From NCBI RefSeq assembly GCF_963921235.1, contig NC_086097.1, forward strand, positions 16,492,001 through 16,556,000: DNA of 64,000 nucleotides, given 5' to 3'. Below, in pieces: positions 1 through 64,000 of this stretch. Made by a program: the position numbers and the translations under genes. A model generated the notes under the pieces. The model saw nothing but the letters and a program-made list of their open reading frames with translations, ran no database searches and had not been told where the DNA came from. The DNA is from Mobula hypostoma (Eukaryota). Position 1 is the stretch's first letter, and the number at the start of each line of letters is the position of its first letter.

Positions 1-462
1 TGAGTATATATGTCACCATGAGATTAATTTTCTTTCAGGCATTCACAGTAAATACAAAGAATCAATGAAAATGCACACAACAAATAAGGACAAACAACCA
101 ATGTACAAAATACAACAAACTGTGCAAACATAGAAAGAACAGTTATAATAAATAGACAAGCAATAAATAGCGAGAACATGAGTTGCCAACTCCTTAGAGT
201 CTAGAGGTTGTGGGAACAGTTCAGTGATGGGGAAAGTGAAGCTATCTGCTTTGGTTCAAGAGCCTGGTAGTTGAGGGGTTATGACTGTTCCTGAACCTGC
301 TGGTGTGGGGCCAGAGGTTTCAATCCCCCTTTCTGATAGCAGCAGTGAGAAGTGAGCATGGTCTGGATGGTGCAGGATCCTTGATGATGGATGCTGCTTT
401 CCTGCAAAAGAGCTCCTTGTAAATGTACTCAAAGATGGAGAAGGGTCTACCTGTGATGGGTT
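1..462 (-). mobile_element. Rex/Babar-type LINE 3' fragment
   Basis: Same 3' UTR and ORF-end sequence as the copies at 14120-14700 and 19700-20160 (ggttcaagagcc...ttcctgaacctggtggtgtg). Confidence 0.75.
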
Positions 463-694
463 GCAAAACGACTAAAGGGAAGATGACTTTTTCAATGAGA
501 ACTGTTGAGACTTGGAACTGGAAGGTAATAGAAGCTGATTCAATAAAGAATTAAAAATATTGTACAGATGTTTGAACTTAAGGAGCTTATAAAGTATGGG
601 ATAATGCTATATCTCTTTTAAAAAGTCTAAGTTCAAATTAAGTCCTTTGCTGCATAGTTTTATAATACCTTTTGCAGAATAAATGCACTTACAG

Positions 695-3580
695 AAGATT
701 ATAAGACCACAAGGCAAAGGAGCAGAAGTTGGCCATTTGGCCCATCGAGTCTGCTCCGCCATTTTATCATGAGCTGATCCATTCTCCCATTTAGTCCCAC
801 TCCCCCGCCTTCTCACCATAACCTTTTTATGCCCTGACTACTCAGATACCTATCAATCTCTGCCTTAAATACACCCAATGACTTGGCCTCCAACTGCCAC
901 CCGTGGCAACAAATTCCACAGATTCACCACTGTCCGGCTAAAAAAATTTCTTTGCATCTCTGTTCTGAATGGGCGCCCTCAATCCTTAAGTCATGCCCTC
1001 TCGTACTGGACTCTCCCACCACGGGAAACAACTTTGTCACCTCCACTCTGTCATTACCGTTCAACATTCAAAATGTTTCTATGAGGTCTCCCCTCATTCT
1101 TTTGAACTCCAAGGAATACAGTCCAAGAGCGGTCAAACGTTCCTCATATGTTAACCTTCTCATTCCCGGAATCAATCTAGTGAATCTTCACTGAACCCTC
1201 TCCAATGTCAGCACAAAGGAGCCCAAAACTGCACACAATACTCCAAGTGAGGTCTTACCAGTGCCTTACAGAGCCTCAACATCACATCCCTGTTCCTATA
1301 CTCTATTCCTCTAGAAATGAATGCCAACATTGCATTTGCCTTCTTCACCACCGACTCAACCTGGAGGTTAACCTTAAGCGTATCCTGCACAGGGACTCCC
1401 AAGAGTCTTTGAACTTTGAATTCTCTCCCTATTTAAGTAATAGTCTGCCTGTTTATTTCCTCTACCAAAGTGCATAACCATACACTTTCCAACATTGGAT
1501 TTCATTTGCCACTTCTTTACCCATACTCTCAATCTATCCAAGTCTCTCTGCAGACTCTCTGTTTCCTCAGTAATACCGGCCCCTCCACCTATCTTTGTAT
1601 CACCAGCAAACTTAGCCACAAAGCCATCTATTCCATAATCCAAATCGTTGATGTACAAAGTAAAAAGAAGCGGCTCCAAAACAGACCCCTGTGGAAACAG
1701 ACCACTGGTAACCGGCAGCCAACCAGAATGGGTTCCTTTTATTCCCACTCTCTGTTACCTGCCAATCAGCCAATGCTCTATCCATGTATGTAATTTTCCC
1801 GTAATTCCATGGGCTCTTATCTTGTTTAGCAGCGTCATGTATGGCACCTTGTCAAAGGCCTTCTGAAAATCCATATACACAACATCCACTGCATCTCCCT
1901 TGTCTAGCCTACTTGTAGTTTCCTCAAAAAATTGCAATAGGTTTGTCAGACAGGATTTTCCTTTAAGGAAACCATGCTGCATTCTGCCTATCTTGTCATC
2001 TGCCTCCAGGTACTCTGTAACCTCACCCTTGACAATCGACTCCAACAACTTCCCAACCACCATTGTCAAGCTAACAGGTCTATAATTTCCTTTTTGCTTC
2101 CTTGCCCCCTTCTTAAATAGCGGAGTGACATTTGCAATCTTCTGGTCCTCCGGAACCATGCCAGAATCTATCGACTTTTGAAAGATCATTGTTAATGCCT
2201 CTGCAATCTCCACAGCTACTTCCTTCAGAACACGAGGGTGCATTCCATCTGGTCCGTGAGATTTATCTGTCCTTAAGACTATTCAGCTTCCTGAGTTCTT
2301 TCTCTGTCGTAATTGTGACTGCACACACTTCTCTTTCCTGACACCCTTGAGGTGTCCGGTATACTGCTGATGTCTTCCTCAGTGAAGACTGATGCAAAAT
2401 AATCCTTCAGTTCCTCTGCCATCTCCTTATCTCCCTATCTCCCATTACAATTTCTCCAGCATCATTTTCTATCGGTCCTTTATCTACTCTCACCTGTCTT
2501 TTACTCTTTATATACTTGAAAAAGCTTTTAGTATCCTCTTTGACATTATTCATTAGCTTCCTTTCATAGTTCATCTTTTCCCTCTTAATGACCTTCTTAG
2601 TTTCTTTTTGTAAGCTCTTAAAAAATTCCCAATCCTCTGTCTTCCCACTAATTTTTGCTTCCTTGTATGCCCTCTCCTTTGCTTTAACTTTGGCTTTGAC
2701 TTCTCTTGTCAGCCACGGTTGCATCCTTTTTCCATTCGAAAGTTTCTTCTTTTTTGGAATATATCTGTCTTGCACCTTCGTCACTTCTCGCATAAACTCC
2801 AGCCACTGCTGCTCTGCTGTCCTTCCCGCTAGTGTCCCTTTCCAGTTAACTTTGGCCAGTTCCTCTCTCATGCCACTGTAATTTCCTTTACTCCACTGAA
2901 ATACCGACACATCGGATTATGACTTCTCTTTCTCAAATTTCACAGTGAACTCAATCATGTTATGATCACTGCCTCCTAAGGGTTCCTTCACCTCAATCTC
3001 CCTAACCACCTCTGGTTCATTACACAATATCCAATCCAGTACAACCGATCTCCTAGTGGGCTCAACAACAAGCTGTTTTAAAAAGCCATCTCATAGACAT
3101 TCTACAAATTCTCTCTCAAGATCCAGTGTTTCTAATGATTTAATATTATTTCTTACCAATAAAGCCACGCCACCCCCTCTGCCTACCTGCCTATCCTTCC
3201 AATACACAGTGTATCCTAGGATGTTCAGCTCCCAGAGACATGCATCCTTTAGCCACGTTTCAGTGATGGCCACAATATCATACCTTCCAATCTGCAGCTG
3301 TACGACAAGATCATCCACCTTATTTCCTATGCTGCGTGCATTTAAGTATAACACCTTAAGTCCAGTATTTGGTACTTTTTGCTTTGATTGCACTGCAACT
3401 CATCCCAACGGCTGCAAATTTGCCCCATCACCTGCCTGTCCTTCCTGACATCTTTACTGCTCACTGTCTCAGATTTATTTCTGTTTTCCCCCTCCTCCGC
3501 TCTATCATTCCGATTCCCATCCCCCTGCCAAATTAGTTTAAACCCTCCCTAACAGCTCTATTAAACCTTCCCGCCAGGAT
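695..3580 (-). mobile_element. CR1-type LINE (HER1-like), decayed, with internal deletions
   Basis: Minus ORFs give APE endonuclease (YLNARSIGNK, AITETWL) and RT (NYRPVSLT, DFQKAFDKVP, PQGSVL) pieces; CR1 3' tail near 700. Confidence 0.92.
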
Positions 3581-3669
3581 ATATAATGCCAGAATGGTGA
3601 AACTCGGACACAGCTTTAAGCAGGTTCCTTCAGCAAGAACTGTATTTTATACCTAATTGACCAACTCTT

Positions 3670-4050
3670 CTACCCAATTTGGTCTGAGACATTACAGCAT
3701 CCTAGCTGTCTATGTCAAAGTTGATACGCAAACCAGGGCAGTACGACTTGGAGAGCAAACTATTGTTCAGGCAGCAGGCTCCCCTTTTCAAGCAGCTGAT
3801 AAATCCAAAAGAATGGCAGAGATCGACACAGTTTGGTAGCAGCAGCAGCATCGCAGGAGTTACCAGTCAGCATTTAACTCACAATAGGACTGCCTTGGGG
3901 ACTTCATCTCTGGATTTTTCCCTTGGGGTTTACTCCCAAAGCCTTTCCCATGAGTGGGTATATCTGTAAAGCAATGGAGATTTGAGATCAGAGTTTCCTT
4001 CTCCTTGATGAGCTGGCAACCAAGGCTGATGAGCCCCAACTGCCCGGAAA
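3670..4050 (-). mobile_element. RTE-related non-autonomous element, partial copy
   Basis: Reverse complement of 56010-56350, including GGAGAAGGAAA-CTCTGATCTCAAA, a motif typical of RTE 5' UTRs. Confidence 0.65.
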
Positions 4051-4170
4051 AGCTTTATGCTAAAGAATTCTGCAAGAGTCATTTTCTTTCACTAACATTA
4101 TAAGCCACAGGGCAGACATTACCTTTTTTTTTCAAAGAGTAATTGCAGTTTGACTGTCTGCAGAACTTAT

Positions 4171-6420
4171 AGAAACATAGAAACATAGAAAATAGGTGCA
4201 GGAGTAGGCCATTCGGCCCTTCGAGCCTGCACCGCCATTTATTATGATCATGGCTGATCATCCAACTCAGAACCCCGCCCCAGCCCTCCCTCCATACCCC
4301 CTGATCCCCGTAGCCACAAGGGCCATATCGAACTCCCTCTTAAATATAGCCAATGAACTGGCCTCAACTGTTTCCTGTGGCAGAGAATTCCACAGATTCA
4401 CCACTCTCTGTGTGAAGAAGTTTTTCCTAATTTCGGTCCTAAAAGGCTTCCCCTTTATCCTCAAACTGTGGCCCCCTGTTCTGGACTTCCCCAACATCAG
4501 GAACAATCTTCCTGCATCTAACCTGTCCAATCCCTTTAGGATTTTATACGTTTCAATCAGATCCCCCCTCAATCTTCTAAATTCCAACGAGTACAAGCCC
4601 AGTTCATCCAGTCTTTCTTCATATGAAAGTCCTGCCAACCCAGGAATCAATCTGGTGAACCTTCTTTGTACTCCCTCTATGGCAAGGATGTCTTTCCTCA
4701 GATTAGGGGACCAAAACTGCACACAATACTCCAGGTGTGGTCTCACCAAGGCCTTGTACAACTGCAGTAGTACCTCCCTGCTCCTGTCCTCGAATCCTCT
4801 CACTATAAATGCCAGCATACCGTTCGCCTTTTTCACCGCCTGCTGTACCTGCATGCCCACTTTCAATGACTGGTGTATAATGACACCCAGGTCTCGTTGC
4901 ACCTCCCCTTTTCCTAATCGGCCACCATTCAGATAATAATCTGTTTTCCTATTTTTGCCACCAAAGTGGATAACTTCACATTTATCCACATTAAATTGCA
5001 TCTGCCATGAATTTGCCCACTCACCCAACCTATCCAAGTCACTCTGCATCCTCTCAGCATCCTCTTCACAGCTAACACTGCCACCCAGCTTCGTGTCATC
5101 CGCAAACTTGGAGATGCTGCACTTAATTCCCTCATCCAAGTCATTAATATATATTGTAAACAACTGGGGTCCCAGCACTGAGCCTTGCGGTACCCCACTA
5201 GTCACCGCCTGCCATTCTGAAAAGGTCCCGTTTATTCCCACTCTTTGCTTCCTGTCTGCTAACCAATTCTCTATCCACATCAATACCTTACCCCCAATAC
5301 TGTGTGCTTTAAGTTTGCACACTAATCTCCTGTGTGGGACCTTGTCAAAAGCCTTTTGAAAATCCAAATATACCACATCCACTGGTTCTCCCCTATCCAC
5401 TCTACTAGTTACATCCTCAAAAAATTCTGAGATACGTCAGACATGATTTTCCTCTCACAAATCCATGCTGACTTTGTCCGATGATTTTACCGCTTTCCAA
5501 ATGTGCTGTTATCACATCTTTGATAACTGACTCCAGCAGTTTCCCCACCACCGCCGTTAGGCTAACCGGTCTATAATTTCCCAGTTTCTCTCTCCCTCCT
5601 TTTTTAAAAAGTGTGGTTACATTAGCCACCCTCCAATCCTCAGGAACTAGTCCAGAATCTAACGAGTTTTGAAAAATTATCGCTAATGCATCCACTATTT
5701 CTTGGGCTACTTCCTTAAGCACTCTAGGATGCAGATCATCTGGCCCTGGGAATTTATCTGCCTTCAATCTCTTCAATTTACCTAACACCACTCCCCTACT
5801 AACATGTATTTCGCTCAGTTCCTCCATCTCACTGGACCCTCTGTCCCCTACTATTTTTGGAAGATTATTTATGTCCTCCTTAGTGAAGACAGAACCAAAG
5901 TAATTATTCAATTGGTCTGCCATGTCCTTGCTCCCCATAATCAATTCACCTGTTTCTGTCTGTGGGGGAACTACATTTGTCTTTACCAGTCTTTTCCTTT
6001 TTACATATCTATAAAAACTTTTACAGTCCGTTTTTATGTTCCCTGCCAGTTTTCTCTCATAATCTGTTTTCCCCTTCCTAATTAAGCCCTTTGTCCTCCT
6101 CTGCTGAACTCTGAATTTCTCCCAGTCCTCAGGTGAGCCACCTTCTCTGGCTAATTTGTATGCTTCTTCTTTGGAATTGATACTATCCCTAATTTCTCTT
6201 GTCAGCCACGGGTGCACTACCTTCCTTGATTTATTCTTTTGCCAAACTGGGATGAACAATTGTTGTAGTTCATCCATGCAACCTTTAAATGCTTGCCATT
6301 GCATATCCACCGTCAATCCTTTAATTGTCATTTGCCAGTCTATCTTAGCTAATTCACGTCTCATACCTTCAAAGTTACCCCTCTTTAAGTTCAGAACCTT
6401 TGTTTCTGAATTAACTATGT
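4171..6420 (-). mobile_element. Young 5'-truncated CR1 LINE; RT region broken by one frameshift
   Basis: ORFs 5417..6364 and 4267..5400 (FADD catalytic motif intact); (TTTCTATG)n tail; AACTTAT duplication at 4164-4170 and 6441-6447. Confidence 0.95.
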
Positions 6421-7844
6421 ACTGTTATAACAACTTAAGTAACTTATGTACTGTTATAACAACTCCCAGCATTGATAAACACTGAGCTCTTCCTCATAAT
6501 AACCTTTTGGTGAAAAGCGTTGACACTGGCCTATGATTAGGACACATGGATTTACAAGGAATAAATTAAGCACAGAAGAGACACTTACAAGGAAGAAGCT
6601 TGCACGATTCTTCTATATTATCAATGAAGGACAATTCTCAGCAACTTTCAAAGAAACATTAGAAAGCTCAAACACACTTGCACAGGTTGCCAAATGCTTT
6701 GCTTGATCACTCAGGTGAGCTGCATACATCCAGATTTGGAATTACGCAAATCGCAAGGGAGTTGCACTTATTGCTAAGAGTAAAATGTTGTTTAAGAGTA
6801 AAGATGTTGTAGCAGCGCACATATATTACCCCATACCATACAGAAGGTAGATTGCTCTATCTAAAATTATGTTAGTTTTTTTTTTAGTATTACAATGGTT
6901 GTAATGTCACTTACTTCTAATTAATTTTCAAAAAGAGTTCTTAATTGTGTTGCCTTAGCTATTTTCACTCTATTTGGAGGTCTTCAGAGCTAAGTACAGA
7001 TAACAGGTAAAGATTATACCTGTTAGCCCCATAACCTGTTATACCTGGGCGAACTACCTACACTGTACATTATGTTCATACTACAGATCTACTGGTTGAA
7101 AATTTCATTTGTACTGTAGACTAAGTGGAGAACTACAAGTCTTTGTGCGGAAAAGGATTTAAACAGGAGACTATTGCTGAGTCTTCTCCAAAAGACTTAG
7201 GTTGTTGAACACAAAGCTGGATACCCTGTAAATCCAAAATGGAATGCTGTCTTAACAAGAATAACTCTAAAATACCAGTTCTTAAAGTTAATAACACAGA
7301 AGAGTTGTTGGCAAATCAAAGAGTATAAAAGGAGAAAAATACCAGCACACTTTGGCTTCCCCACACTTCTGGTTCAAGCTGTTCATGGAACAAATAAAAA
7401 AAAGGTTTGATATGATATTCCAATTACCATGGGAACCTATGACATTCAGACAAACAGAAAGTCTGTTTATGGCTCTTCAGAACCTCTGGAGCCTTGCACT
7501 AAATGCCCATATTGAACAAATTTCTCTCCAAGCAGAAATGACCTTGAATTGCTTTATCCATAAAACTGATTTATCATGTTGGGGCAATGAGAACAGAACT
7601 TACAATGAAGGAGGTGGCTGACTTTTTAAAGAACTGCATTCTGTGTAGTTGTAGTGGCTCTGATACAATCCAGTGCATATTTCACAATTTCTTACGGTAA
7701 TGGAGTTGGATGTTTGTCCTAGCTAGTCCAGGCCTCATGCAAAGCATTCTCATTCTCACATTTAATTCCAGATCACCCATTCTCTGTCGTAATCCAACAA
7801 GCTTTCTGACACTCCTGATAGCCATGTAGCAATTTAGATTCTAG

Positions 7845-10290
7845 ATTACAGAGGCACTAGAGAGGAGTTGTCGAGAATTGATTGGAAAAGAATACTGGCA
7901 TGGATAATGGCAGAGCAGAAATGGCTGGAATTTCTAGAAGCAATTCTGAAGGCAGAGGAGATTATATATACACACATCCCGAAGAGGGATTCTAAAGACA
8001 AGATGACAACTGTGGCTAACAAGGGAAGTCAAAGCCAACATAAAAGACAAAGAGAGAACATATAATAAAGCAAAAATTAATTGGAAGTTTGAGGATTGGG
8101 AAGCTTTTGAATACCAACATTAGGTAACTAAAAATGCCATTAAGAAGGTAAAGGTGGAATACAAAAGTAAGCTAGCCAATAATATGAAAGAGGACACCAA
8201 AAGTTTCTTCAAATACATAAAGTGTAAAGGAGAGGCAAGAGTGGATGTCAGACTGCTGGAAAACAATGGTAGAGGGGTAGTAATACTTATTGAGTAAGTA
8301 TTTTGCATCAGTCTTCACGGTGGAAGCCACTAGCAGTTTGGTGGAAGTTCCAGCTGTCAAGGGGCATGAAGTGTGTGAAACTGCCATTACTAGGGAGAAA
8401 GTTCTTGGGAAACTGAAAAGTCTGAAGGTAAGTAAGTCACCTGGACCAGATGGTGTACACCCCAGAGTTCTGAAAGGTGTGGCTGAAAAGATCATGGAGA
8501 CATTAGTAATAATCTTTCAAGAATGACTAGATTCTGGAATGGTTCCAGAAGACTGGAGAATTGCAAATGTCACACCATTCTTCAAGAAGGGAGAGAGACA
8601 GAAGAAAGAAAACTATAGGCCAGCTAGTCTGACTTCAGTGGTTGGGAAGGTATTGGAGTCGATTATTAAAAATGAGGTGTTGGGTACTTGGAGGTATATG
8701 ATAAAATAGGCCATAATCCACATGGTTTCCTCACGGGAAAATCTTGCCTGATAAAACTTTTGGGATTCTTTGAAGAAATAACAAGCAGGATAGACAAAGG
8801 AGAATTGGTTGATGTTGTGTACCTGGATTTTCAGAAGGTCTTTGACAAGGTGCCACACATGAGGCTGCTTAACAAGCTACGAGTCCATGGTATTACAGGA
8901 AAGATTCTAGTTGATTCTGGCTGATTAGCAGGAGGCAAAGAGTGGGAATGAAGGGAACCTTTTCTGGTTGGCGGCTGGTGACTAGTGGTGTTCCACAGGG
9001 TCTGTGTTGGGACTGATTCATTTTACATTATATAGCAATGATTTGGATGATGGAATTGATGGGTTTGCTGCAAAGTTTGCAGACAATACAAGGTGGAGGG
9101 GCAGGTGGTTTTGAGGAAGTAGAGATGATACAGGACTTAGACAGATTACGAGAATGGGCAAAGAAATGGCAGATGGAATACAGTGTCAGGAAGTGTATGG
9201 TCATACACTTTGGTAGGAGAAATGAATGAGTTCACTGTTTTCTAAATAGTTCAACATTTCCATTTAATATGAGGGAAATGTATGCAATATACATCCTGAA
9301 ATTCTTTTTCTTCACAGACATCCATGAAAACAGAAGAGTTCACCAGAGAAAGAGTGACAGTTAAAATGTTAAAGCCCCATAGTCCCCCTTACACCCCCCA
9401 CACACAAGCAGCAGCAGAACAACAACCCTCCCCAACCCCACCCACTTCCACAAAAAAAATCTGTACCCTCCCACCCACTCAGTAAGCAATAGCAAAGCCC
9501 ACAAGAAAGACTGTAGTACAGCAAAAACTAATTTTTCACCCGACAAAGAAAAGAAAATACAAAAACGGAGGCACAAAGGGACTTGAGTGTCCTTGTGCAG
9601 GATTCCCTAAAGCACAATTTGCAGGTTGAGTCTGAGGTGAGGAAGGCAAATGCAATGTTAGCATTCCTTTCAAGAGGACTAGAATATAAAAACAAAGATG
9701 TAATGTTGGGACTTTATAAAGCACTGGTGAGGCCTCACTTGGGGTATTGTGAGCAGTTTTGAGCCCCTTATCTTAGAAAGGATGTGCTGATGCTGGAGAG
9801 GCTTCAAAGGAGGCTCATGAAAATGATTCCAGGATTGAATCGCTTGTCATATGAAGAGCATCTGATGGCTCCATGCCTGTATTCACTTGATTTCAGAAGA
9901 AAGATGGGTGATCTTATTAAATCTTATCGAATGGTGAAAGGCCTAGATAGAGTGGAGAGGAGGTTTCCTGTAATGTGAGAGTCTAAGACCAGAGGACACA
10001 GCCTCAAAATAGGGAGGCATCCTTTTGGAAAGGAGATGAGGAGGTATTTCTTTAGCCAGAGAGTGGTTAATCGGTGGAATTCTTTGGCACATGCAGCTGT
10101 GGATGCTAAGTCTTTATATATATATTTAAGGCAGAGGTTGATAGATTCTTTGTTGGTTAGGGCATGGAGGGATCTGGGGAGAAGGCAGGAGATTGGGGCT
10201 GAGAGAAAAATTGCATCAGCCATGATGAAACGTCAGAGCAGACTTGATAGGCCAAATGGCCTAATTCTGCTCCTTTATCTTATGGTCTTA
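7845..10290 (+). mobile_element. CR1 LINE, decayed, interrupted at about 9250-9548 by an unrelated insertion
   Basis: ORF pieces KSPGPDGVHPRVLK, DFQKVFDKVPH and YFFSQRVVNRWNSL; CR1 tail ...ctaattctgctcct...tcttatggtctta. Confidence 0.9.
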
Positions 10291-10299
10291 TTAAGGGCA

Positions 10300-10472
10300 A
10301 TTTATAGTAGCCAACAACTTGGGATCTGAGGAAAAAGCCAGAGCACATGGACAAAATCCTGTGGTCACAAGGCGAACGTGCAGATTCCACACAGAGAGCA
10401 CCTGAGGTCAGGATCGAACACTGGATTGCTGGTGCTGTGAAGCAGCAACATTAATTGTTTTGCCATTGTGTC
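10300..10472 (-). mobile_element. tRNA-derived V-SINE (HE1-like) fragment
   Basis: Reverse complement shows a B-box-like TGTTCGATCC and a V-domain-like GTGTGGAATCTGCACGTTCGCCTTGTGACC. Confidence 0.7.
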
Positions 10473-10939
10473 ATCGTATCAGGACAATTCAGATAGTAGT
10501 CAAGACATAACCATGAAATTGTGGAACAGGAGTCACCAACTGGCCACTGGTTTCTTTACCCGTCGCCATTGTGAACCTGACAGGTTTGCAACAACAATCC
10601 ATCTGTTTCAAGGTCACTCTTTACTGTCTAATTCTTGGGCTACATTTTACTTACAAATTCTTTTCCACATAGAAGTGCTGAAAAATTTGTGGTTTCTGCA
10701 CTATTTACACAAATGTAGATCCCAAACTTGGTGGTGAATTTTGCCTGCAAATGCCTACCTGCTCTCTGAAGTTGGACTCTCCTTGAAATTCAGCAACAGT
10801 GTGAAGTAACAGCAAGTCACCACCATTTAAGACAGGGAATCTGCTCAAACACCCATTCCTTCTATTAAGTTCGATGAAGGATAATAGCTAAGAGGAAATA
10901 GTGCAATTGTTTTTATTTTTGCAATTGTTTCTGAAGTAA

Positions 10940-11166
10940 GACTATAAAATATAGGAGAATTAGGCCATTTGGCCCATCAAGTGCTCTGCCACTTCAACAT
11001 TTACCTCTCAACCCCAATCTCCTGCCTTCTTCCCGTATTCCTCCATGCCCTGACATCAAGAATCTATCAACCTCTGCCTTAAATATACCCGATAACTTGT
11101 CCTCCACAGCCACCTGTGGCAACCAATTCCACAGATTCACCACTCTCTGGCTGAAGAAATTCCTCC
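10940..11166 (-). mobile_element. CR1 3'-end fragment
   Basis: Matches 700-950 (ggccatttggcccatc...aattccacagattcaccact). Confidence 0.85.
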
Positions 11167-11684
11167 AACTTCTTCAACCGATTAGTATTTTAATAGCTTT
11201 GGAGTTCTTTTTTGGAATATGCTTTAGTCAGCTAGCAAAGCATTTTCAACAACTTTGTGCATAGGACTTCATTCTGCCTCTCCATGTTACAGGACTGAGC
11301 ACCAGGGGTTAGGCCACTTCCAGCTAGCAATTTCTCATACAGAAATAAATAAGTGTAAACTTAATTCAGAGATTAGCACTAAGTGTAGACAGCTCATAGC
11401 CGATCTCATACATGAACACTTTAATATGTATATTTATAAAATGAATTGAAATCCTTGTTGAGATAATGGTGTTATTAATTCAGTACTCTTGATTACTGCT
11501 CCCCAAACCCATTTAGTTAACCAGAGATGGTCATACTTATTGCAATTAATACATAGGAAATTGCCAGGCGTAAATTATTTATAGCCAGAGTAGCTTGGGT
11601 GCCAGCTCCATGGAGGGAACTATCATATGCAGGTTCTTCGCCAGAGGAGTCAGATTTTAATGAGGCAGAAACAGGCCGTGACTA

Positions 11685-11835
11685 ATGGATGAAGATCAAT
11701 TTCTCTAACTACTGGTAATTTCTCCCCGCCTTCTCTTCACTCCTTTTCCATTCCTCATTCTGCCCCCCCCACACCTTCTCTTCTCCTCAGCTGCCCATCA
11801 CCTCCCTCTGCTGTGTCTTCTCCTTCCCTTTCATT
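11685..11835 (+). mobile_element. Penelope-like element relic (ORF end plus CT-rich tract)
   Basis: atgaagatcaatttctctaactactggtaa resembles the end of a Penelope ORF as I recall it, followed by a polypyrimidine tract. Confidence 0.45.
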
Positions 11836-12059
11836 CTTCAGTCATCTTCAGCTTCTTCTACTACTAGAGGGAAATAACTGTTCAGCAGCGAAGTTATAAC
11901 CAGTGCACAGAAGTTGAGGGACAGGCAATAACTAAAGGAACTCAGGCACAAAGTGCTTTGGCAAGGTTAATTAGTTGTGCAATGTAAAGTTTTGTTGATT
12001 AAATGTTAAACATGTTTATCGTGTTGAGTTAGTTCTCAGTAGTTACAGTCACCAAGAGA

Positions 12060-12862
12060 TTGCTGACCTGCTACTTTCAGAATCAGAATAATTATCACTG
12101 ACTTGATAGCAAACAGTGAAGTAAATTTACAGAAACTAGTATCTACCATCAACACAGAGCGAAAGACTTGGCCTAACCTTAAACAAAAAGAAAACTGAAG
12201 TAATGGTAATATCAAAGAAACCTGATATCCCAAACTGTAGGATTGTATTGGCAAATGAAATCTTGAAACAAGTTCACAACTTCAAGCACCTTGGATCATG
12301 GGTAACATCTGATGGCAAATGCGAAAGAGACATAAAAGCAAGAATAGCAATGGCAAGAACAGCATGTACAGAAATGAGAAACATCCTAACGAACAGGAAA
12401 ATAGCAATTGACATCTGCCTTAGAACTCTCAGCTGCTACATTCTTCCTATATTGATGTACGGCTGCGAGTCATGGACCATCACAAACGCAATGGAAAAAC
12501 GAATCAATGCAGCAGAGATGTGGTTCCTCAGAAGAATGCTACGCATATCATATACAGACAGGATAACCAATGAAGAAGTTCTACAGAGAACGAAAACAAA
12601 ACGTACATTACTTTAAAAAAAAATCAGAAAACAGAAATCAAAATTCTTTGGACACATCATGCGAAGAGACACATTAGAACATTTAGTTACAGCTGGAAAG
12701 CTGGAAGGAAAAAGCAGAGGCAGAGAATGAAAATGAAAGATGGAATAACATCATGGTTAGAAACAGGGGAGGCAACAACTACAATTCGGAGGGTCAGGGG
12801 CTGTGATGGATGGAGAGAAATGATCGCCCACGCTGAACGGGCAGGGCTCCTGAATGAATGCA
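12060..12862 (+). mobile_element. RTE-clade LINE 3' fragment
   Basis: ORF 12203..12616 (FKHLGS, ILMYGCESWT, AAEMWFLRRML); ends in a (TGAA)n tail at about 12851-12860. Confidence 0.9.
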
Positions 12863-12879
12863 TGAACATTACTTGAAAT

Positions 12880-13190
12880 TTGTTTAGTAACAAGAAGACA
12901 GCATACCCCAGATGGTGAGCACCCTTGGCGAGATGCCGGCTTCTTGAGGTTGTACCTCTTGAAGATGTCCTCAATGGTGAGTGTTTCAGTAGTGGAGCTA
13001 CAACCCTCTGCAACCTCTTGAGATCCTGTGCATCGGAGTCTCCAAGGCAGGCTGTGTTGCAACCTGTCGGAATGCTTACCACTGTACATTGATAGAAATT
13101 TGTAGGTCTTTGGTGACATAATGAATCACCTCAAACACCAACTAAGGTAGAGCAGCTTGCGTGCCAGCTTCATGATTGTGTCAATGAAGT
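12880..13190 (-). mobile_element. Rex/Babar LINE fragment
   Basis: LKRLQRVV and TIEDIFKR-like residues in minus ORFs. Confidence 0.7.
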
Positions 13191-14119
13191 GGTGGGTATG
13201 CCTTCTCCGTGTGATGTTCAGGACGCCTTGGTGAGATGCACAATGCAACCTCAGTACATTGGTGTAACTAGTAACACTAGACTGCTGATCAGAATGGCAA
13301 CCAAGGAGACTACTTTGTCCTCAGTAGCCCAGTTTCTGCAATATAACTGGAGCTACACTCAGCAAGGCAAGGAGAGAACTTCTTTTCCTAACTTTGAATT
13401 GTGCCTTGTAGGATTTCAAGGGGGAATAGTTAGACTACTTGCTTTGAAGACAGTTATTTGTACACAACAATACTTTAACAGTTTGTCACAATCCAGCTGA
13501 ATATGGGCATCAACTGCTTCTCTGCACATGTCCTTAATCAGTCCAGTGGGAGCATCAGGAAAATCAGTGCCATCACTTGCTCTAATTAAAGGGAGGGTAT
13601 TTCACTGTATGTTCCAGCCCCTGATAAATTACCGACGATGCGTTAAATGCCAAACAAATACATACAAATATATGTTGAATACACACACAAACCAGTTCAA
13701 ACAATTGAACAAAATATTTTTCTCTTTTGCATTCTTATATCACTATGTTTCTTGTTGAAGATACTGTACATGGATGGCACATGCAGAAGGTCCTATTGGA
13801 ATGGGGGCTTGAAATTTGGGGAACAATCCTTGCCCCTCACAAACTAGTTAATAGTCTAGCATTGCAACTTAAATGTGATCATAGCAGACTGCTTCAGAAT
13901 AGAGAAAAAAAGTACACAAGGCTCCTCGGTACATGACACTGACCATTAGGATTCTCTTCCAGCAGCAGCACCTAAAATTCATGATTAGAAATGAGCCCTT
14001 TCTTCTTGTGAACAGGTCAGGGTTTCTATATGGAGTTTATACTGACATTATGAGGCCCAGTATTCCATGAACCATAACATTGCCTGCTGTACTTGAGCAG
14101 GTAATGGATTATCTTCAGA

Positions 14120-16255
14120 GTTCAAATTTTGAAGTAAATTTATTACCAAAGATCATACTGTATGTGTCAGCAGATACAACACTAGATTCGTTTTCTTGTG
14201 GGCAAATTCAAGAACCATATTTAAATCAATTAAAGACCACACTCAACAGGACAGACAAGCAACCAATGTGCAAAAGACTAAAAGGAAATAATAACAATGA
14301 TAATAAATAAATAACCAATAAATATCGAGAACATGAGATAAAGAGTCCTTGAAATTGAGTCCATAGGTTCAGTGATGAGGTGAGTGAGGTTATCTCCACC
14401 GGTTCAAGAGCCGGAGGGTTAACAGGTAATAACTGCTCCTGAACCTGGTGGTGTGAGTCCCGAGGTTCCTATACTTTCTTCCTGATGGCTGCAGCGAGAA
14501 GAGAGCATGGCCTGGATGGTGGAGGCCCTTGACGATTGAAGCTGATTTCCTGTGACAAAGCTCCACGTAGATGTGCTCAATGATAGGTACTGTTTTACCT
14601 ATGATAAACTGGGCCTTATACATTTTTTGTAAGATTTTCCATTCAGAGTGTTTCCATACCAATTCATGATGCAATCAGTCAATACATTCTCCATCACACA
14701 ACTATAGAAGTTTGTCAAAGTTTTGGATGCCGTGGCAAATCTTTGCAAACTTCTAAGGCAGGGGTCCCCAACAATATTCTTGCCGACCGGCCGACCGGTG
14801 GGGCGGGGGGAGGTGCTGGGTGTTAATCATGACCGGAATATAGGTGATAAGTCAACTATAAGTCACTCAATATAAGCTAATGCACTCAATTTCATTTCTA
14901 AAGGGGTTTATCAACCGAATTTAACGTTAAACACATAGCACATATTTTCCTTGCATGAATATTGTGATAAGTTAATTATAACAGTGATCCTAACCAAAGC
15001 TCTGGGCCGTGAAGAATGCAGTGGTGTAGTGGTAGCCAGAATGCACCCAGCACACCCTTAAGAAAAATGATGAAATAAACAAGCTAATTGATTAGGTGCT
15101 GCCCGGCAGTAAATGTCGGCCCAGATCAGAGGCGATGCAATTGAGGGGTGATGGGAGACAGCGATACTCGAAGGGGGTTCCTTATGTCCAGTCTATTCCG
15201 CAATTTAGTTTTTGTTGCATTCACTGCAGAAAACTCCGCTTCGCAGCGATATGATGTTGGAAATGGAAGCAACGTTTTCAGTGCTTTCATGGCTTTCTCA
15301 GAATATTCAGCCTCGACTTTGATCCAGAATGCCAGCAGAGATGTTATGTCAAACATACTTTTCAGCCCGTCGTCATTTGCAAGCTTGAGGAGTTGATCTT
15401 CTTCCCGCGCTGACATGGATGTTTCACCGGGGACATTCACAAATGGGTCATGGACCCGTACCTTTGCATGTCTTGGGTCACTGATGACCTCGCGTATGTT
15501 AAAAGTTCAACAGTGGGCATGACAGGGGATGAGGAAAGGTGCAGCTGACTCATATCGTTTCAAATCGCCAAATCATATTGTTTCCTCGCAGCCTGGTAGC
15601 ACATGCTTTGCGGCCCGGTGGTTGGGGACCACTGTTCTAAGGGAATGGAGGCACTGCCTTGCTTCCTTCATAATTGCACTTACGTGCTGGGTGCAAGGCA
15701 GGTCCTCTGAAATCATAACACTGAGGAAATTAAAGTTGCTGACCCCCTCCATCTCTGATGCCCCGATGTGGAATGGTTCATCAACCTCTGGTTTCATCCT
15801 CCTGAAGTCAATAACCCGCTCCTTGGTCTTGCTGACATTGAGTAAGAGGTTGTTGTGGCATCATTTAGCCAGAATTTCAATCTCCCTCCTGTATGCTGAT
15901 TCATCACCACCTTTGATTTGGCTAACAACAGTGGTGTCATCAGCAAACTTAAATATGACATTGGAACTGCGCTTAGCCTCACAGTCATAAGCATAAAGCG
16001 AGTAAAGCAGGGGGCTAAGCACACAGTCTTGTGGTGCACCTGTGTTGGAGAGGTGTTGCCAATCCAAACTGACTGAGGTCCACAAGTGAGGAAATCGAGG
16101 ATCCAATTGCGCAAGGAGGCATTGAGATCTTGGACTTGAAGCTTATTGATTAGTTGTGAGGGGATGATGGTATTTTTTGCCGAGCTATCGTTAATAAAGA
16201 ATATACTGCTGTATGCATCTTTGCTGTCCAGATATTCCAGGGTTGAGTGAAGAAC
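14120..16255 (-). mobile_element. Rex/Babar LINE, split by a hAT insertion
   Basis: [27 protein letters not shown] and HPGHALFSLQPSGRKYR. Confidence 0.9.
14759..15634 (-). mobile_element. Non-autonomous hAT (Buster/Charlie-type) DNA transposon
   Basis: TIRs CAGGGGTCCCCAAC / GTTGGGGACCACTG; perfect 8-bp TSD TTCTAAGG (14751-14758, 15635-15642); ORF 15126..15440 is a hAT dimerisation-domain fragment (LLPFPTSYRCEAEFS, KLRNRLD). Confidence 0.95.
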
Positions 16256-16369
16256 CAATTATTTAGGTAAAAGCCACCTTGAAGTGGGCTGCAATTGGGG
16301 ACATATGATATTAATCAGGCACCATGGACTGAAAAGGCTGAAATACTCAGGAGACATTGCAACCTGATC

Positions 16370-16965
16370 CTGATCAAAAAGGCGCAACAGCATCTTTATT
16401 TGCTGCGGAGCATGAAGAAAGCTCACCTCTGTCCCAGGATACTGACTGACTTTTACCGCTGTACCATTGAGAGCATACTCACCAACTGCATCTCAGTGTG
16501 GTATGGCAATTGTCCCGTATCAGACCGCAAAGCACTCCAGCGTGTGGTGAAAACTGCCCAGCGGATTATCGGCACCCAATTGCCCACCATTGAGAACATC
16601 TAGCATAAACGCTGCCTGGGCAGGGCAAAAAGCATTATCAGGGATGCAGCTCATCCTAACCATGGACTTTTTACTCTCGTCCCACCCAGTAGGTGCTGCA
16701 AGAGCTTCTGCTCCCGCACCAGCAGGCACAGGAAGAGTTTCCTCCCTGAGGCTGTGACACTGCTGAACCTCTCATCACAGCGCTAAGCAGTATTGCATCT
16801 GTACTGTACTGTCTCAGTACTTCTATATTTGTGTGCTGTAGCACTTTTTTTATTCACAGTTATTTTGCAAATAACACTATTCTTTGCATTTCGGGTCAGA
16901 TGCTAAATGCATTTCATTGGCTTTGTATCTGTACTCGGCACAAATACAACAAAGTTGAATCTAAA
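16370..16965 (+). mobile_element. Rex1/Babar LINE 3' fragment
   Basis: KKAQQHLYLLR, FYRCTIESILTNCISVWYG, LQRVVKTAQRI; tail aaagttgaatctaa. Confidence 0.88.
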
Positions 16966-17386
16966 AAAACCTTCCAATTCCACAATGGAAAAGGTTCTGT
17001 GGCAGAAGCTATGACTGCTGCAGATCCAAGTGTGCATTCCCTTTGAAATTCTTTTAGGTCCTGTGGAGAAGCCTCTCTTTCTGATGATTCGGCCTTATTT
17101 GGGGAAAAGACCATGTCTCCATTTCTTCTCTCTCTTTTGCCACTCATGCTGGGAATCATTTACACTGCAAGGTTTAAAGACAGACAACTTGCACCTTTAT
17201 CAAAAATCTAAATATGTTCAGCACAATTCTTCAGTCTAAAGTAATGTACAACTAGGCATTCCCCAAAATGAATTTTCTTTAAATCTGCAGTAATTAAGGA
17301 TTTTTTTTTTTTAGATGAGTAACTATGAGTCTCTTGACACAGCGACCTTGGGTCTGCATGAACGCAGATGAAGAAGCCTCAACATA

Positions 17387-18795
17387 CAGTTGCAAGAAGA
17401 AGTCTGTGAACTCTTACCTGGTTTTCTGCATTAATTACTCATAAAATGTGGTCTAATCTTCATCTAAGTCACAATAATAGACAAACACAATCTGCCTAAA
17501 GTAATAACACACAAACAATTGTACATTTCATATTTTGTTGAACACATTGTTTAATCATTCACAATCCAGGCTGGAAAGAGTATGTGAACCCTTGTATTTA
17601 ATAACTGGTAGAACCTCCTTTAGCAGCAATAACTTCCACCAAACATTTCTTGTAGCTGCTGATCAGACTTGCACAATGGCAAGGAGGAACTTTAGACTAG
17701 TCTTCTGTACAAAACTGTTTCAGTTCATCAATATTTCTGGGATACCTTGAAGGAACAGCCCTCTTCAGGTCATACCACACCTTCTCAATTGGGTTAAGGT
17801 CTGGACTCTGATTTGGCCATTCGAAGACATAAATTTTCTTCTTTTTAAACTGTTCTGTCATTGATTTACTCGTGTTCTGAATCATTGTCTTGTGTCATCC
17901 AACTTCTATTAAGCTTCTGGTGACGGACCGCTACCCTGACATTCTCCTGTAAAGTATCTTGATACACTTTTGAATTCATTGCTCCCTCAACGATTGTAAG
18001 CTGTCCAGGCCCTGAGGCAGCAAAGCACTGCCAAACCATGATGCTCCTTCCACCATGCTTTACAGCTGGGATGAGGTTTTAGTGTTGATGAGCAGTGCCA
18101 TTTTTCCTCAGTAGTGTCCTTCCATGAACACCATTCTCATTCAGTGGACACATGAACAGAAACTTTAGCAAGCTCTAGAGATGTCTGCAGGTCATTTGCT
18201 GTTACCCTTGGGTTCTTTCTCACCTCCTCCAGCAGAGCACATTGTTTTCTTGGTGTGACCTTTGCAGGACGCCCACTCCTAAGGAGTTGCAACAGTACTG
18301 AATTTCCTCCATTTGTAGACAATTTTTCTTACTGTGCACTGATGAATGGTCATGTCTTTAGAAATGCTCTTCCAGCTTTGTAGCCTTTTCCAGCTTCAGG
18401 TATCTCTGAAATTCTTCTCTCAAGGCCCTCTGAAAGTTGTTTTGATCGAGGCATAGTGCACATAAACAGATCTTTCTTGAGAAGAGCAGGCTCTGTCAGT
18501 AACCTGGCTTGGTGTATCTTTTTTTAATAGGGCAGGGCACCTCTACAACCCACACCTCCAAATGGCTTTTGTAGAAGGCATTAACCCAGAGGTTCACATA
18601 CTTTTTTGAACCTACACTGTGTTGTTTAATTGGTGTACTTAGTATTGGTGAGAGGTACAATTGTTTGTGTGTTATTAGTTTAGGCAGATTGTGTTTGTCT
18701 ATTGTTGTAACTTAAATGAAGACCAGACAACATTTTCCGAGTAATGCAGAAAACCAGGCAATTGCAAATGGTTCACAAACTTTTACTTGCAACTG
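17387..18795 (-). mobile_element. Tc1-family DNA transposon, internally deleted, with long IR/DR-type TIRs
   Basis: TA|CAGTTGCAAG...CTTGCAACTG|TA; about 200-bp inverted ends; RSGRPAKVT and WPNQSPDLNPIE motifs in minus ORFs. Confidence 0.93.
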
Positions 18796-19694
18796 TAGTT
18801 GAGTAACCGTTAACTTTGTTATAGAGCATATTAAGTTGTGTTTCCTGTGAATGCTCTTTCAACAGCATTGAGTCTTCAACAACTAGTCATGATAACTGCT
18901 GAGAATAAGAGCAAGATCAAGTGGTCAACACAACTCTGTCACCTGCAAACTAGTTAGTTCAAGGAGAAAATACAGTACGTCTTTCTGTCATTCCAACAAA
19001 GGCATTCAAGCTAGGAATACTCTTCTTCAAAAGAGTTATTTGTATCTACCATTTTCAGGATAGCCTAGACAGATGGATAGCCTTCAACAGCTATTTGAAC
19101 TGTACAACTGAGCTCAAATTAGGACCAACTCACGAAAAGCTTTTGCCTGTATTTATGATGGAGAGCCACGGCTCTAGTTGCATCAACTATTTTAGACATA
19201 GATCTTTTTCTGAGGAAATACTTCTTTCAGGTTGGCACTGGTTAAGTGCCTACAACTGGTGGCAACTGAATCATGCCTATGGCTATCACCATCCAATCTT
19301 GAATGCTGTCATGGGAAAGGGGTTTACAAGCACATAGAGCATCAGATTTAGTCATCATGACCTCCTTGAAATACACCGCATACTTCAGTCTCAAACTGAG
19401 TTTCAGAATGAGATGTGAACCTCCTTGCCTGACAGCAAAAGTCACCATGGAAATGATTTTCCACCTTGAAACACATCAAGCATCTTCCAGTCCGGAACAG
19501 AAGTTATAGTTAACATTTAGCAGTTTATTATCCATTATTGCACAAGAGAGACAGTAACACACTTCAGTGATGGATTACAATTCTGTTTTCTCTTTTCAAA
19601 AGAATAACATCACAAGGGATTGCAAGGCTTCTGTGCGATGCAGGGTGTGAATGATTACTGTAGTTTTACTCAACTCAGAGCTACCAGATATAAA

Positions 19695-20597
19695 AATTCA
19701 AAGATCAAAGTAAATTTATTATCAAAGTACATATATGTCACCATATACAACCCTGATACTCATTTTCTTGTAGGCATCTTCAATAAATCTATATAATAGT
19801 AACCATATCAAAATCATGAAAGACCACACTAACTTGGACATTCAATCAGTATATAAAAGATAAAAAATTGTACAAATACAAAAAGAAATAATAATAATAA
19901 ATAAATAACCAGTAAATATCAAGAACCTGAAATGAAGAGTCTTTGAAAGTGAGTCCATTGGTTGCGAAAACATTTCAATGACGGGGCGGGTGAAGTTATC
20001 CCCTTTGGTTCAAGAGCCTGATAGTTGAGGGGGTAGTAACTGTTCTTGAACCTGGTGGTGTGAGTCCTGAGATGCTGTACCTTCTTCCTGATGTCAACAG
20101 CAAGAGGAGAGCATGCTCTGGATGGTGGGGGTCCCTGAAGATAGATGCTTCTTTCCTGCGACAATGTGTGGGAGGGTTTTACCTGTGATTGTTCTTGGCC
20201 ATATTAACTACTTTTTATGGGATTTTTCATTCAAGCTATTTCCATACCTGGCTGTAATGCAACCAGTCAATATACTCTCCACTACACATCTATAGAAGTT
20301 TTGCTGTTTTAGATGTCATGCCGAACCTCCACCAACTCCTAATGAAGTAGAGGCTTGGTTCGTAATTGAACTTATATGCTGGGCCCAGGACAGGTCCTCT
20401 GAAAGAATAACACCAAGGAATTTAAAGTTGCTGACCCTCTCCACCTCTGATCCTCCAATGAGGACGGACTGGCTCATGGGTCTTTGGTTTCCTTCTCCTG
20501 AAGTCAATAATCAGCTTCTTGGTCTTGCTGACATTGAGTAAGAGGCTGTTGTTATTGCACCACTCAATGAGATTTTCAATCTCCCTCCTATATGAAG
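19695..20597 (-). mobile_element. Rex/Babar LINE 3' fragment
   Basis: YRREIENLIEWC, LNVSKTKKLIIDFRR, FKFLGV, RTHTTRFKNSYY. Confidence 0.88.
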
Positions 20598-21069
20598 TCC
20601 TTCCACTGCAGGCAGGGGAATGTTTACTGTGAACATTTATACTGCATGTCATAAAAATTAATGATTACACATCCTCCCCAAGTTATGGCAGAGCCCTGCA
20701 ACCTAAGCAATTCACAAGTCAGAACTGTTGGCCATCCAGCAATACTTAAGTAAAAGCAAACGCCAACCAAAGGCAGTATGTAGTCAAACCATATAAACTT
20801 CGCTACAAAATGCAATGATATTGCAATAGAGTCCGACATAACAAAAGATGCCTAGTCTTGTAGCAGCTGGCAAATTCTTCCTGCCAATCATCCAAATCTG
20901 GTGAAGATGCGTATCCTGGCTGCATTTAAGATGTTTCCATACTGTCACTGTCCACTCTGGCATCTATGCCATAACTATAAACTAAAAGATTATCAGCCAA
21001 CATGGACTCTCTGCTGATAATATGGCTATTGATTCAAGTGCACTGCCAAAACAAATAAACTGAATTAGC

Positions 21070-22140
21070 TTCTTATCAGCACATATACTGAGGTACAATG
21101 AAAAACTTGTGTTGTGTGCCATCCTAAGATTATTTCATTCCAACAGTGCATTATGGTAGGAAAGGAAAAACAATAGCAGCGTGCAGAATGAAATGTCACA
21201 GAGCAAGTGCAGTACAGGTGAAATAAAAGGCGCAAGGCCATAATGAGATGATAGGAGCCCATTTTACTGTACTAGGAGACTGTTCAATAGTCTTTCAACA
21301 GTGGGATAGAAGCTGTTCTTGAACCTGGTGATACGTACTTTCAGGATTTATTGTCTGCCTAATGGGAGGGGTGGGAAGAGAGGATATCCAGCTTGGATGG
21401 GGGTTTGATTATGTTGGCTGCTTTACTGATACAGCTAGAAGTGTAAACAGAGTTCATGGAGTGGAGGCTAATTACTAGTTAACTAGTAACTCTCAACTTA
21501 CTGGTTTCTTGCAGTCACAGATAGAGCAGTTGCTATATCAAGCTGTGATGCATATAGATAGTTTACTTTCTATGGTGTATCGATAAAAAATTGTGAAGGC
21601 CAAATGAGACATGACAAATTTCTTTAGCCTCCTGAAGCGTCGGTGAGCTTTCTTAGCTATAGTGTTTAAGTGGTTGGGCCAGGACAAGCTATCGGTGATG
21701 TTTACTCCTAGGAACTTGAACCTTCCAACCCTCTCAACTTCAGAATTGCAGGAACATGTGTAATATCCCCCTTCATGAAGTCAATGACCGGCACTTTTTT
21801 TTTGCTGAGACTGAGGAAATGGTTGCTGCTATGACACCATGACATTATACTCTCTACTTCCAGTACTCCTTGACTCATCATTATTTGACAATTGGTCCAC
21901 TATAATGGTGTCACCAGTAAACTTTCAGATGGAGTTAGAGCAAAATCTGGTCATGCAGTCTTCAGTGTAGGGGCTGAAGATGCAGTCTTATGGAGCACTA
22001 GTATTGAGAATAATCTTGAAGGAAGTGCTACTGCCTATACTTACTGCTTGTGGTTTGTTGGTCAGGAAGTCAAAAATCCAGTTAAAAGCATGGTGTTGAA
22101 TACTAGGTCTAGGAGTTTGGAACTGAATTTGCATTCTGTG
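21070..22140 (-). mobile_element. Old Rex/Babar LINE fragment
   Basis: NWIFDFLTNKPQAV and a degraded 3' region. Confidence 0.75.
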
Positions 22141-22887
22141 ATAAAAATGCTCTGCTGCAGTGCATAGTTTAGAAGACCAGATAATTTCTATACTCAAACT
22201 GAAGTTTGCCGTCTAGATACAATAGTTCTAGATGATTCCTGGAGAGCAAATTTGAAGTTACAAGATCAATAGTATGTTGCAGAATCTGTCTCAAACCTTG
22301 TTGACGACATGCAGCATACTTATCAAAGAATGACTAACATCATTAAAACATCAGCTGACTTTTCTTGTGTTTCTCTGTGTATCATTGTCTTTATACTGCT
22401 TTTACCTATTGGTTTTAGTAGAGCTGATAGAAGAATAAAGACTTGTAAAGTAGGACACTGCAGTGATCTTGCTGGACATCAATGCAGCTCTGGGCCTAGA
22501 AAGATAGACACTTTCCAAGCATGGATAACAGCTACTCTATGATGTGGGCTGGCTTTGACAAGCAGCATCAATGGAATAACATTGCTGCAATCACAAATAC
22601 ATCAGCCTACAAGATATTCTCCATTCCTGCTTTTCAGGAACGATGCTCCAGCTCTTTTAGTAATGTGCTGAACCGCTGTGTCATCCAGTAAGCTTCATCA
22701 TGCAAATAGAAACACCCACACACAGAGATCTTCCTCCTTCTTGCGTAGACACATTCTATGAGAATTCCTGATGCCTGGAATCATTGTGATAATTCGGTTA
22801 TTCTTGATATCCACACAGAAAAATATGGGCTCCAAGGTCTTCAAAATTATTGTTGGTTTCTTCCATACTCCACTGTAGTCACGGGTG

Positions 22888-23095
22888 TCATAGAAAACTA
22901 CAGCACAGAAAGACCCTTCAGCCCATCCAGTCTGTTGCAAACCATGTAAACTACCTAGCCTCATCAACCTGCACCCAGACCATAACCCTCTCATCCATTA
23001 CCTATCCAAGCATCTCTTGAAATTTGAAATCAAAATTGCATCCACCACTTGCACTGGCAGCTCATTCCACACACTCACCACTCTGAATGAAGATA
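22888..23095 (-). mobile_element. CR1 3'-end fragment
   Basis: catagaaaactacagcacagaaa...cactggcagctcattccacac, the same family as 42835 and 63530. Confidence 0.8.
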
Positions 23096-23339
23096 TTTGT
23101 AAGCAGGATACTTTGGCAGATATTTTAATCACCAAAATCTTCATTAAGTGCTGTCTTTCCAATTGAATCTTCAATTTGACTCGTCTTACAGAACCTGTGG
23201 ATAAACTGCCCTCTCGGTAGACAGCACTTCCTTCTTGTCTTGCTCAGCACAACTTGTACAGTGTGACTCACAACCTGTAAATCACTGGTGTTGATGCTGC
23301 TGGTAAGTGAGTGACTGGGCTGTGAAGCATTGAGTAACT

Positions 23340-24780
23340 TATCAGAATCAGAATTAATATCATTGGCATGTCATGAAATTTATAGTTTTTGCCACATCAG
23401 TACAATTCATAACAACAGAAAATAACTACAAATTACAGTAAATATATAATATATATTAGATTAAATAAGTAGTACAAAAATAGGGAAAAAAAGTAATGAG
23501 GTAGTGTTTATGGGTTCAATGACCATTCAGAAATCAAATGGCAGAGAAGCTGTTCCTGAATCTTTAAGTGTGTGCCTTCAAGCTTCTGTACCTCTTTCCT
23601 GATAGCAATGAGAACAATGCATGACCTAGGTTATGGTGGGGGCATCCTTAATGATGGACACTGCCTTTTTGAGGCATCACTCCTTGAAGATGTCCTGAAT
23701 ACTACAGAGGCTAGTACCCATGATGGAGCTGACCCAGTTTACAACTCTCTGCAGCTTATTTCAATCCTATACAGGAACAACACCCACCCAACTCCCATAC
23801 CAGGCAGTGATGCAGCCAGTTAGAATGCTCTCCATGGTAAAACTAGATATCTGTGAGTGCCTTTGGTGACATACCAAATCTCCTCAAGCTCCTAATAAAA
23901 TATAGCTACTGCCATGCTTTCGTTGCAGGTGCATTGATATGTTAGATCCTCAAAGATATTGACATCTAGCAACTTCAACTTGTTCGCTCCTTCCACTTCT
24001 GATCCCTCCATGAGGACTGGTGTGTGTTCCTCGCCTTACCCTTTCTGAAGTCTACAACAAGTTCTTTAGTCTTAGTGATGCTGAGTGCAAGGTTGTTGCT
24101 GTGACACCACTCAACTAGCTGATATATCTTGCTCCTGTATGCTATTTCATCACCATCTGAAATTCTGCAGGCAGTAGTTGCATCATCTGCAAATTCATAG
24201 ATGGCATTTGAACTGTGCCTAGCCTCACAATCATGGGTGTAGAGAGACTAGAGCAGTAGGCTAAGCACACATCCCTGAGATGCACCAGTGTTGATTGTCA
24301 GTGAGGTGGAGATTTTACTTCCAATCCACACAGATTGTGGTCTTCTGGTTTGGAAGTTGGGGATCCAGTTGCAGAGGGAAGGTACAGAGGCCCAGGTTCT
24401 GGAGCTTTTCAATCAGAACTGCAGGAATAATTGTTTTAAACGTTGATTTACAGTCAAATAGCAGCATCCTGACATAAGTATTGGTATTGTCCAGGTGATC
24501 CAAGGCTGTGTAAAGAGCCAATGAGATTGCATCCACTATGGATCTTTGTGGGAATAGGCAAATTGCAGTGGGTCCAGGTCCTTGCTGAGACAGGAGTTAA
24601 TTCTAGCCATAACCAACCTCTCAACGCACTTCATCAACATAGATGTAAGGGCTACTGGATGATATTCATTAAGGCAGCTCACCCTGATTTTCTGAGGCAT
24701 TGGTATAATTGTTGCCCTTTTGAAGCAGGTGGGAACTTCCAACTGTAGTAATGAGATTGAAAATGTCTTTGAACACACCC
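23340..24780 (-). mobile_element. Rex/Babar LINE fragment
   Basis: CLNEYHPVALTS, LDPLQFAY, DAISLALYTALDHLD; tail (TTCTGA)n at about 23343-23353. Confidence 0.88.
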
Positions 24781-25180
24781 GGCTGATAGTGTACTTGAAA
24801 ATGCACTTACCTTGAATACACAGGATTACTTAATCCCTGGTGACATAGCTTTCAACTTCCTGATGCCTTGGCTCCTAGGATTGTCCACCACTGCCATCTC
24901 TTCCTACTGCCTTCTGAGTGTATAGATGAACAGCTTCTCTTCCACCCTTGCCTCCTCCATTAAGACTTCAGTCCAACATCAGGAAAACATGGATCCAACT
25001 CTCACATTGCCCCAAATTTTTGGCATGGTATTACAAAGTCTTCAAATATTTGCAGCTTCTTTGCACCACATGACTACTGAAATGTGAATGTAGGTGATGA
25101 AACATTACTGGTAGAGAGGCCAAACTTATTGGCTGATCTTCGAAGTTGGGTGTGGTAATATTCAAGTTCAGAAGCTGGAA

Positions 25181-28100
25181 GTCAAGTCAAATTTATTTAT
25201 AAAGCATACTTAAAAACCCAAGTTGACCAAAGTGTGTACAAACCATAACAGGTAGCTAAAAATCATAAATACAAGAAACACAGATATAAACAACAAAGCA
25301 CACAGCTTAGAGGCACAAAATAAACAACACACGAGCCTAGGCACAAGCCAAAAATCAGCCACATCAGGAAGATTCAAACGCTGGTGAATAAAAGTAAGTT
25401 TTGAGCCTGACTGAAAAGAGTCAATGGAGGGGGCAGATCTGATAGGGAGGGGAACACTGTTCCACAGTCTAGGGGCTACAACAGCAAAAGCGTGGTCACC
25501 CCGGAACTTAAATTTAGATCGCGGGACAGCCAGGAGCCCCAAGTCAGCCGAACTGAGGGACCTGGAAGTAGAATAAGGGGTTAGAAGGTCTGCAATATAG
25601 GAGGGGGCCAGCCCATTTAGGGCTTTATAAACAAACAGGAGTACCTTAAAATCAATTCTAAACTGTACTGGTAGCCAGTGGGGAGAGGCCAGGATGGAAG
25701 TAATATGGTCCCTCTTCTGGGCACCTGTCAGGAGCCTGGCTGTGGTGTTCTGGACCAGTTGCAGATGGGACAGGGGCAACTGACTAATCCCAGTAGACAG
25801 GGAGTTGGAGCAGTCCAAGCCGGAGGATATAAGGGCGCGGATGACTTTCTCGAGATCTTTGAAAGAGAGAAATGACTTGATTTTGGCAATAGTACGAAGC
25901 TGGAAAAAACTGGCTTTTAATACTGCATTAAATTGTTTGTCAAACTTAAAGGCGGAATCAAATATCACACCAAGGTTTTTGACAGGGGGTTTGACAAGGG
26001 TAGGCAGGTTACCAAGACCGTTGGTAATCACTTTGATGGAGTCAAAGGGGGCCAAATAGGACAACTTCAGACTTGCCTTCATTCAGCTGTAGGAAGTTTT
26101 GTGCCATCCAACACTTTATGTCCTCAAGGCAGTTCATGAGGCTGACTAGATTTGACTGGTTGTTTGGTTTCAAGGGGAGATAAAGCTGTGTATCCTCAGC
26201 AGAACAATGGAAGGAAATATCATGTTTTTGAATGATTTGGCCGAGGGGAAGCATGTATATAGAGAAAAGAATGGGACCTAGGATGGAACCTTGTGGGACC
26301 CCACAGGAGAAACTAGCTGGAGAAGAGGAAAATTTGCCTATGTTGACGGAGAAGCTTCTATTTTTGAGGTAGGATGTGAACCAGTTCAAGGCAGTGCCAT
26401 CAACACCAACCCCATACTGGAGACGGTCTATTAAAATGGCGTGATCCATAGTATTGAATGCTGCGCTGAGGTCAAGAAGAATTAGGATGGCAGAGTCACC
26501 TGAATCAGTAAAGAGGAGGAGATCATTGCACACTTTCAGCAGGGCAGACTCTGTGCCATGATAAGCATTAAACCCTGACTGAAATCTTTCCAAGATGTTG
26601 TTTTGGTGTAGGTAGGGCAGCAATTGACTAAGAATAACCTTTTTGAGAACCTTTGCCAGGCATGCAAGTTTAGAAATAGGTCTATAGTTACTAGGTAAGG
26701 TAGGGTCTAAGTTGGGTTTTTTCAGGAGGGGCTGGACCACGGTGCGCTTGAAGCAGGTTGGAACGGTCCCTGTGGCCAAGGAGCTGTTGATAATAGAGAG
26801 GATGCTGGGACTGGCTACGTCAAAGACATCCTTCAGGAGGACAGTGGGGACAATGTCAAGGGGGCAGGTTGCAAGTTTCATGGTGGAAACAATCTTTATA
26901 AGGGAGAGCAGCGTGATGAGTTGGAAACAGTCCAGTTTAGATGAACAGACCGGTGAGACAGTTCGGCCATGGGTGGGGGGGGGGGGCGGGGGGGAGATGT
27001 TCATTCTAATGTCTTTAACTTTGCTAATGAAGAATTTTAAAGATTCTTTGCACTTAGCAGGGGAAACATCTAAACTAACACTGGGGCACTGGGGACGGGA
27101 CAAATGACAGAATTTATGGTACTGAATAAGACCTTGGGATTACGAGAGTTGATAGAAATCAGGTCAGAAAAGTATTTTGCTCTTGCAGCCTTAACTGCAT
27201 CCTGATATTTGTGAAGATTGTATCTCAAAATTTCAAAGGGAATTTGAAGCTTATCACGCTTCCACTTTCGTTTGGATATTCTGCACTCTCTCCTCTGGTG
27301 GTGTCATGGAGCCGAGGCAGACCTTTAGGCTTAGGCTTTTTGAATTTAAGGGGAGCAACAGTATTCGGAATAGAAGAGCAGGTGGTATTAAATAAGTTCC
27401 TCAGTGCTGAGATGGGGGGGGGGAGAAGCCTCAATAGTGCAGGTATTAGGAGCAGCCATGAGTGCCTCAGAGAAATCACTGGCAGTCGAAGAGTTAATGT
27501 AACGACAGCAACGTACAGGAAGATGAAATTTAGTTGGGGAAAAGGGCAGAGAAGCACCAAACATAACAGCACTGTGATCTGACAGACACGCATCAATTAT
27601 TTCCACATTGCAGATTGAAAAACCAGACGATAAGACCAGGCCAAGTGTGTCGCCTAGCATGTGAGTGGGTCCGGTGATAAGCAAAGCAAGATTAAAAGAC
27701 TCAAGCAGATGCATAAAATCACTTACGAGAGGCTTAGCGGGACAGCAAACATAAATATTAAAGTCACCAAGAATCAGAACTCGATCAAAGTTGGGCATAG
27801 TGTTTGAGAGGAAGTCCGCAAATTGAGTGATAAAATCTTCATGTATTTTTGGTGGACGATACACAACAGTAATTAAGAGGGGAGTGACCAGGCCCACTTT
27901 AATTAATTGCACCTCAAAGCTGGGGAAATAATCAGAGTTCAGTAGACGGCAATTAAAATGTTTCTTAAGCACAGTGGCTAGACCTCCTCTGCGTCTGGAG
28001 GGTCTAGGCATGCTAACAAAGTTACAGTCATCTGGACAGAGTTCAACAAGTGCAGCAAGCTCACCAGTGCTTAACCAGGTTTCCGTCACCAGTAAGAAAT

Positions 28101-28800
28101 CCAATCCTTGGGCGGTGAAAAAGTCACTAAGAATAAAAGTCTTATTGGATAAGGATCTCGCGTTGATCAGAGCCACTTTGACTGGGATAGTAGTATAATC
28201 TGACAACGGCTCCCTCGCCAGAGGGCGGAGGGTACAGAAGACTACTCCACCGCACTTCACAAATGGCCTGGTGGGGAGCCCGCAAGGCAGCAGTCTGGCA
28301 TCCAGGTCTGTGTCTGGGATAATCGGTTGGAGAAAGGCGTACCTGGTCTCAAGGGAGCACCGAGGAATGGAGTGATGTGCCTGAACAGGTCCAACATCGT
28401 CAAGCTGCAAAAAGTAGACCGGTGCTGAGCGACAGCGGGCAAGATTCCTCACCTTAACCGAGGTGACCGCACATTTATTTCGTCTCCTAGCTCATTTCCT
28501 ATGGTGGTAGCCGCAGGGCCGAGCCCATATACCTTCAGGTAGTTGGGAAAATAGAGAGCGGTGAAAGGCTCTTTGTCCAGAATCCTGAGTGAATAAGTCC
28601 ACGACAGAGGTTCGAATATTCAGTAGTGTTTGACGATCGTAGACAATAGTGGCTTGTACATCATGTATACACAGAGACACAAACAGAGCCAGGACAAACA
28701 AGAACGGCAATAGGCAACGACAAGCAGCCAAACACAGTGGCGTGGCGATGATGTAAATCCAGGCATCCAGGAAAAGAACACTGGCAGGGAAGTCACACAC
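25181..28800 (-). mobile_element. Near full-length L2-clade LINE, frameshifted
   Basis: Leader ORF (IVYDRQTLLNIR), APE endonuclease (LINARSLSNK, VTETWL, VYRPP, GDFN), RT (NYRPIS, LDLSAAFNT, GVPQGSILGP), L2 C-terminus (HWLPVQFRIDFK, AFAVVAPRLWN); tail ATAAATAAATTTGACTTGAC. Confidence 0.93.
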
Positions 28801-31035
28801 AATTTTTATTCCTACCTTTTTAACTGTAAAAAATACAGCAAATAACTAAACAACTGCAGTGCAGCACAACATCGAGCTACAAAATTAAGTTGGAGGGGTT
28901 AAGATTCTGTCCTGGTCGTAAGTCTATAGGAAAGTGGAATTTGTTTATTAACAAATTAAGTTTTGTGATGTGTTAATTTCATCTAAAATTGCAGCCATTT
29001 GTAACACCATTTGTATTTTCCAACTGACTTTGATACTCCTTGAGAAAACAAAAATATCCTTGGGTCTTCTGTCAGCTTGTTTGCTGGTTGTATAAGCAAA
29101 ACTTTTATTTGACTACATTACCAGTCCTAAATTCAGACCCAAGATATGAAGATGAAAACTTGAGATTCACTTTGTGCATTCTAAGTTGCACCCTGCTGAG
29201 TGAATCACACTTTACAGATAAAACACAGCAATTAAGCCATTTTAACATCTCTTAAAGACTTCTGTATCCTTCTTTCTGCTAAATCAGATGATGCCATTGT
29301 CATCCATAGAATCATAAAGTGAATCCATGGAACAACTAACACTTATGAGAGGTGAGGCTGATAGACTGGCCCTGTATTTTACAGAAATATTTTGCTGAGA
29401 TCAAAAGCTGACGAGGAACCTTCATCACAATAGTTGAATTCAATCTGACTGTGCCCTTCTTAAATCTTAATCCTGAGATGCGACACTGATGCCAGTCTGC
29501 TGAGGTTAGAAGCCAATATGCATTAGTCATCATAATCCCCAACATCCAGCCCCCTAAAGCACATATGCCAAGGTTAGAGACTAATAATTGCAGGATATCA
29601 TTGTGCTGCCATTATGTACATGAACTTCCGCAATTAAGAGTGCATTTGCCATCAACGTGAGAACTACACTTGAAACATAAAAGAATCATATCTGGCTTGC
29701 ACACTTCACTTTGATCTTTCCGAGGAAAGATCATGAAGTCTGAATTCACTTCTGCTCCTTAGTTCTCAAAGGAGAATACAGTGCAAAGGAGCAAGAATTC
29801 TGTTGTAATACTTTATTGGAAGTTTAAAATACTGATTCATACCATTGGCTTTCCTGTAAAATCTTATACCAGTAATAAAACTCGAGGTCATCAGGTTCAG
29901 TATTGCAGAAAGTAATGTAATTAAATGATGAATTCATTAAGATTCAAACTTCACAACCATTAAGCTGTGTAGCAATTAAATATACATTCAATTCATGGAA
30001 AAGCATCTGATCTTATAAAATACTAAACATTTTGAGGATACACACTTAGACATACCTTAAAAGATGGTGGGAGCAAAAATAACAAATCTATTATTAGACT
30101 GCATCATCAGTTTTTGTTAAGAATCTGACTCCAGGAAATTTCTCTTGAGGATATCTTAAAAATCTCTTTCCTATGTGTAGCAATCGCCGATTTTTCAAAG
30201 TCACTAACACGATCATTTAAAGCTTATAAATTTTGGCTGGCTATTGATCACTGTGGAACTATTTATACTCGGATTCTGATCAATATGCTGCAAATCTACT
30301 GCAAGTAGATTTTTTAAATTAATGGCCAAGTAGGGTAGTTTGCTTTAATTTTTTATGATCAATCTTTCAAGTGAGCACGAGTGAAAAAACTCAGCAACAT
30401 CAAAGCAAAAGTGAAAAATGACAGCAAAAATGAACAGAAGACTGCAACAGATTTTGTACTTCCACTCATTTCTTTACCTCTACTAGTACTCAAGAAGCTT
30501 CATTTTGCTATGATGCAATATAGAAATCTGGAAGCTTTTTCTTAGGAAAACATATTTCTTGATTTACAAAATCTTAGTAATGACTAATTTCTTGCCTCAG
30601 TTACTTATCATGGCATAAGTGCAAATATGATCCACGAAAAGTCATGCAAATTAATTACAAGCAACTTAATCCAAATGATTTAATTAGAAGCAAAAACAGC
30701 AACTGTAGCAGGTCCACTGCTGAGCTGTAACTGTTATAAAGAAATTAAAATAATTGTGTCATGTAGTATGAAGCATCAGTTAAACCCTTATTATTTCAAA
30801 AGACAAAAAAATTAAACAATTTATTCTTTCCACATCACACTTCCCATAAAAGAAAGGCCAAATTATTTTAAAATACTTAGTGATAACGCATTGCAGCAAT
30901 TTTTTACATTTGCCTTCTTGGGTAAAACACTACATAAAGTTTTCAATCAAAATCATACAGTCAAATTCATTCCATTAAGAGATTCTTTTGCTTCTCTTCC
31001 AGCTGTGACTCACAAAACCAATTTGTTAGAATATA

Positions 31036-31524
31036 TACTCAGTGGCTACTTTATTAGGTGCACAAGTGGAATCCGGTGTGGTCTTCTGCTGCTGTAGCCC
31101 TTCCACTTCAAGGTTCGACACGTTGTATGTTCAAAGATGCTCTTCTGCACACCACTGTTGTAACGCGTGGTTATTTAAATTACTGTTGCCCTTCTGTCAG
31201 CTTGAACCAGTCTGGCCATTCTCCTCTGACTTCTCTCATTAACAAGGCGTTGTCACCCAAAGAAGTGAAACTGGATGTTTTTCTTTTGCTTTTCACACCA
31301 TTCTCTGTAAACTTGCGAGTGAAAATCCCAGGAGACCAACAGTTTCTCAGATAGTCAAACCACCCCAAATGGTACCAACGGTCCGTATTACTTCGTCATT
31401 CTGATATTTGTTCCGCAAATTTACTGAACCTCTTGACCATTTTAATGTATCGAGTTGCTGCTGATTAGATATTTCCATTAACAAGCAGATGTACAGGTGT
31501 ACCTAATAAAGGAGCCACTGAGTG
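31036..31524. mobile_element. Tc1/mariner-type MITE
   Basis: TIRs TACTCAGTGGCTACTTTATTAGGTGCAC / GTGTACCTAATAAAGGAGCCACTGAGTG with TA on both sides; no transposase ORF. Confidence 0.85.
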
Positions 31525-33439
31525 TATTTTAATTGTTTCCTTAAATAGGACGATATGGCATTCAGGGAAGATGAAGCAATGCCAATGAGACTGTAAATAA
31601 ATTAGCAGTAGGCATACTGAAAGTTCGTTGACTGCAAGTTCTTCCCTATGCCAAATACCACCGAGTGGTAAATATATCATCATCCCTGCATCTTCAAAAG
31701 TTCCAGAGCTCAAAACCCAGCAGCACAGAAGAACAAGAATAAGAAGATGCCTATCATCTTCATAGCAGCAATTAGGAGACGGGCATTTTTATGGTAGCTT
31801 TGCCATCAAAGAATAACAAAACATTTGCTCAGTTTAGCTTGTGTTATAATAATGAATTGCAACTCAAGAGTTCATGCTGTTATAACTGCTCAGTGAATAC
31901 TTGCTAGAGGTGCACCATATTATTTCATTACTACATGCAGGTTTTTCAACATTGTTTCACATTCCATGAGGACATGTTCTGCACAATCCTAATGATGCAC
32001 TTCTACTTTAAGTCACAAAATACATTTGAAGCAAAACTGAACACATTGGCAGTATCAGAGATGATAACAAACCTAAATTTCCCAATGAAGAATACTTCCC
32101 ATCGGTGTATGGATGGTTCTTCAGATAATTATTTACTGAGTAAACTAAGAATATATGGAAATCAATTACTGCAAATGAAAATTCAATATTCACGAAGTAC
32201 AGACCAAACAGATGGTGAATGATGATTTGGTCAAGTTGTAATAATGGAAGTTCTGTTAGAAATCTATCCTGGCTCTAGGTCAGACAGAGCAAGCCACAGA
32301 AGGCCAAAAGCAATAATTCTTCAATAAGGAGGTACAAACGTAATTCGTAGATAGTATGATCATTTTCAACAAAAAACAATTAAATTCCAAAAATACTGAA
32401 CATAAAGAAGCGTTTTAAACAAAGCCCCTATCTACAATTGATTTTTAACAAAATATAATAGTGATATTTAAGTTCCATATATACTCATTTTCAAAATTTA
32501 CCAAATTGTGTGAAAGTAATATTGTTAAATACCTTGAATCAATACTCAAGGTATTTTCTAGTTATTGTAAAACACTTACATAACAGAAATGTCATCTCTT
32601 TTCTCCAGCAGTGCCATACCATTTAAAAAAGTAAATAATTACATTGGTTGTTTATAGTTAGCTTGGATAGTGGAATTATTCAAGTGCTATATCATTTACT
32701 ATCACAAGTACAAAAATCTAATTGTTTTACAGCAACATTGAAATCAATAATTAAGGTGCTTTGAATGTAATTAACATAAAGAAGTTGGTTTCTGTAGATT
32801 TGAAATGTTTATATACATTTCATCAGTAATAGAAAAGCACATGGAATGTCACGTTTTCCCCTGTTGCAAAAAATATAATTTTGGAATTACTATCTTCCAA
32901 AACAGAATTCAAAATGCTTTAGAAGTTCTAACAAATCCATACAATTTTAAAGGTTTAATTCTGAATTAATATTGCAGAATTTTTAATATGTAGTTGATCT
33001 GCAACTTTTCACTCTCAGTCATACCCCTTTTACACAGCTGTATTCTGTGAGTAAATGGGGAATGCCTACGGCAGAGCACAAAATAACCTGTAGTTATATT
33101 AAGATAATATTCTCATTTCTGGTACCCATGGTAGCCTCAGTTCATTTTGCACAACTATTCTTTTAAATGGCATTGGAACTGTGCACAACCCAGGCATGTG
33201 GCATCAATTAACAGCACACACCTTCAGAACATTGCAGTGCACTTTCCCCATGCACCAACAGAAATGGCTCACTACCTACAACTTCTTCCAAGTGTAAACA
33301 AAATTGGGGTGCTTCCTTGGCAAGAGAATTCAGTGACCTAAATCAAAATTCTGGCAAGAAATTTCAAACTGAAAACAGAAAAACTGAACACTTAATAAAC
33401 ACACGTATGTTGGAATACACATGCTGTGTAGACACCTGC

Positions 33440-33802
33440 ACTGTTCCATGGTTTCAAGTTAACTTTATTGCTCCTTAAAATTACAATTGGTTTGGACAGA
33501 GCAAGAAACAGTACATTAATACAACATATAAAAAAAACGAGCTGATGAAGCAAAGCCATGATAGCAGGCCCAGGACACACTGGATTACAATTAGTGTGGT
33601 TTCAACTTAGATTTTAATGACACTATCAACTAAGTTTTTAAAAAATTTCTCACAGGCTGCTAAGATAAGTTAACCACCAATAGTCTAATGCTCGTACATT
33701 GACTGTAACAATAAAACAAAAAATTCTAAAGTCGTGAAATTCTTGTCTGCCCAACCATTATGAAAGATTTCTTGCTGTTATCCTCCACTGTTACTGCGGA
33801 GC
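33440..33802 (-). other. YLPM1: Probable non-coding terminal (3' UTR) exon of YLPM1; 3' end uncertain and may extend further
   Basis: Strong acceptor tttttccatttcctctgtag| at 33803-33804 pairs with donor GAG|gtaagc at 36513-36514; minus-strand AATAAA at 33464-33469 followed by GU/U-rich sequence; repeat-free AT-rich region down to about 31550. Confidence 0.6.
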
Positions 33803-34139
33803 CTACAGAGGAAATGGAAAAATTGTTACATTTAATCCAATTAATACTTAAAACAGTTTAGTTGAACAGTTTCACATTATTGATTGTTATTAAATATTTA
33901 ATAACACCATGGCTACAAACATAGTATGCATTGGATCTGTCCTTAGATGAACCATATTCTGGTCTCCCTTCATTAAGTTGAGAATGTATTAACTCAAAGT
34001 ATGCAGAAAGGTTAGCAGGTTAATAACTGTGCCAACTACATCCTCAGGGTGATGGAATTACAATCACAGGAGCAAATGTACATATAGTGAGAACAGGACC
34101 TTTTGAGATGTTAACCTATTCATATTTTCTGAGGATGGA

Positions 34140-35150
34140 GAAGGTAGCTATTTGACCCACCAAGTCTATGTCCGCTCTCAGAGCATTCACTCATCTAATT
34201 CTCTGTAACTTGTGCTTTAACTCCTCTTGATTCTTTTACTGCCTACACTCACTAAACGCTATTTACAGTAGCCAACTGTCTTATCAACTTGGGAATATTG
34301 GTGAAAAATGGAGGACCTGGGTATAACTGGACGTAACTCCTCAGGGCACTGAGAAGTGTGGCACAAAAAAGGGATTTGGGAATACAGGCCCACAATTTGT
34401 TGAAAGTGGTGACGCAGGTAGATAGGGTTTTGGCACATTATCCTTCATAAATCAAAGTACTGAGTACAGGAGATGGAATGTTATGTTGAAGTTGTATAAG
34501 ACATTGGTGAGGTCTAATTTGGAGTATTGTGTGCAGTTCTGGTCACCCACCTACAGGAAAGATGCAAGTAAGGTTGAAAGAGTATAGAAAAAAATTTCAA
34601 GGATTTCAAGGCGGGTTTGGAAGACCTGAGTTATAAGGTAAGATTGAAGAGGTTAGGGCTTTATTCCTTGGAACCTAAAAAATTGAGAGCAGGTTTGATA
34701 GAGGTATACTAACTTATGAGGAGTATAGATAGGGTAAACGCAAGCAGACCTTTTCCTCTGAGGTTGGGTGGGACTACAACCAGAGGTCCTGGGTGAAGGG
34801 TGAAAGGTGAAAAGTGAAAAATTTAAGGAGAACATGAGGTGAAACTTCACTCAAGAGTTGTGAGAGTGTGGAATGTGCTACCAATGCAAGAGTTACCTGT
34901 GAGCTGAATTTCAATGTTTATGAGAAGTACATGGATGGTAGTGGTATGAAGAGCTATGGTCCCGGTGCAGGTCAATGGGAGTAGGCGATTTAAATGGTTC
35001 TGCACAGACTAGATGGGCTGAAGGCCCTGTTGCTGTGCTGTACTTTTCTATGACTCGATAACCACATGGTCAGAGGGAGATTATGCAATCTCTACACAGA
35101 TAACACTGGGGATGAAGTTATGATGCAGCAGCACTAAGTGCCATGCCACC
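34140..35150 (-). mobile_element. V-SINE relic split by a CR1 insertion
   Basis: SINE 3' half at about 34140-34330 and V-domain/tRNA half at about 35061-35150 flank the CR1. Confidence 0.55.
34340..35056 (+). mobile_element. CR1 3' fragment
   Basis: LYKTLVRSNLEYCVQFWSP coding sequence; tail tgctgtgctgtacttttctatg. Confidence 0.88.
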
Positions 35151-36547
35151 CATCCAAGAAAATTCTTCAAGGAAAAGGAAAATTTCAAAACAGAAGTTAT
35201 AATTCAAGAACCATACTGTAAAGTTATCTGGCAGAAAATATTGTTATTGGAAACTTGATCTCAAGAAGTCTTGGCAGAATCAGATAATTGCTGCTCACAT
35301 TTCATCTGCCCACGTGCAAAAACTGCTATTTTCTCTGAACTTTGTATTTAAGTGTCAGATTTGTACAAAATGTAATTGGCTATGGATTAAAGTTGTAAGA
35401 TGTCACAACTGAGAGGAATTTGCTTCATTGAAAATCTTACTTCCTAATTAGTGGAAAGAAAAGGACCATCAGAAAAGTTGCAGAGGCCGCTGGGCAATCC
35501 CTGGTTATGGAGGAAGAGGTGTGACCTATGGACCACTGCTGCTAGGACACAAGCTGGGGCCTGGTCAACCCCTGGCAGAGTCACCTGGGCGAGGGAGTCT
35601 GGAAGGAACCGAAACACCAGGTGACCCCAGGTTACATCACTGATTACATGTTCCAGCACATCTAGGATGCATCTCAGCATCAATGGACAAAAATTGTAGT
35701 TTACAGAAAGCATATTTTGAAGCAATGATTCTGCAGGGGATGTTGGCTGGGCCATTGCTGAATTGTCATGCCTTCTATGACAAAACTGGGATGAAATTTC
35801 AAAAAAGGCAATGTTAGATTTTGTATATTTGCACCAGAAATAAGAGAATAGAGTTGTGACATGAAGAGGTAGAACTACTTAAAGCACAATGCTTGTGCGG
35901 GATCATAAAGAAATTTTACAAGTCATGATCTTGCAGGCTGTTGAAATAGAAGTGACTTATGATATTTCAAGTGTTTCCTTTCTTCCTGCTGAAAGAAGCG
36001 TGCTTCTCTATTCCATCACTACTTCTGGCCCTTTTGCTTTTTGAATGTGATCCATCCTTTCAGTATTTTACTTTGTGTTATTTCCGCCACATCCTTCCTT
36101 CCTTGTCCAGGCAAATACAGTAATTCATTAACTTGGCTGCTTTTGTAATTCTCCCATAGATAACATTTCACATCAGAAAATCAGGCCAACAAGTATTTGG
36201 TAGCATTTTTTAACCCATTAAAAAAAGTACTTTTTAAAAATGGAAAAATGCGCAAGTCTCAATCCATTGAAATTTAATTTCTAGCTTCTTTCCACATAGA
36301 ATCCAAATTATTAAAATTGGTATCCTATTGTCTAGTCCTACACCAAGTACAAACATTTAAATGTTTAAAAGATGGTCTTCTCATTCGAAGCATTAACTCT
36401 GCCTGGATGCTTACAACCAGTGAAGCATACAGTCAACCTCTAATTGACAATGCACATTCCCATAACCTTTGTGTCACAATTTAAATATATAATTTAATTT
36501 TGATTACTGCTTACCTCAGTGTAAAAAAACACAATTTGAACGTTTCT

Positions 36548-36694
36548 TTAGAAATATTTAGTTCGGTTCAATGCTCGCTGTGCTAATTCGCCTTTTTCAT
36601 CTGTAATTTTCTCCCAGTCTGTTTGTCCAACCACAAATCCTATGGCTCGTTTGCGCTCAGCATCTTTCTCCTCTTCCAAATCTGCCCATCTCAC
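36548..36694 (-). CDS. YLPM1: YLPM1 last coding exon F, up to the TAA stop; the exon continues to a donor after 36515
   Basis: ctag|GTG AGA TGG...TTC TAA; VRWADLEEEKDAERKRAIGFVVGQTDWEKITDEKGELAQRALNRTKYF*; completes the RVRW PP1-docking motif. Confidence 0.95.
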   Translation of the reverse strand: MRWADLEEEKDAERKRAIGFVVGQTDWEKITDEKGELAQRALNRTKYF

Positions 36695-37691
36695 CTAGAG
36701 CATATGGGGGGGGCAGTTCAGATAAATGTTACTTCCCGCCTTCCCACCTGAAGCAAATTAGTAATCTAAAGTACTATGCAGAAATAGTCATGTTTCACAT
36801 TTTATTATACAAGTTAATTTGCATTTTGGATTTTTTTTTTAACTGTAGCTATCTGCCCCAGCAGAATTTTACCATGTCTAAAAGAGAACAAATAACTACA
36901 CAAAAAAGTTGAGAAATAACTCATTGGTTAATTTTTTTAAAAAATTCAATTGCTTAAAAATTGGCCTATTATGATTGAATATGGTAACACTTGCATCTGT
37001 TGATGTTTATTTTTGACCATAAACAGTATATTTGATAGTCTGGTTGAGTACAACTCCAACAATAGTCAGGACGGCCAACAGTGCCATTTATCATGTTTCA
37101 GTATCAGTAATAAACAGAACATTTACAGAAGTAAGTTTGTATAAGTTCAGACCCAACATTGAAAAGGGCTAATAGTTTTCAGGTCCCAGCTACCAGCTAA
37201 ACCATTCACATCGTCAACCACCAGTCTCAATATGTACAATATGTAAAAAGCACTCACATGCCTAGACTACTGCGTGTTCCAAACTTGTGACCTCTACCAC
37301 CAAAGGCAACATCTTAGGTACATGCAAATACTATCACCTGAATGGTCCCCACTAAGCTGCATATTATTCTGACTTTGAAACATATTGGCATTCCTTCATC
37401 ATTGCGTGGCCTAAATGCCTTAACCAAGATGACCAGATCTCCAACAAATGCCATACAGCCAGTTTAATTAGATATGAGGCACTGGAAGAGATAACTATCT
37501 TGTTGAATGAGATTATTATGGAGGACAATAGGAGTGAAGATTAAAATCTTAAACTATTATTCCAGAGGTCATCAATGACAACAAGGTATTAGATTCCGAT
37601 ACAGTGATATGGTATTGTAAGTGAGTATACAGGCTCCTATTGGAACGTACAATTTCAAAACAGCAGCTCATGATCATCTTCTTGAGTGCAA

Positions 37692-37718
37692 ATATATATA
37701 TATATATATATATATATA
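37692..37718. repeat. (AT)n microsatellite
   Basis: About 13 perfect AT units. Confidence 0.95.
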
Positions 37719-38094
37719 GGTGAATATATGCTGCTCTTTCTAAGGACACTTACCGATTCCAAAAGACAAATAAATAAAAAAGTTGATGTAGTAGCTCAAC
37801 AGATCATTTTTAAAACTAATTGGACAGCATTTTGAATTTAATAACTGAGTCATAAAGCTGTTAACTTCATTCAGCCCTGGAATTCTGCAGTTACAGTTCT
37901 TAGTGAATTAATATTCAATTGTTAGCTAGATGTACCCAACATCCATGGATAATTTCAGCCCCTTCTGCAAATACCTTCATAAAACATGTAATGATAATTA
38001 TAGTTTTTGTTCAGATAGTAAACATAATACTACTTTGCAACAAGGTCATGGAGAAATACAATACAGAAAAAAATCTCTGGACCTATTGACTGCG

Positions 38095-38370
38095 CCAACA
38101 ATCAAGAACACTTATGATATAAAGTTAGTCTTACATTTACGCCTTTTATTCTTCCCACGTTCCTATCAATTGCCCCCTAGATTCTGCCACTCCTTTAGAC
38201 AATAGAGACAATTAATTGCAGCTAAATTATTTACCATCTGCATACTTTTGGGATGTGAGTATAAATACAAGCAGTCACAAGGAGAACATACAAACTCCTC
38301 ATAGACAGCACCAGAAGTCTGGATTGAACACGGAGCTGTGAGGCAATAGCTCACTATCCATCTGTGGCAA
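38095..38370 (-). mobile_element. V-SINE (HE1-like) relic
   Basis: gtcacaaggagaacatacaaactcc...ggattgaacac is the reverse complement of the V-domain and B-box. Confidence 0.6.
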
Positions 38371-39016
38371 TGAGTTCTTTCACTGGAAATGCAGGTTCTT
38401 CCCAATTCTCAAAAAATTTTATGAAGACTGATAGGACTTTTCCATTCCATTCACATTCCCTACTATTCCACTGTGACTTTACCATGCCTTGAGAACTTCC
38501 CCAGTCAAAATAAAAAATATATACTTTAATCTAGAAACAGTGTAATCCTTTGCAAACATAATTTTTCAATGTACATCTAAGTGAAGAAGAGATACCCAGC
38601 TTGATCACTCAAAAGCTAATGTTTTCTTTCCCGCGTGGGATTTGCTATTGCTATAAACATGGCCAGCTATCTTCTCTGACGGAGAGGTGAAGGCTAGCTT
38701 ACTCTTAAATACTGTTCACATTACTGCCAGGAAATAGTGGAATCAGTAAGATCTGTACAGGGAAAAGACTGAAGGTTAGAAAGGAAAACAAGCAGCTCAT
38801 AGTCCAAAAGTATTCTCTCTGATATGTTCTGTACTAAGAATGTCTGATACTTAAGGTAATATATACAAAATATGATTAAGTTTGTTCCATGATGGAGTCA
38901 TCTCTCTCTTTTGCTCAGTCATAACACCCAGAGAAAACGTATTTTTATACTTCATATTTTGAATCAATCAGTATATCATGTATACACAAAAGGAGCAATT
39001 AAGTTTATTTTTTTAC

Positions 39017-39150
39017 CCGCTTCTTTCCAGGTTCTGATGAGCGAGAGTTATAGTCATCAGGAAGCTGAAGGTAATCTTCTAATTGGTGTGCAATACTGTC
39101 ATGCCAACCTCGCTTCCGTTTGTTGCTGCTCCTCAAACCATCCAGCTTGT
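39017..39150 (-). CDS. YLPM1: YLPM1 coding exon E
   Basis: ttcag|AC AAG...CGG|gtaaaa; 134 nt; (D)KLDGLRSSNKRKRGWHDSIAHQLEDYLQLPDDYNSRSSEPGKKR. Confidence 0.93.
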
Positions 39151-40914
39151 CTGAACAACAAAAACATAGGCTCTGTAGTCAGGCATGGACTGAATGCACA
39201 AGATGAAAGAAATATATGTATATATTCATACAAATATACATACATGTATATGGTGTTACAGTTGAGCTCATAGTTGAACACCCTTGTTGTATTTAATAGC
39301 TGATTGGCCATAAAAATAGCAAGGAATGGATTATTGATGTAGTCCATTAACTTATAAGTCAGGTTCTTCTTTAAACCCATTAGTGTTTCTATATTATTGT
39401 ACCAACACAATTCTCATTGATTATAAATTTTCTGTATAAATTTTCCCAACTAACGGTAAAGTTTTTGCAAATAGATGCATTGAGAGGACAGAAAACCAAC
39501 CTATAATATTTATATTTTACCGCTGAAGTTTAACTTAAAAGAATTGGTCCTAATTAGAGTTGACAGTCATGTGCATCTTGGAAATGTAAATTAAACATGG
39601 TTTGTGTAGGATATTAGTTTTTAAACCCCATCTGTAGGATTCAGATAGTGCACAATTATGTCAGAAAAGTTTCAGAACAATATTTAAAAAATGCAGTGGG
39701 TATTCCTGGGAAGAAACTAAGTGAAGGTTAAACTGTAACATTGACATTCTTAAGATATGACAATCATCAGCTAGTAGTGTGTGAATTCATCTTTATCACC
39801 GAATGACACAGAATGTTTTACATGATACCACGATACCAAAGTAAATCATGAATTAGAACAAACACATGAAAATCACTTTTTGAAAATTACTACCTACAGG
39901 TAATATGCTTGCCATTTCAAACATTGCTTAACACCAAATAATGTGACCACAATCAATTCACATCATAAGGTAAATGTTACTTTACACAAAGAATACTTGC
40001 ATATGGTTTCCTGGGCTCAATTAAAGGCAATTTTTTTTAAAACAAACTGCTACTGCACTGGAAATATTGTAAAATAAATGTACATTATATATTGAGGGAG
40101 ACAATAATGTACATTACATTATTGAGGTTAAGTAATCCGTGATATCAAAGTATAAACCATTTTTTAAAATTCTGGAATACTTGGAAAAATGGACAAAACA
40201 TATGATCTAGAAAATAGATCTGAAAGAATAGGCGTAATTAGATAATGCATTTTAACCTCAGGAAATTTGCAAATGGCACTTCAGTCCAATTACCAAAATG
40301 CACTTTTCAGTGTGTTGTATTATTTATATAAGAGATTATCATAACTACTTCATTTCTTTTAAAATTAACTATGAACCAAATTGAAAATACAAACATTCAA
40401 GGTTGCATCACATTGAATTTACACAATCTTATTCTATGAAAAATACTGGCAGAGCTTGAAGTAATCAATCTATTGTTATCAGTAGAGTGCACTGAGTAGT
40501 GTAGTTATAAATGTACACTGCACTAATCAAAATTCACATCTGCAAGGTTGCTACAAAACAACTAATAAGTCTCATCACTGACTTATTAATATCGGTGATT
40601 TAAAGTTCACTGAAAAAATTCCATAGCAAGGAATGAAGTACAAATAAAAAGTATATTTCTTTAGCATTTGTTTTGAATGCAGTCCTTAAAGAAAGAACTT
40701 CATTAGTACCACCTTAAGTATTTTTGCTTGACTGAAGAAACTCTTCAAAAACTGGTAAATACATTTTCTTTAATTATTTATAGCGCCCCCAACGAGTCCA
40801 TATTTATATCACACACCTCCAAATGTTTCTGAACTGAGGTCAATGCTGGGCCATTTTAAATGCAATTAAGAGTCTGTCATGAGATTTGATACCCAAGTTT
40901 GATACCCAAAGTCA

Positions 40915-41562
40915 GCATGGAATGGGTGAGCAGCTTGAAGTTCCTGGGTGTCAAAATCTCAGAAAACCTATCCTGAACCCAACATGTTGATGCAATTATG
41001 AAGAAGGTATATCAGCAGCTGTATTTTATTAGGAGTTTGAGAACATATGGTATGTCACCAAAGACTTGAGCGAATTTCTACAGATATACTGTGGAGAGCA
41101 TTGTGATTGGTTGCATCACCCTCTTGTATGGAGGCTCCAATGAACTGAATCAGAAAAAAAATCTGAAGAAGGTTGTAAATTCAGACAGCTCCATCATGGG
41201 CACTAGTCTCCCCATTATCGAGGACATCTTCAACAAGGCAATGCTTCAAGGTGGTGGCATCCATCATGAAGGTCCCTCACCATCCAGGGCATGCCCTATT
41301 CTCATTACTACTATCAGGGAGGACGTACACGAGCCAGAAGACACACAGTCAATGTTTTAGGAACAGATTCATCCCCTTCACCATAAAATTTTTGAATAAT
41401 TTATGAATCCACAGATACGACCTTGCTATTTTGCTCTCTTTTTGCACTAGTTATTTATTTTTATGTATATTCTTATTGTAACTTATAGAAACTGCATTGT
41501 ACTGCTGCAAAACAACAAATTTCTTGACATGCGTTAGTGATAATAAACCTGATCCTGGTTCT
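40915..41562 (+). mobile_element. Rex/Babar LINE 3' fragment
   Basis: ESIVIGCIT, LPIIEDIF; tail gataataaacctgatcctggttctga. Confidence 0.85.
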
Positions 41563-41943
41563 GAGATGAGTTAAAGATTGCAGGTTTCCTTTCCAAAAGG
41601 TCAACAGTAAGCCCTATGAGCTTTGAATGATAGTCATGCAGTTTTAAACATTACTGTTTTATTCCAGAATTTTACTGAATATTTGTCCAGCTACCAAACT
41701 GGGATTTAAATTCAATCTCTGAATTATTTTCCAGACATATGAATTGCTTGTCTACTAAAATAAATGTTTTACTATTGCACCCAGAACTGCTTTAAGTGGC
41801 TGTAAAAATATTTCATATTATGGTGAACCTTCCCACCTTTCATCTTGTCTGATGCTATTTCATTTTGTTCTTTAATTAGAGACCAAGAGTTTCCACCATT
41901 ATTTGTGTGTGGTGTTGCTAAGGTGACAATAAAGAAGCTCATG

Positions 41944-42153
41944 CAAAACACACAAAATATAGAGGAACTATCAAGTCTGGCAGCATCCAAAGGACGAATA
42001 AGCAGTTGACGTTTCAGGCCGAGACCTTCCTTGAGGATTCAGTCCTACATGTTGACTGCATTCATCCATCGATGCTGCCTGACCTGCTGAGTTCCTACAG
42101 CACTTTGTGTGTGTTGCTTTGGATTTCCAGAATCTGCAGAATTTTTCGTGTTT
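41944..42153. mobile_element. Penelope-derived palindromic (fold-back) short element with a degenerate hammerhead
   Basis: Left arm acacacaaaa...gcagttgac is an imperfect reverse complement of right arm gttgactgc...tttgtgtgtgt; homologous to 43901-44007. Confidence 0.75.
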
Positions 42154-42834
42154 ATAAAGAGGCTGGTGACCACTTTGCAAGTCTGCCACATTTCTGCTGT
42201 ACATTTCTCTGAGTACATCTGTTCTCAATTTATAGTCCAAAGTTTCTGCCTAGTAGCATCATAATACGCCCTCCACAGATTAAATAGTTTTTCATACTGT
42301 CCAAGACTGTGGTAAAGGTCAGGGAGGTGTGGTTACTGTCTTTTAAATACTCACCACCGAGAGTGGCCTCTCCTCTAACTGGCCTGTCAGGAATCCTTCC
42401 TGGGCACACCCAACAAATTCTGCCCTATCTAAACCTTTTGTATTAAGGAGGTGCCAATAAATATTATAGAAGTTGAAGTCACCCATGACAACAACTTTGT
42501 TATTTTTGCATCTTTTCAAAATCTGCCTCCTGATCTGCTCCTCTGTGTCACCATTGCTATTAGCTAGGTCCCCACCTCTTTTTTGCCTCCCTCTCTGTCT
42601 CTTTTGAAACTTCTAAACCCCTGAACATCCAGCAGCCACTCCAGCAACTTGACAGCCATATGTTTTTGAAATGCATATTTAACGCTCCTAGTTCAAGTTA
42701 AATATCCTGCTTATGTCCAATTATTCTAATCATATTTAAGCAGGAAAAACATATGGATTCACTTATTGTATACCCAATAAAGTAATATTCAGTGAGTAAT
42801 ATTCCCAATGCTATTATAAGATGAAACAATACAT

Positions 42835-43725
42835 CACAGTCATAGAAAAGTACAGCACAGAAACAGGCCATTTGGCCCATCTGGTCCACACTGAACCATT
42901 TAAACTGCCCAATCCCACTGACCTACACTGAGACCAGAGCTCTCCATATCGCTATCATCTATGTACCTATCCAAACTTCTCTTTTTTTAAAATTTTATTT
43001 TTATTTGGATAAGGAATTCACAAGTATCATGTACTTTTTCACATGTATAACCTTTTCCATTTTTTTATATGTATAAAACTATAATTATTTATACATTCTT
43101 AAGTACACATTGAGATGATATAAAAGGAAATTAGACACTTAAATAGATAATTATGTACAGTGGTAATTCTAATCTATTAGGCTAAGTAATGGTATTAGTT
43201 GTTAAGAAAAATAGTAATAATAGTTTCCATATATCTCTTCTGGACCATTTCTACTGGTCCAAAATGTTGTATGTAAGCCTATGTAACAACCATTGTAGGT
43301 GTTTATATCCTAACTTGTTCATGCTTGCTCCTGCCCCCAGACATAATTATCCAATCCCTATGTACTTATTTACCTAATTTTATCATTTTTTTATCCAAAC
43401 TTCTCTTAAACGTTGAAATTGAGCTCACAGGTAACACTTGCGCTGGCAGCTCATTCCACACTCACGACTCTGCATGAAGAAGTTTCTGCTCATGTTCTCC
43501 TTAAACTTCTCACTTTTCACTCTTAGCCCATGACCTCTGGTTGTAGACCCATCCAACCTCAGTGGAAAAAGCCTGCTTGCATTTACTCTATCTACACCCC
43601 TCGTAATTTTGTATACCGCTATCAAATCTCCTCTCAATCTTCCAAGGAATAAAGTCCTAACGTATTCAATCTTTCCTTATAACTCAGGTCTTCCACACCC
43701 AGCAACATTCTTGTAAACTTTCCCT
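42835..43725 (-). mobile_element. CR1 3' fragment containing a nested poly(A) retroelement
   Basis: RGDLIAVYKI, TRGHGLRV; tail catagaaaagtacagcacag. Confidence 0.88.
42984..43391 (-). mobile_element. About 408-bp A-tailed retroposon of unidentified family
   Basis: 16-bp TSD TATCCAAACTTCTCTT (42968-42983, 43392-43407); the minus strand ends AATAAAAATAAAATTTTAAAAA. Confidence 0.8.
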
Positions 43726-43900
43726 GGCTTCAGTTTGTTAACTGTAACTAGTAAAATCTTTAAACATGAAAAAAAACATGTAGTTGCTATATTAACAATA
43801 CTAATAAAACAGAAAATCTACTAACTTTTGGTTTAAGATTCCCAACGTACTGGTTTGTAGATAGCAAGAACTATCTACAAACCTATCAAACTAATATGAA

Positions 43901-44007
43901 CAACATACATCAAAGTTGCTGGTGAACGCAGCAGGCCAAGCAGCATCTATAGGAAGAGGTGCAGTCGACGTTTCAGGCCGAGACCCTTCGTCAGGACTAA
44001 CTGAAGG
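43901..44007 (-). mobile_element. Penelope-like terminal fragment between 24-bp direct repeats
   Basis: ACAAACCTATCAAACTAATATGAA at 43877-43900 and 44008-44031. Confidence 0.8.
43963..43998 (-). ncRNA. Minimal type I hammerhead ribozyme motif (Penelope-associated type)
   Basis: Minus strand AGTC-CTGACGA-AGG(GTCTCGG)CCT-GAAA-CGTC-GACT: stem I, CUGANGA core, stem II, GAAA, palindromic ACGU stem III, GUC cleavage triplet. Confidence 0.8.
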
Positions 44008-44084
44008 ACAAACCTATCAAACTAATATGAAGTTTGATCCATGCATCCAAGTTAATAAAGTACAATGAATTTAAGTTGTACCAC

Positions 44085-46050
44085 AGAGGCAAAATTCAAA
44101 AGGGCGAAGAATGCAGGACTGAAGATGCTGTATTTAAATGCATGTAGCATTTGGAATAAGGTGGAGGAACTCATGGTGTAATTACAGATTGGTTGGTATG
44201 ATGTTGTGGGTGTCACTGATCTGTGGTTAAAAGAAGGCGATAGTTGGGAGCTTAACATCAAAGGATATACTTTGTATCACAAGGACAGGCAGGAAGGCAA
44301 AGGCGGTGGTGTGACCTTGTTGGTAAGAGATGGAATTACATCTTTAGAAAGAGGTGACATATGGTCAGAGAATGCTGAATCTTTATGGGTGGAGTTAAGA
44401 AACTGCAAGAGTTTAAAAAACATTATGGGAATCATATATAGGCCTCCAATTAGCAGTCAAAAGAAAAGATGAAATATTAGGGCAGACTAGCCAATAATAT
44501 AAAGCAAGATACCAAAAGATTTTTCAGTTACATAAAGAGTAAAAGGGAGGTGAGAGTTGATACTGGACCATTGGAAAATTATGCTGGTAAGGTAGTAACT
44601 GGGGACAAAAAAATGGCAGATGAACTTAATGGGTACTTTGCATCTGTGTTCATGGGGAAGACACTGGCAGTGTGCCAGAGATCTGTGAGTGTCAGGGAGC
44701 AGGAGTGAATGGCCTTGCTATTACCAAGGAAAAAGTGATAGGCAACTCAAAGGTCTTAAGACGGATAAGTCAACTGGACCAGATGGACTGCATCCCAGAG
44801 TCCCAAAAGCGGCTGCTGCAGAGATAATGGATGCATTGGTCATAATCTTTCAAAAATCACTTGATTCTGGCATGGCCCCAGAGCACTGGAAGATTGCAAA
44901 CTCTTTAAGAAAGGACGAAGGATTTATAGGCCAATTAGCCTAACCTCAGTGGTTGGGAAGGTGTTGAAGTCTATTATTAAGGATGAGATTTCGGGGTATT
45001 TGGAGATTAATGACAAAATAAGCCAAAGTCAGCATGGTTTCTATAAAGGGAAATCTCGCCTAACAACTCTGTTAAGAGATCTTCGAGGAAGTAATATGCA
45101 AGGTGGACAAAGGAGAGGCAGTGGATGTCATTTACTTGGATTTTCAGAAGGCATTTGATAAGGTGCCATACATGAAGCTGCTAACAAGATAAAATCCTTT
45201 GGCATTACAGGAAAGATACTGGCATGGATAGTGGAATGGCTCACAGGCAGGAGGGAGCGAGTGGGAATAAAAAGGGCCTTTTCTGGTTGGCTGCTTGTGA
45301 CTAGTGGTGTTCCTCAGGGGTCAGTATCGAGAATGCTACTTTTGGCATCGTCTGTCAATGATTTGGATAATGCAATTGATGGCTTTGTAGCAAAGGTTGC
45401 AGAAGATGGGGGAAGGGTATGTAGTGCTGAGGGCTGCAGAAGCACTTAGACAAATTGGAAGAATGGGCAAAAAAGTGGCAGATGGAATACAATGCTGGGA
45501 AATGTATGATAATGAATTTTGGTAAAAGGAACAATACTGCAGAGGGACTTTGGAGACCTCTTGCAAGACTCCCAGAAGGTTAATTTACAAGTTGAGGCTG
45601 TGGTAAAGAAGGCAAATGCAATGTTGGCATTTATTTCAAGGAGAACAGAATATAAAAGCAGAGATAATGCTGAGCCTTTGTAAGACACTTATCAGGCCGC
45701 ATTAGGGGTATTGTCAACAGTTTTGGGCCCCACATCAGAGAAGGGATGTGTTGTCACTGGAGAGAGTCCAGAGGAGGCTGACGAGGATGATTCCGGGAAT
45801 GAAGGGGTTAACAGGTGAGGAGTGTTCAGCAGCTTTGGGCCCGTACTCACTAGAATTTAGAAGAATGCCTGGGGATCTCATTAAAACCTACTGAATATTG
45901 AAAGGACTAGATTGGGTGGATGAAGTGGAGAGGATGTTTCCTCTGGTATCTAGAACTACAGGGCAAAGCTTCAAAATTGGGGGTGGGGGAGAAGCCATGA
46001 CGGAATGGTGGAGCAGACTCGATGGGCGTAATGGTCTAATTCTGCTCCTA
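44085..46050 (+). mobile_element. CR1 LINE, decayed, with internal deletions
   Basis: GVTDLWL, IYRPP, KSTGPDGLHPRV, VTSGVPQGSV. Confidence 0.9.
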
Positions 46051-48517
46051 CACTTCTTGACACAGTATTCTATTTGCCACTTCTTTTAACATTCTCTTAA
46101 TCTGTCAAAGTCTTTCTGCAGCATTCTTGCTTCCTTAACACTAGCTGCCCCTTCACCTATCTTTGTATCGTCCATAAATTTGGCCACAAAGCCATCAATT
46201 TCATCATCCAAATAATTGACATACAACATAAAAAGAAGCGGTCCCAACAACCATCCCTGTGGAATGCCACTTGTCACCAACATCCAATTACAAAAAGCTC
46301 CTTTATTCCCACTCTTTGTCTCCTGCCAATCAGCCAATCCTTGAGCTATGCTGGTATCTTTTCTGTAATAGCACAAGATCTGATCTTGATAAGCAGCCTC
46401 ATGTACGATACTTTTCAAAGATCTTCTGAACATCTTTGATCCATCAATTCGCCTTTGTTTATCCTGCTTGTTATTTCCTCAAATAATTCAAACAGATTTG
46501 TCAGGCAAGATTTTCCATTAAGGCAACCATGCCGAATTTGACCTATTTTATCATGGGCTTCCAAGTACTCCAAAATCACATCCTTAACAATTGACTCTAA
46601 AATCACATCCTTTACAATTGATTCCAACATCTTCCCAACCACTGAGGTCAGGTTATAATTTCCTTTCATGTGCCTCTCTCCTTCTTGAAGAGTGGAGTGA
46701 CATTTGCAATTTTCCATTCCTCCTGAACCACTTCGGTACCTAGTGATTCTTGATGGGATCATTACTAATAACCCCACAATCTCTTAAGCTACCTCATTCA
46801 GAACCCTGGGGTCTAGTCTACATGGTGAAGGAGACTTATCCACCTTCAGACCTTTCAGTTTCCCAATCACCATCTCCTTAGTATTTGCAATTACACTCAC
46901 TTCTGTCCCCCGACCCTCTAGAACTTCTGGCATACTGGCCTTGTCTTCCACAGTGAAGACTGATGCAAAATACTTGTTCACTTTGTCCACCATTTCCTTG
47001 TCTCCCACTACTAGCTCCACAATGTCATTTTCTAGCAGTCCAATACTTATTCTTGCCTTTTACCCTTTATATATCTGAAAAAATGTTTGGTATTCTCTTT
47101 GATGTTGTTGGCTAGTTTACCTTCATAATTCATCTTCTTCCCCCCTCCCCCCAAGGTTTTTTCACTTGCCTTCTGTTGGTTTTAAAATGTTCCCCAATTC
47201 TCCAACTTCCCAATTTTTGTTCTGTTACATGCCTTCTCTTTTGCTTTAATGCTGGCTTTGACATCCCTTTTTACCCACAGTTGTGTCGTTCTGCCTTTAG
47301 TATACTACTTCTTCTTTGGGATGTATCTATCCTGCACCTTCTTAACTGCTCCCAGAAACTTCAGCCATTGGCTGCTTTGCCATCATCCCTGTCAGTATCC
47401 CCTTCCAATCAACTTTAGCCAGGTCTGTCTCATACCTCTGTAATTCCCTTTACTCTATGTTTACTGATAAATTTGATTTAACTTCTCCCTTTCAAACTGC
47501 AGGGCAAATTCTGTTATGATTACTGCCTCCTAAGGGTTCCTTAATCAAATCCAGTTCATTACGCAACACCCAATCCAGAACAGCTGATCCCCTAGTGGAC
47601 TTAACCCTAATCTGCTCTACAAAGCCATCTTGTAGGCATTCTACAAATTCTCTCTTTTGGGATCCAGCACCAACCTGATTTTCTCAATATACCTGCATAT
47701 GAAATCCCCCATAATTATTGTAACATCGCCCTTTGAACATGTTTTTTCTATCTCCCATTGTAATTTGTAGCCCACATCCTGGCTACTATTTGGAGGCCTG
47801 CATACAACTCCTATTAGGGTCTTTTAACACTTGCAGTTTCTTAATTCTAACCACATGGATTCTACATCCTCCAATCCTATGCCACCCCCTCTGCCTACAT
47901 GGCTGTCCTTTCAATACAATGTGTACCCTTGGGTGTTATGCTCCCATCTATAATGTTCTTTCAGCCACGACTCAGTGATGCCTGCCAATCTCTCACTGCG
48001 CAACAAGATAATCTACTTTATTCCATATGCTACATGATTCAAAGATAACATGGTTAGTTCTGTATCCGTAGTCCTTTTCAATTTTGTCCCCGTTACACTG
48101 CAATTCATCCCACTGATTGCAATTTTGCCCTGTCACCTACCTGTCCTTTCTGATGTTCTCACTATACACTTCCTCTGCCTGTAAAATAATAGTCATATCA
48201 TCAGCCCTATCACCCTAGTTTCCAGTCCCCTGCCACATTAGTTTAAGCCCTCCACAACAGTTCAAGTAAACTTGTCCACTCTGGTTCAAGTCTAACCCAT
48301 TCCTTTTGTACAGGTCATACCTTCCTTAGAAGAGATCCCAATGATTGAGAAATCTGAAATGCTGTTCCCTGCACCAGTTTTTCAGCCATGCATTCATCCG
48401 CCAAATCATCCTATGTTTCCCCTCACTGGCACGTAGCACAGGTAGCAATCCAAAGATTTCTACCCTGGAGGTCCTACTTTTTGGCTTTCTCCCCAACTCC
48501 CTAAATTCTCTCTTCAT
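46051..48517 (-). mobile_element. CR1 LINE, decayed, 3' end missing; reaches the ORF1 esterase-like C-terminus
   Basis: TSGIPQG, KFMDDTKIG, KYFASVFT; ORF 48326..48517 (MNAWLKNWCREQHFRFLNHWDLF) resembles CR1 ORF1. Confidence 0.9.
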
Positions 48518-49809
48518 CTTTGTACAGATGCTGCTTCACCGGCTCGGTTTTCTAGCATTTTCAACCTTTGCTTCATATTAGTAGCATCTGTAGTGCTTTG
48601 AATTTTATTCCCAAGACCCTTACTGTTCACAAGATTTAGTATCTTTTAGAGAAACTCTGCAGTTTAATTTATTATGTCACTCTCCAATTAAGATTTGTCA
48701 ACAATCCTGTAAGATTATAAATTTCTTTAGGTAGCTATTTTATTATTTGTTCTTAGTTCAGGGCATGAATCTCATGGTGGATAGTGGATGTTAAATTAGC
48801 TGTAACGATGATACTCTTTCATCTTCTTTCATTACTCCAGCAATCCACATTTCTAAGAATGACAAGATGCAAAGATGTCCAATGTCACCAACTAAAGTAT
48901 TTTGAGTATCCTAAAGTGAAACATAGAGATATGAGATATGAGATTGGACAATATCTTCAACTTGTCCATTCCTTTTCCTTGGAATCATCATTAAAGTCCA
49001 TGGTCCTTTGCATAGAATGTTTGCATTCAAACAGAAATGCAAAAGTGAAATAACTGGCGCACCTACCACAACAGTGCCCAGTTACTCTGGATCTGAAAGT
49101 TGTGCCATTCCATTAAAAGCAATTTGTATGCTAAATTTAGATAATATTTTGTAAATCTGGCTGCTGTAATTACATCTGTCATATTAACAATCTGATTAAA
49201 CAAATGACATTAAGTGTAACCATTGACAGAACTCCATGGTATGGAAATCCAATAACCAACAATACACTAAAAATTTTCAACAAGTTAGTAGCATCTGAAG
49301 AGACAGATATAGCATTACTGTTTCAGTTTAATAACCTATTAAAAATCCAACTTCTCTTTTCTTAATATAGGCAATGGAAAGACCAAGTGTACCATCATGT
49401 AAACAATTAGTTGAATTTGTATCACTCTGCAATTTTACTCAGATTCAATACAGGATGTCAGATTAATATCGAAAGACATTGGAAAATGTGCTCTCTACAT
49501 TCATAGAGACTCTAAATGATCATTATTGAAAAATCATATTCAGTTGACATTTATAAAATACCCAAAGATTATTCAATGTGATTAAGACCAAGTATTTCAT
49601 TGTAGTTGCTTTGTGCAGAAATGCAAGTAAATTAAAAATATATTTCTTAAATTAATGGAAGTATTCAAAAGGTGAGAGTCAGCATACTTGCAGGTTGACA
49701 ACTCTATTTTATCCACAATTTATAAGTAAATTGAAAATTATTGGGAAAAGAATCCCACATACTGTACATGTATATAACAAATTCACATTACCAGACAGCA
49801 AAAAAAAAG

Positions 49810-52670
49810 TCATAGTCATAGAGCAATAGAGCATAATACAGGTTCTTGGCCCAATGAGTCTTTACTTTATTGTCACCAAACAATTGATACTAGAGCATAC
49901 AATCATCACAGCAATATTTGATTCTGCGCTTCATGCTCCCTTGAGTACAAATCGACAGTAAATATTAAAAATTTAAATTATAAATCATAAATAGAAAATA
50001 GAAAAGGGGAAGTAAGGTAGTGCAAAAAAACCGAGAGGCAGGTCTGGATATTTGGAGGGTACGGCCCAGATCCGGGCCAGGATCCATTCAGCAATCTTAT
50101 CACAGTTAGAAAGAAGCTGTTCCCAAATCTGGCCGTACAAGTCTTCAAGCTCCTGAGCCTTCTCCCGGAGGGAAGAGGGACAAAAAAATGTGTTGGCTGG
50201 GTGGATCGTGTCCTTGATTATCCTGGCAGCACTGCTCTGACAGCATGTAGTGTAAAGTGAGTCCAAGGACGGAAGATTGGTTTGTGTGATATGCTGGGCT
50301 GTGTTCATGATCTTCTGCAGTTTCTTCCAGTCTTGGACAGGACAACTTCCATACCAGGTTGTGATGCACCCTAGAAGAATGCTTTCTACGGTGCATCTAT
50401 AAAAATTAGTGACGGTTTTAGGGGACAGGCCAAATTTCTTTAGCTTTCTCAGGAAGTAAAGGTGCTGGTGGGCCTTCTTGGCAGTGGACTCTGTTTGGTT
50501 GGACCAAGTCAAGTCATTTGTGATACTGACCCCGAGGAACTTAAAAGCTTTTGACCTGTTCCACTTGCACACCACTGATGTAAATGGGGTCATGCGGTCC
50601 GCTGCTCCTTCTGAAGTCAAAAACCAATTCCTTCGTCTTGCTGACGTTGAGGGATAGGTTATTGTCTTCGCACCATGCCACCAGGTTCTTAATTTCCTCT
50701 CTGTACTCAAACTCATCATTACCCAAGATACGTCCTACAATTGTGGTGTCATCAGCAAACTTATATATTGAGTTTGATGGAAACTTGGCTACACAATCAT
50801 GGGTGTACAGGGAGTACAGCAGGGGGCTGAGTACACAGCCTTGTGGGGCACCAGTGCTCAGAGTGATTGTAAGGAGAGCTTGTTCCCTATTTTTACAGCC
50901 TGGGTCCTGTCTGTGAGGAAGTTGAAGATCCAGCTGCAGATCTGAGTGCTAAGGCCCAGGTTCCGGAGCTTAGGAATCAGTTTATTTGGAATGATGGTAT
51001 TAAAGGCAGAGCTGTAGTCAATGAAAAGGAGCCTTACATATGTGTCTTTATTCTCCAGGTGTTCTAAGGAGTAATGTAGGGCCAGAGAGATAGCATCTGC
51101 CGTTGACCTGTTGCTCCTGTAGGCGAATTGCAAAGTGTCGAGGTTGACCAGTAGGCTGTGGTTGATGCGTGCCATAACCAATCGCTTGAAGCACTTCACA
51201 GCAATTGATGTCAGAGCCACAGGTCGATAGTCATTCAGGCATGCCACCTTGCTCTTCTTCGGCACTGGGATTATTGTTCGTCAGCAAACACTCCGGCAAG
51301 CTCGCTTGCACAGGCCTGGACAACCCGTCCCGGGACACTATCTGGGCCCATCGCCTACCTTGGATTTATCTTCAGGAAGGCCCTTCTAACGTCCTCCTTG
51401 GTGATGATGAATCTCGATGCCACCAGGTCCGGTTCATCCGGAGGGAGTGGTACTCTCTTCTGTTCGGATCTTGCATAGAATACATTAAGTTCGTCAGGAA
51501 GAGAAGCGCCACAGTTACTGATATTCCCAGCCTTTCCTTTGCGCCCAGTGATCTCATTTAGACCCTGCCATAGTCTACCGGCATCCCTCTGGTTAGCCTG
51601 GGCTTCCAACTTGGCTCGATATTGCCTCCTGACGTCCTTAATGGCTTTCCAGAGTTCACGCCTGGATTCTGTGTAGCGACTGGTATCCCCGGACCTAAAA
51701 GCCACAGCTCTAGCCTTCAAAAGGGACTTGACTTCATAATTCATCCAAGGTTTCCGGTTAGGGAATACCCAGATCGTCTTGCGAGACACACAGTCCTCTG
51801 TGCATTTCCAGTCTATGCTGCTCACCTAGGCAGCTCCAATTTCAGTAAATGGCCATGCCCCTCTATGTAGCTTTTCAACAGCTACCTCAGTGATGCTGTA
51901 GCTGCCTCAACCACTTCTTCTGGGAGCTCATTCCATAAACTCACCACCCATTGTATGGAAAAGCGGCCTCTCAGGAACCCTAAATGTTTGTCCCCTAGTT
52001 TTGGACTCCCCTATCCTGGCATAAACACTACCATTCATCTTATTGCTGCCTCTCACAATTTTAAACACTTCTATAAGAGTCACCCCATGAATACACTCTA
52101 ATGAATAAGGAGCTAGCCCACCTCTCCCTACAACTCAGGTTGTCTTGAACACAGTACAATACAGGCTCTGTGGTCCATAATACTGTACCAACCTTTGAAC
52201 CTACTATAAGATTAATCTTACCCTCTTTTCCCTCCCACATGGACCTCCATTTTTCTATCATCTATAAGCCTATCAAAGAGTTTCTTAAATATTCCAAATG
52301 TATCTGTCTCTTTAGCAGAGTGTTCACACACGCAGCACACCCTATGGAAAAACTTACCTCTGACATCCCCTTATACTTTCCTCCAGTGTCAAAATTATGT
52401 TTCCTGGTATTAGCCATTTCAGCCCTGGGAAATAGTCTCTGACTATCTACTTGATCTATGCCTCTTATCACCATGTATGTCTCTATCAAGTTGCCTCTCA
52501 TCCTCCTTCGCATCAGAGTAAAGTCCTAGCTTGCTCAATCTACCTTCACAAGACATGCTCTCTAGTCCCGGCAATATCCTTTTAAATCTTTTCTGCACTC
52601 CTTCCAGTTTAATCACAGCTTTCCTACAACAGGGTGACCAAAACTGTACCTAGTACTCCAACTGCACACT
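49810..52670 (-). mobile_element. CR1 3' fragments hosting a Rex/Babar insertion
   Basis: Tail catagtcatag...ggcccaatgagtc resumes at about 51811; RRMRGNLIETY ORF at 52262..52513. Confidence 0.75.
49862..51809 (-). mobile_element. Rex/Babar LINE, 5'-truncated, relatively young
   Basis: [50 protein letters not shown] repeated at 49857-49861 and 51810-51814. Confidence 0.93.
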
Positions 52671-55600
52671 TACAATATTTAATATTAATAATATTTATAT
52701 TCAACAGTATATTGCATAGTATTTTTATTAGTATTTGCAAGCAAAGACTACACAACGAATACAAAATAAATAATTCAAATCAAATAAGTTTGTATGGTGG
52801 TGCTCCAAAGTAAAATGTGATTCTTTGGAAAAAAATGGAACACATTGAATCCTGCAAAGAAAGGCATTTGTACAAGATTATAGAGTAAAACTTTGGCTAA
52901 TGACTTCGTTCTCTGAGGGTTTACAAGGAAAAGTGCTCAGAATCAGGACACAGTAAATCTGTACCAATAAGCCTGCTTCAAAGCAAAACCTGGGAGAGCA
53001 GGAACTGTCATAAAAATTGCCATGTTTAAAGCTCTTGGGTGTAATTATTCTGATGTTAAGCATAACATGTAATTATGTCAGATAAAAGAGATATTCAAAT
53101 GTGAAATAAAGATATGTCTATTCTCTTTTACCTAATTTACCATATGGAATATTTTGTGTTTGCCTACCCCTAAAGAATTCCTAAGATTTGCCTACCAAAT
53201 GCATTTCATATTTTTTCTGACATTGTCAAATTCAAATGTATGTATTTAGATATACAAACATTTAATACACATCTAAGTTATGATGGTCTGTCTCTCTCAG
53301 AGGAACATTCATGTTGCTGCTCCATCCCTTTGAAGTGGTGAAGGTCACAATTTTCAAAAGTACTCTTTTAACGCAGGTTGAAGATGGTCATTTCTCTTCA
53401 GAAGTAACCTCCTATCCAGGTGGAGAGTATTCCATCACATTCCTGGCTTAAGATCTCTAGTTGGTGGAAAGAGGTTGAGGAATCATGTGTCAAGCATCAT
53501 GGAATATCCACTGTCCAACCCGTTCTTGCAGATATCTTATTTATGCTGTTGGTTAAATTAAGTTTCCAGTCAAGAATGCAATCCAGAATGTTGCTGGTTG
53601 GGGGCGTTCAGTGATGATAGGGAGAGAAGGTGGACTCTATATTATTCAAAATGATCACTGGCTGGCATGTGCGCGATGAAAATGCTACTTGTCATGCATC
53701 TGCCAAAAGCTGAATCTTGATAAGGCCATAAACTGCTTCATCATATGGTCAATACTATTTTGACCCAAGATGAAGTTAATTATCAGCAGTTAAATATCGG
53801 ACTGCCATAACATCATGATGGAGGAGTGACTGGCTTCCAAAATCTACATTTCAGAGGCAGATGATAAAGTCTGGAACTTCCAAAAATGTGTGATTGGTAA
53901 CATAAACCGATCAAGTTGAAGAACTAATTTTCATTGATGAAATATTTTTTGGCCAAATCTGCTTCTAAACCTATTGGAAAAGCACTGACAATCACCAGAC
54001 TTAACACATATAAAAACTGTTAACATTCAATACAAAGCAAAATGCTCATATTCCAATTCTGGCTTTATATTCATAGAAACCTAATCTTTTATCGTGAAAC
54101 TTTCTTTTGATCACAAACTCCCTAGAAATTTGACAACAGACTCAGCACAAAATCTTAAACAATAAGCATTCAGTTGCTCAATTGCTTTGGCCTAATATGG
54201 TGATTTTTAAAGTAAACAAACAATAATGATGTGCATGTATGAACTGACATAGTAAAAATGTCAAGAAATAGCATTCAAGACAACAAAATAATGAAGGAGT
54301 TCTTCTTCAAACCTTGAGTCAGATAAAGAATAAAGGCCACAACAGCTTTTCCAATACACAAAAGGTCCAATTTTGAGGCCTTGTTCCAAAAATAACTAGG
54401 CAGAAGCAGCTATGTCGCATCTCCCAGAGTAGCACCAGAAGGAAAGTCATTGCTTCCCCCGCCCAGAAAAATTCAGAATCCTTTTGATGACAAGATATAA
54501 TAAAGAAAACTTCACAGTATGTTTCTGTATACTCAAACCTACAAGACAGCTGTTCCTTTCCATCTGAATTTTAATTTTAAAAGCATGGAAACATACTATT
54601 GCAATTATGTGTTCATATGCACAATAGTCAAGTGAATCAATAATTAAGAAACATTATGTGTGATATCTCTTGCTCTATTTATGAGAAATATATTGAAATT
54701 ATTTTCAGAAATGCCTATAAATATTTGCATTCTTCAGGTGACTCACATTGTTCAGGTATTATAATAGGTTTATACGTGTCTCTGTGTTTAATGGAATTTT
54801 CTTTCATTGACGCAAACCTCATTTTTGTTTTACATTTCATTGTTTAATAGTAAACTGAGCGGTCACTGGTTCTAAAATGGTAGTTTTGGAGAGTGGGAGG
54901 AAATAAATTGTATCATTGCAATTTTGGCAAAACATTTGTGACAATTTTTAATATAGACTAAGTACTGTCATTACGTACAGTACATCTGTCACAGGATCAA
55001 ATTCTACACATCATATCTTGCATTAAGTGACACCTATAGAAGTGCAACATGACCAAACCAAACAATAGAAAAAATATATGGAAAGCATTTTCAAAAATAA
55101 ATATGAAAACTGTTTAATCCATATATATTGGCAATGATTATTATCTTGAGACAATGGACAAACATTATAAAAACATGAAGAGTCATAGATTTTTCATACA
55201 GGTTTTTACAAAGCAACAGTTTTAGGATGCAAACTTTGCATCTGCCAATGCTTAATGCTGACTAGACAACCATAAGCCACTGTCACAATCATCGCAAACC
55301 CCACCCACCATTGCTGGTCTGCTATTGTTTGCTAAGCATTTGTCTAAGTGCACTGGATATTTACAACAGAATTTCCAGGACCATCTATAAAGTTTTAATC
55401 AATATTCCAATTAATTTTATGATAACAGATATTAAATCTCGCATTTTGATTTAGGAATTACCCATTGACTTCAGAAATCCACGATCAAACAAACACAAAG
55501 AGGACATAGACAATGGCTTAATCAAGTTGATTGCCACAGATTCAATGATATTTGGCTCCAAGGTTGAACATCCTTGAGTTGATGCTTAGGATAATAGAAA

Positions 55601-55817
55601 GGGCAGAATACTTTGATTACTGAGAAGTGCACAGGTTGGAACAGCAGATATTGCAAGGTTATAAAGAATTATGCAGAATTCTGAGGCAAATTGTCATAAT
55701 AAGTTATTTATATCAGAATGCAACCAAAGCTTTAAAGGTGATCAGCTTATTTTTGAAAGATTGAATGTTGAGGTTGATTAAGTCTGGAGTACACCTTGGT
55801 TCCTTAAGGTTATAGCT

Positions 55818-56372
55818 GGGGGTGGTAATGGGGACAAGCTCCCATTATCTGTTAAATGCTCCCAATAGCGTGCACCTCAAAAAGCCTCGAAAACCAAGTC
55901 TAGCTCCCAGCCTTCATGTGTGGCTTAGCTGCTAAGCCCAGCAGAAATGTTCCTACTGACAGGAGAAAGGGCATAGGCAGGTTACTAGCGCCTTAAAAAC
56001 AGTCGCTTTGTGCAGATGGGGCTCATCAGCCGTGGTTGGCAACTCATCTAGGAGAAGGAAAACTCTGATCTCAAACCTCTGCTGCTTTGCAGCTATACCT
56101 ACTCATGGGGAAGGTTTTCAGAATAAACCTCAAGAGAAAAATCTGGAGTTGGAGTCTCTAAGGCAGTCCTACATTGAGTTCAATGTTCAATGCTAACTGG
56201 CAACTCCTGCGATGACGTTGGTACCAAACTGTATTGGGCTCTGCTGTTCCTTTAGGTTCATCAAATACATGGCTACATGGGCAACAGCTTGCTTTCCATA
56301 TCGTACTGCCCAGGCATGCGTATCTAGGCAGCTAGGACGCAATTTCCATTGTCAGCTCTGACTGCTGGAGGC
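55818..56372 (+). mobile_element. RTE-related non-autonomous (SINE-like) element, apparently near full length
   Basis: Contains CTCATCTAGGAGAAGGAAAACTCTGATCTCAAACC; second copy inverted at 3670-4050; no coding ORF. Confidence 0.65.
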
Positions 56373-56419
56373 ACACACTGTAAATAAAAATGCCTTCATT
56401 TGTAAGACAAATTGTAAAA

Positions 56420-57612
56420 AGCTAATCAAAAAGCTTCAAAACTTTGGCATCAGTATCTCCTTGTGCAATTGGATCCTCAATTTCCTCATTTGTCAGTTCA
56501 GAGTGGCAAAAAACATCTCCTTCACAATCTCTATTAGCACATTTGCGTAACGGTGTGGGCTTAGTCCTCTGCTCTGCTAGCTTACACTTATAACTGTGAG
56601 GCTAAGGACAGCTCCAAGGCAACATTAATTTTGATGACAACACCACTGTCATTGGCAGAATCAAAGGTGATGACGATTCAGCATAGAGGAGGAAGATCGA
56701 AAATCTGACTGAGTGGTGCCACCACAACATCTTCTCAATCAACGTCAGCAAGACCATGGAGTTGATTACTGACATCTGGATGTGAATAAACTGGAGGTCC
56801 ATGAGCCAGTCCTCATCAGGTAGGGGTGGAGTCAGAGGTAGAGAGTGTCAGCAACTTTAAATTCCTCAGTGTTATCATTTCAGAAAATCTGTCCTGGATC
56901 CAGCATGTTAAGTGTCATAATGAAGAAAGAACAGTGCTACCTCCATATCCTTTTGAAATCTGTGAATATTTGGCATGACATCTAAAACTGACAAACTTCT
57001 ATAGATGTGTGGTGCAGAGTATATTGACTGGTTGCATCACGGCCTGATATGGAAACACCAATACCCTTGAAAAAAACGTAATGGATACAGCCCAGTCCAT
57101 CACTAGTAAAGCCCTTCCCACCCTTGAGCACATCAACATGGAACGCTGTCACAAGAAAGCAGCAACCATTATCGAGGACTCCCACTATCCAGGCCATGCT
57201 TTCTTCTTGCTGCTGCCATCAGGAACAAGGTACAGGAGCCTCAGGACTCACACCACCAGGTTCAGGAACAGTTATTACCTCTCAACCATCAGGCTCTTGA
57301 ACCAGAGGGGATAACTTCACTCAGATTCACTTGCCCCATCATTGAAATGTTCCCATAACTTATGGACTCACTTTCAAGGACTTCATCTTATGTACTCAAT
57401 ATTTATTGTGTATTTATTTATTTATTTACTTTTCCTTTTTTTTGTATTTGCAGTTTGTTATCTTTGCCACTTTGGTTGTTTGACCGTTCTACTGGGTGTA
57501 GTCTCTCATGGATTCTATTGTGATTCTTGGATTTACTGTGTATCCCACAAGAAAATGCATCTCAGGGTTGTATATGGTGACATATGTATTTTGATAATAA
57601 ATTTATTTTGAA
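56420..57612 (+). mobile_element. Rex/Babar LINE 3' fragment
   Basis: YPGHAFFLLLPSGTRYRSLRTHTTRFRNSYY; tail gataataaatttattttgaactt. Confidence 0.88.
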
Positions 57613-58562
57613 CTTTTAAAAATTAAAAGTTAACAAAAATTTGCATCACAAAGAGATTAAGTAGATAATTGGTCTATTTTTCATAAAATCTATTTAGTCA
57701 TACATTATAATCTTAATTAAAATGCAATACATCAATTTGACTGGTTAGCAAAATACTGTTCAACAGTAAGTTGCTAAATGAACTATACAAACATTCAAAA
57801 TGAGATTATGTTACAACCCTATTTCTAAGATACCAAAGTAATACAAGTACATAATTCTGAACATCAGCTAAACAGGAGTGTTCATTTTAGAAAAGTTGGA
57901 TATATTCGAATAACAATTACAAGGATTATGGTAGGTTGCTCAATCATTACTAAAATTTCAAATCCCTTGAGAAATAAAGAAACCTTGCTCACTGTCAAGA
58001 TTGTAGCACAGACCAGAGTAAAAGGTGCTACGACAGGTCATTATTACAGTTATAATAAACACTGCTTTAAAGAGTGAAAATATAATCAGATAGTTTTAAT
58101 TGAGGTCGTATTATATAAGAGTATCTTTTTTTCCTGATTGCCTAAAATCCATAAACTATTTGTTTAGTTGAAACCTTTTTTAAATTCTTAAATCAGAAAA
58201 GGCATAAATACACAAATAGTAATATCTGCATTCAGTACACTGAAGCATATATCCCACTTGAAGTATCCAGTACTAATGACAAGTTTACATATTTCAGTGC
58301 AATTTGATGTATTTTCAAGTTTAGCTATGCATACCATCTATTTTTCAGTGGCTGAAGTATTTTTATAGCACAGGATGGCAACAAAGTGATTACATTGTTT
58401 ATAGTAACATATTAGTATGCATTTAAGCTACATCCAATAAATTAAACCAAACATGTTATGGCACTGCACAAACCAGAATCTACTGATAAATCAACATTTT
58501 GTGTATTTCTTAAACCATGACCTTTCAGTCTATAAACAAAAATAAAGAGAAATCATACCTAC

Positions 58563-58614
58563 CTAGATTCTCTTCTGATGTGTCCATTTCCCATTTGCTT
58601 TTTGTCAGGAAACC
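58563..58614 (-). CDS. YLPM1: YLPM1 coding exon D
   Basis: atttag|GGT...CTA G|gtaggt; 52 nt; GFLTKSKWEMDTSEENL plus 1 nt; its phase joins exon E. Confidence 0.9.
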
Positions 58615-60952
58615 CTAAATCATACACACACACATACAGAGAAGCTAATCTGGTTAGAGTGCAATCTTTAATGAAATATTGTTTCGAAGATAATGACTCT
58701 TGCTTCAGCAGGAAAGCAAATCAAACATAGAAACACAGAAATATTTGGAGAAAAAACTGGATTAAGATAGCATGACACAAAGAAAGTAATCGTGTTTCAT
58801 TTAAAAAAAGTATGTCTTTTCTTATAAAAAGGATAGATCTAAAATTCCATGTTTAAGATTATAAGCAGGTGCTTACGATAGAGCTGGAGTTTACTTTCCC
58901 TGCACGTAAATTACTCCTCTAGCTTTAAATATTTCAAATTCTATTTGTATGATTCAGTAAATAGAAAATATAACAAACACCGTTAAAAGTAAGTCACTAA
59001 TGTACAGCAATATTCCGGACTTTCAGGGCTGCTTGAAATGCTCAAAAAGTAATAAAGAATCAGTGAATAAGGTTCTTAAGTGGCTAAATAATTTTGGAAT
59101 TACTCTAGAACCAAAAAGAATCACTTTCTCATGTCAAAGAAGAGATGGTAAATGGAAATTTAAATTGATTAAACATTATCCATGCTGTCATATTCTACAA
59201 GCAAATGAAACAAATCCATCTTGAATCTGCATTGTAACATTTCTGATCCTGAATTGAAGGACTGCTCTTTTAAGTGACAGTTTCAAGGCTTTAAATTTTA
59301 GTTATTTCAACATCTCTACTTACTATCTTCAGTTATCCAGAACTAAATGAAAATATCATCTTCAAAGTAAACATACATCACAAAGCAATTACATCTCTGC
59401 TCATTAATTTTCAAAACATTGTTTAAACTTTAGTTTTTTTTTCAGATCCAAATACTTTATCTTAAATGGGATTATCCACTGCAAATCTTTCAAGATATTT
59501 GGTGACTTATTTTTACAGAAGAAAAAAACATATCCATATTACCTCCTATCATTCAGAGCAAGTTCTAGTTAGGTATTCATGTCAGTAAGAAACACAGAGA
59601 TAGCTCACATTGCCCATTAAGTAAAATCTGCCTGCAGATGCAAAAATAATCTGACATGATTAAATACTTTATTTTGTATCTACTAAGAAATACAAGTATC
59701 ACAATACTAAAACTGACAGTGTAAGTTACCCCCATCACTTTGCTACTTGTTCTCCATGCAATCAACTAGTCTGAGTCATATTTACTTCCTGCATTACTAA
59801 ACCTCTTTTAACAACTTCTCCTTCATTTGCCAATCTAGTCTAACCTTGAACATAGGCAGACCTTCTGCTTCAACTATTAAGCACAGAGTACTATGTCTAA
59901 AAGCAAAAAAGATCACAGATTAGTTTTCTGAAACATATGCCTAACACTTGTGCCTAACTTTAGAAAGCTGCCACAATACACGTATGAGTGCAAGATCGAG
60001 TCTGAAATGATCGGAATGGTGCACTTCCCAGAGATGCACTGTTTTCATTCAGTGCACATGAAACTGGGATCCCTACTGCTTCATCTGAAATTACTTAAGA
60101 GAAATAATGGTGAATTGGCTAACACTTATCCAGCAAATGAAAAGCAAACACAATACAGATCTATCTTTTTACTCTTTATGGGACCTTGTCATATGTGTAC
60201 ATGCTGCAACTTTCCCTATCTAGCAATCCAAAGTATTTTATTGGGTACAAAACACTTCAGGATATGCTGAGGTCCTGACAAGTATTAAATAAAAACAAGC
60301 CTTTTCAATGACAATGAATTGTGCTCTTTACATTTTCAAAGCGATGGTCAACAACATTGTTTCTATAAACTACACACAACCAATATTAGTTAACATTATA
60401 ACAGCTATCTTTTGGAGACATGCTCTGCCGACAGTTGCTATAAAGTCAAGTGGAAGACTTGTGATTTGTTGTTGACAATTTCAATCTGTATAAATTCAGG
60501 AATACACCATGAACAGAGAAGTCACTTAAAGAAGAAACAATTTGAATTATACCAATCCCAAATCCCTTAAAAAAAAAATCAAATGTGGAAATATAGCTGT
60601 TACTAATTAATCCATTTGTTTATTTCTATGATATTATTAACTGTAATAGATTTTATTATTTAAGAGTAACTTCACTCCAAGTTGAACATTACATAATTTA
60701 AAATAATTACATTACTCTGGTAACCAAATCTACAACATGAACTTCAGGACAAAACCAACAATCGAAGGTTTCACAACTAACAAACCTCAAGTGAGAAAGA
60801 TACCCTAACAATTTCCACTCCATCAACTGTCTCCTGCTTTTAACAGGGAAACACATTGAATTTCTTACTGACAAGCATACCAGCATAAAGGACACATTTA
60901 AGAAGTTTCCATGAGAGGGTAAAATATTCTGTTTTGTGACGACATCTCCTAC

Positions 60953-61063
60953 CGTTTCATACTCCTCTTCATCAGCAGCCTCCTTTTTAGATTCATCTCG
61001 TTGCTGTTCTTCTGACTGCTGTGCCTGTTGCTCAGCACTAGGATCGAAATCCTCCATTTCAAC
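60953..61063 (-). CDS. YLPM1: YLPM1 coding exon C (acidic linker)
   Basis: tttag|GTT...ACG|gtagga; 111 nt; VEMEDFDPSAEQQAQQSEEQQRDESKKEAADEEEYET. Confidence 0.88.
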
Positions 61064-61534
61064 CTAAAGAGTAGAAGATTAGACCAACAAACGTATTTTG
61101 AATTTTTATTACTGCTTTTCCTTCATGGTTCTTTGCTCTAAGAGTTGTTTCCAGAAACAGTAGTAGGTTCATGCAAATAATTTCCAAGCAATTAATAACC
61201 TTAGAATACTAGTAAGTGCAAACTTGATTCTTAAGTGGTTTGTCAATCAACTTCTCCTTATTTCCACAAACACCTTGATTTCAATATGAGAATGCACATA
61301 TCACGATCATGAATGTGTCAGAAATCAATCTACTTGCATCACCAAGACATTCAAGAAAATATTCACTATTTCTCAATAGGAGATTGTAACAACATTTAGT
61401 TTTCAGCAACAAAAATGCCAAGGAAACCCATTTCTGAAACTGAAAGGTTTGATTAATTTATTGTAAAGGCCATTAAACCTTCAACCTATACAAAATTGAT
61501 AGTAATTGAGAAGAAACAACCTTCAATGTTTACA

Positions 61535-62400
61535 AAGTAAACTCATGATCAAACTCTGGATGTTGTGAGTCAACCCCTCCCTTTGCAACTGGATCCTTAA
61601 CTTTCTGACCAATAGACTCCAATCAGTAAGGACAGGCAGCAACATTACCGCCACGATTATTCTGAACACTGGTGGTCCACAAGGTTGCATCTTCAGCCCC
61701 TACTCTACTCCCTGTACACTCATGACTGTGTGGTCAGATTGTGCTCTAACTCCATCTAAAAGTCTGCAAATGATATCATCATATCTCAAATAATGATAAG
61801 TCAGAGTACAGGAAGGAGAGAGAGAGCTTAATGACATGGTGTCAAAACAACAACCTTTCCCTCAATGTCAGCAAAACTAAAGAATTAGTCATTGACTTCA
61901 AGGGGGGGGGGGCAAGACAAGATAGGGCAAATGCTCCTGTCCACAGCAAACAGTGTTGAGTTCGAGAGCTTCAAGTTCCTAGGAGTTAATATCACCACCA
62001 ATAGCCTGTAATGGTCCGACCACAGAGATGTTGCAGCTAAGAAAGCTCACAAACACCTCTACTTCCACCGGAGGCTAAAGAAATTTGCCATAACCCACTC
62101 AATCCTTACCAAGTACCATTAGGTTCGGACAGTTTTTATCCAGTTATTATAAGACTACTAAATTGTTCTTTGTACAATAAATTGGGCTGTTGACCTCTCA
62201 ATCTAGTTAGTTATGATTTTGCATCTTGTTTAACTGTACTGCGCTTTCCCTGTAAATGTTGCACTTTATTCTGCATTGATATCGTTGTAGCTTGTTCTAC
62301 CTTAATGCACAGTGCAATGACTGATCAGTGTGAATAGCATACAAGAAAAGCTTTTCAGTGCATCTCAGTACACGGCAATAATAAACAAATTCAAACCACT
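61535..62400 (+). mobile_element. Rex/Babar LINE fragment
   Basis: [13 protein letters not shown] and [13 protein letters not shown] coding sequence; 3' UTR ending aataataaac. Confidence 0.8.
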
Positions 62401-62652
62401 CGCATTCATCCAGATACAAAAACTGGCAACTGTAAAGGGGAAAAAAAAGGCAACCCAAAGGATAGTATAAAATAACAATAACCAGCATATATTTAAAAGG
62501 ATCCTTCTGAATTTTTTTTGAACAATCTCTCATTCGTTCCTTCTCACCCTTGTCTTTATCTCCAATTACAACTGACACATGGTTCAGATAAAAACCACAG
62601 TAATCTTGCAAGTAACAAAAATAATACAGTCTATGTATTTTAGGATTCTTAC

Positions 62653-62736
62653 TTCTTCAATTGCAGCATCTTGAAGCAGTGATCTAATGTCTAAACGTAA
62701 CATATGTCGTGGAGTCGAATCCCAATGATCAGCCAT
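62653..62736 (-). CDS. YLPM1: YLPM1 coding exon B
   Basis: acag|ATG...GAA|gtaag; 84 nt; MADHWDSTPRHMLRLDIRSLLQDAAIEE (inside ORF 62584..62775). Confidence 0.95.
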
Positions 62737-63191
62737 CTGTAAAACAATACAGAATACATGCCAATCAATAGCCACAGCAATTGACTACTTATTTAGTATC
62801 CAAGTTGATGAGACAATTGGTAATAAAAAGTCTTCTTCACCACCGGGAAACAACTTTTAGGAATAATGTCCAGAGTAAATTTGAATCTCATCCAGCTAGG
62901 TCTTAATGGAACAGAGATGCCTTTTTTTAAGCTTATCAGTAACTCCCTGAAATGAAAAGAATTGGGAAATGAAATTTTCAACTTTGTATAGGTATATTTA
63001 AGGTGAGCTGTTAATAAGATTCAGTATTTCAGCTCAATTCAAGGTCAGTGCAGAGATGAGTAATCTAAAAAAAAAATTGACTGATCAAATCTCATTTACT
63101 TCAATCTTAATCATATACTTGCTTGCCACTGTCAAAACCATGAATATAGATCACACTCAGGGCCTTAAAAATAGAAATACAGATTATTCAC

Positions 63192-63275
63192 CTTATTGAT
63201 TTCCTTCAATTTGCGTCCATGAATGTTCCTTTTCGCACAGGTTTGATTATCGGCACTCACTTCTGCAATATAAAC
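63192..63275 (-). CDS. YLPM1: YLPM1 coding exon A (first visible; end of the P-loop nucleoside-kinase-like domain)
   Basis: tctag|GTT...AAG|gtgaat; 84 nt, phase 0; translates VYIAEVSADNQTCAKRNIHGRKLKEINK, which matches the vertebrate YLPM1 C-terminal region as I recall it. Confidence 0.93.
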
Positions 63276-63529
63276 CTAGAGCGAGAGAGAGAAATCATAT
63301 TAATTCATTCAAATTCAAATTACAGCAACTTAAAAAAACAAGAATAGAAAAAGCAGATTTTTTCTTGGAAAAATGCTCCCTCAAATGGCAATTTTTTCCT
63401 CCTTTAGAAATCTTTTATATAGCATAATCTAAATCAGCAATTCTGAGGATTTACTAACTACATAAAACGTTAATGCCACTTGTGAGAATAATTACTACTT
63501 AGTAGTTGTACATTCATAGAGAACCTCAG

Positions 63530-63950
63530 AGTCATAGAGAAGTACAGCACAGAAACAGGACCTTTGGCCCATCTAGTCCATTCTGAAACCATTTAAACTG
63601 CCTACTCCCATCGACCTGCACCAGGACCATTGCCCTCCATACCCCTATCATCCATACACTGATCCAAACTTTTTGTAAGCATTGAAATTGAGCTCTCATG
63701 CACTACTTAAGCTGGCAGCTCATTCCACACACTCACAACCCTCTGAGCGAGCAACCCTCATATTCCCCTTAAATTTTTCACCTTTCACCCTTAATCCATG
63801 ACTCTGGTTGTAGTCCTATCCAGCCTCAGTAGAAAAAGCCTGCTTGCATTTACCCTATTTATACCTGTCATAATTTGGTATATCTCTATCAAATCTCCTT
63901 TCAATCTTCTAAGTTCTAAGGAATACAGTCCTAACCTATTCAATCTTTCC
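63530..63950 (-). mobile_element. CR1 3' fragment
   Basis: Same family as 42835-43725 (catagagaagtacagcacagaaacagg...). Confidence 0.88.
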
Positions 63951-64000
63951 TAGCTATTAATTCAGCTATTTGTGTTCAATATTCACAATTTCCTTCTTAA

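Follow-up and report, generated by a model that had tools for sequence, protein, structure and literature searches.

Minimal type I hammerhead ribozymes (min-HHRs) have been described from the pLTRs of Penelope-like elements (PLEs), and in the experiments reported for them a single motif showed no detectable cleavage, with low activity in dimers and trimers (multimers) (PMC4209133). PLEs of the Neptune/Nematis type are marked by a CX2-5CxxC linker before the nuclease (PMC8557442), and PLEs are further marked by truncation at the 5' end, by copies in inverted orientation and, in some cases, by a tail of 30-40 nt (PMC8557442, PMC3846280). In the anole, the PLE hammerhead was reported to cleave only with the PLE protein and to be dispensable for insertion in vitro, and no RNA-seq ends were found at its cut site (PMC11167929). 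Type I hammerheads from PLE pLTRs also occur in non-LTR retrozymes, about 42-44% of whose Xenopus copies are given as lying in introns (10.64898/2026.07.22.740005). Finally, the hammerheads of RECK, CTCL and DTNB (PMC6155905) and the HDV-like ribozyme of CPEB3 (PMC10919898) lie in sense orientation in introns of conserved genes and, according to these reports, are conserved across amniotes or mammals.

We analyzed a 64-kb stretch of ray DNA (the window), in which an earlier note had pointed out a hammerhead motif in an intron of YLPM1 (Table 1). By five structural and positional features the motif belongs to the min-HHRs of PLE pLTRs (PMC4209133), and it would work as they do. It differs from those described in its short helix II (3-4 bp), in the G10.1-U11.1 pair of the dominant ray subfamily, where G-C is usual, and in number, as the ray family has at least 56,169 copies compared with the 4,000-9,000 given for coelacanth and Xenopus. 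Compared with the Neptune/Nematis PLEs (PMC8557442), the window copy is devoid of coding sequence. With the Poseidon PAc hammerhead of Anolis (PMC11167929) it shares the location in a vertebrate PLE pLTR, two 3' ends that define the tail, and AT-rich targets; however, PAc belongs to another clade, which lacks the Cys linker, and its activity was measured in Anolis, whereas the ray motif is known from its sequence. Like the hammerheads of non-LTR retrozymes, it derives from a PLE pLTR and occurs as solo monomers across chromosomes. A tandem retrozyme was considered and rejected, as the active form is described as needing at least two consecutive tandem units (10.64898/2026.07.22.740005) and the window has a single unit, the other copy lying 2 kb off with a broken core. 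The motif resembles the RECK, CTCL, DTNB and CPEB3 ribozymes in being an intronic element, oriented in sense, of a conserved gene; in contrast to their deep conservation, the YLPM1 copy appears young, is one of tens of thousands and falls in a class that is inactive as a monomer. Our literature search found no paper devoted to the ray PLE family or to a YLPM1 ribozyme; Repbase and Dfam lay outside that search, and the family may well be catalogued there. In a word search of one elasmobranch genome preprint, PLE, Neptune and Poseidon were unmentioned.

Table 1. Features of the YLPM1 region of the window and of the hammerhead-bearing insertion
Feature	Position	Strand	Remarks
YLPM1 last coding exon	36548..36694	minus	begins VRWADLE
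YLPM1 exon downstream of intron	39017..39150	minus	ends GKKR, the first half of the PP1-docking motif
YLPM1 intron with insertion	39151..58562	minus	19,412 nt, GT..AG, exons joined in frame
YLPM1 exon upstream of intron	58563..58614	minus	from translation and splice sites
Older inverted pair of the same pLTR family	41980..42143		about 80% identical, diverged
Target-site duplication, element's 3' side	43877..43900		24 nt, identical to 44008-44031
5'-truncated 3' pLTR of Penelope-like element	43901..44007	minus	107-nt insertion, from 13 nt ahead of the core
Minimal type I hammerhead motif	43963..43998	minus	intact core; stem III palindromic and without a loop; additional A ahead of stem II
Predicted scissile bond 3' of C17	43966..43967	minus	next 3' splice site 4.8 kb downstream; from hammerhead numbering
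Target-site duplication, element's 5' side	44008..44031		24 nt

The host gene is YLPM1, as its last exon reaches 92% identity with YLPM1 proteins (178 hits in 206 candidates). The motif indeed lies on the strand transcribed as YLPM1 pre-mRNA, in a 19.4-kb intron with GT/AG ends and in-frame joining of its exons. Its description as the largest YLPM1 intron holds among the introns within the window; the 5' part of the gene falls outside. The PP1-docking peptide GKKRVRWADLE (PMC2587467) is divided between the two exons 3' of the hammerhead-bearing intron. Many decayed RT/endonuclease fragments, judged to be LINE-type by their translations and repeats, crowd both the window and the intron (1200-9800, 25200-28500, 44100-47700 and 50000-51800).

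The hammerhead pattern matched once in the window and in none of 100 shuffles, and this result together with the tens of thousands of genomic copies rules out a chance motif arising from base composition. A looser CUGANGA..GAAA pattern matched 15 times in the window, with family context solely at 43994. Direct reading and hammerhead numbering confirmed the minus-strand letters, the full set of invariant core nucleotides and the predicted cut between 43967 and 43966 that the earlier note had given. The conserved boxes are CUGACGA (43994-43988), GAAA (43974-43971) and U16.1 with C17 (43968-43967), so that C3 is 43994, G5 43992, G8 43989, A9 43988, G12 43974, A15.1 43971, U16.1 43968 and C17 43967. 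With regard to the stems, AGUC/GACU stands as stem I and is extendable to 5+2 bp, whereas the proposed AGG/CCU register of stem II has a pair probability of 0.02 in the predicted fold of a 51-mer, against about 0.9 for a register in which an unpaired A, located between 9 and 10.1, is followed by G-U/G-C/G-C(/U-G). The latter register is the form published for such motifs, and it is the only one in which both C and U, the alternatives seen in the family at position 11.1 (C in 4,891 copies), can pair. Helix III consists of A15.1-C-G-U16.1, with nothing beyond the palindromic 15.2-16.2 pair, and the dimer-type architecture that had been proposed from the palindromic stem III is supported. A covariance-model scan of the window with Rfam, suggested earlier as a check with Hammerhead_1, returned seven matches at E<=5, none of them from a hammerhead family.

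The motif begins 9 nt into a 107-nt insertion, which is bounded by an exact 24-nt direct repeat confined to these two sites within the window. The insertion ends at the shorter of the two 3' ends of the family and is without the tail of about 37 nt. In a comparison with 45 sampled matches, some of them double-counted via overlapping loci, it showed one mismatch in 107 nt with its nearest copies (L009 and L029), and it is 99% identical to ordinary family members. Because only 1 of 107 nt differs from the nearest relatives, the window copy is presumably young. The outer edge of the duplication is spanned by an inverted repeat (43852-43883) whose 13-bp arms match perfectly around a loop of 6 nt, and the duplication itself is longer than the 10-15 nt found elsewhere in the family; both features might stem from a repair event at the junction. 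The older pair of the same pLTR family carries, 2 kb downstream of the window motif, a minus-strand hammerhead with a broken CUGANGA box and a mismatch in stem I. With these defects it would be a poor dimer partner, and a dimer with this copy at 42.0 kb was rejected. In addition, tblastn of three pieces of PLE ORF against the window gave no hits, and thus the vicinity holds no autonomous PLE partner. Of 24 sequencing runs listed for the stretch, none was on record as RNA. Among the contigs of four of them, those derived from the family piled on the insert, none covered the unique flank 43855-43891 or bridged the site, and no joint indicated an empty site.

We then consider the element from which the insertion came. 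The loci sampled were the first 30 of 56,169 core matches. These 30 are alike from the core down to about +93 or +130, whereas the upstream cutoff is variable and reaches at least 1.5 kb; many of them run upstream into PLE coding sequence. Candidate duplications of 10-15 nt were found at 13 of the 30 (11 separate insertions, the 10-nt one being uncertain). Longer repeats at L019 and L029 are not target duplications and were excluded from this count. Ten loci with long upstream homology were picked and extended to 10 kb, and six of them hold family copies on both strands, as in the inverted arrangements described for PLEs (PMC8557442). One extended locus contains a 679-aa ORF (L033:3018-5054) that ends 0.3 kb before a hammerhead copy on the same strand, and the same order in other loci places the motif in the pLTR. 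The motifs of this ORF are DKG, YIDD, C-x4-C-xx-C (residues 546-554) and GIY-YIG (GVIY..YIG). Pfam gave RVT_1 at E=2.5e-5 and GIY-YIG at E=6e-4, neither of which reaches the curated cut-off, and one hit among five shorter pieces of PLE ORF; many of the top homologues of the L033 ORF are annotated with RT and GIY-YIG domains. Its closest named relatives are in Mobula (87-94% over about half of the query), Hypanus (78-81%) and sharks (67-70%); the family is thus spread over the elasmobranchs.

The Penelope-like origin claimed for the motif is therefore upheld by the pLTR position and by the ORF with RT, Cys linker and GIY-YIG in longer copies. The source appears to be a Penelope-like element of the Neptune/Nematis type, an assignment by motifs and arrangement rather than by an RT tree. 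Of the two names, we take Neptune to be the likelier vertebrate clade for the ray element. We also noticed that two ray gene models, 'divergent protein kinase domain 1C' and 'chitinase domain-containing protein 1' (P0127 and P0151), contain 370-450 aa of this PLE ORF; these would be exonised or mis-annotated insertions.

Next, we counted the family in the 3.48-Gb genome by pattern. The exact 36-mer has 32,886 copies (16,386 forward and 16,500 reverse) and the 28-nt core with two free positions has 56,169 matches, with 0 for the backwards control of each pattern; these numbers correspond to an exact copy every 106 kb and a core match every 62 kb. Random placement gives 0.61 exact copies per 64 kb. 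Given 32,886 exact copies genome-wide, a motif in the window is expected from the repeat content of the genome. The window copy has the G-U pair at 10.1-11.1, as do the 32,886 36-mers, compared with 4,891 that have the canonical G-C; this excess is beyond that of CpG decay alone and probably reflects a change in the source element. The three commonest variants of the sequence after the cut (11,456, 11,596 and 7,387 copies; window 43957-43962 and stored loci) retain a 2-bp extension of stem I past a one-base bulge, a possible hint of structural constraint in the source elements.

We consider the window motif to be a dead-on-arrival fragment of a young and very abundant PLE of the Neptune/Nematis type and an ordinary, inert passenger in YLPM1, and we assign this reading a probability of about 90%. 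The GIY-YIG nuclease of the element would have nicked AT-rich intron DNA, reverse transcription would have started at the 3' end of the element and halted after 107 nt, just beyond the hammerhead, and repair would have left the 24-nt duplication. In the source element, the hammerhead presumably acts when transcripts carry it in tandem or when the protein of the element assists. By contrast, the lone copy in YLPM1 pre-mRNA, having no partner for stem III, would tend to misfold and be spliced out without meaningful cleavage. We attribute the intact core to the recency of the insertion and to maintenance of the core in the source elements rather than to a need of YLPM1. The earlier note had allowed for a neutral passenger of a recent insertion, and the 24-nt duplication, the single mismatch and the 32,886 identical copies all speak for it.

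The predicted folding also bears on this reading. The folding models, which omit tertiary contacts and Mg2+, give the cleavage-ready fold a probability of 1e-3 in the 51-mer and of 4e-7 to 6e-5 in the context of the intron. In the 51-mer, a GACG/CGUC helix pairs G5-G8 with C15.2-C17 at a probability of about 0.9. The double-hammerhead dimer was computed at -13.9 kcal/mol, compared with -24.4 for two monomers and -32.7 for an inactive dimer. For six copies with their native upstream pLTR the cleavage-ready probability was equally low (1e-7 to 1e-3), and thus the low values would describe the family rather than the window copy alone. Published monomers of the minimal-hammerhead class do not cleave unaided; this, the predicted folding, the solitary state of the window copy and its core-dead neighbor all argue against cleavage at this site. 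With 4.8 kb between the cut and the 3' splice site that follows, cleavage of the YLPM1 transcript would require a half-life of minutes in order to compete, as in the CPEB3 ribozyme, for which 2-3 min is the reported measurement (PMC10919898).

These values are relevant to the suggestion that the motif cuts nascent YLPM1 RNA before the exons encoding the PP1-docking motif. In its strongest form, the host would have co-opted an intronic ribozyme that is tuned to abort or reroute YLPM1 transcripts upstream of those exons, in the manner of CPEB3 or RECK. The motif is indeed in sense orientation and upstream of the GKKR|VRW exons, and domesticated intronic hammerheads derived from retroelements have been proposed for amniotes (PMC6155905). 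However, sense orientation is a 50:50 outcome, and random placement would give an intron of 19.4 kb 0.09-0.16 sense-strand copies, so that, counting exact 36-mers, about 9% of introns of this size, or one in 11, would carry one. The copy is 99% identical to its family and has neither a stabilized stem III nor any other change that would activate a monomer. Furthermore, domesticated ribozymes known so far show conservation between deeply separated lineages, and nothing at the YLPM1 locus shows such conservation. We therefore regard co-option as extremely unlikely. The weaker claim of cutting likewise found no positive support: the copy is a lone monomer, identical copies occur by the tens of thousands in both orientations, the one gene analyzed below shows no depletion of those in sense, and the papers cited report no cleavage by an unaided monomer of this class.

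To examine orientation, we used one 2.05-Mb gene on the plus strand (C1:22501319-24548163), which was set by six LamG-bearing exon clusters and which we call 'neurexin-like', a name that we assume from the domain layout and from synteny. We used six core-intact patterns without overlap, and the matches of each were listed to beyond the end of the gene. They gave 17 intact matches, nine sense and eight antisense (6+5 for the first four patterns, then 2+2 and 1+1); grouped by insertion, they are seven sense, seven antisense and one inverted pair. For the share of sense matches, the 95% interval is 0.28-0.77 (n=17, one gene). Strong purging of sense copies is thus excluded for this gene, and moderate depletion is still compatible with the data. 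We also observed that, on both strands, the family reaches about half its average density in this gene: the first four patterns gave 11 matches where 20.8 would be expected (p=0.014).

Core decay gave a different indication. In a comparison of CpG decay, 3,029 copies are dead at G8, compared with 4,568 loop-G variants and 5,050 variants at free position 7, so that loss of G8 has 0.60-0.66 of the frequency of tolerated CpG variants and is rarer by about a third. The hammerhead core thus decays in thousands of inserted copies, which speaks for the passenger reading, yet the decay is not fully neutral across the family, and this counts against it. Amplification of tolerated variants from the source elements, or context-dependent mutation, would explain the shortfall; weak retention of an intact core after insertion is a possible alternative cause.

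Another possibility is that cutting is a conditional side effect of the whole family. The YLPM1 copy, along with thousands of further copies in sense within introns, would be cut at a low rate by abundant PLE RNA in trans (as a double hammerhead) or through chaperoning by the PLE protein, for example in a de-repressed germ line, and this would be a burden rather than a device of the host. The rarity of G8-dead variants and the intact core of the window copy are consistent with this idea, as is the protein-assisted cleavage reported for the anole PLE (PMC11167929). In addition, the family sequence is abundant, with a summed depth of 1.6e5-6e5 over the insertion in three sequencing runs (X1-X3) that we guess to be of RNA. 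However, in the model the best inactive dimer is favored over the active one by about 19 kcal/mol, and the 17 matches show no sense depletion. The anole protein is also described as needing ORF sequence downstream of the pLTR for RNA-template activity (PMC11167929), and the window copy retains only about 65 nt past the cut site, which may be relevant here. Overall, we consider conditional cutting very unlikely, and the inert passenger remains our preferred explanation for the YLPM1 copy.

A broader scheme can be drawn from the same observations. In this ray lineage, one retroelement family would have scattered latent hammerheads by the tens of thousands, including thousands in sense within introns. 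Abundant RNA or protein of the element would activate them in trans to cut host pre-mRNAs throughout the genome, which would couple de-repression of the element to host expression. The G-U pair at 10.1-11.1 and the GACG/CGUC self-pairing of the dominant subfamily would then be attenuators that aid the spread of the family, and the YLPM1 copy would be an ordinary target. We think this scheme very unlikely to be correct. If trans or protein-assisted cleavage of host introns were true, it would be a new route for a retroelement to affect host RNA. In practical terms, a hammerhead-like motif in an intron of a shark or ray is best regarded as part of the repeat background, at about one per 62 kb in the ray genome, and a single locus matters little. 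Instead, the more than 56,000 near-identical copies, with thousands of natural G8-dead and tolerated variants, offer a modest test bed for cutting by PLE hammerheads in vivo. Among the first 100 G8-dead matches listed, two inverted pairs have both arms dead at G8 (C1:67638781-67639777 and C1:76984879-76987901); they may have arisen by gene conversion or by transposition of a ribozyme-dead template, and their number is near the chance expectation.
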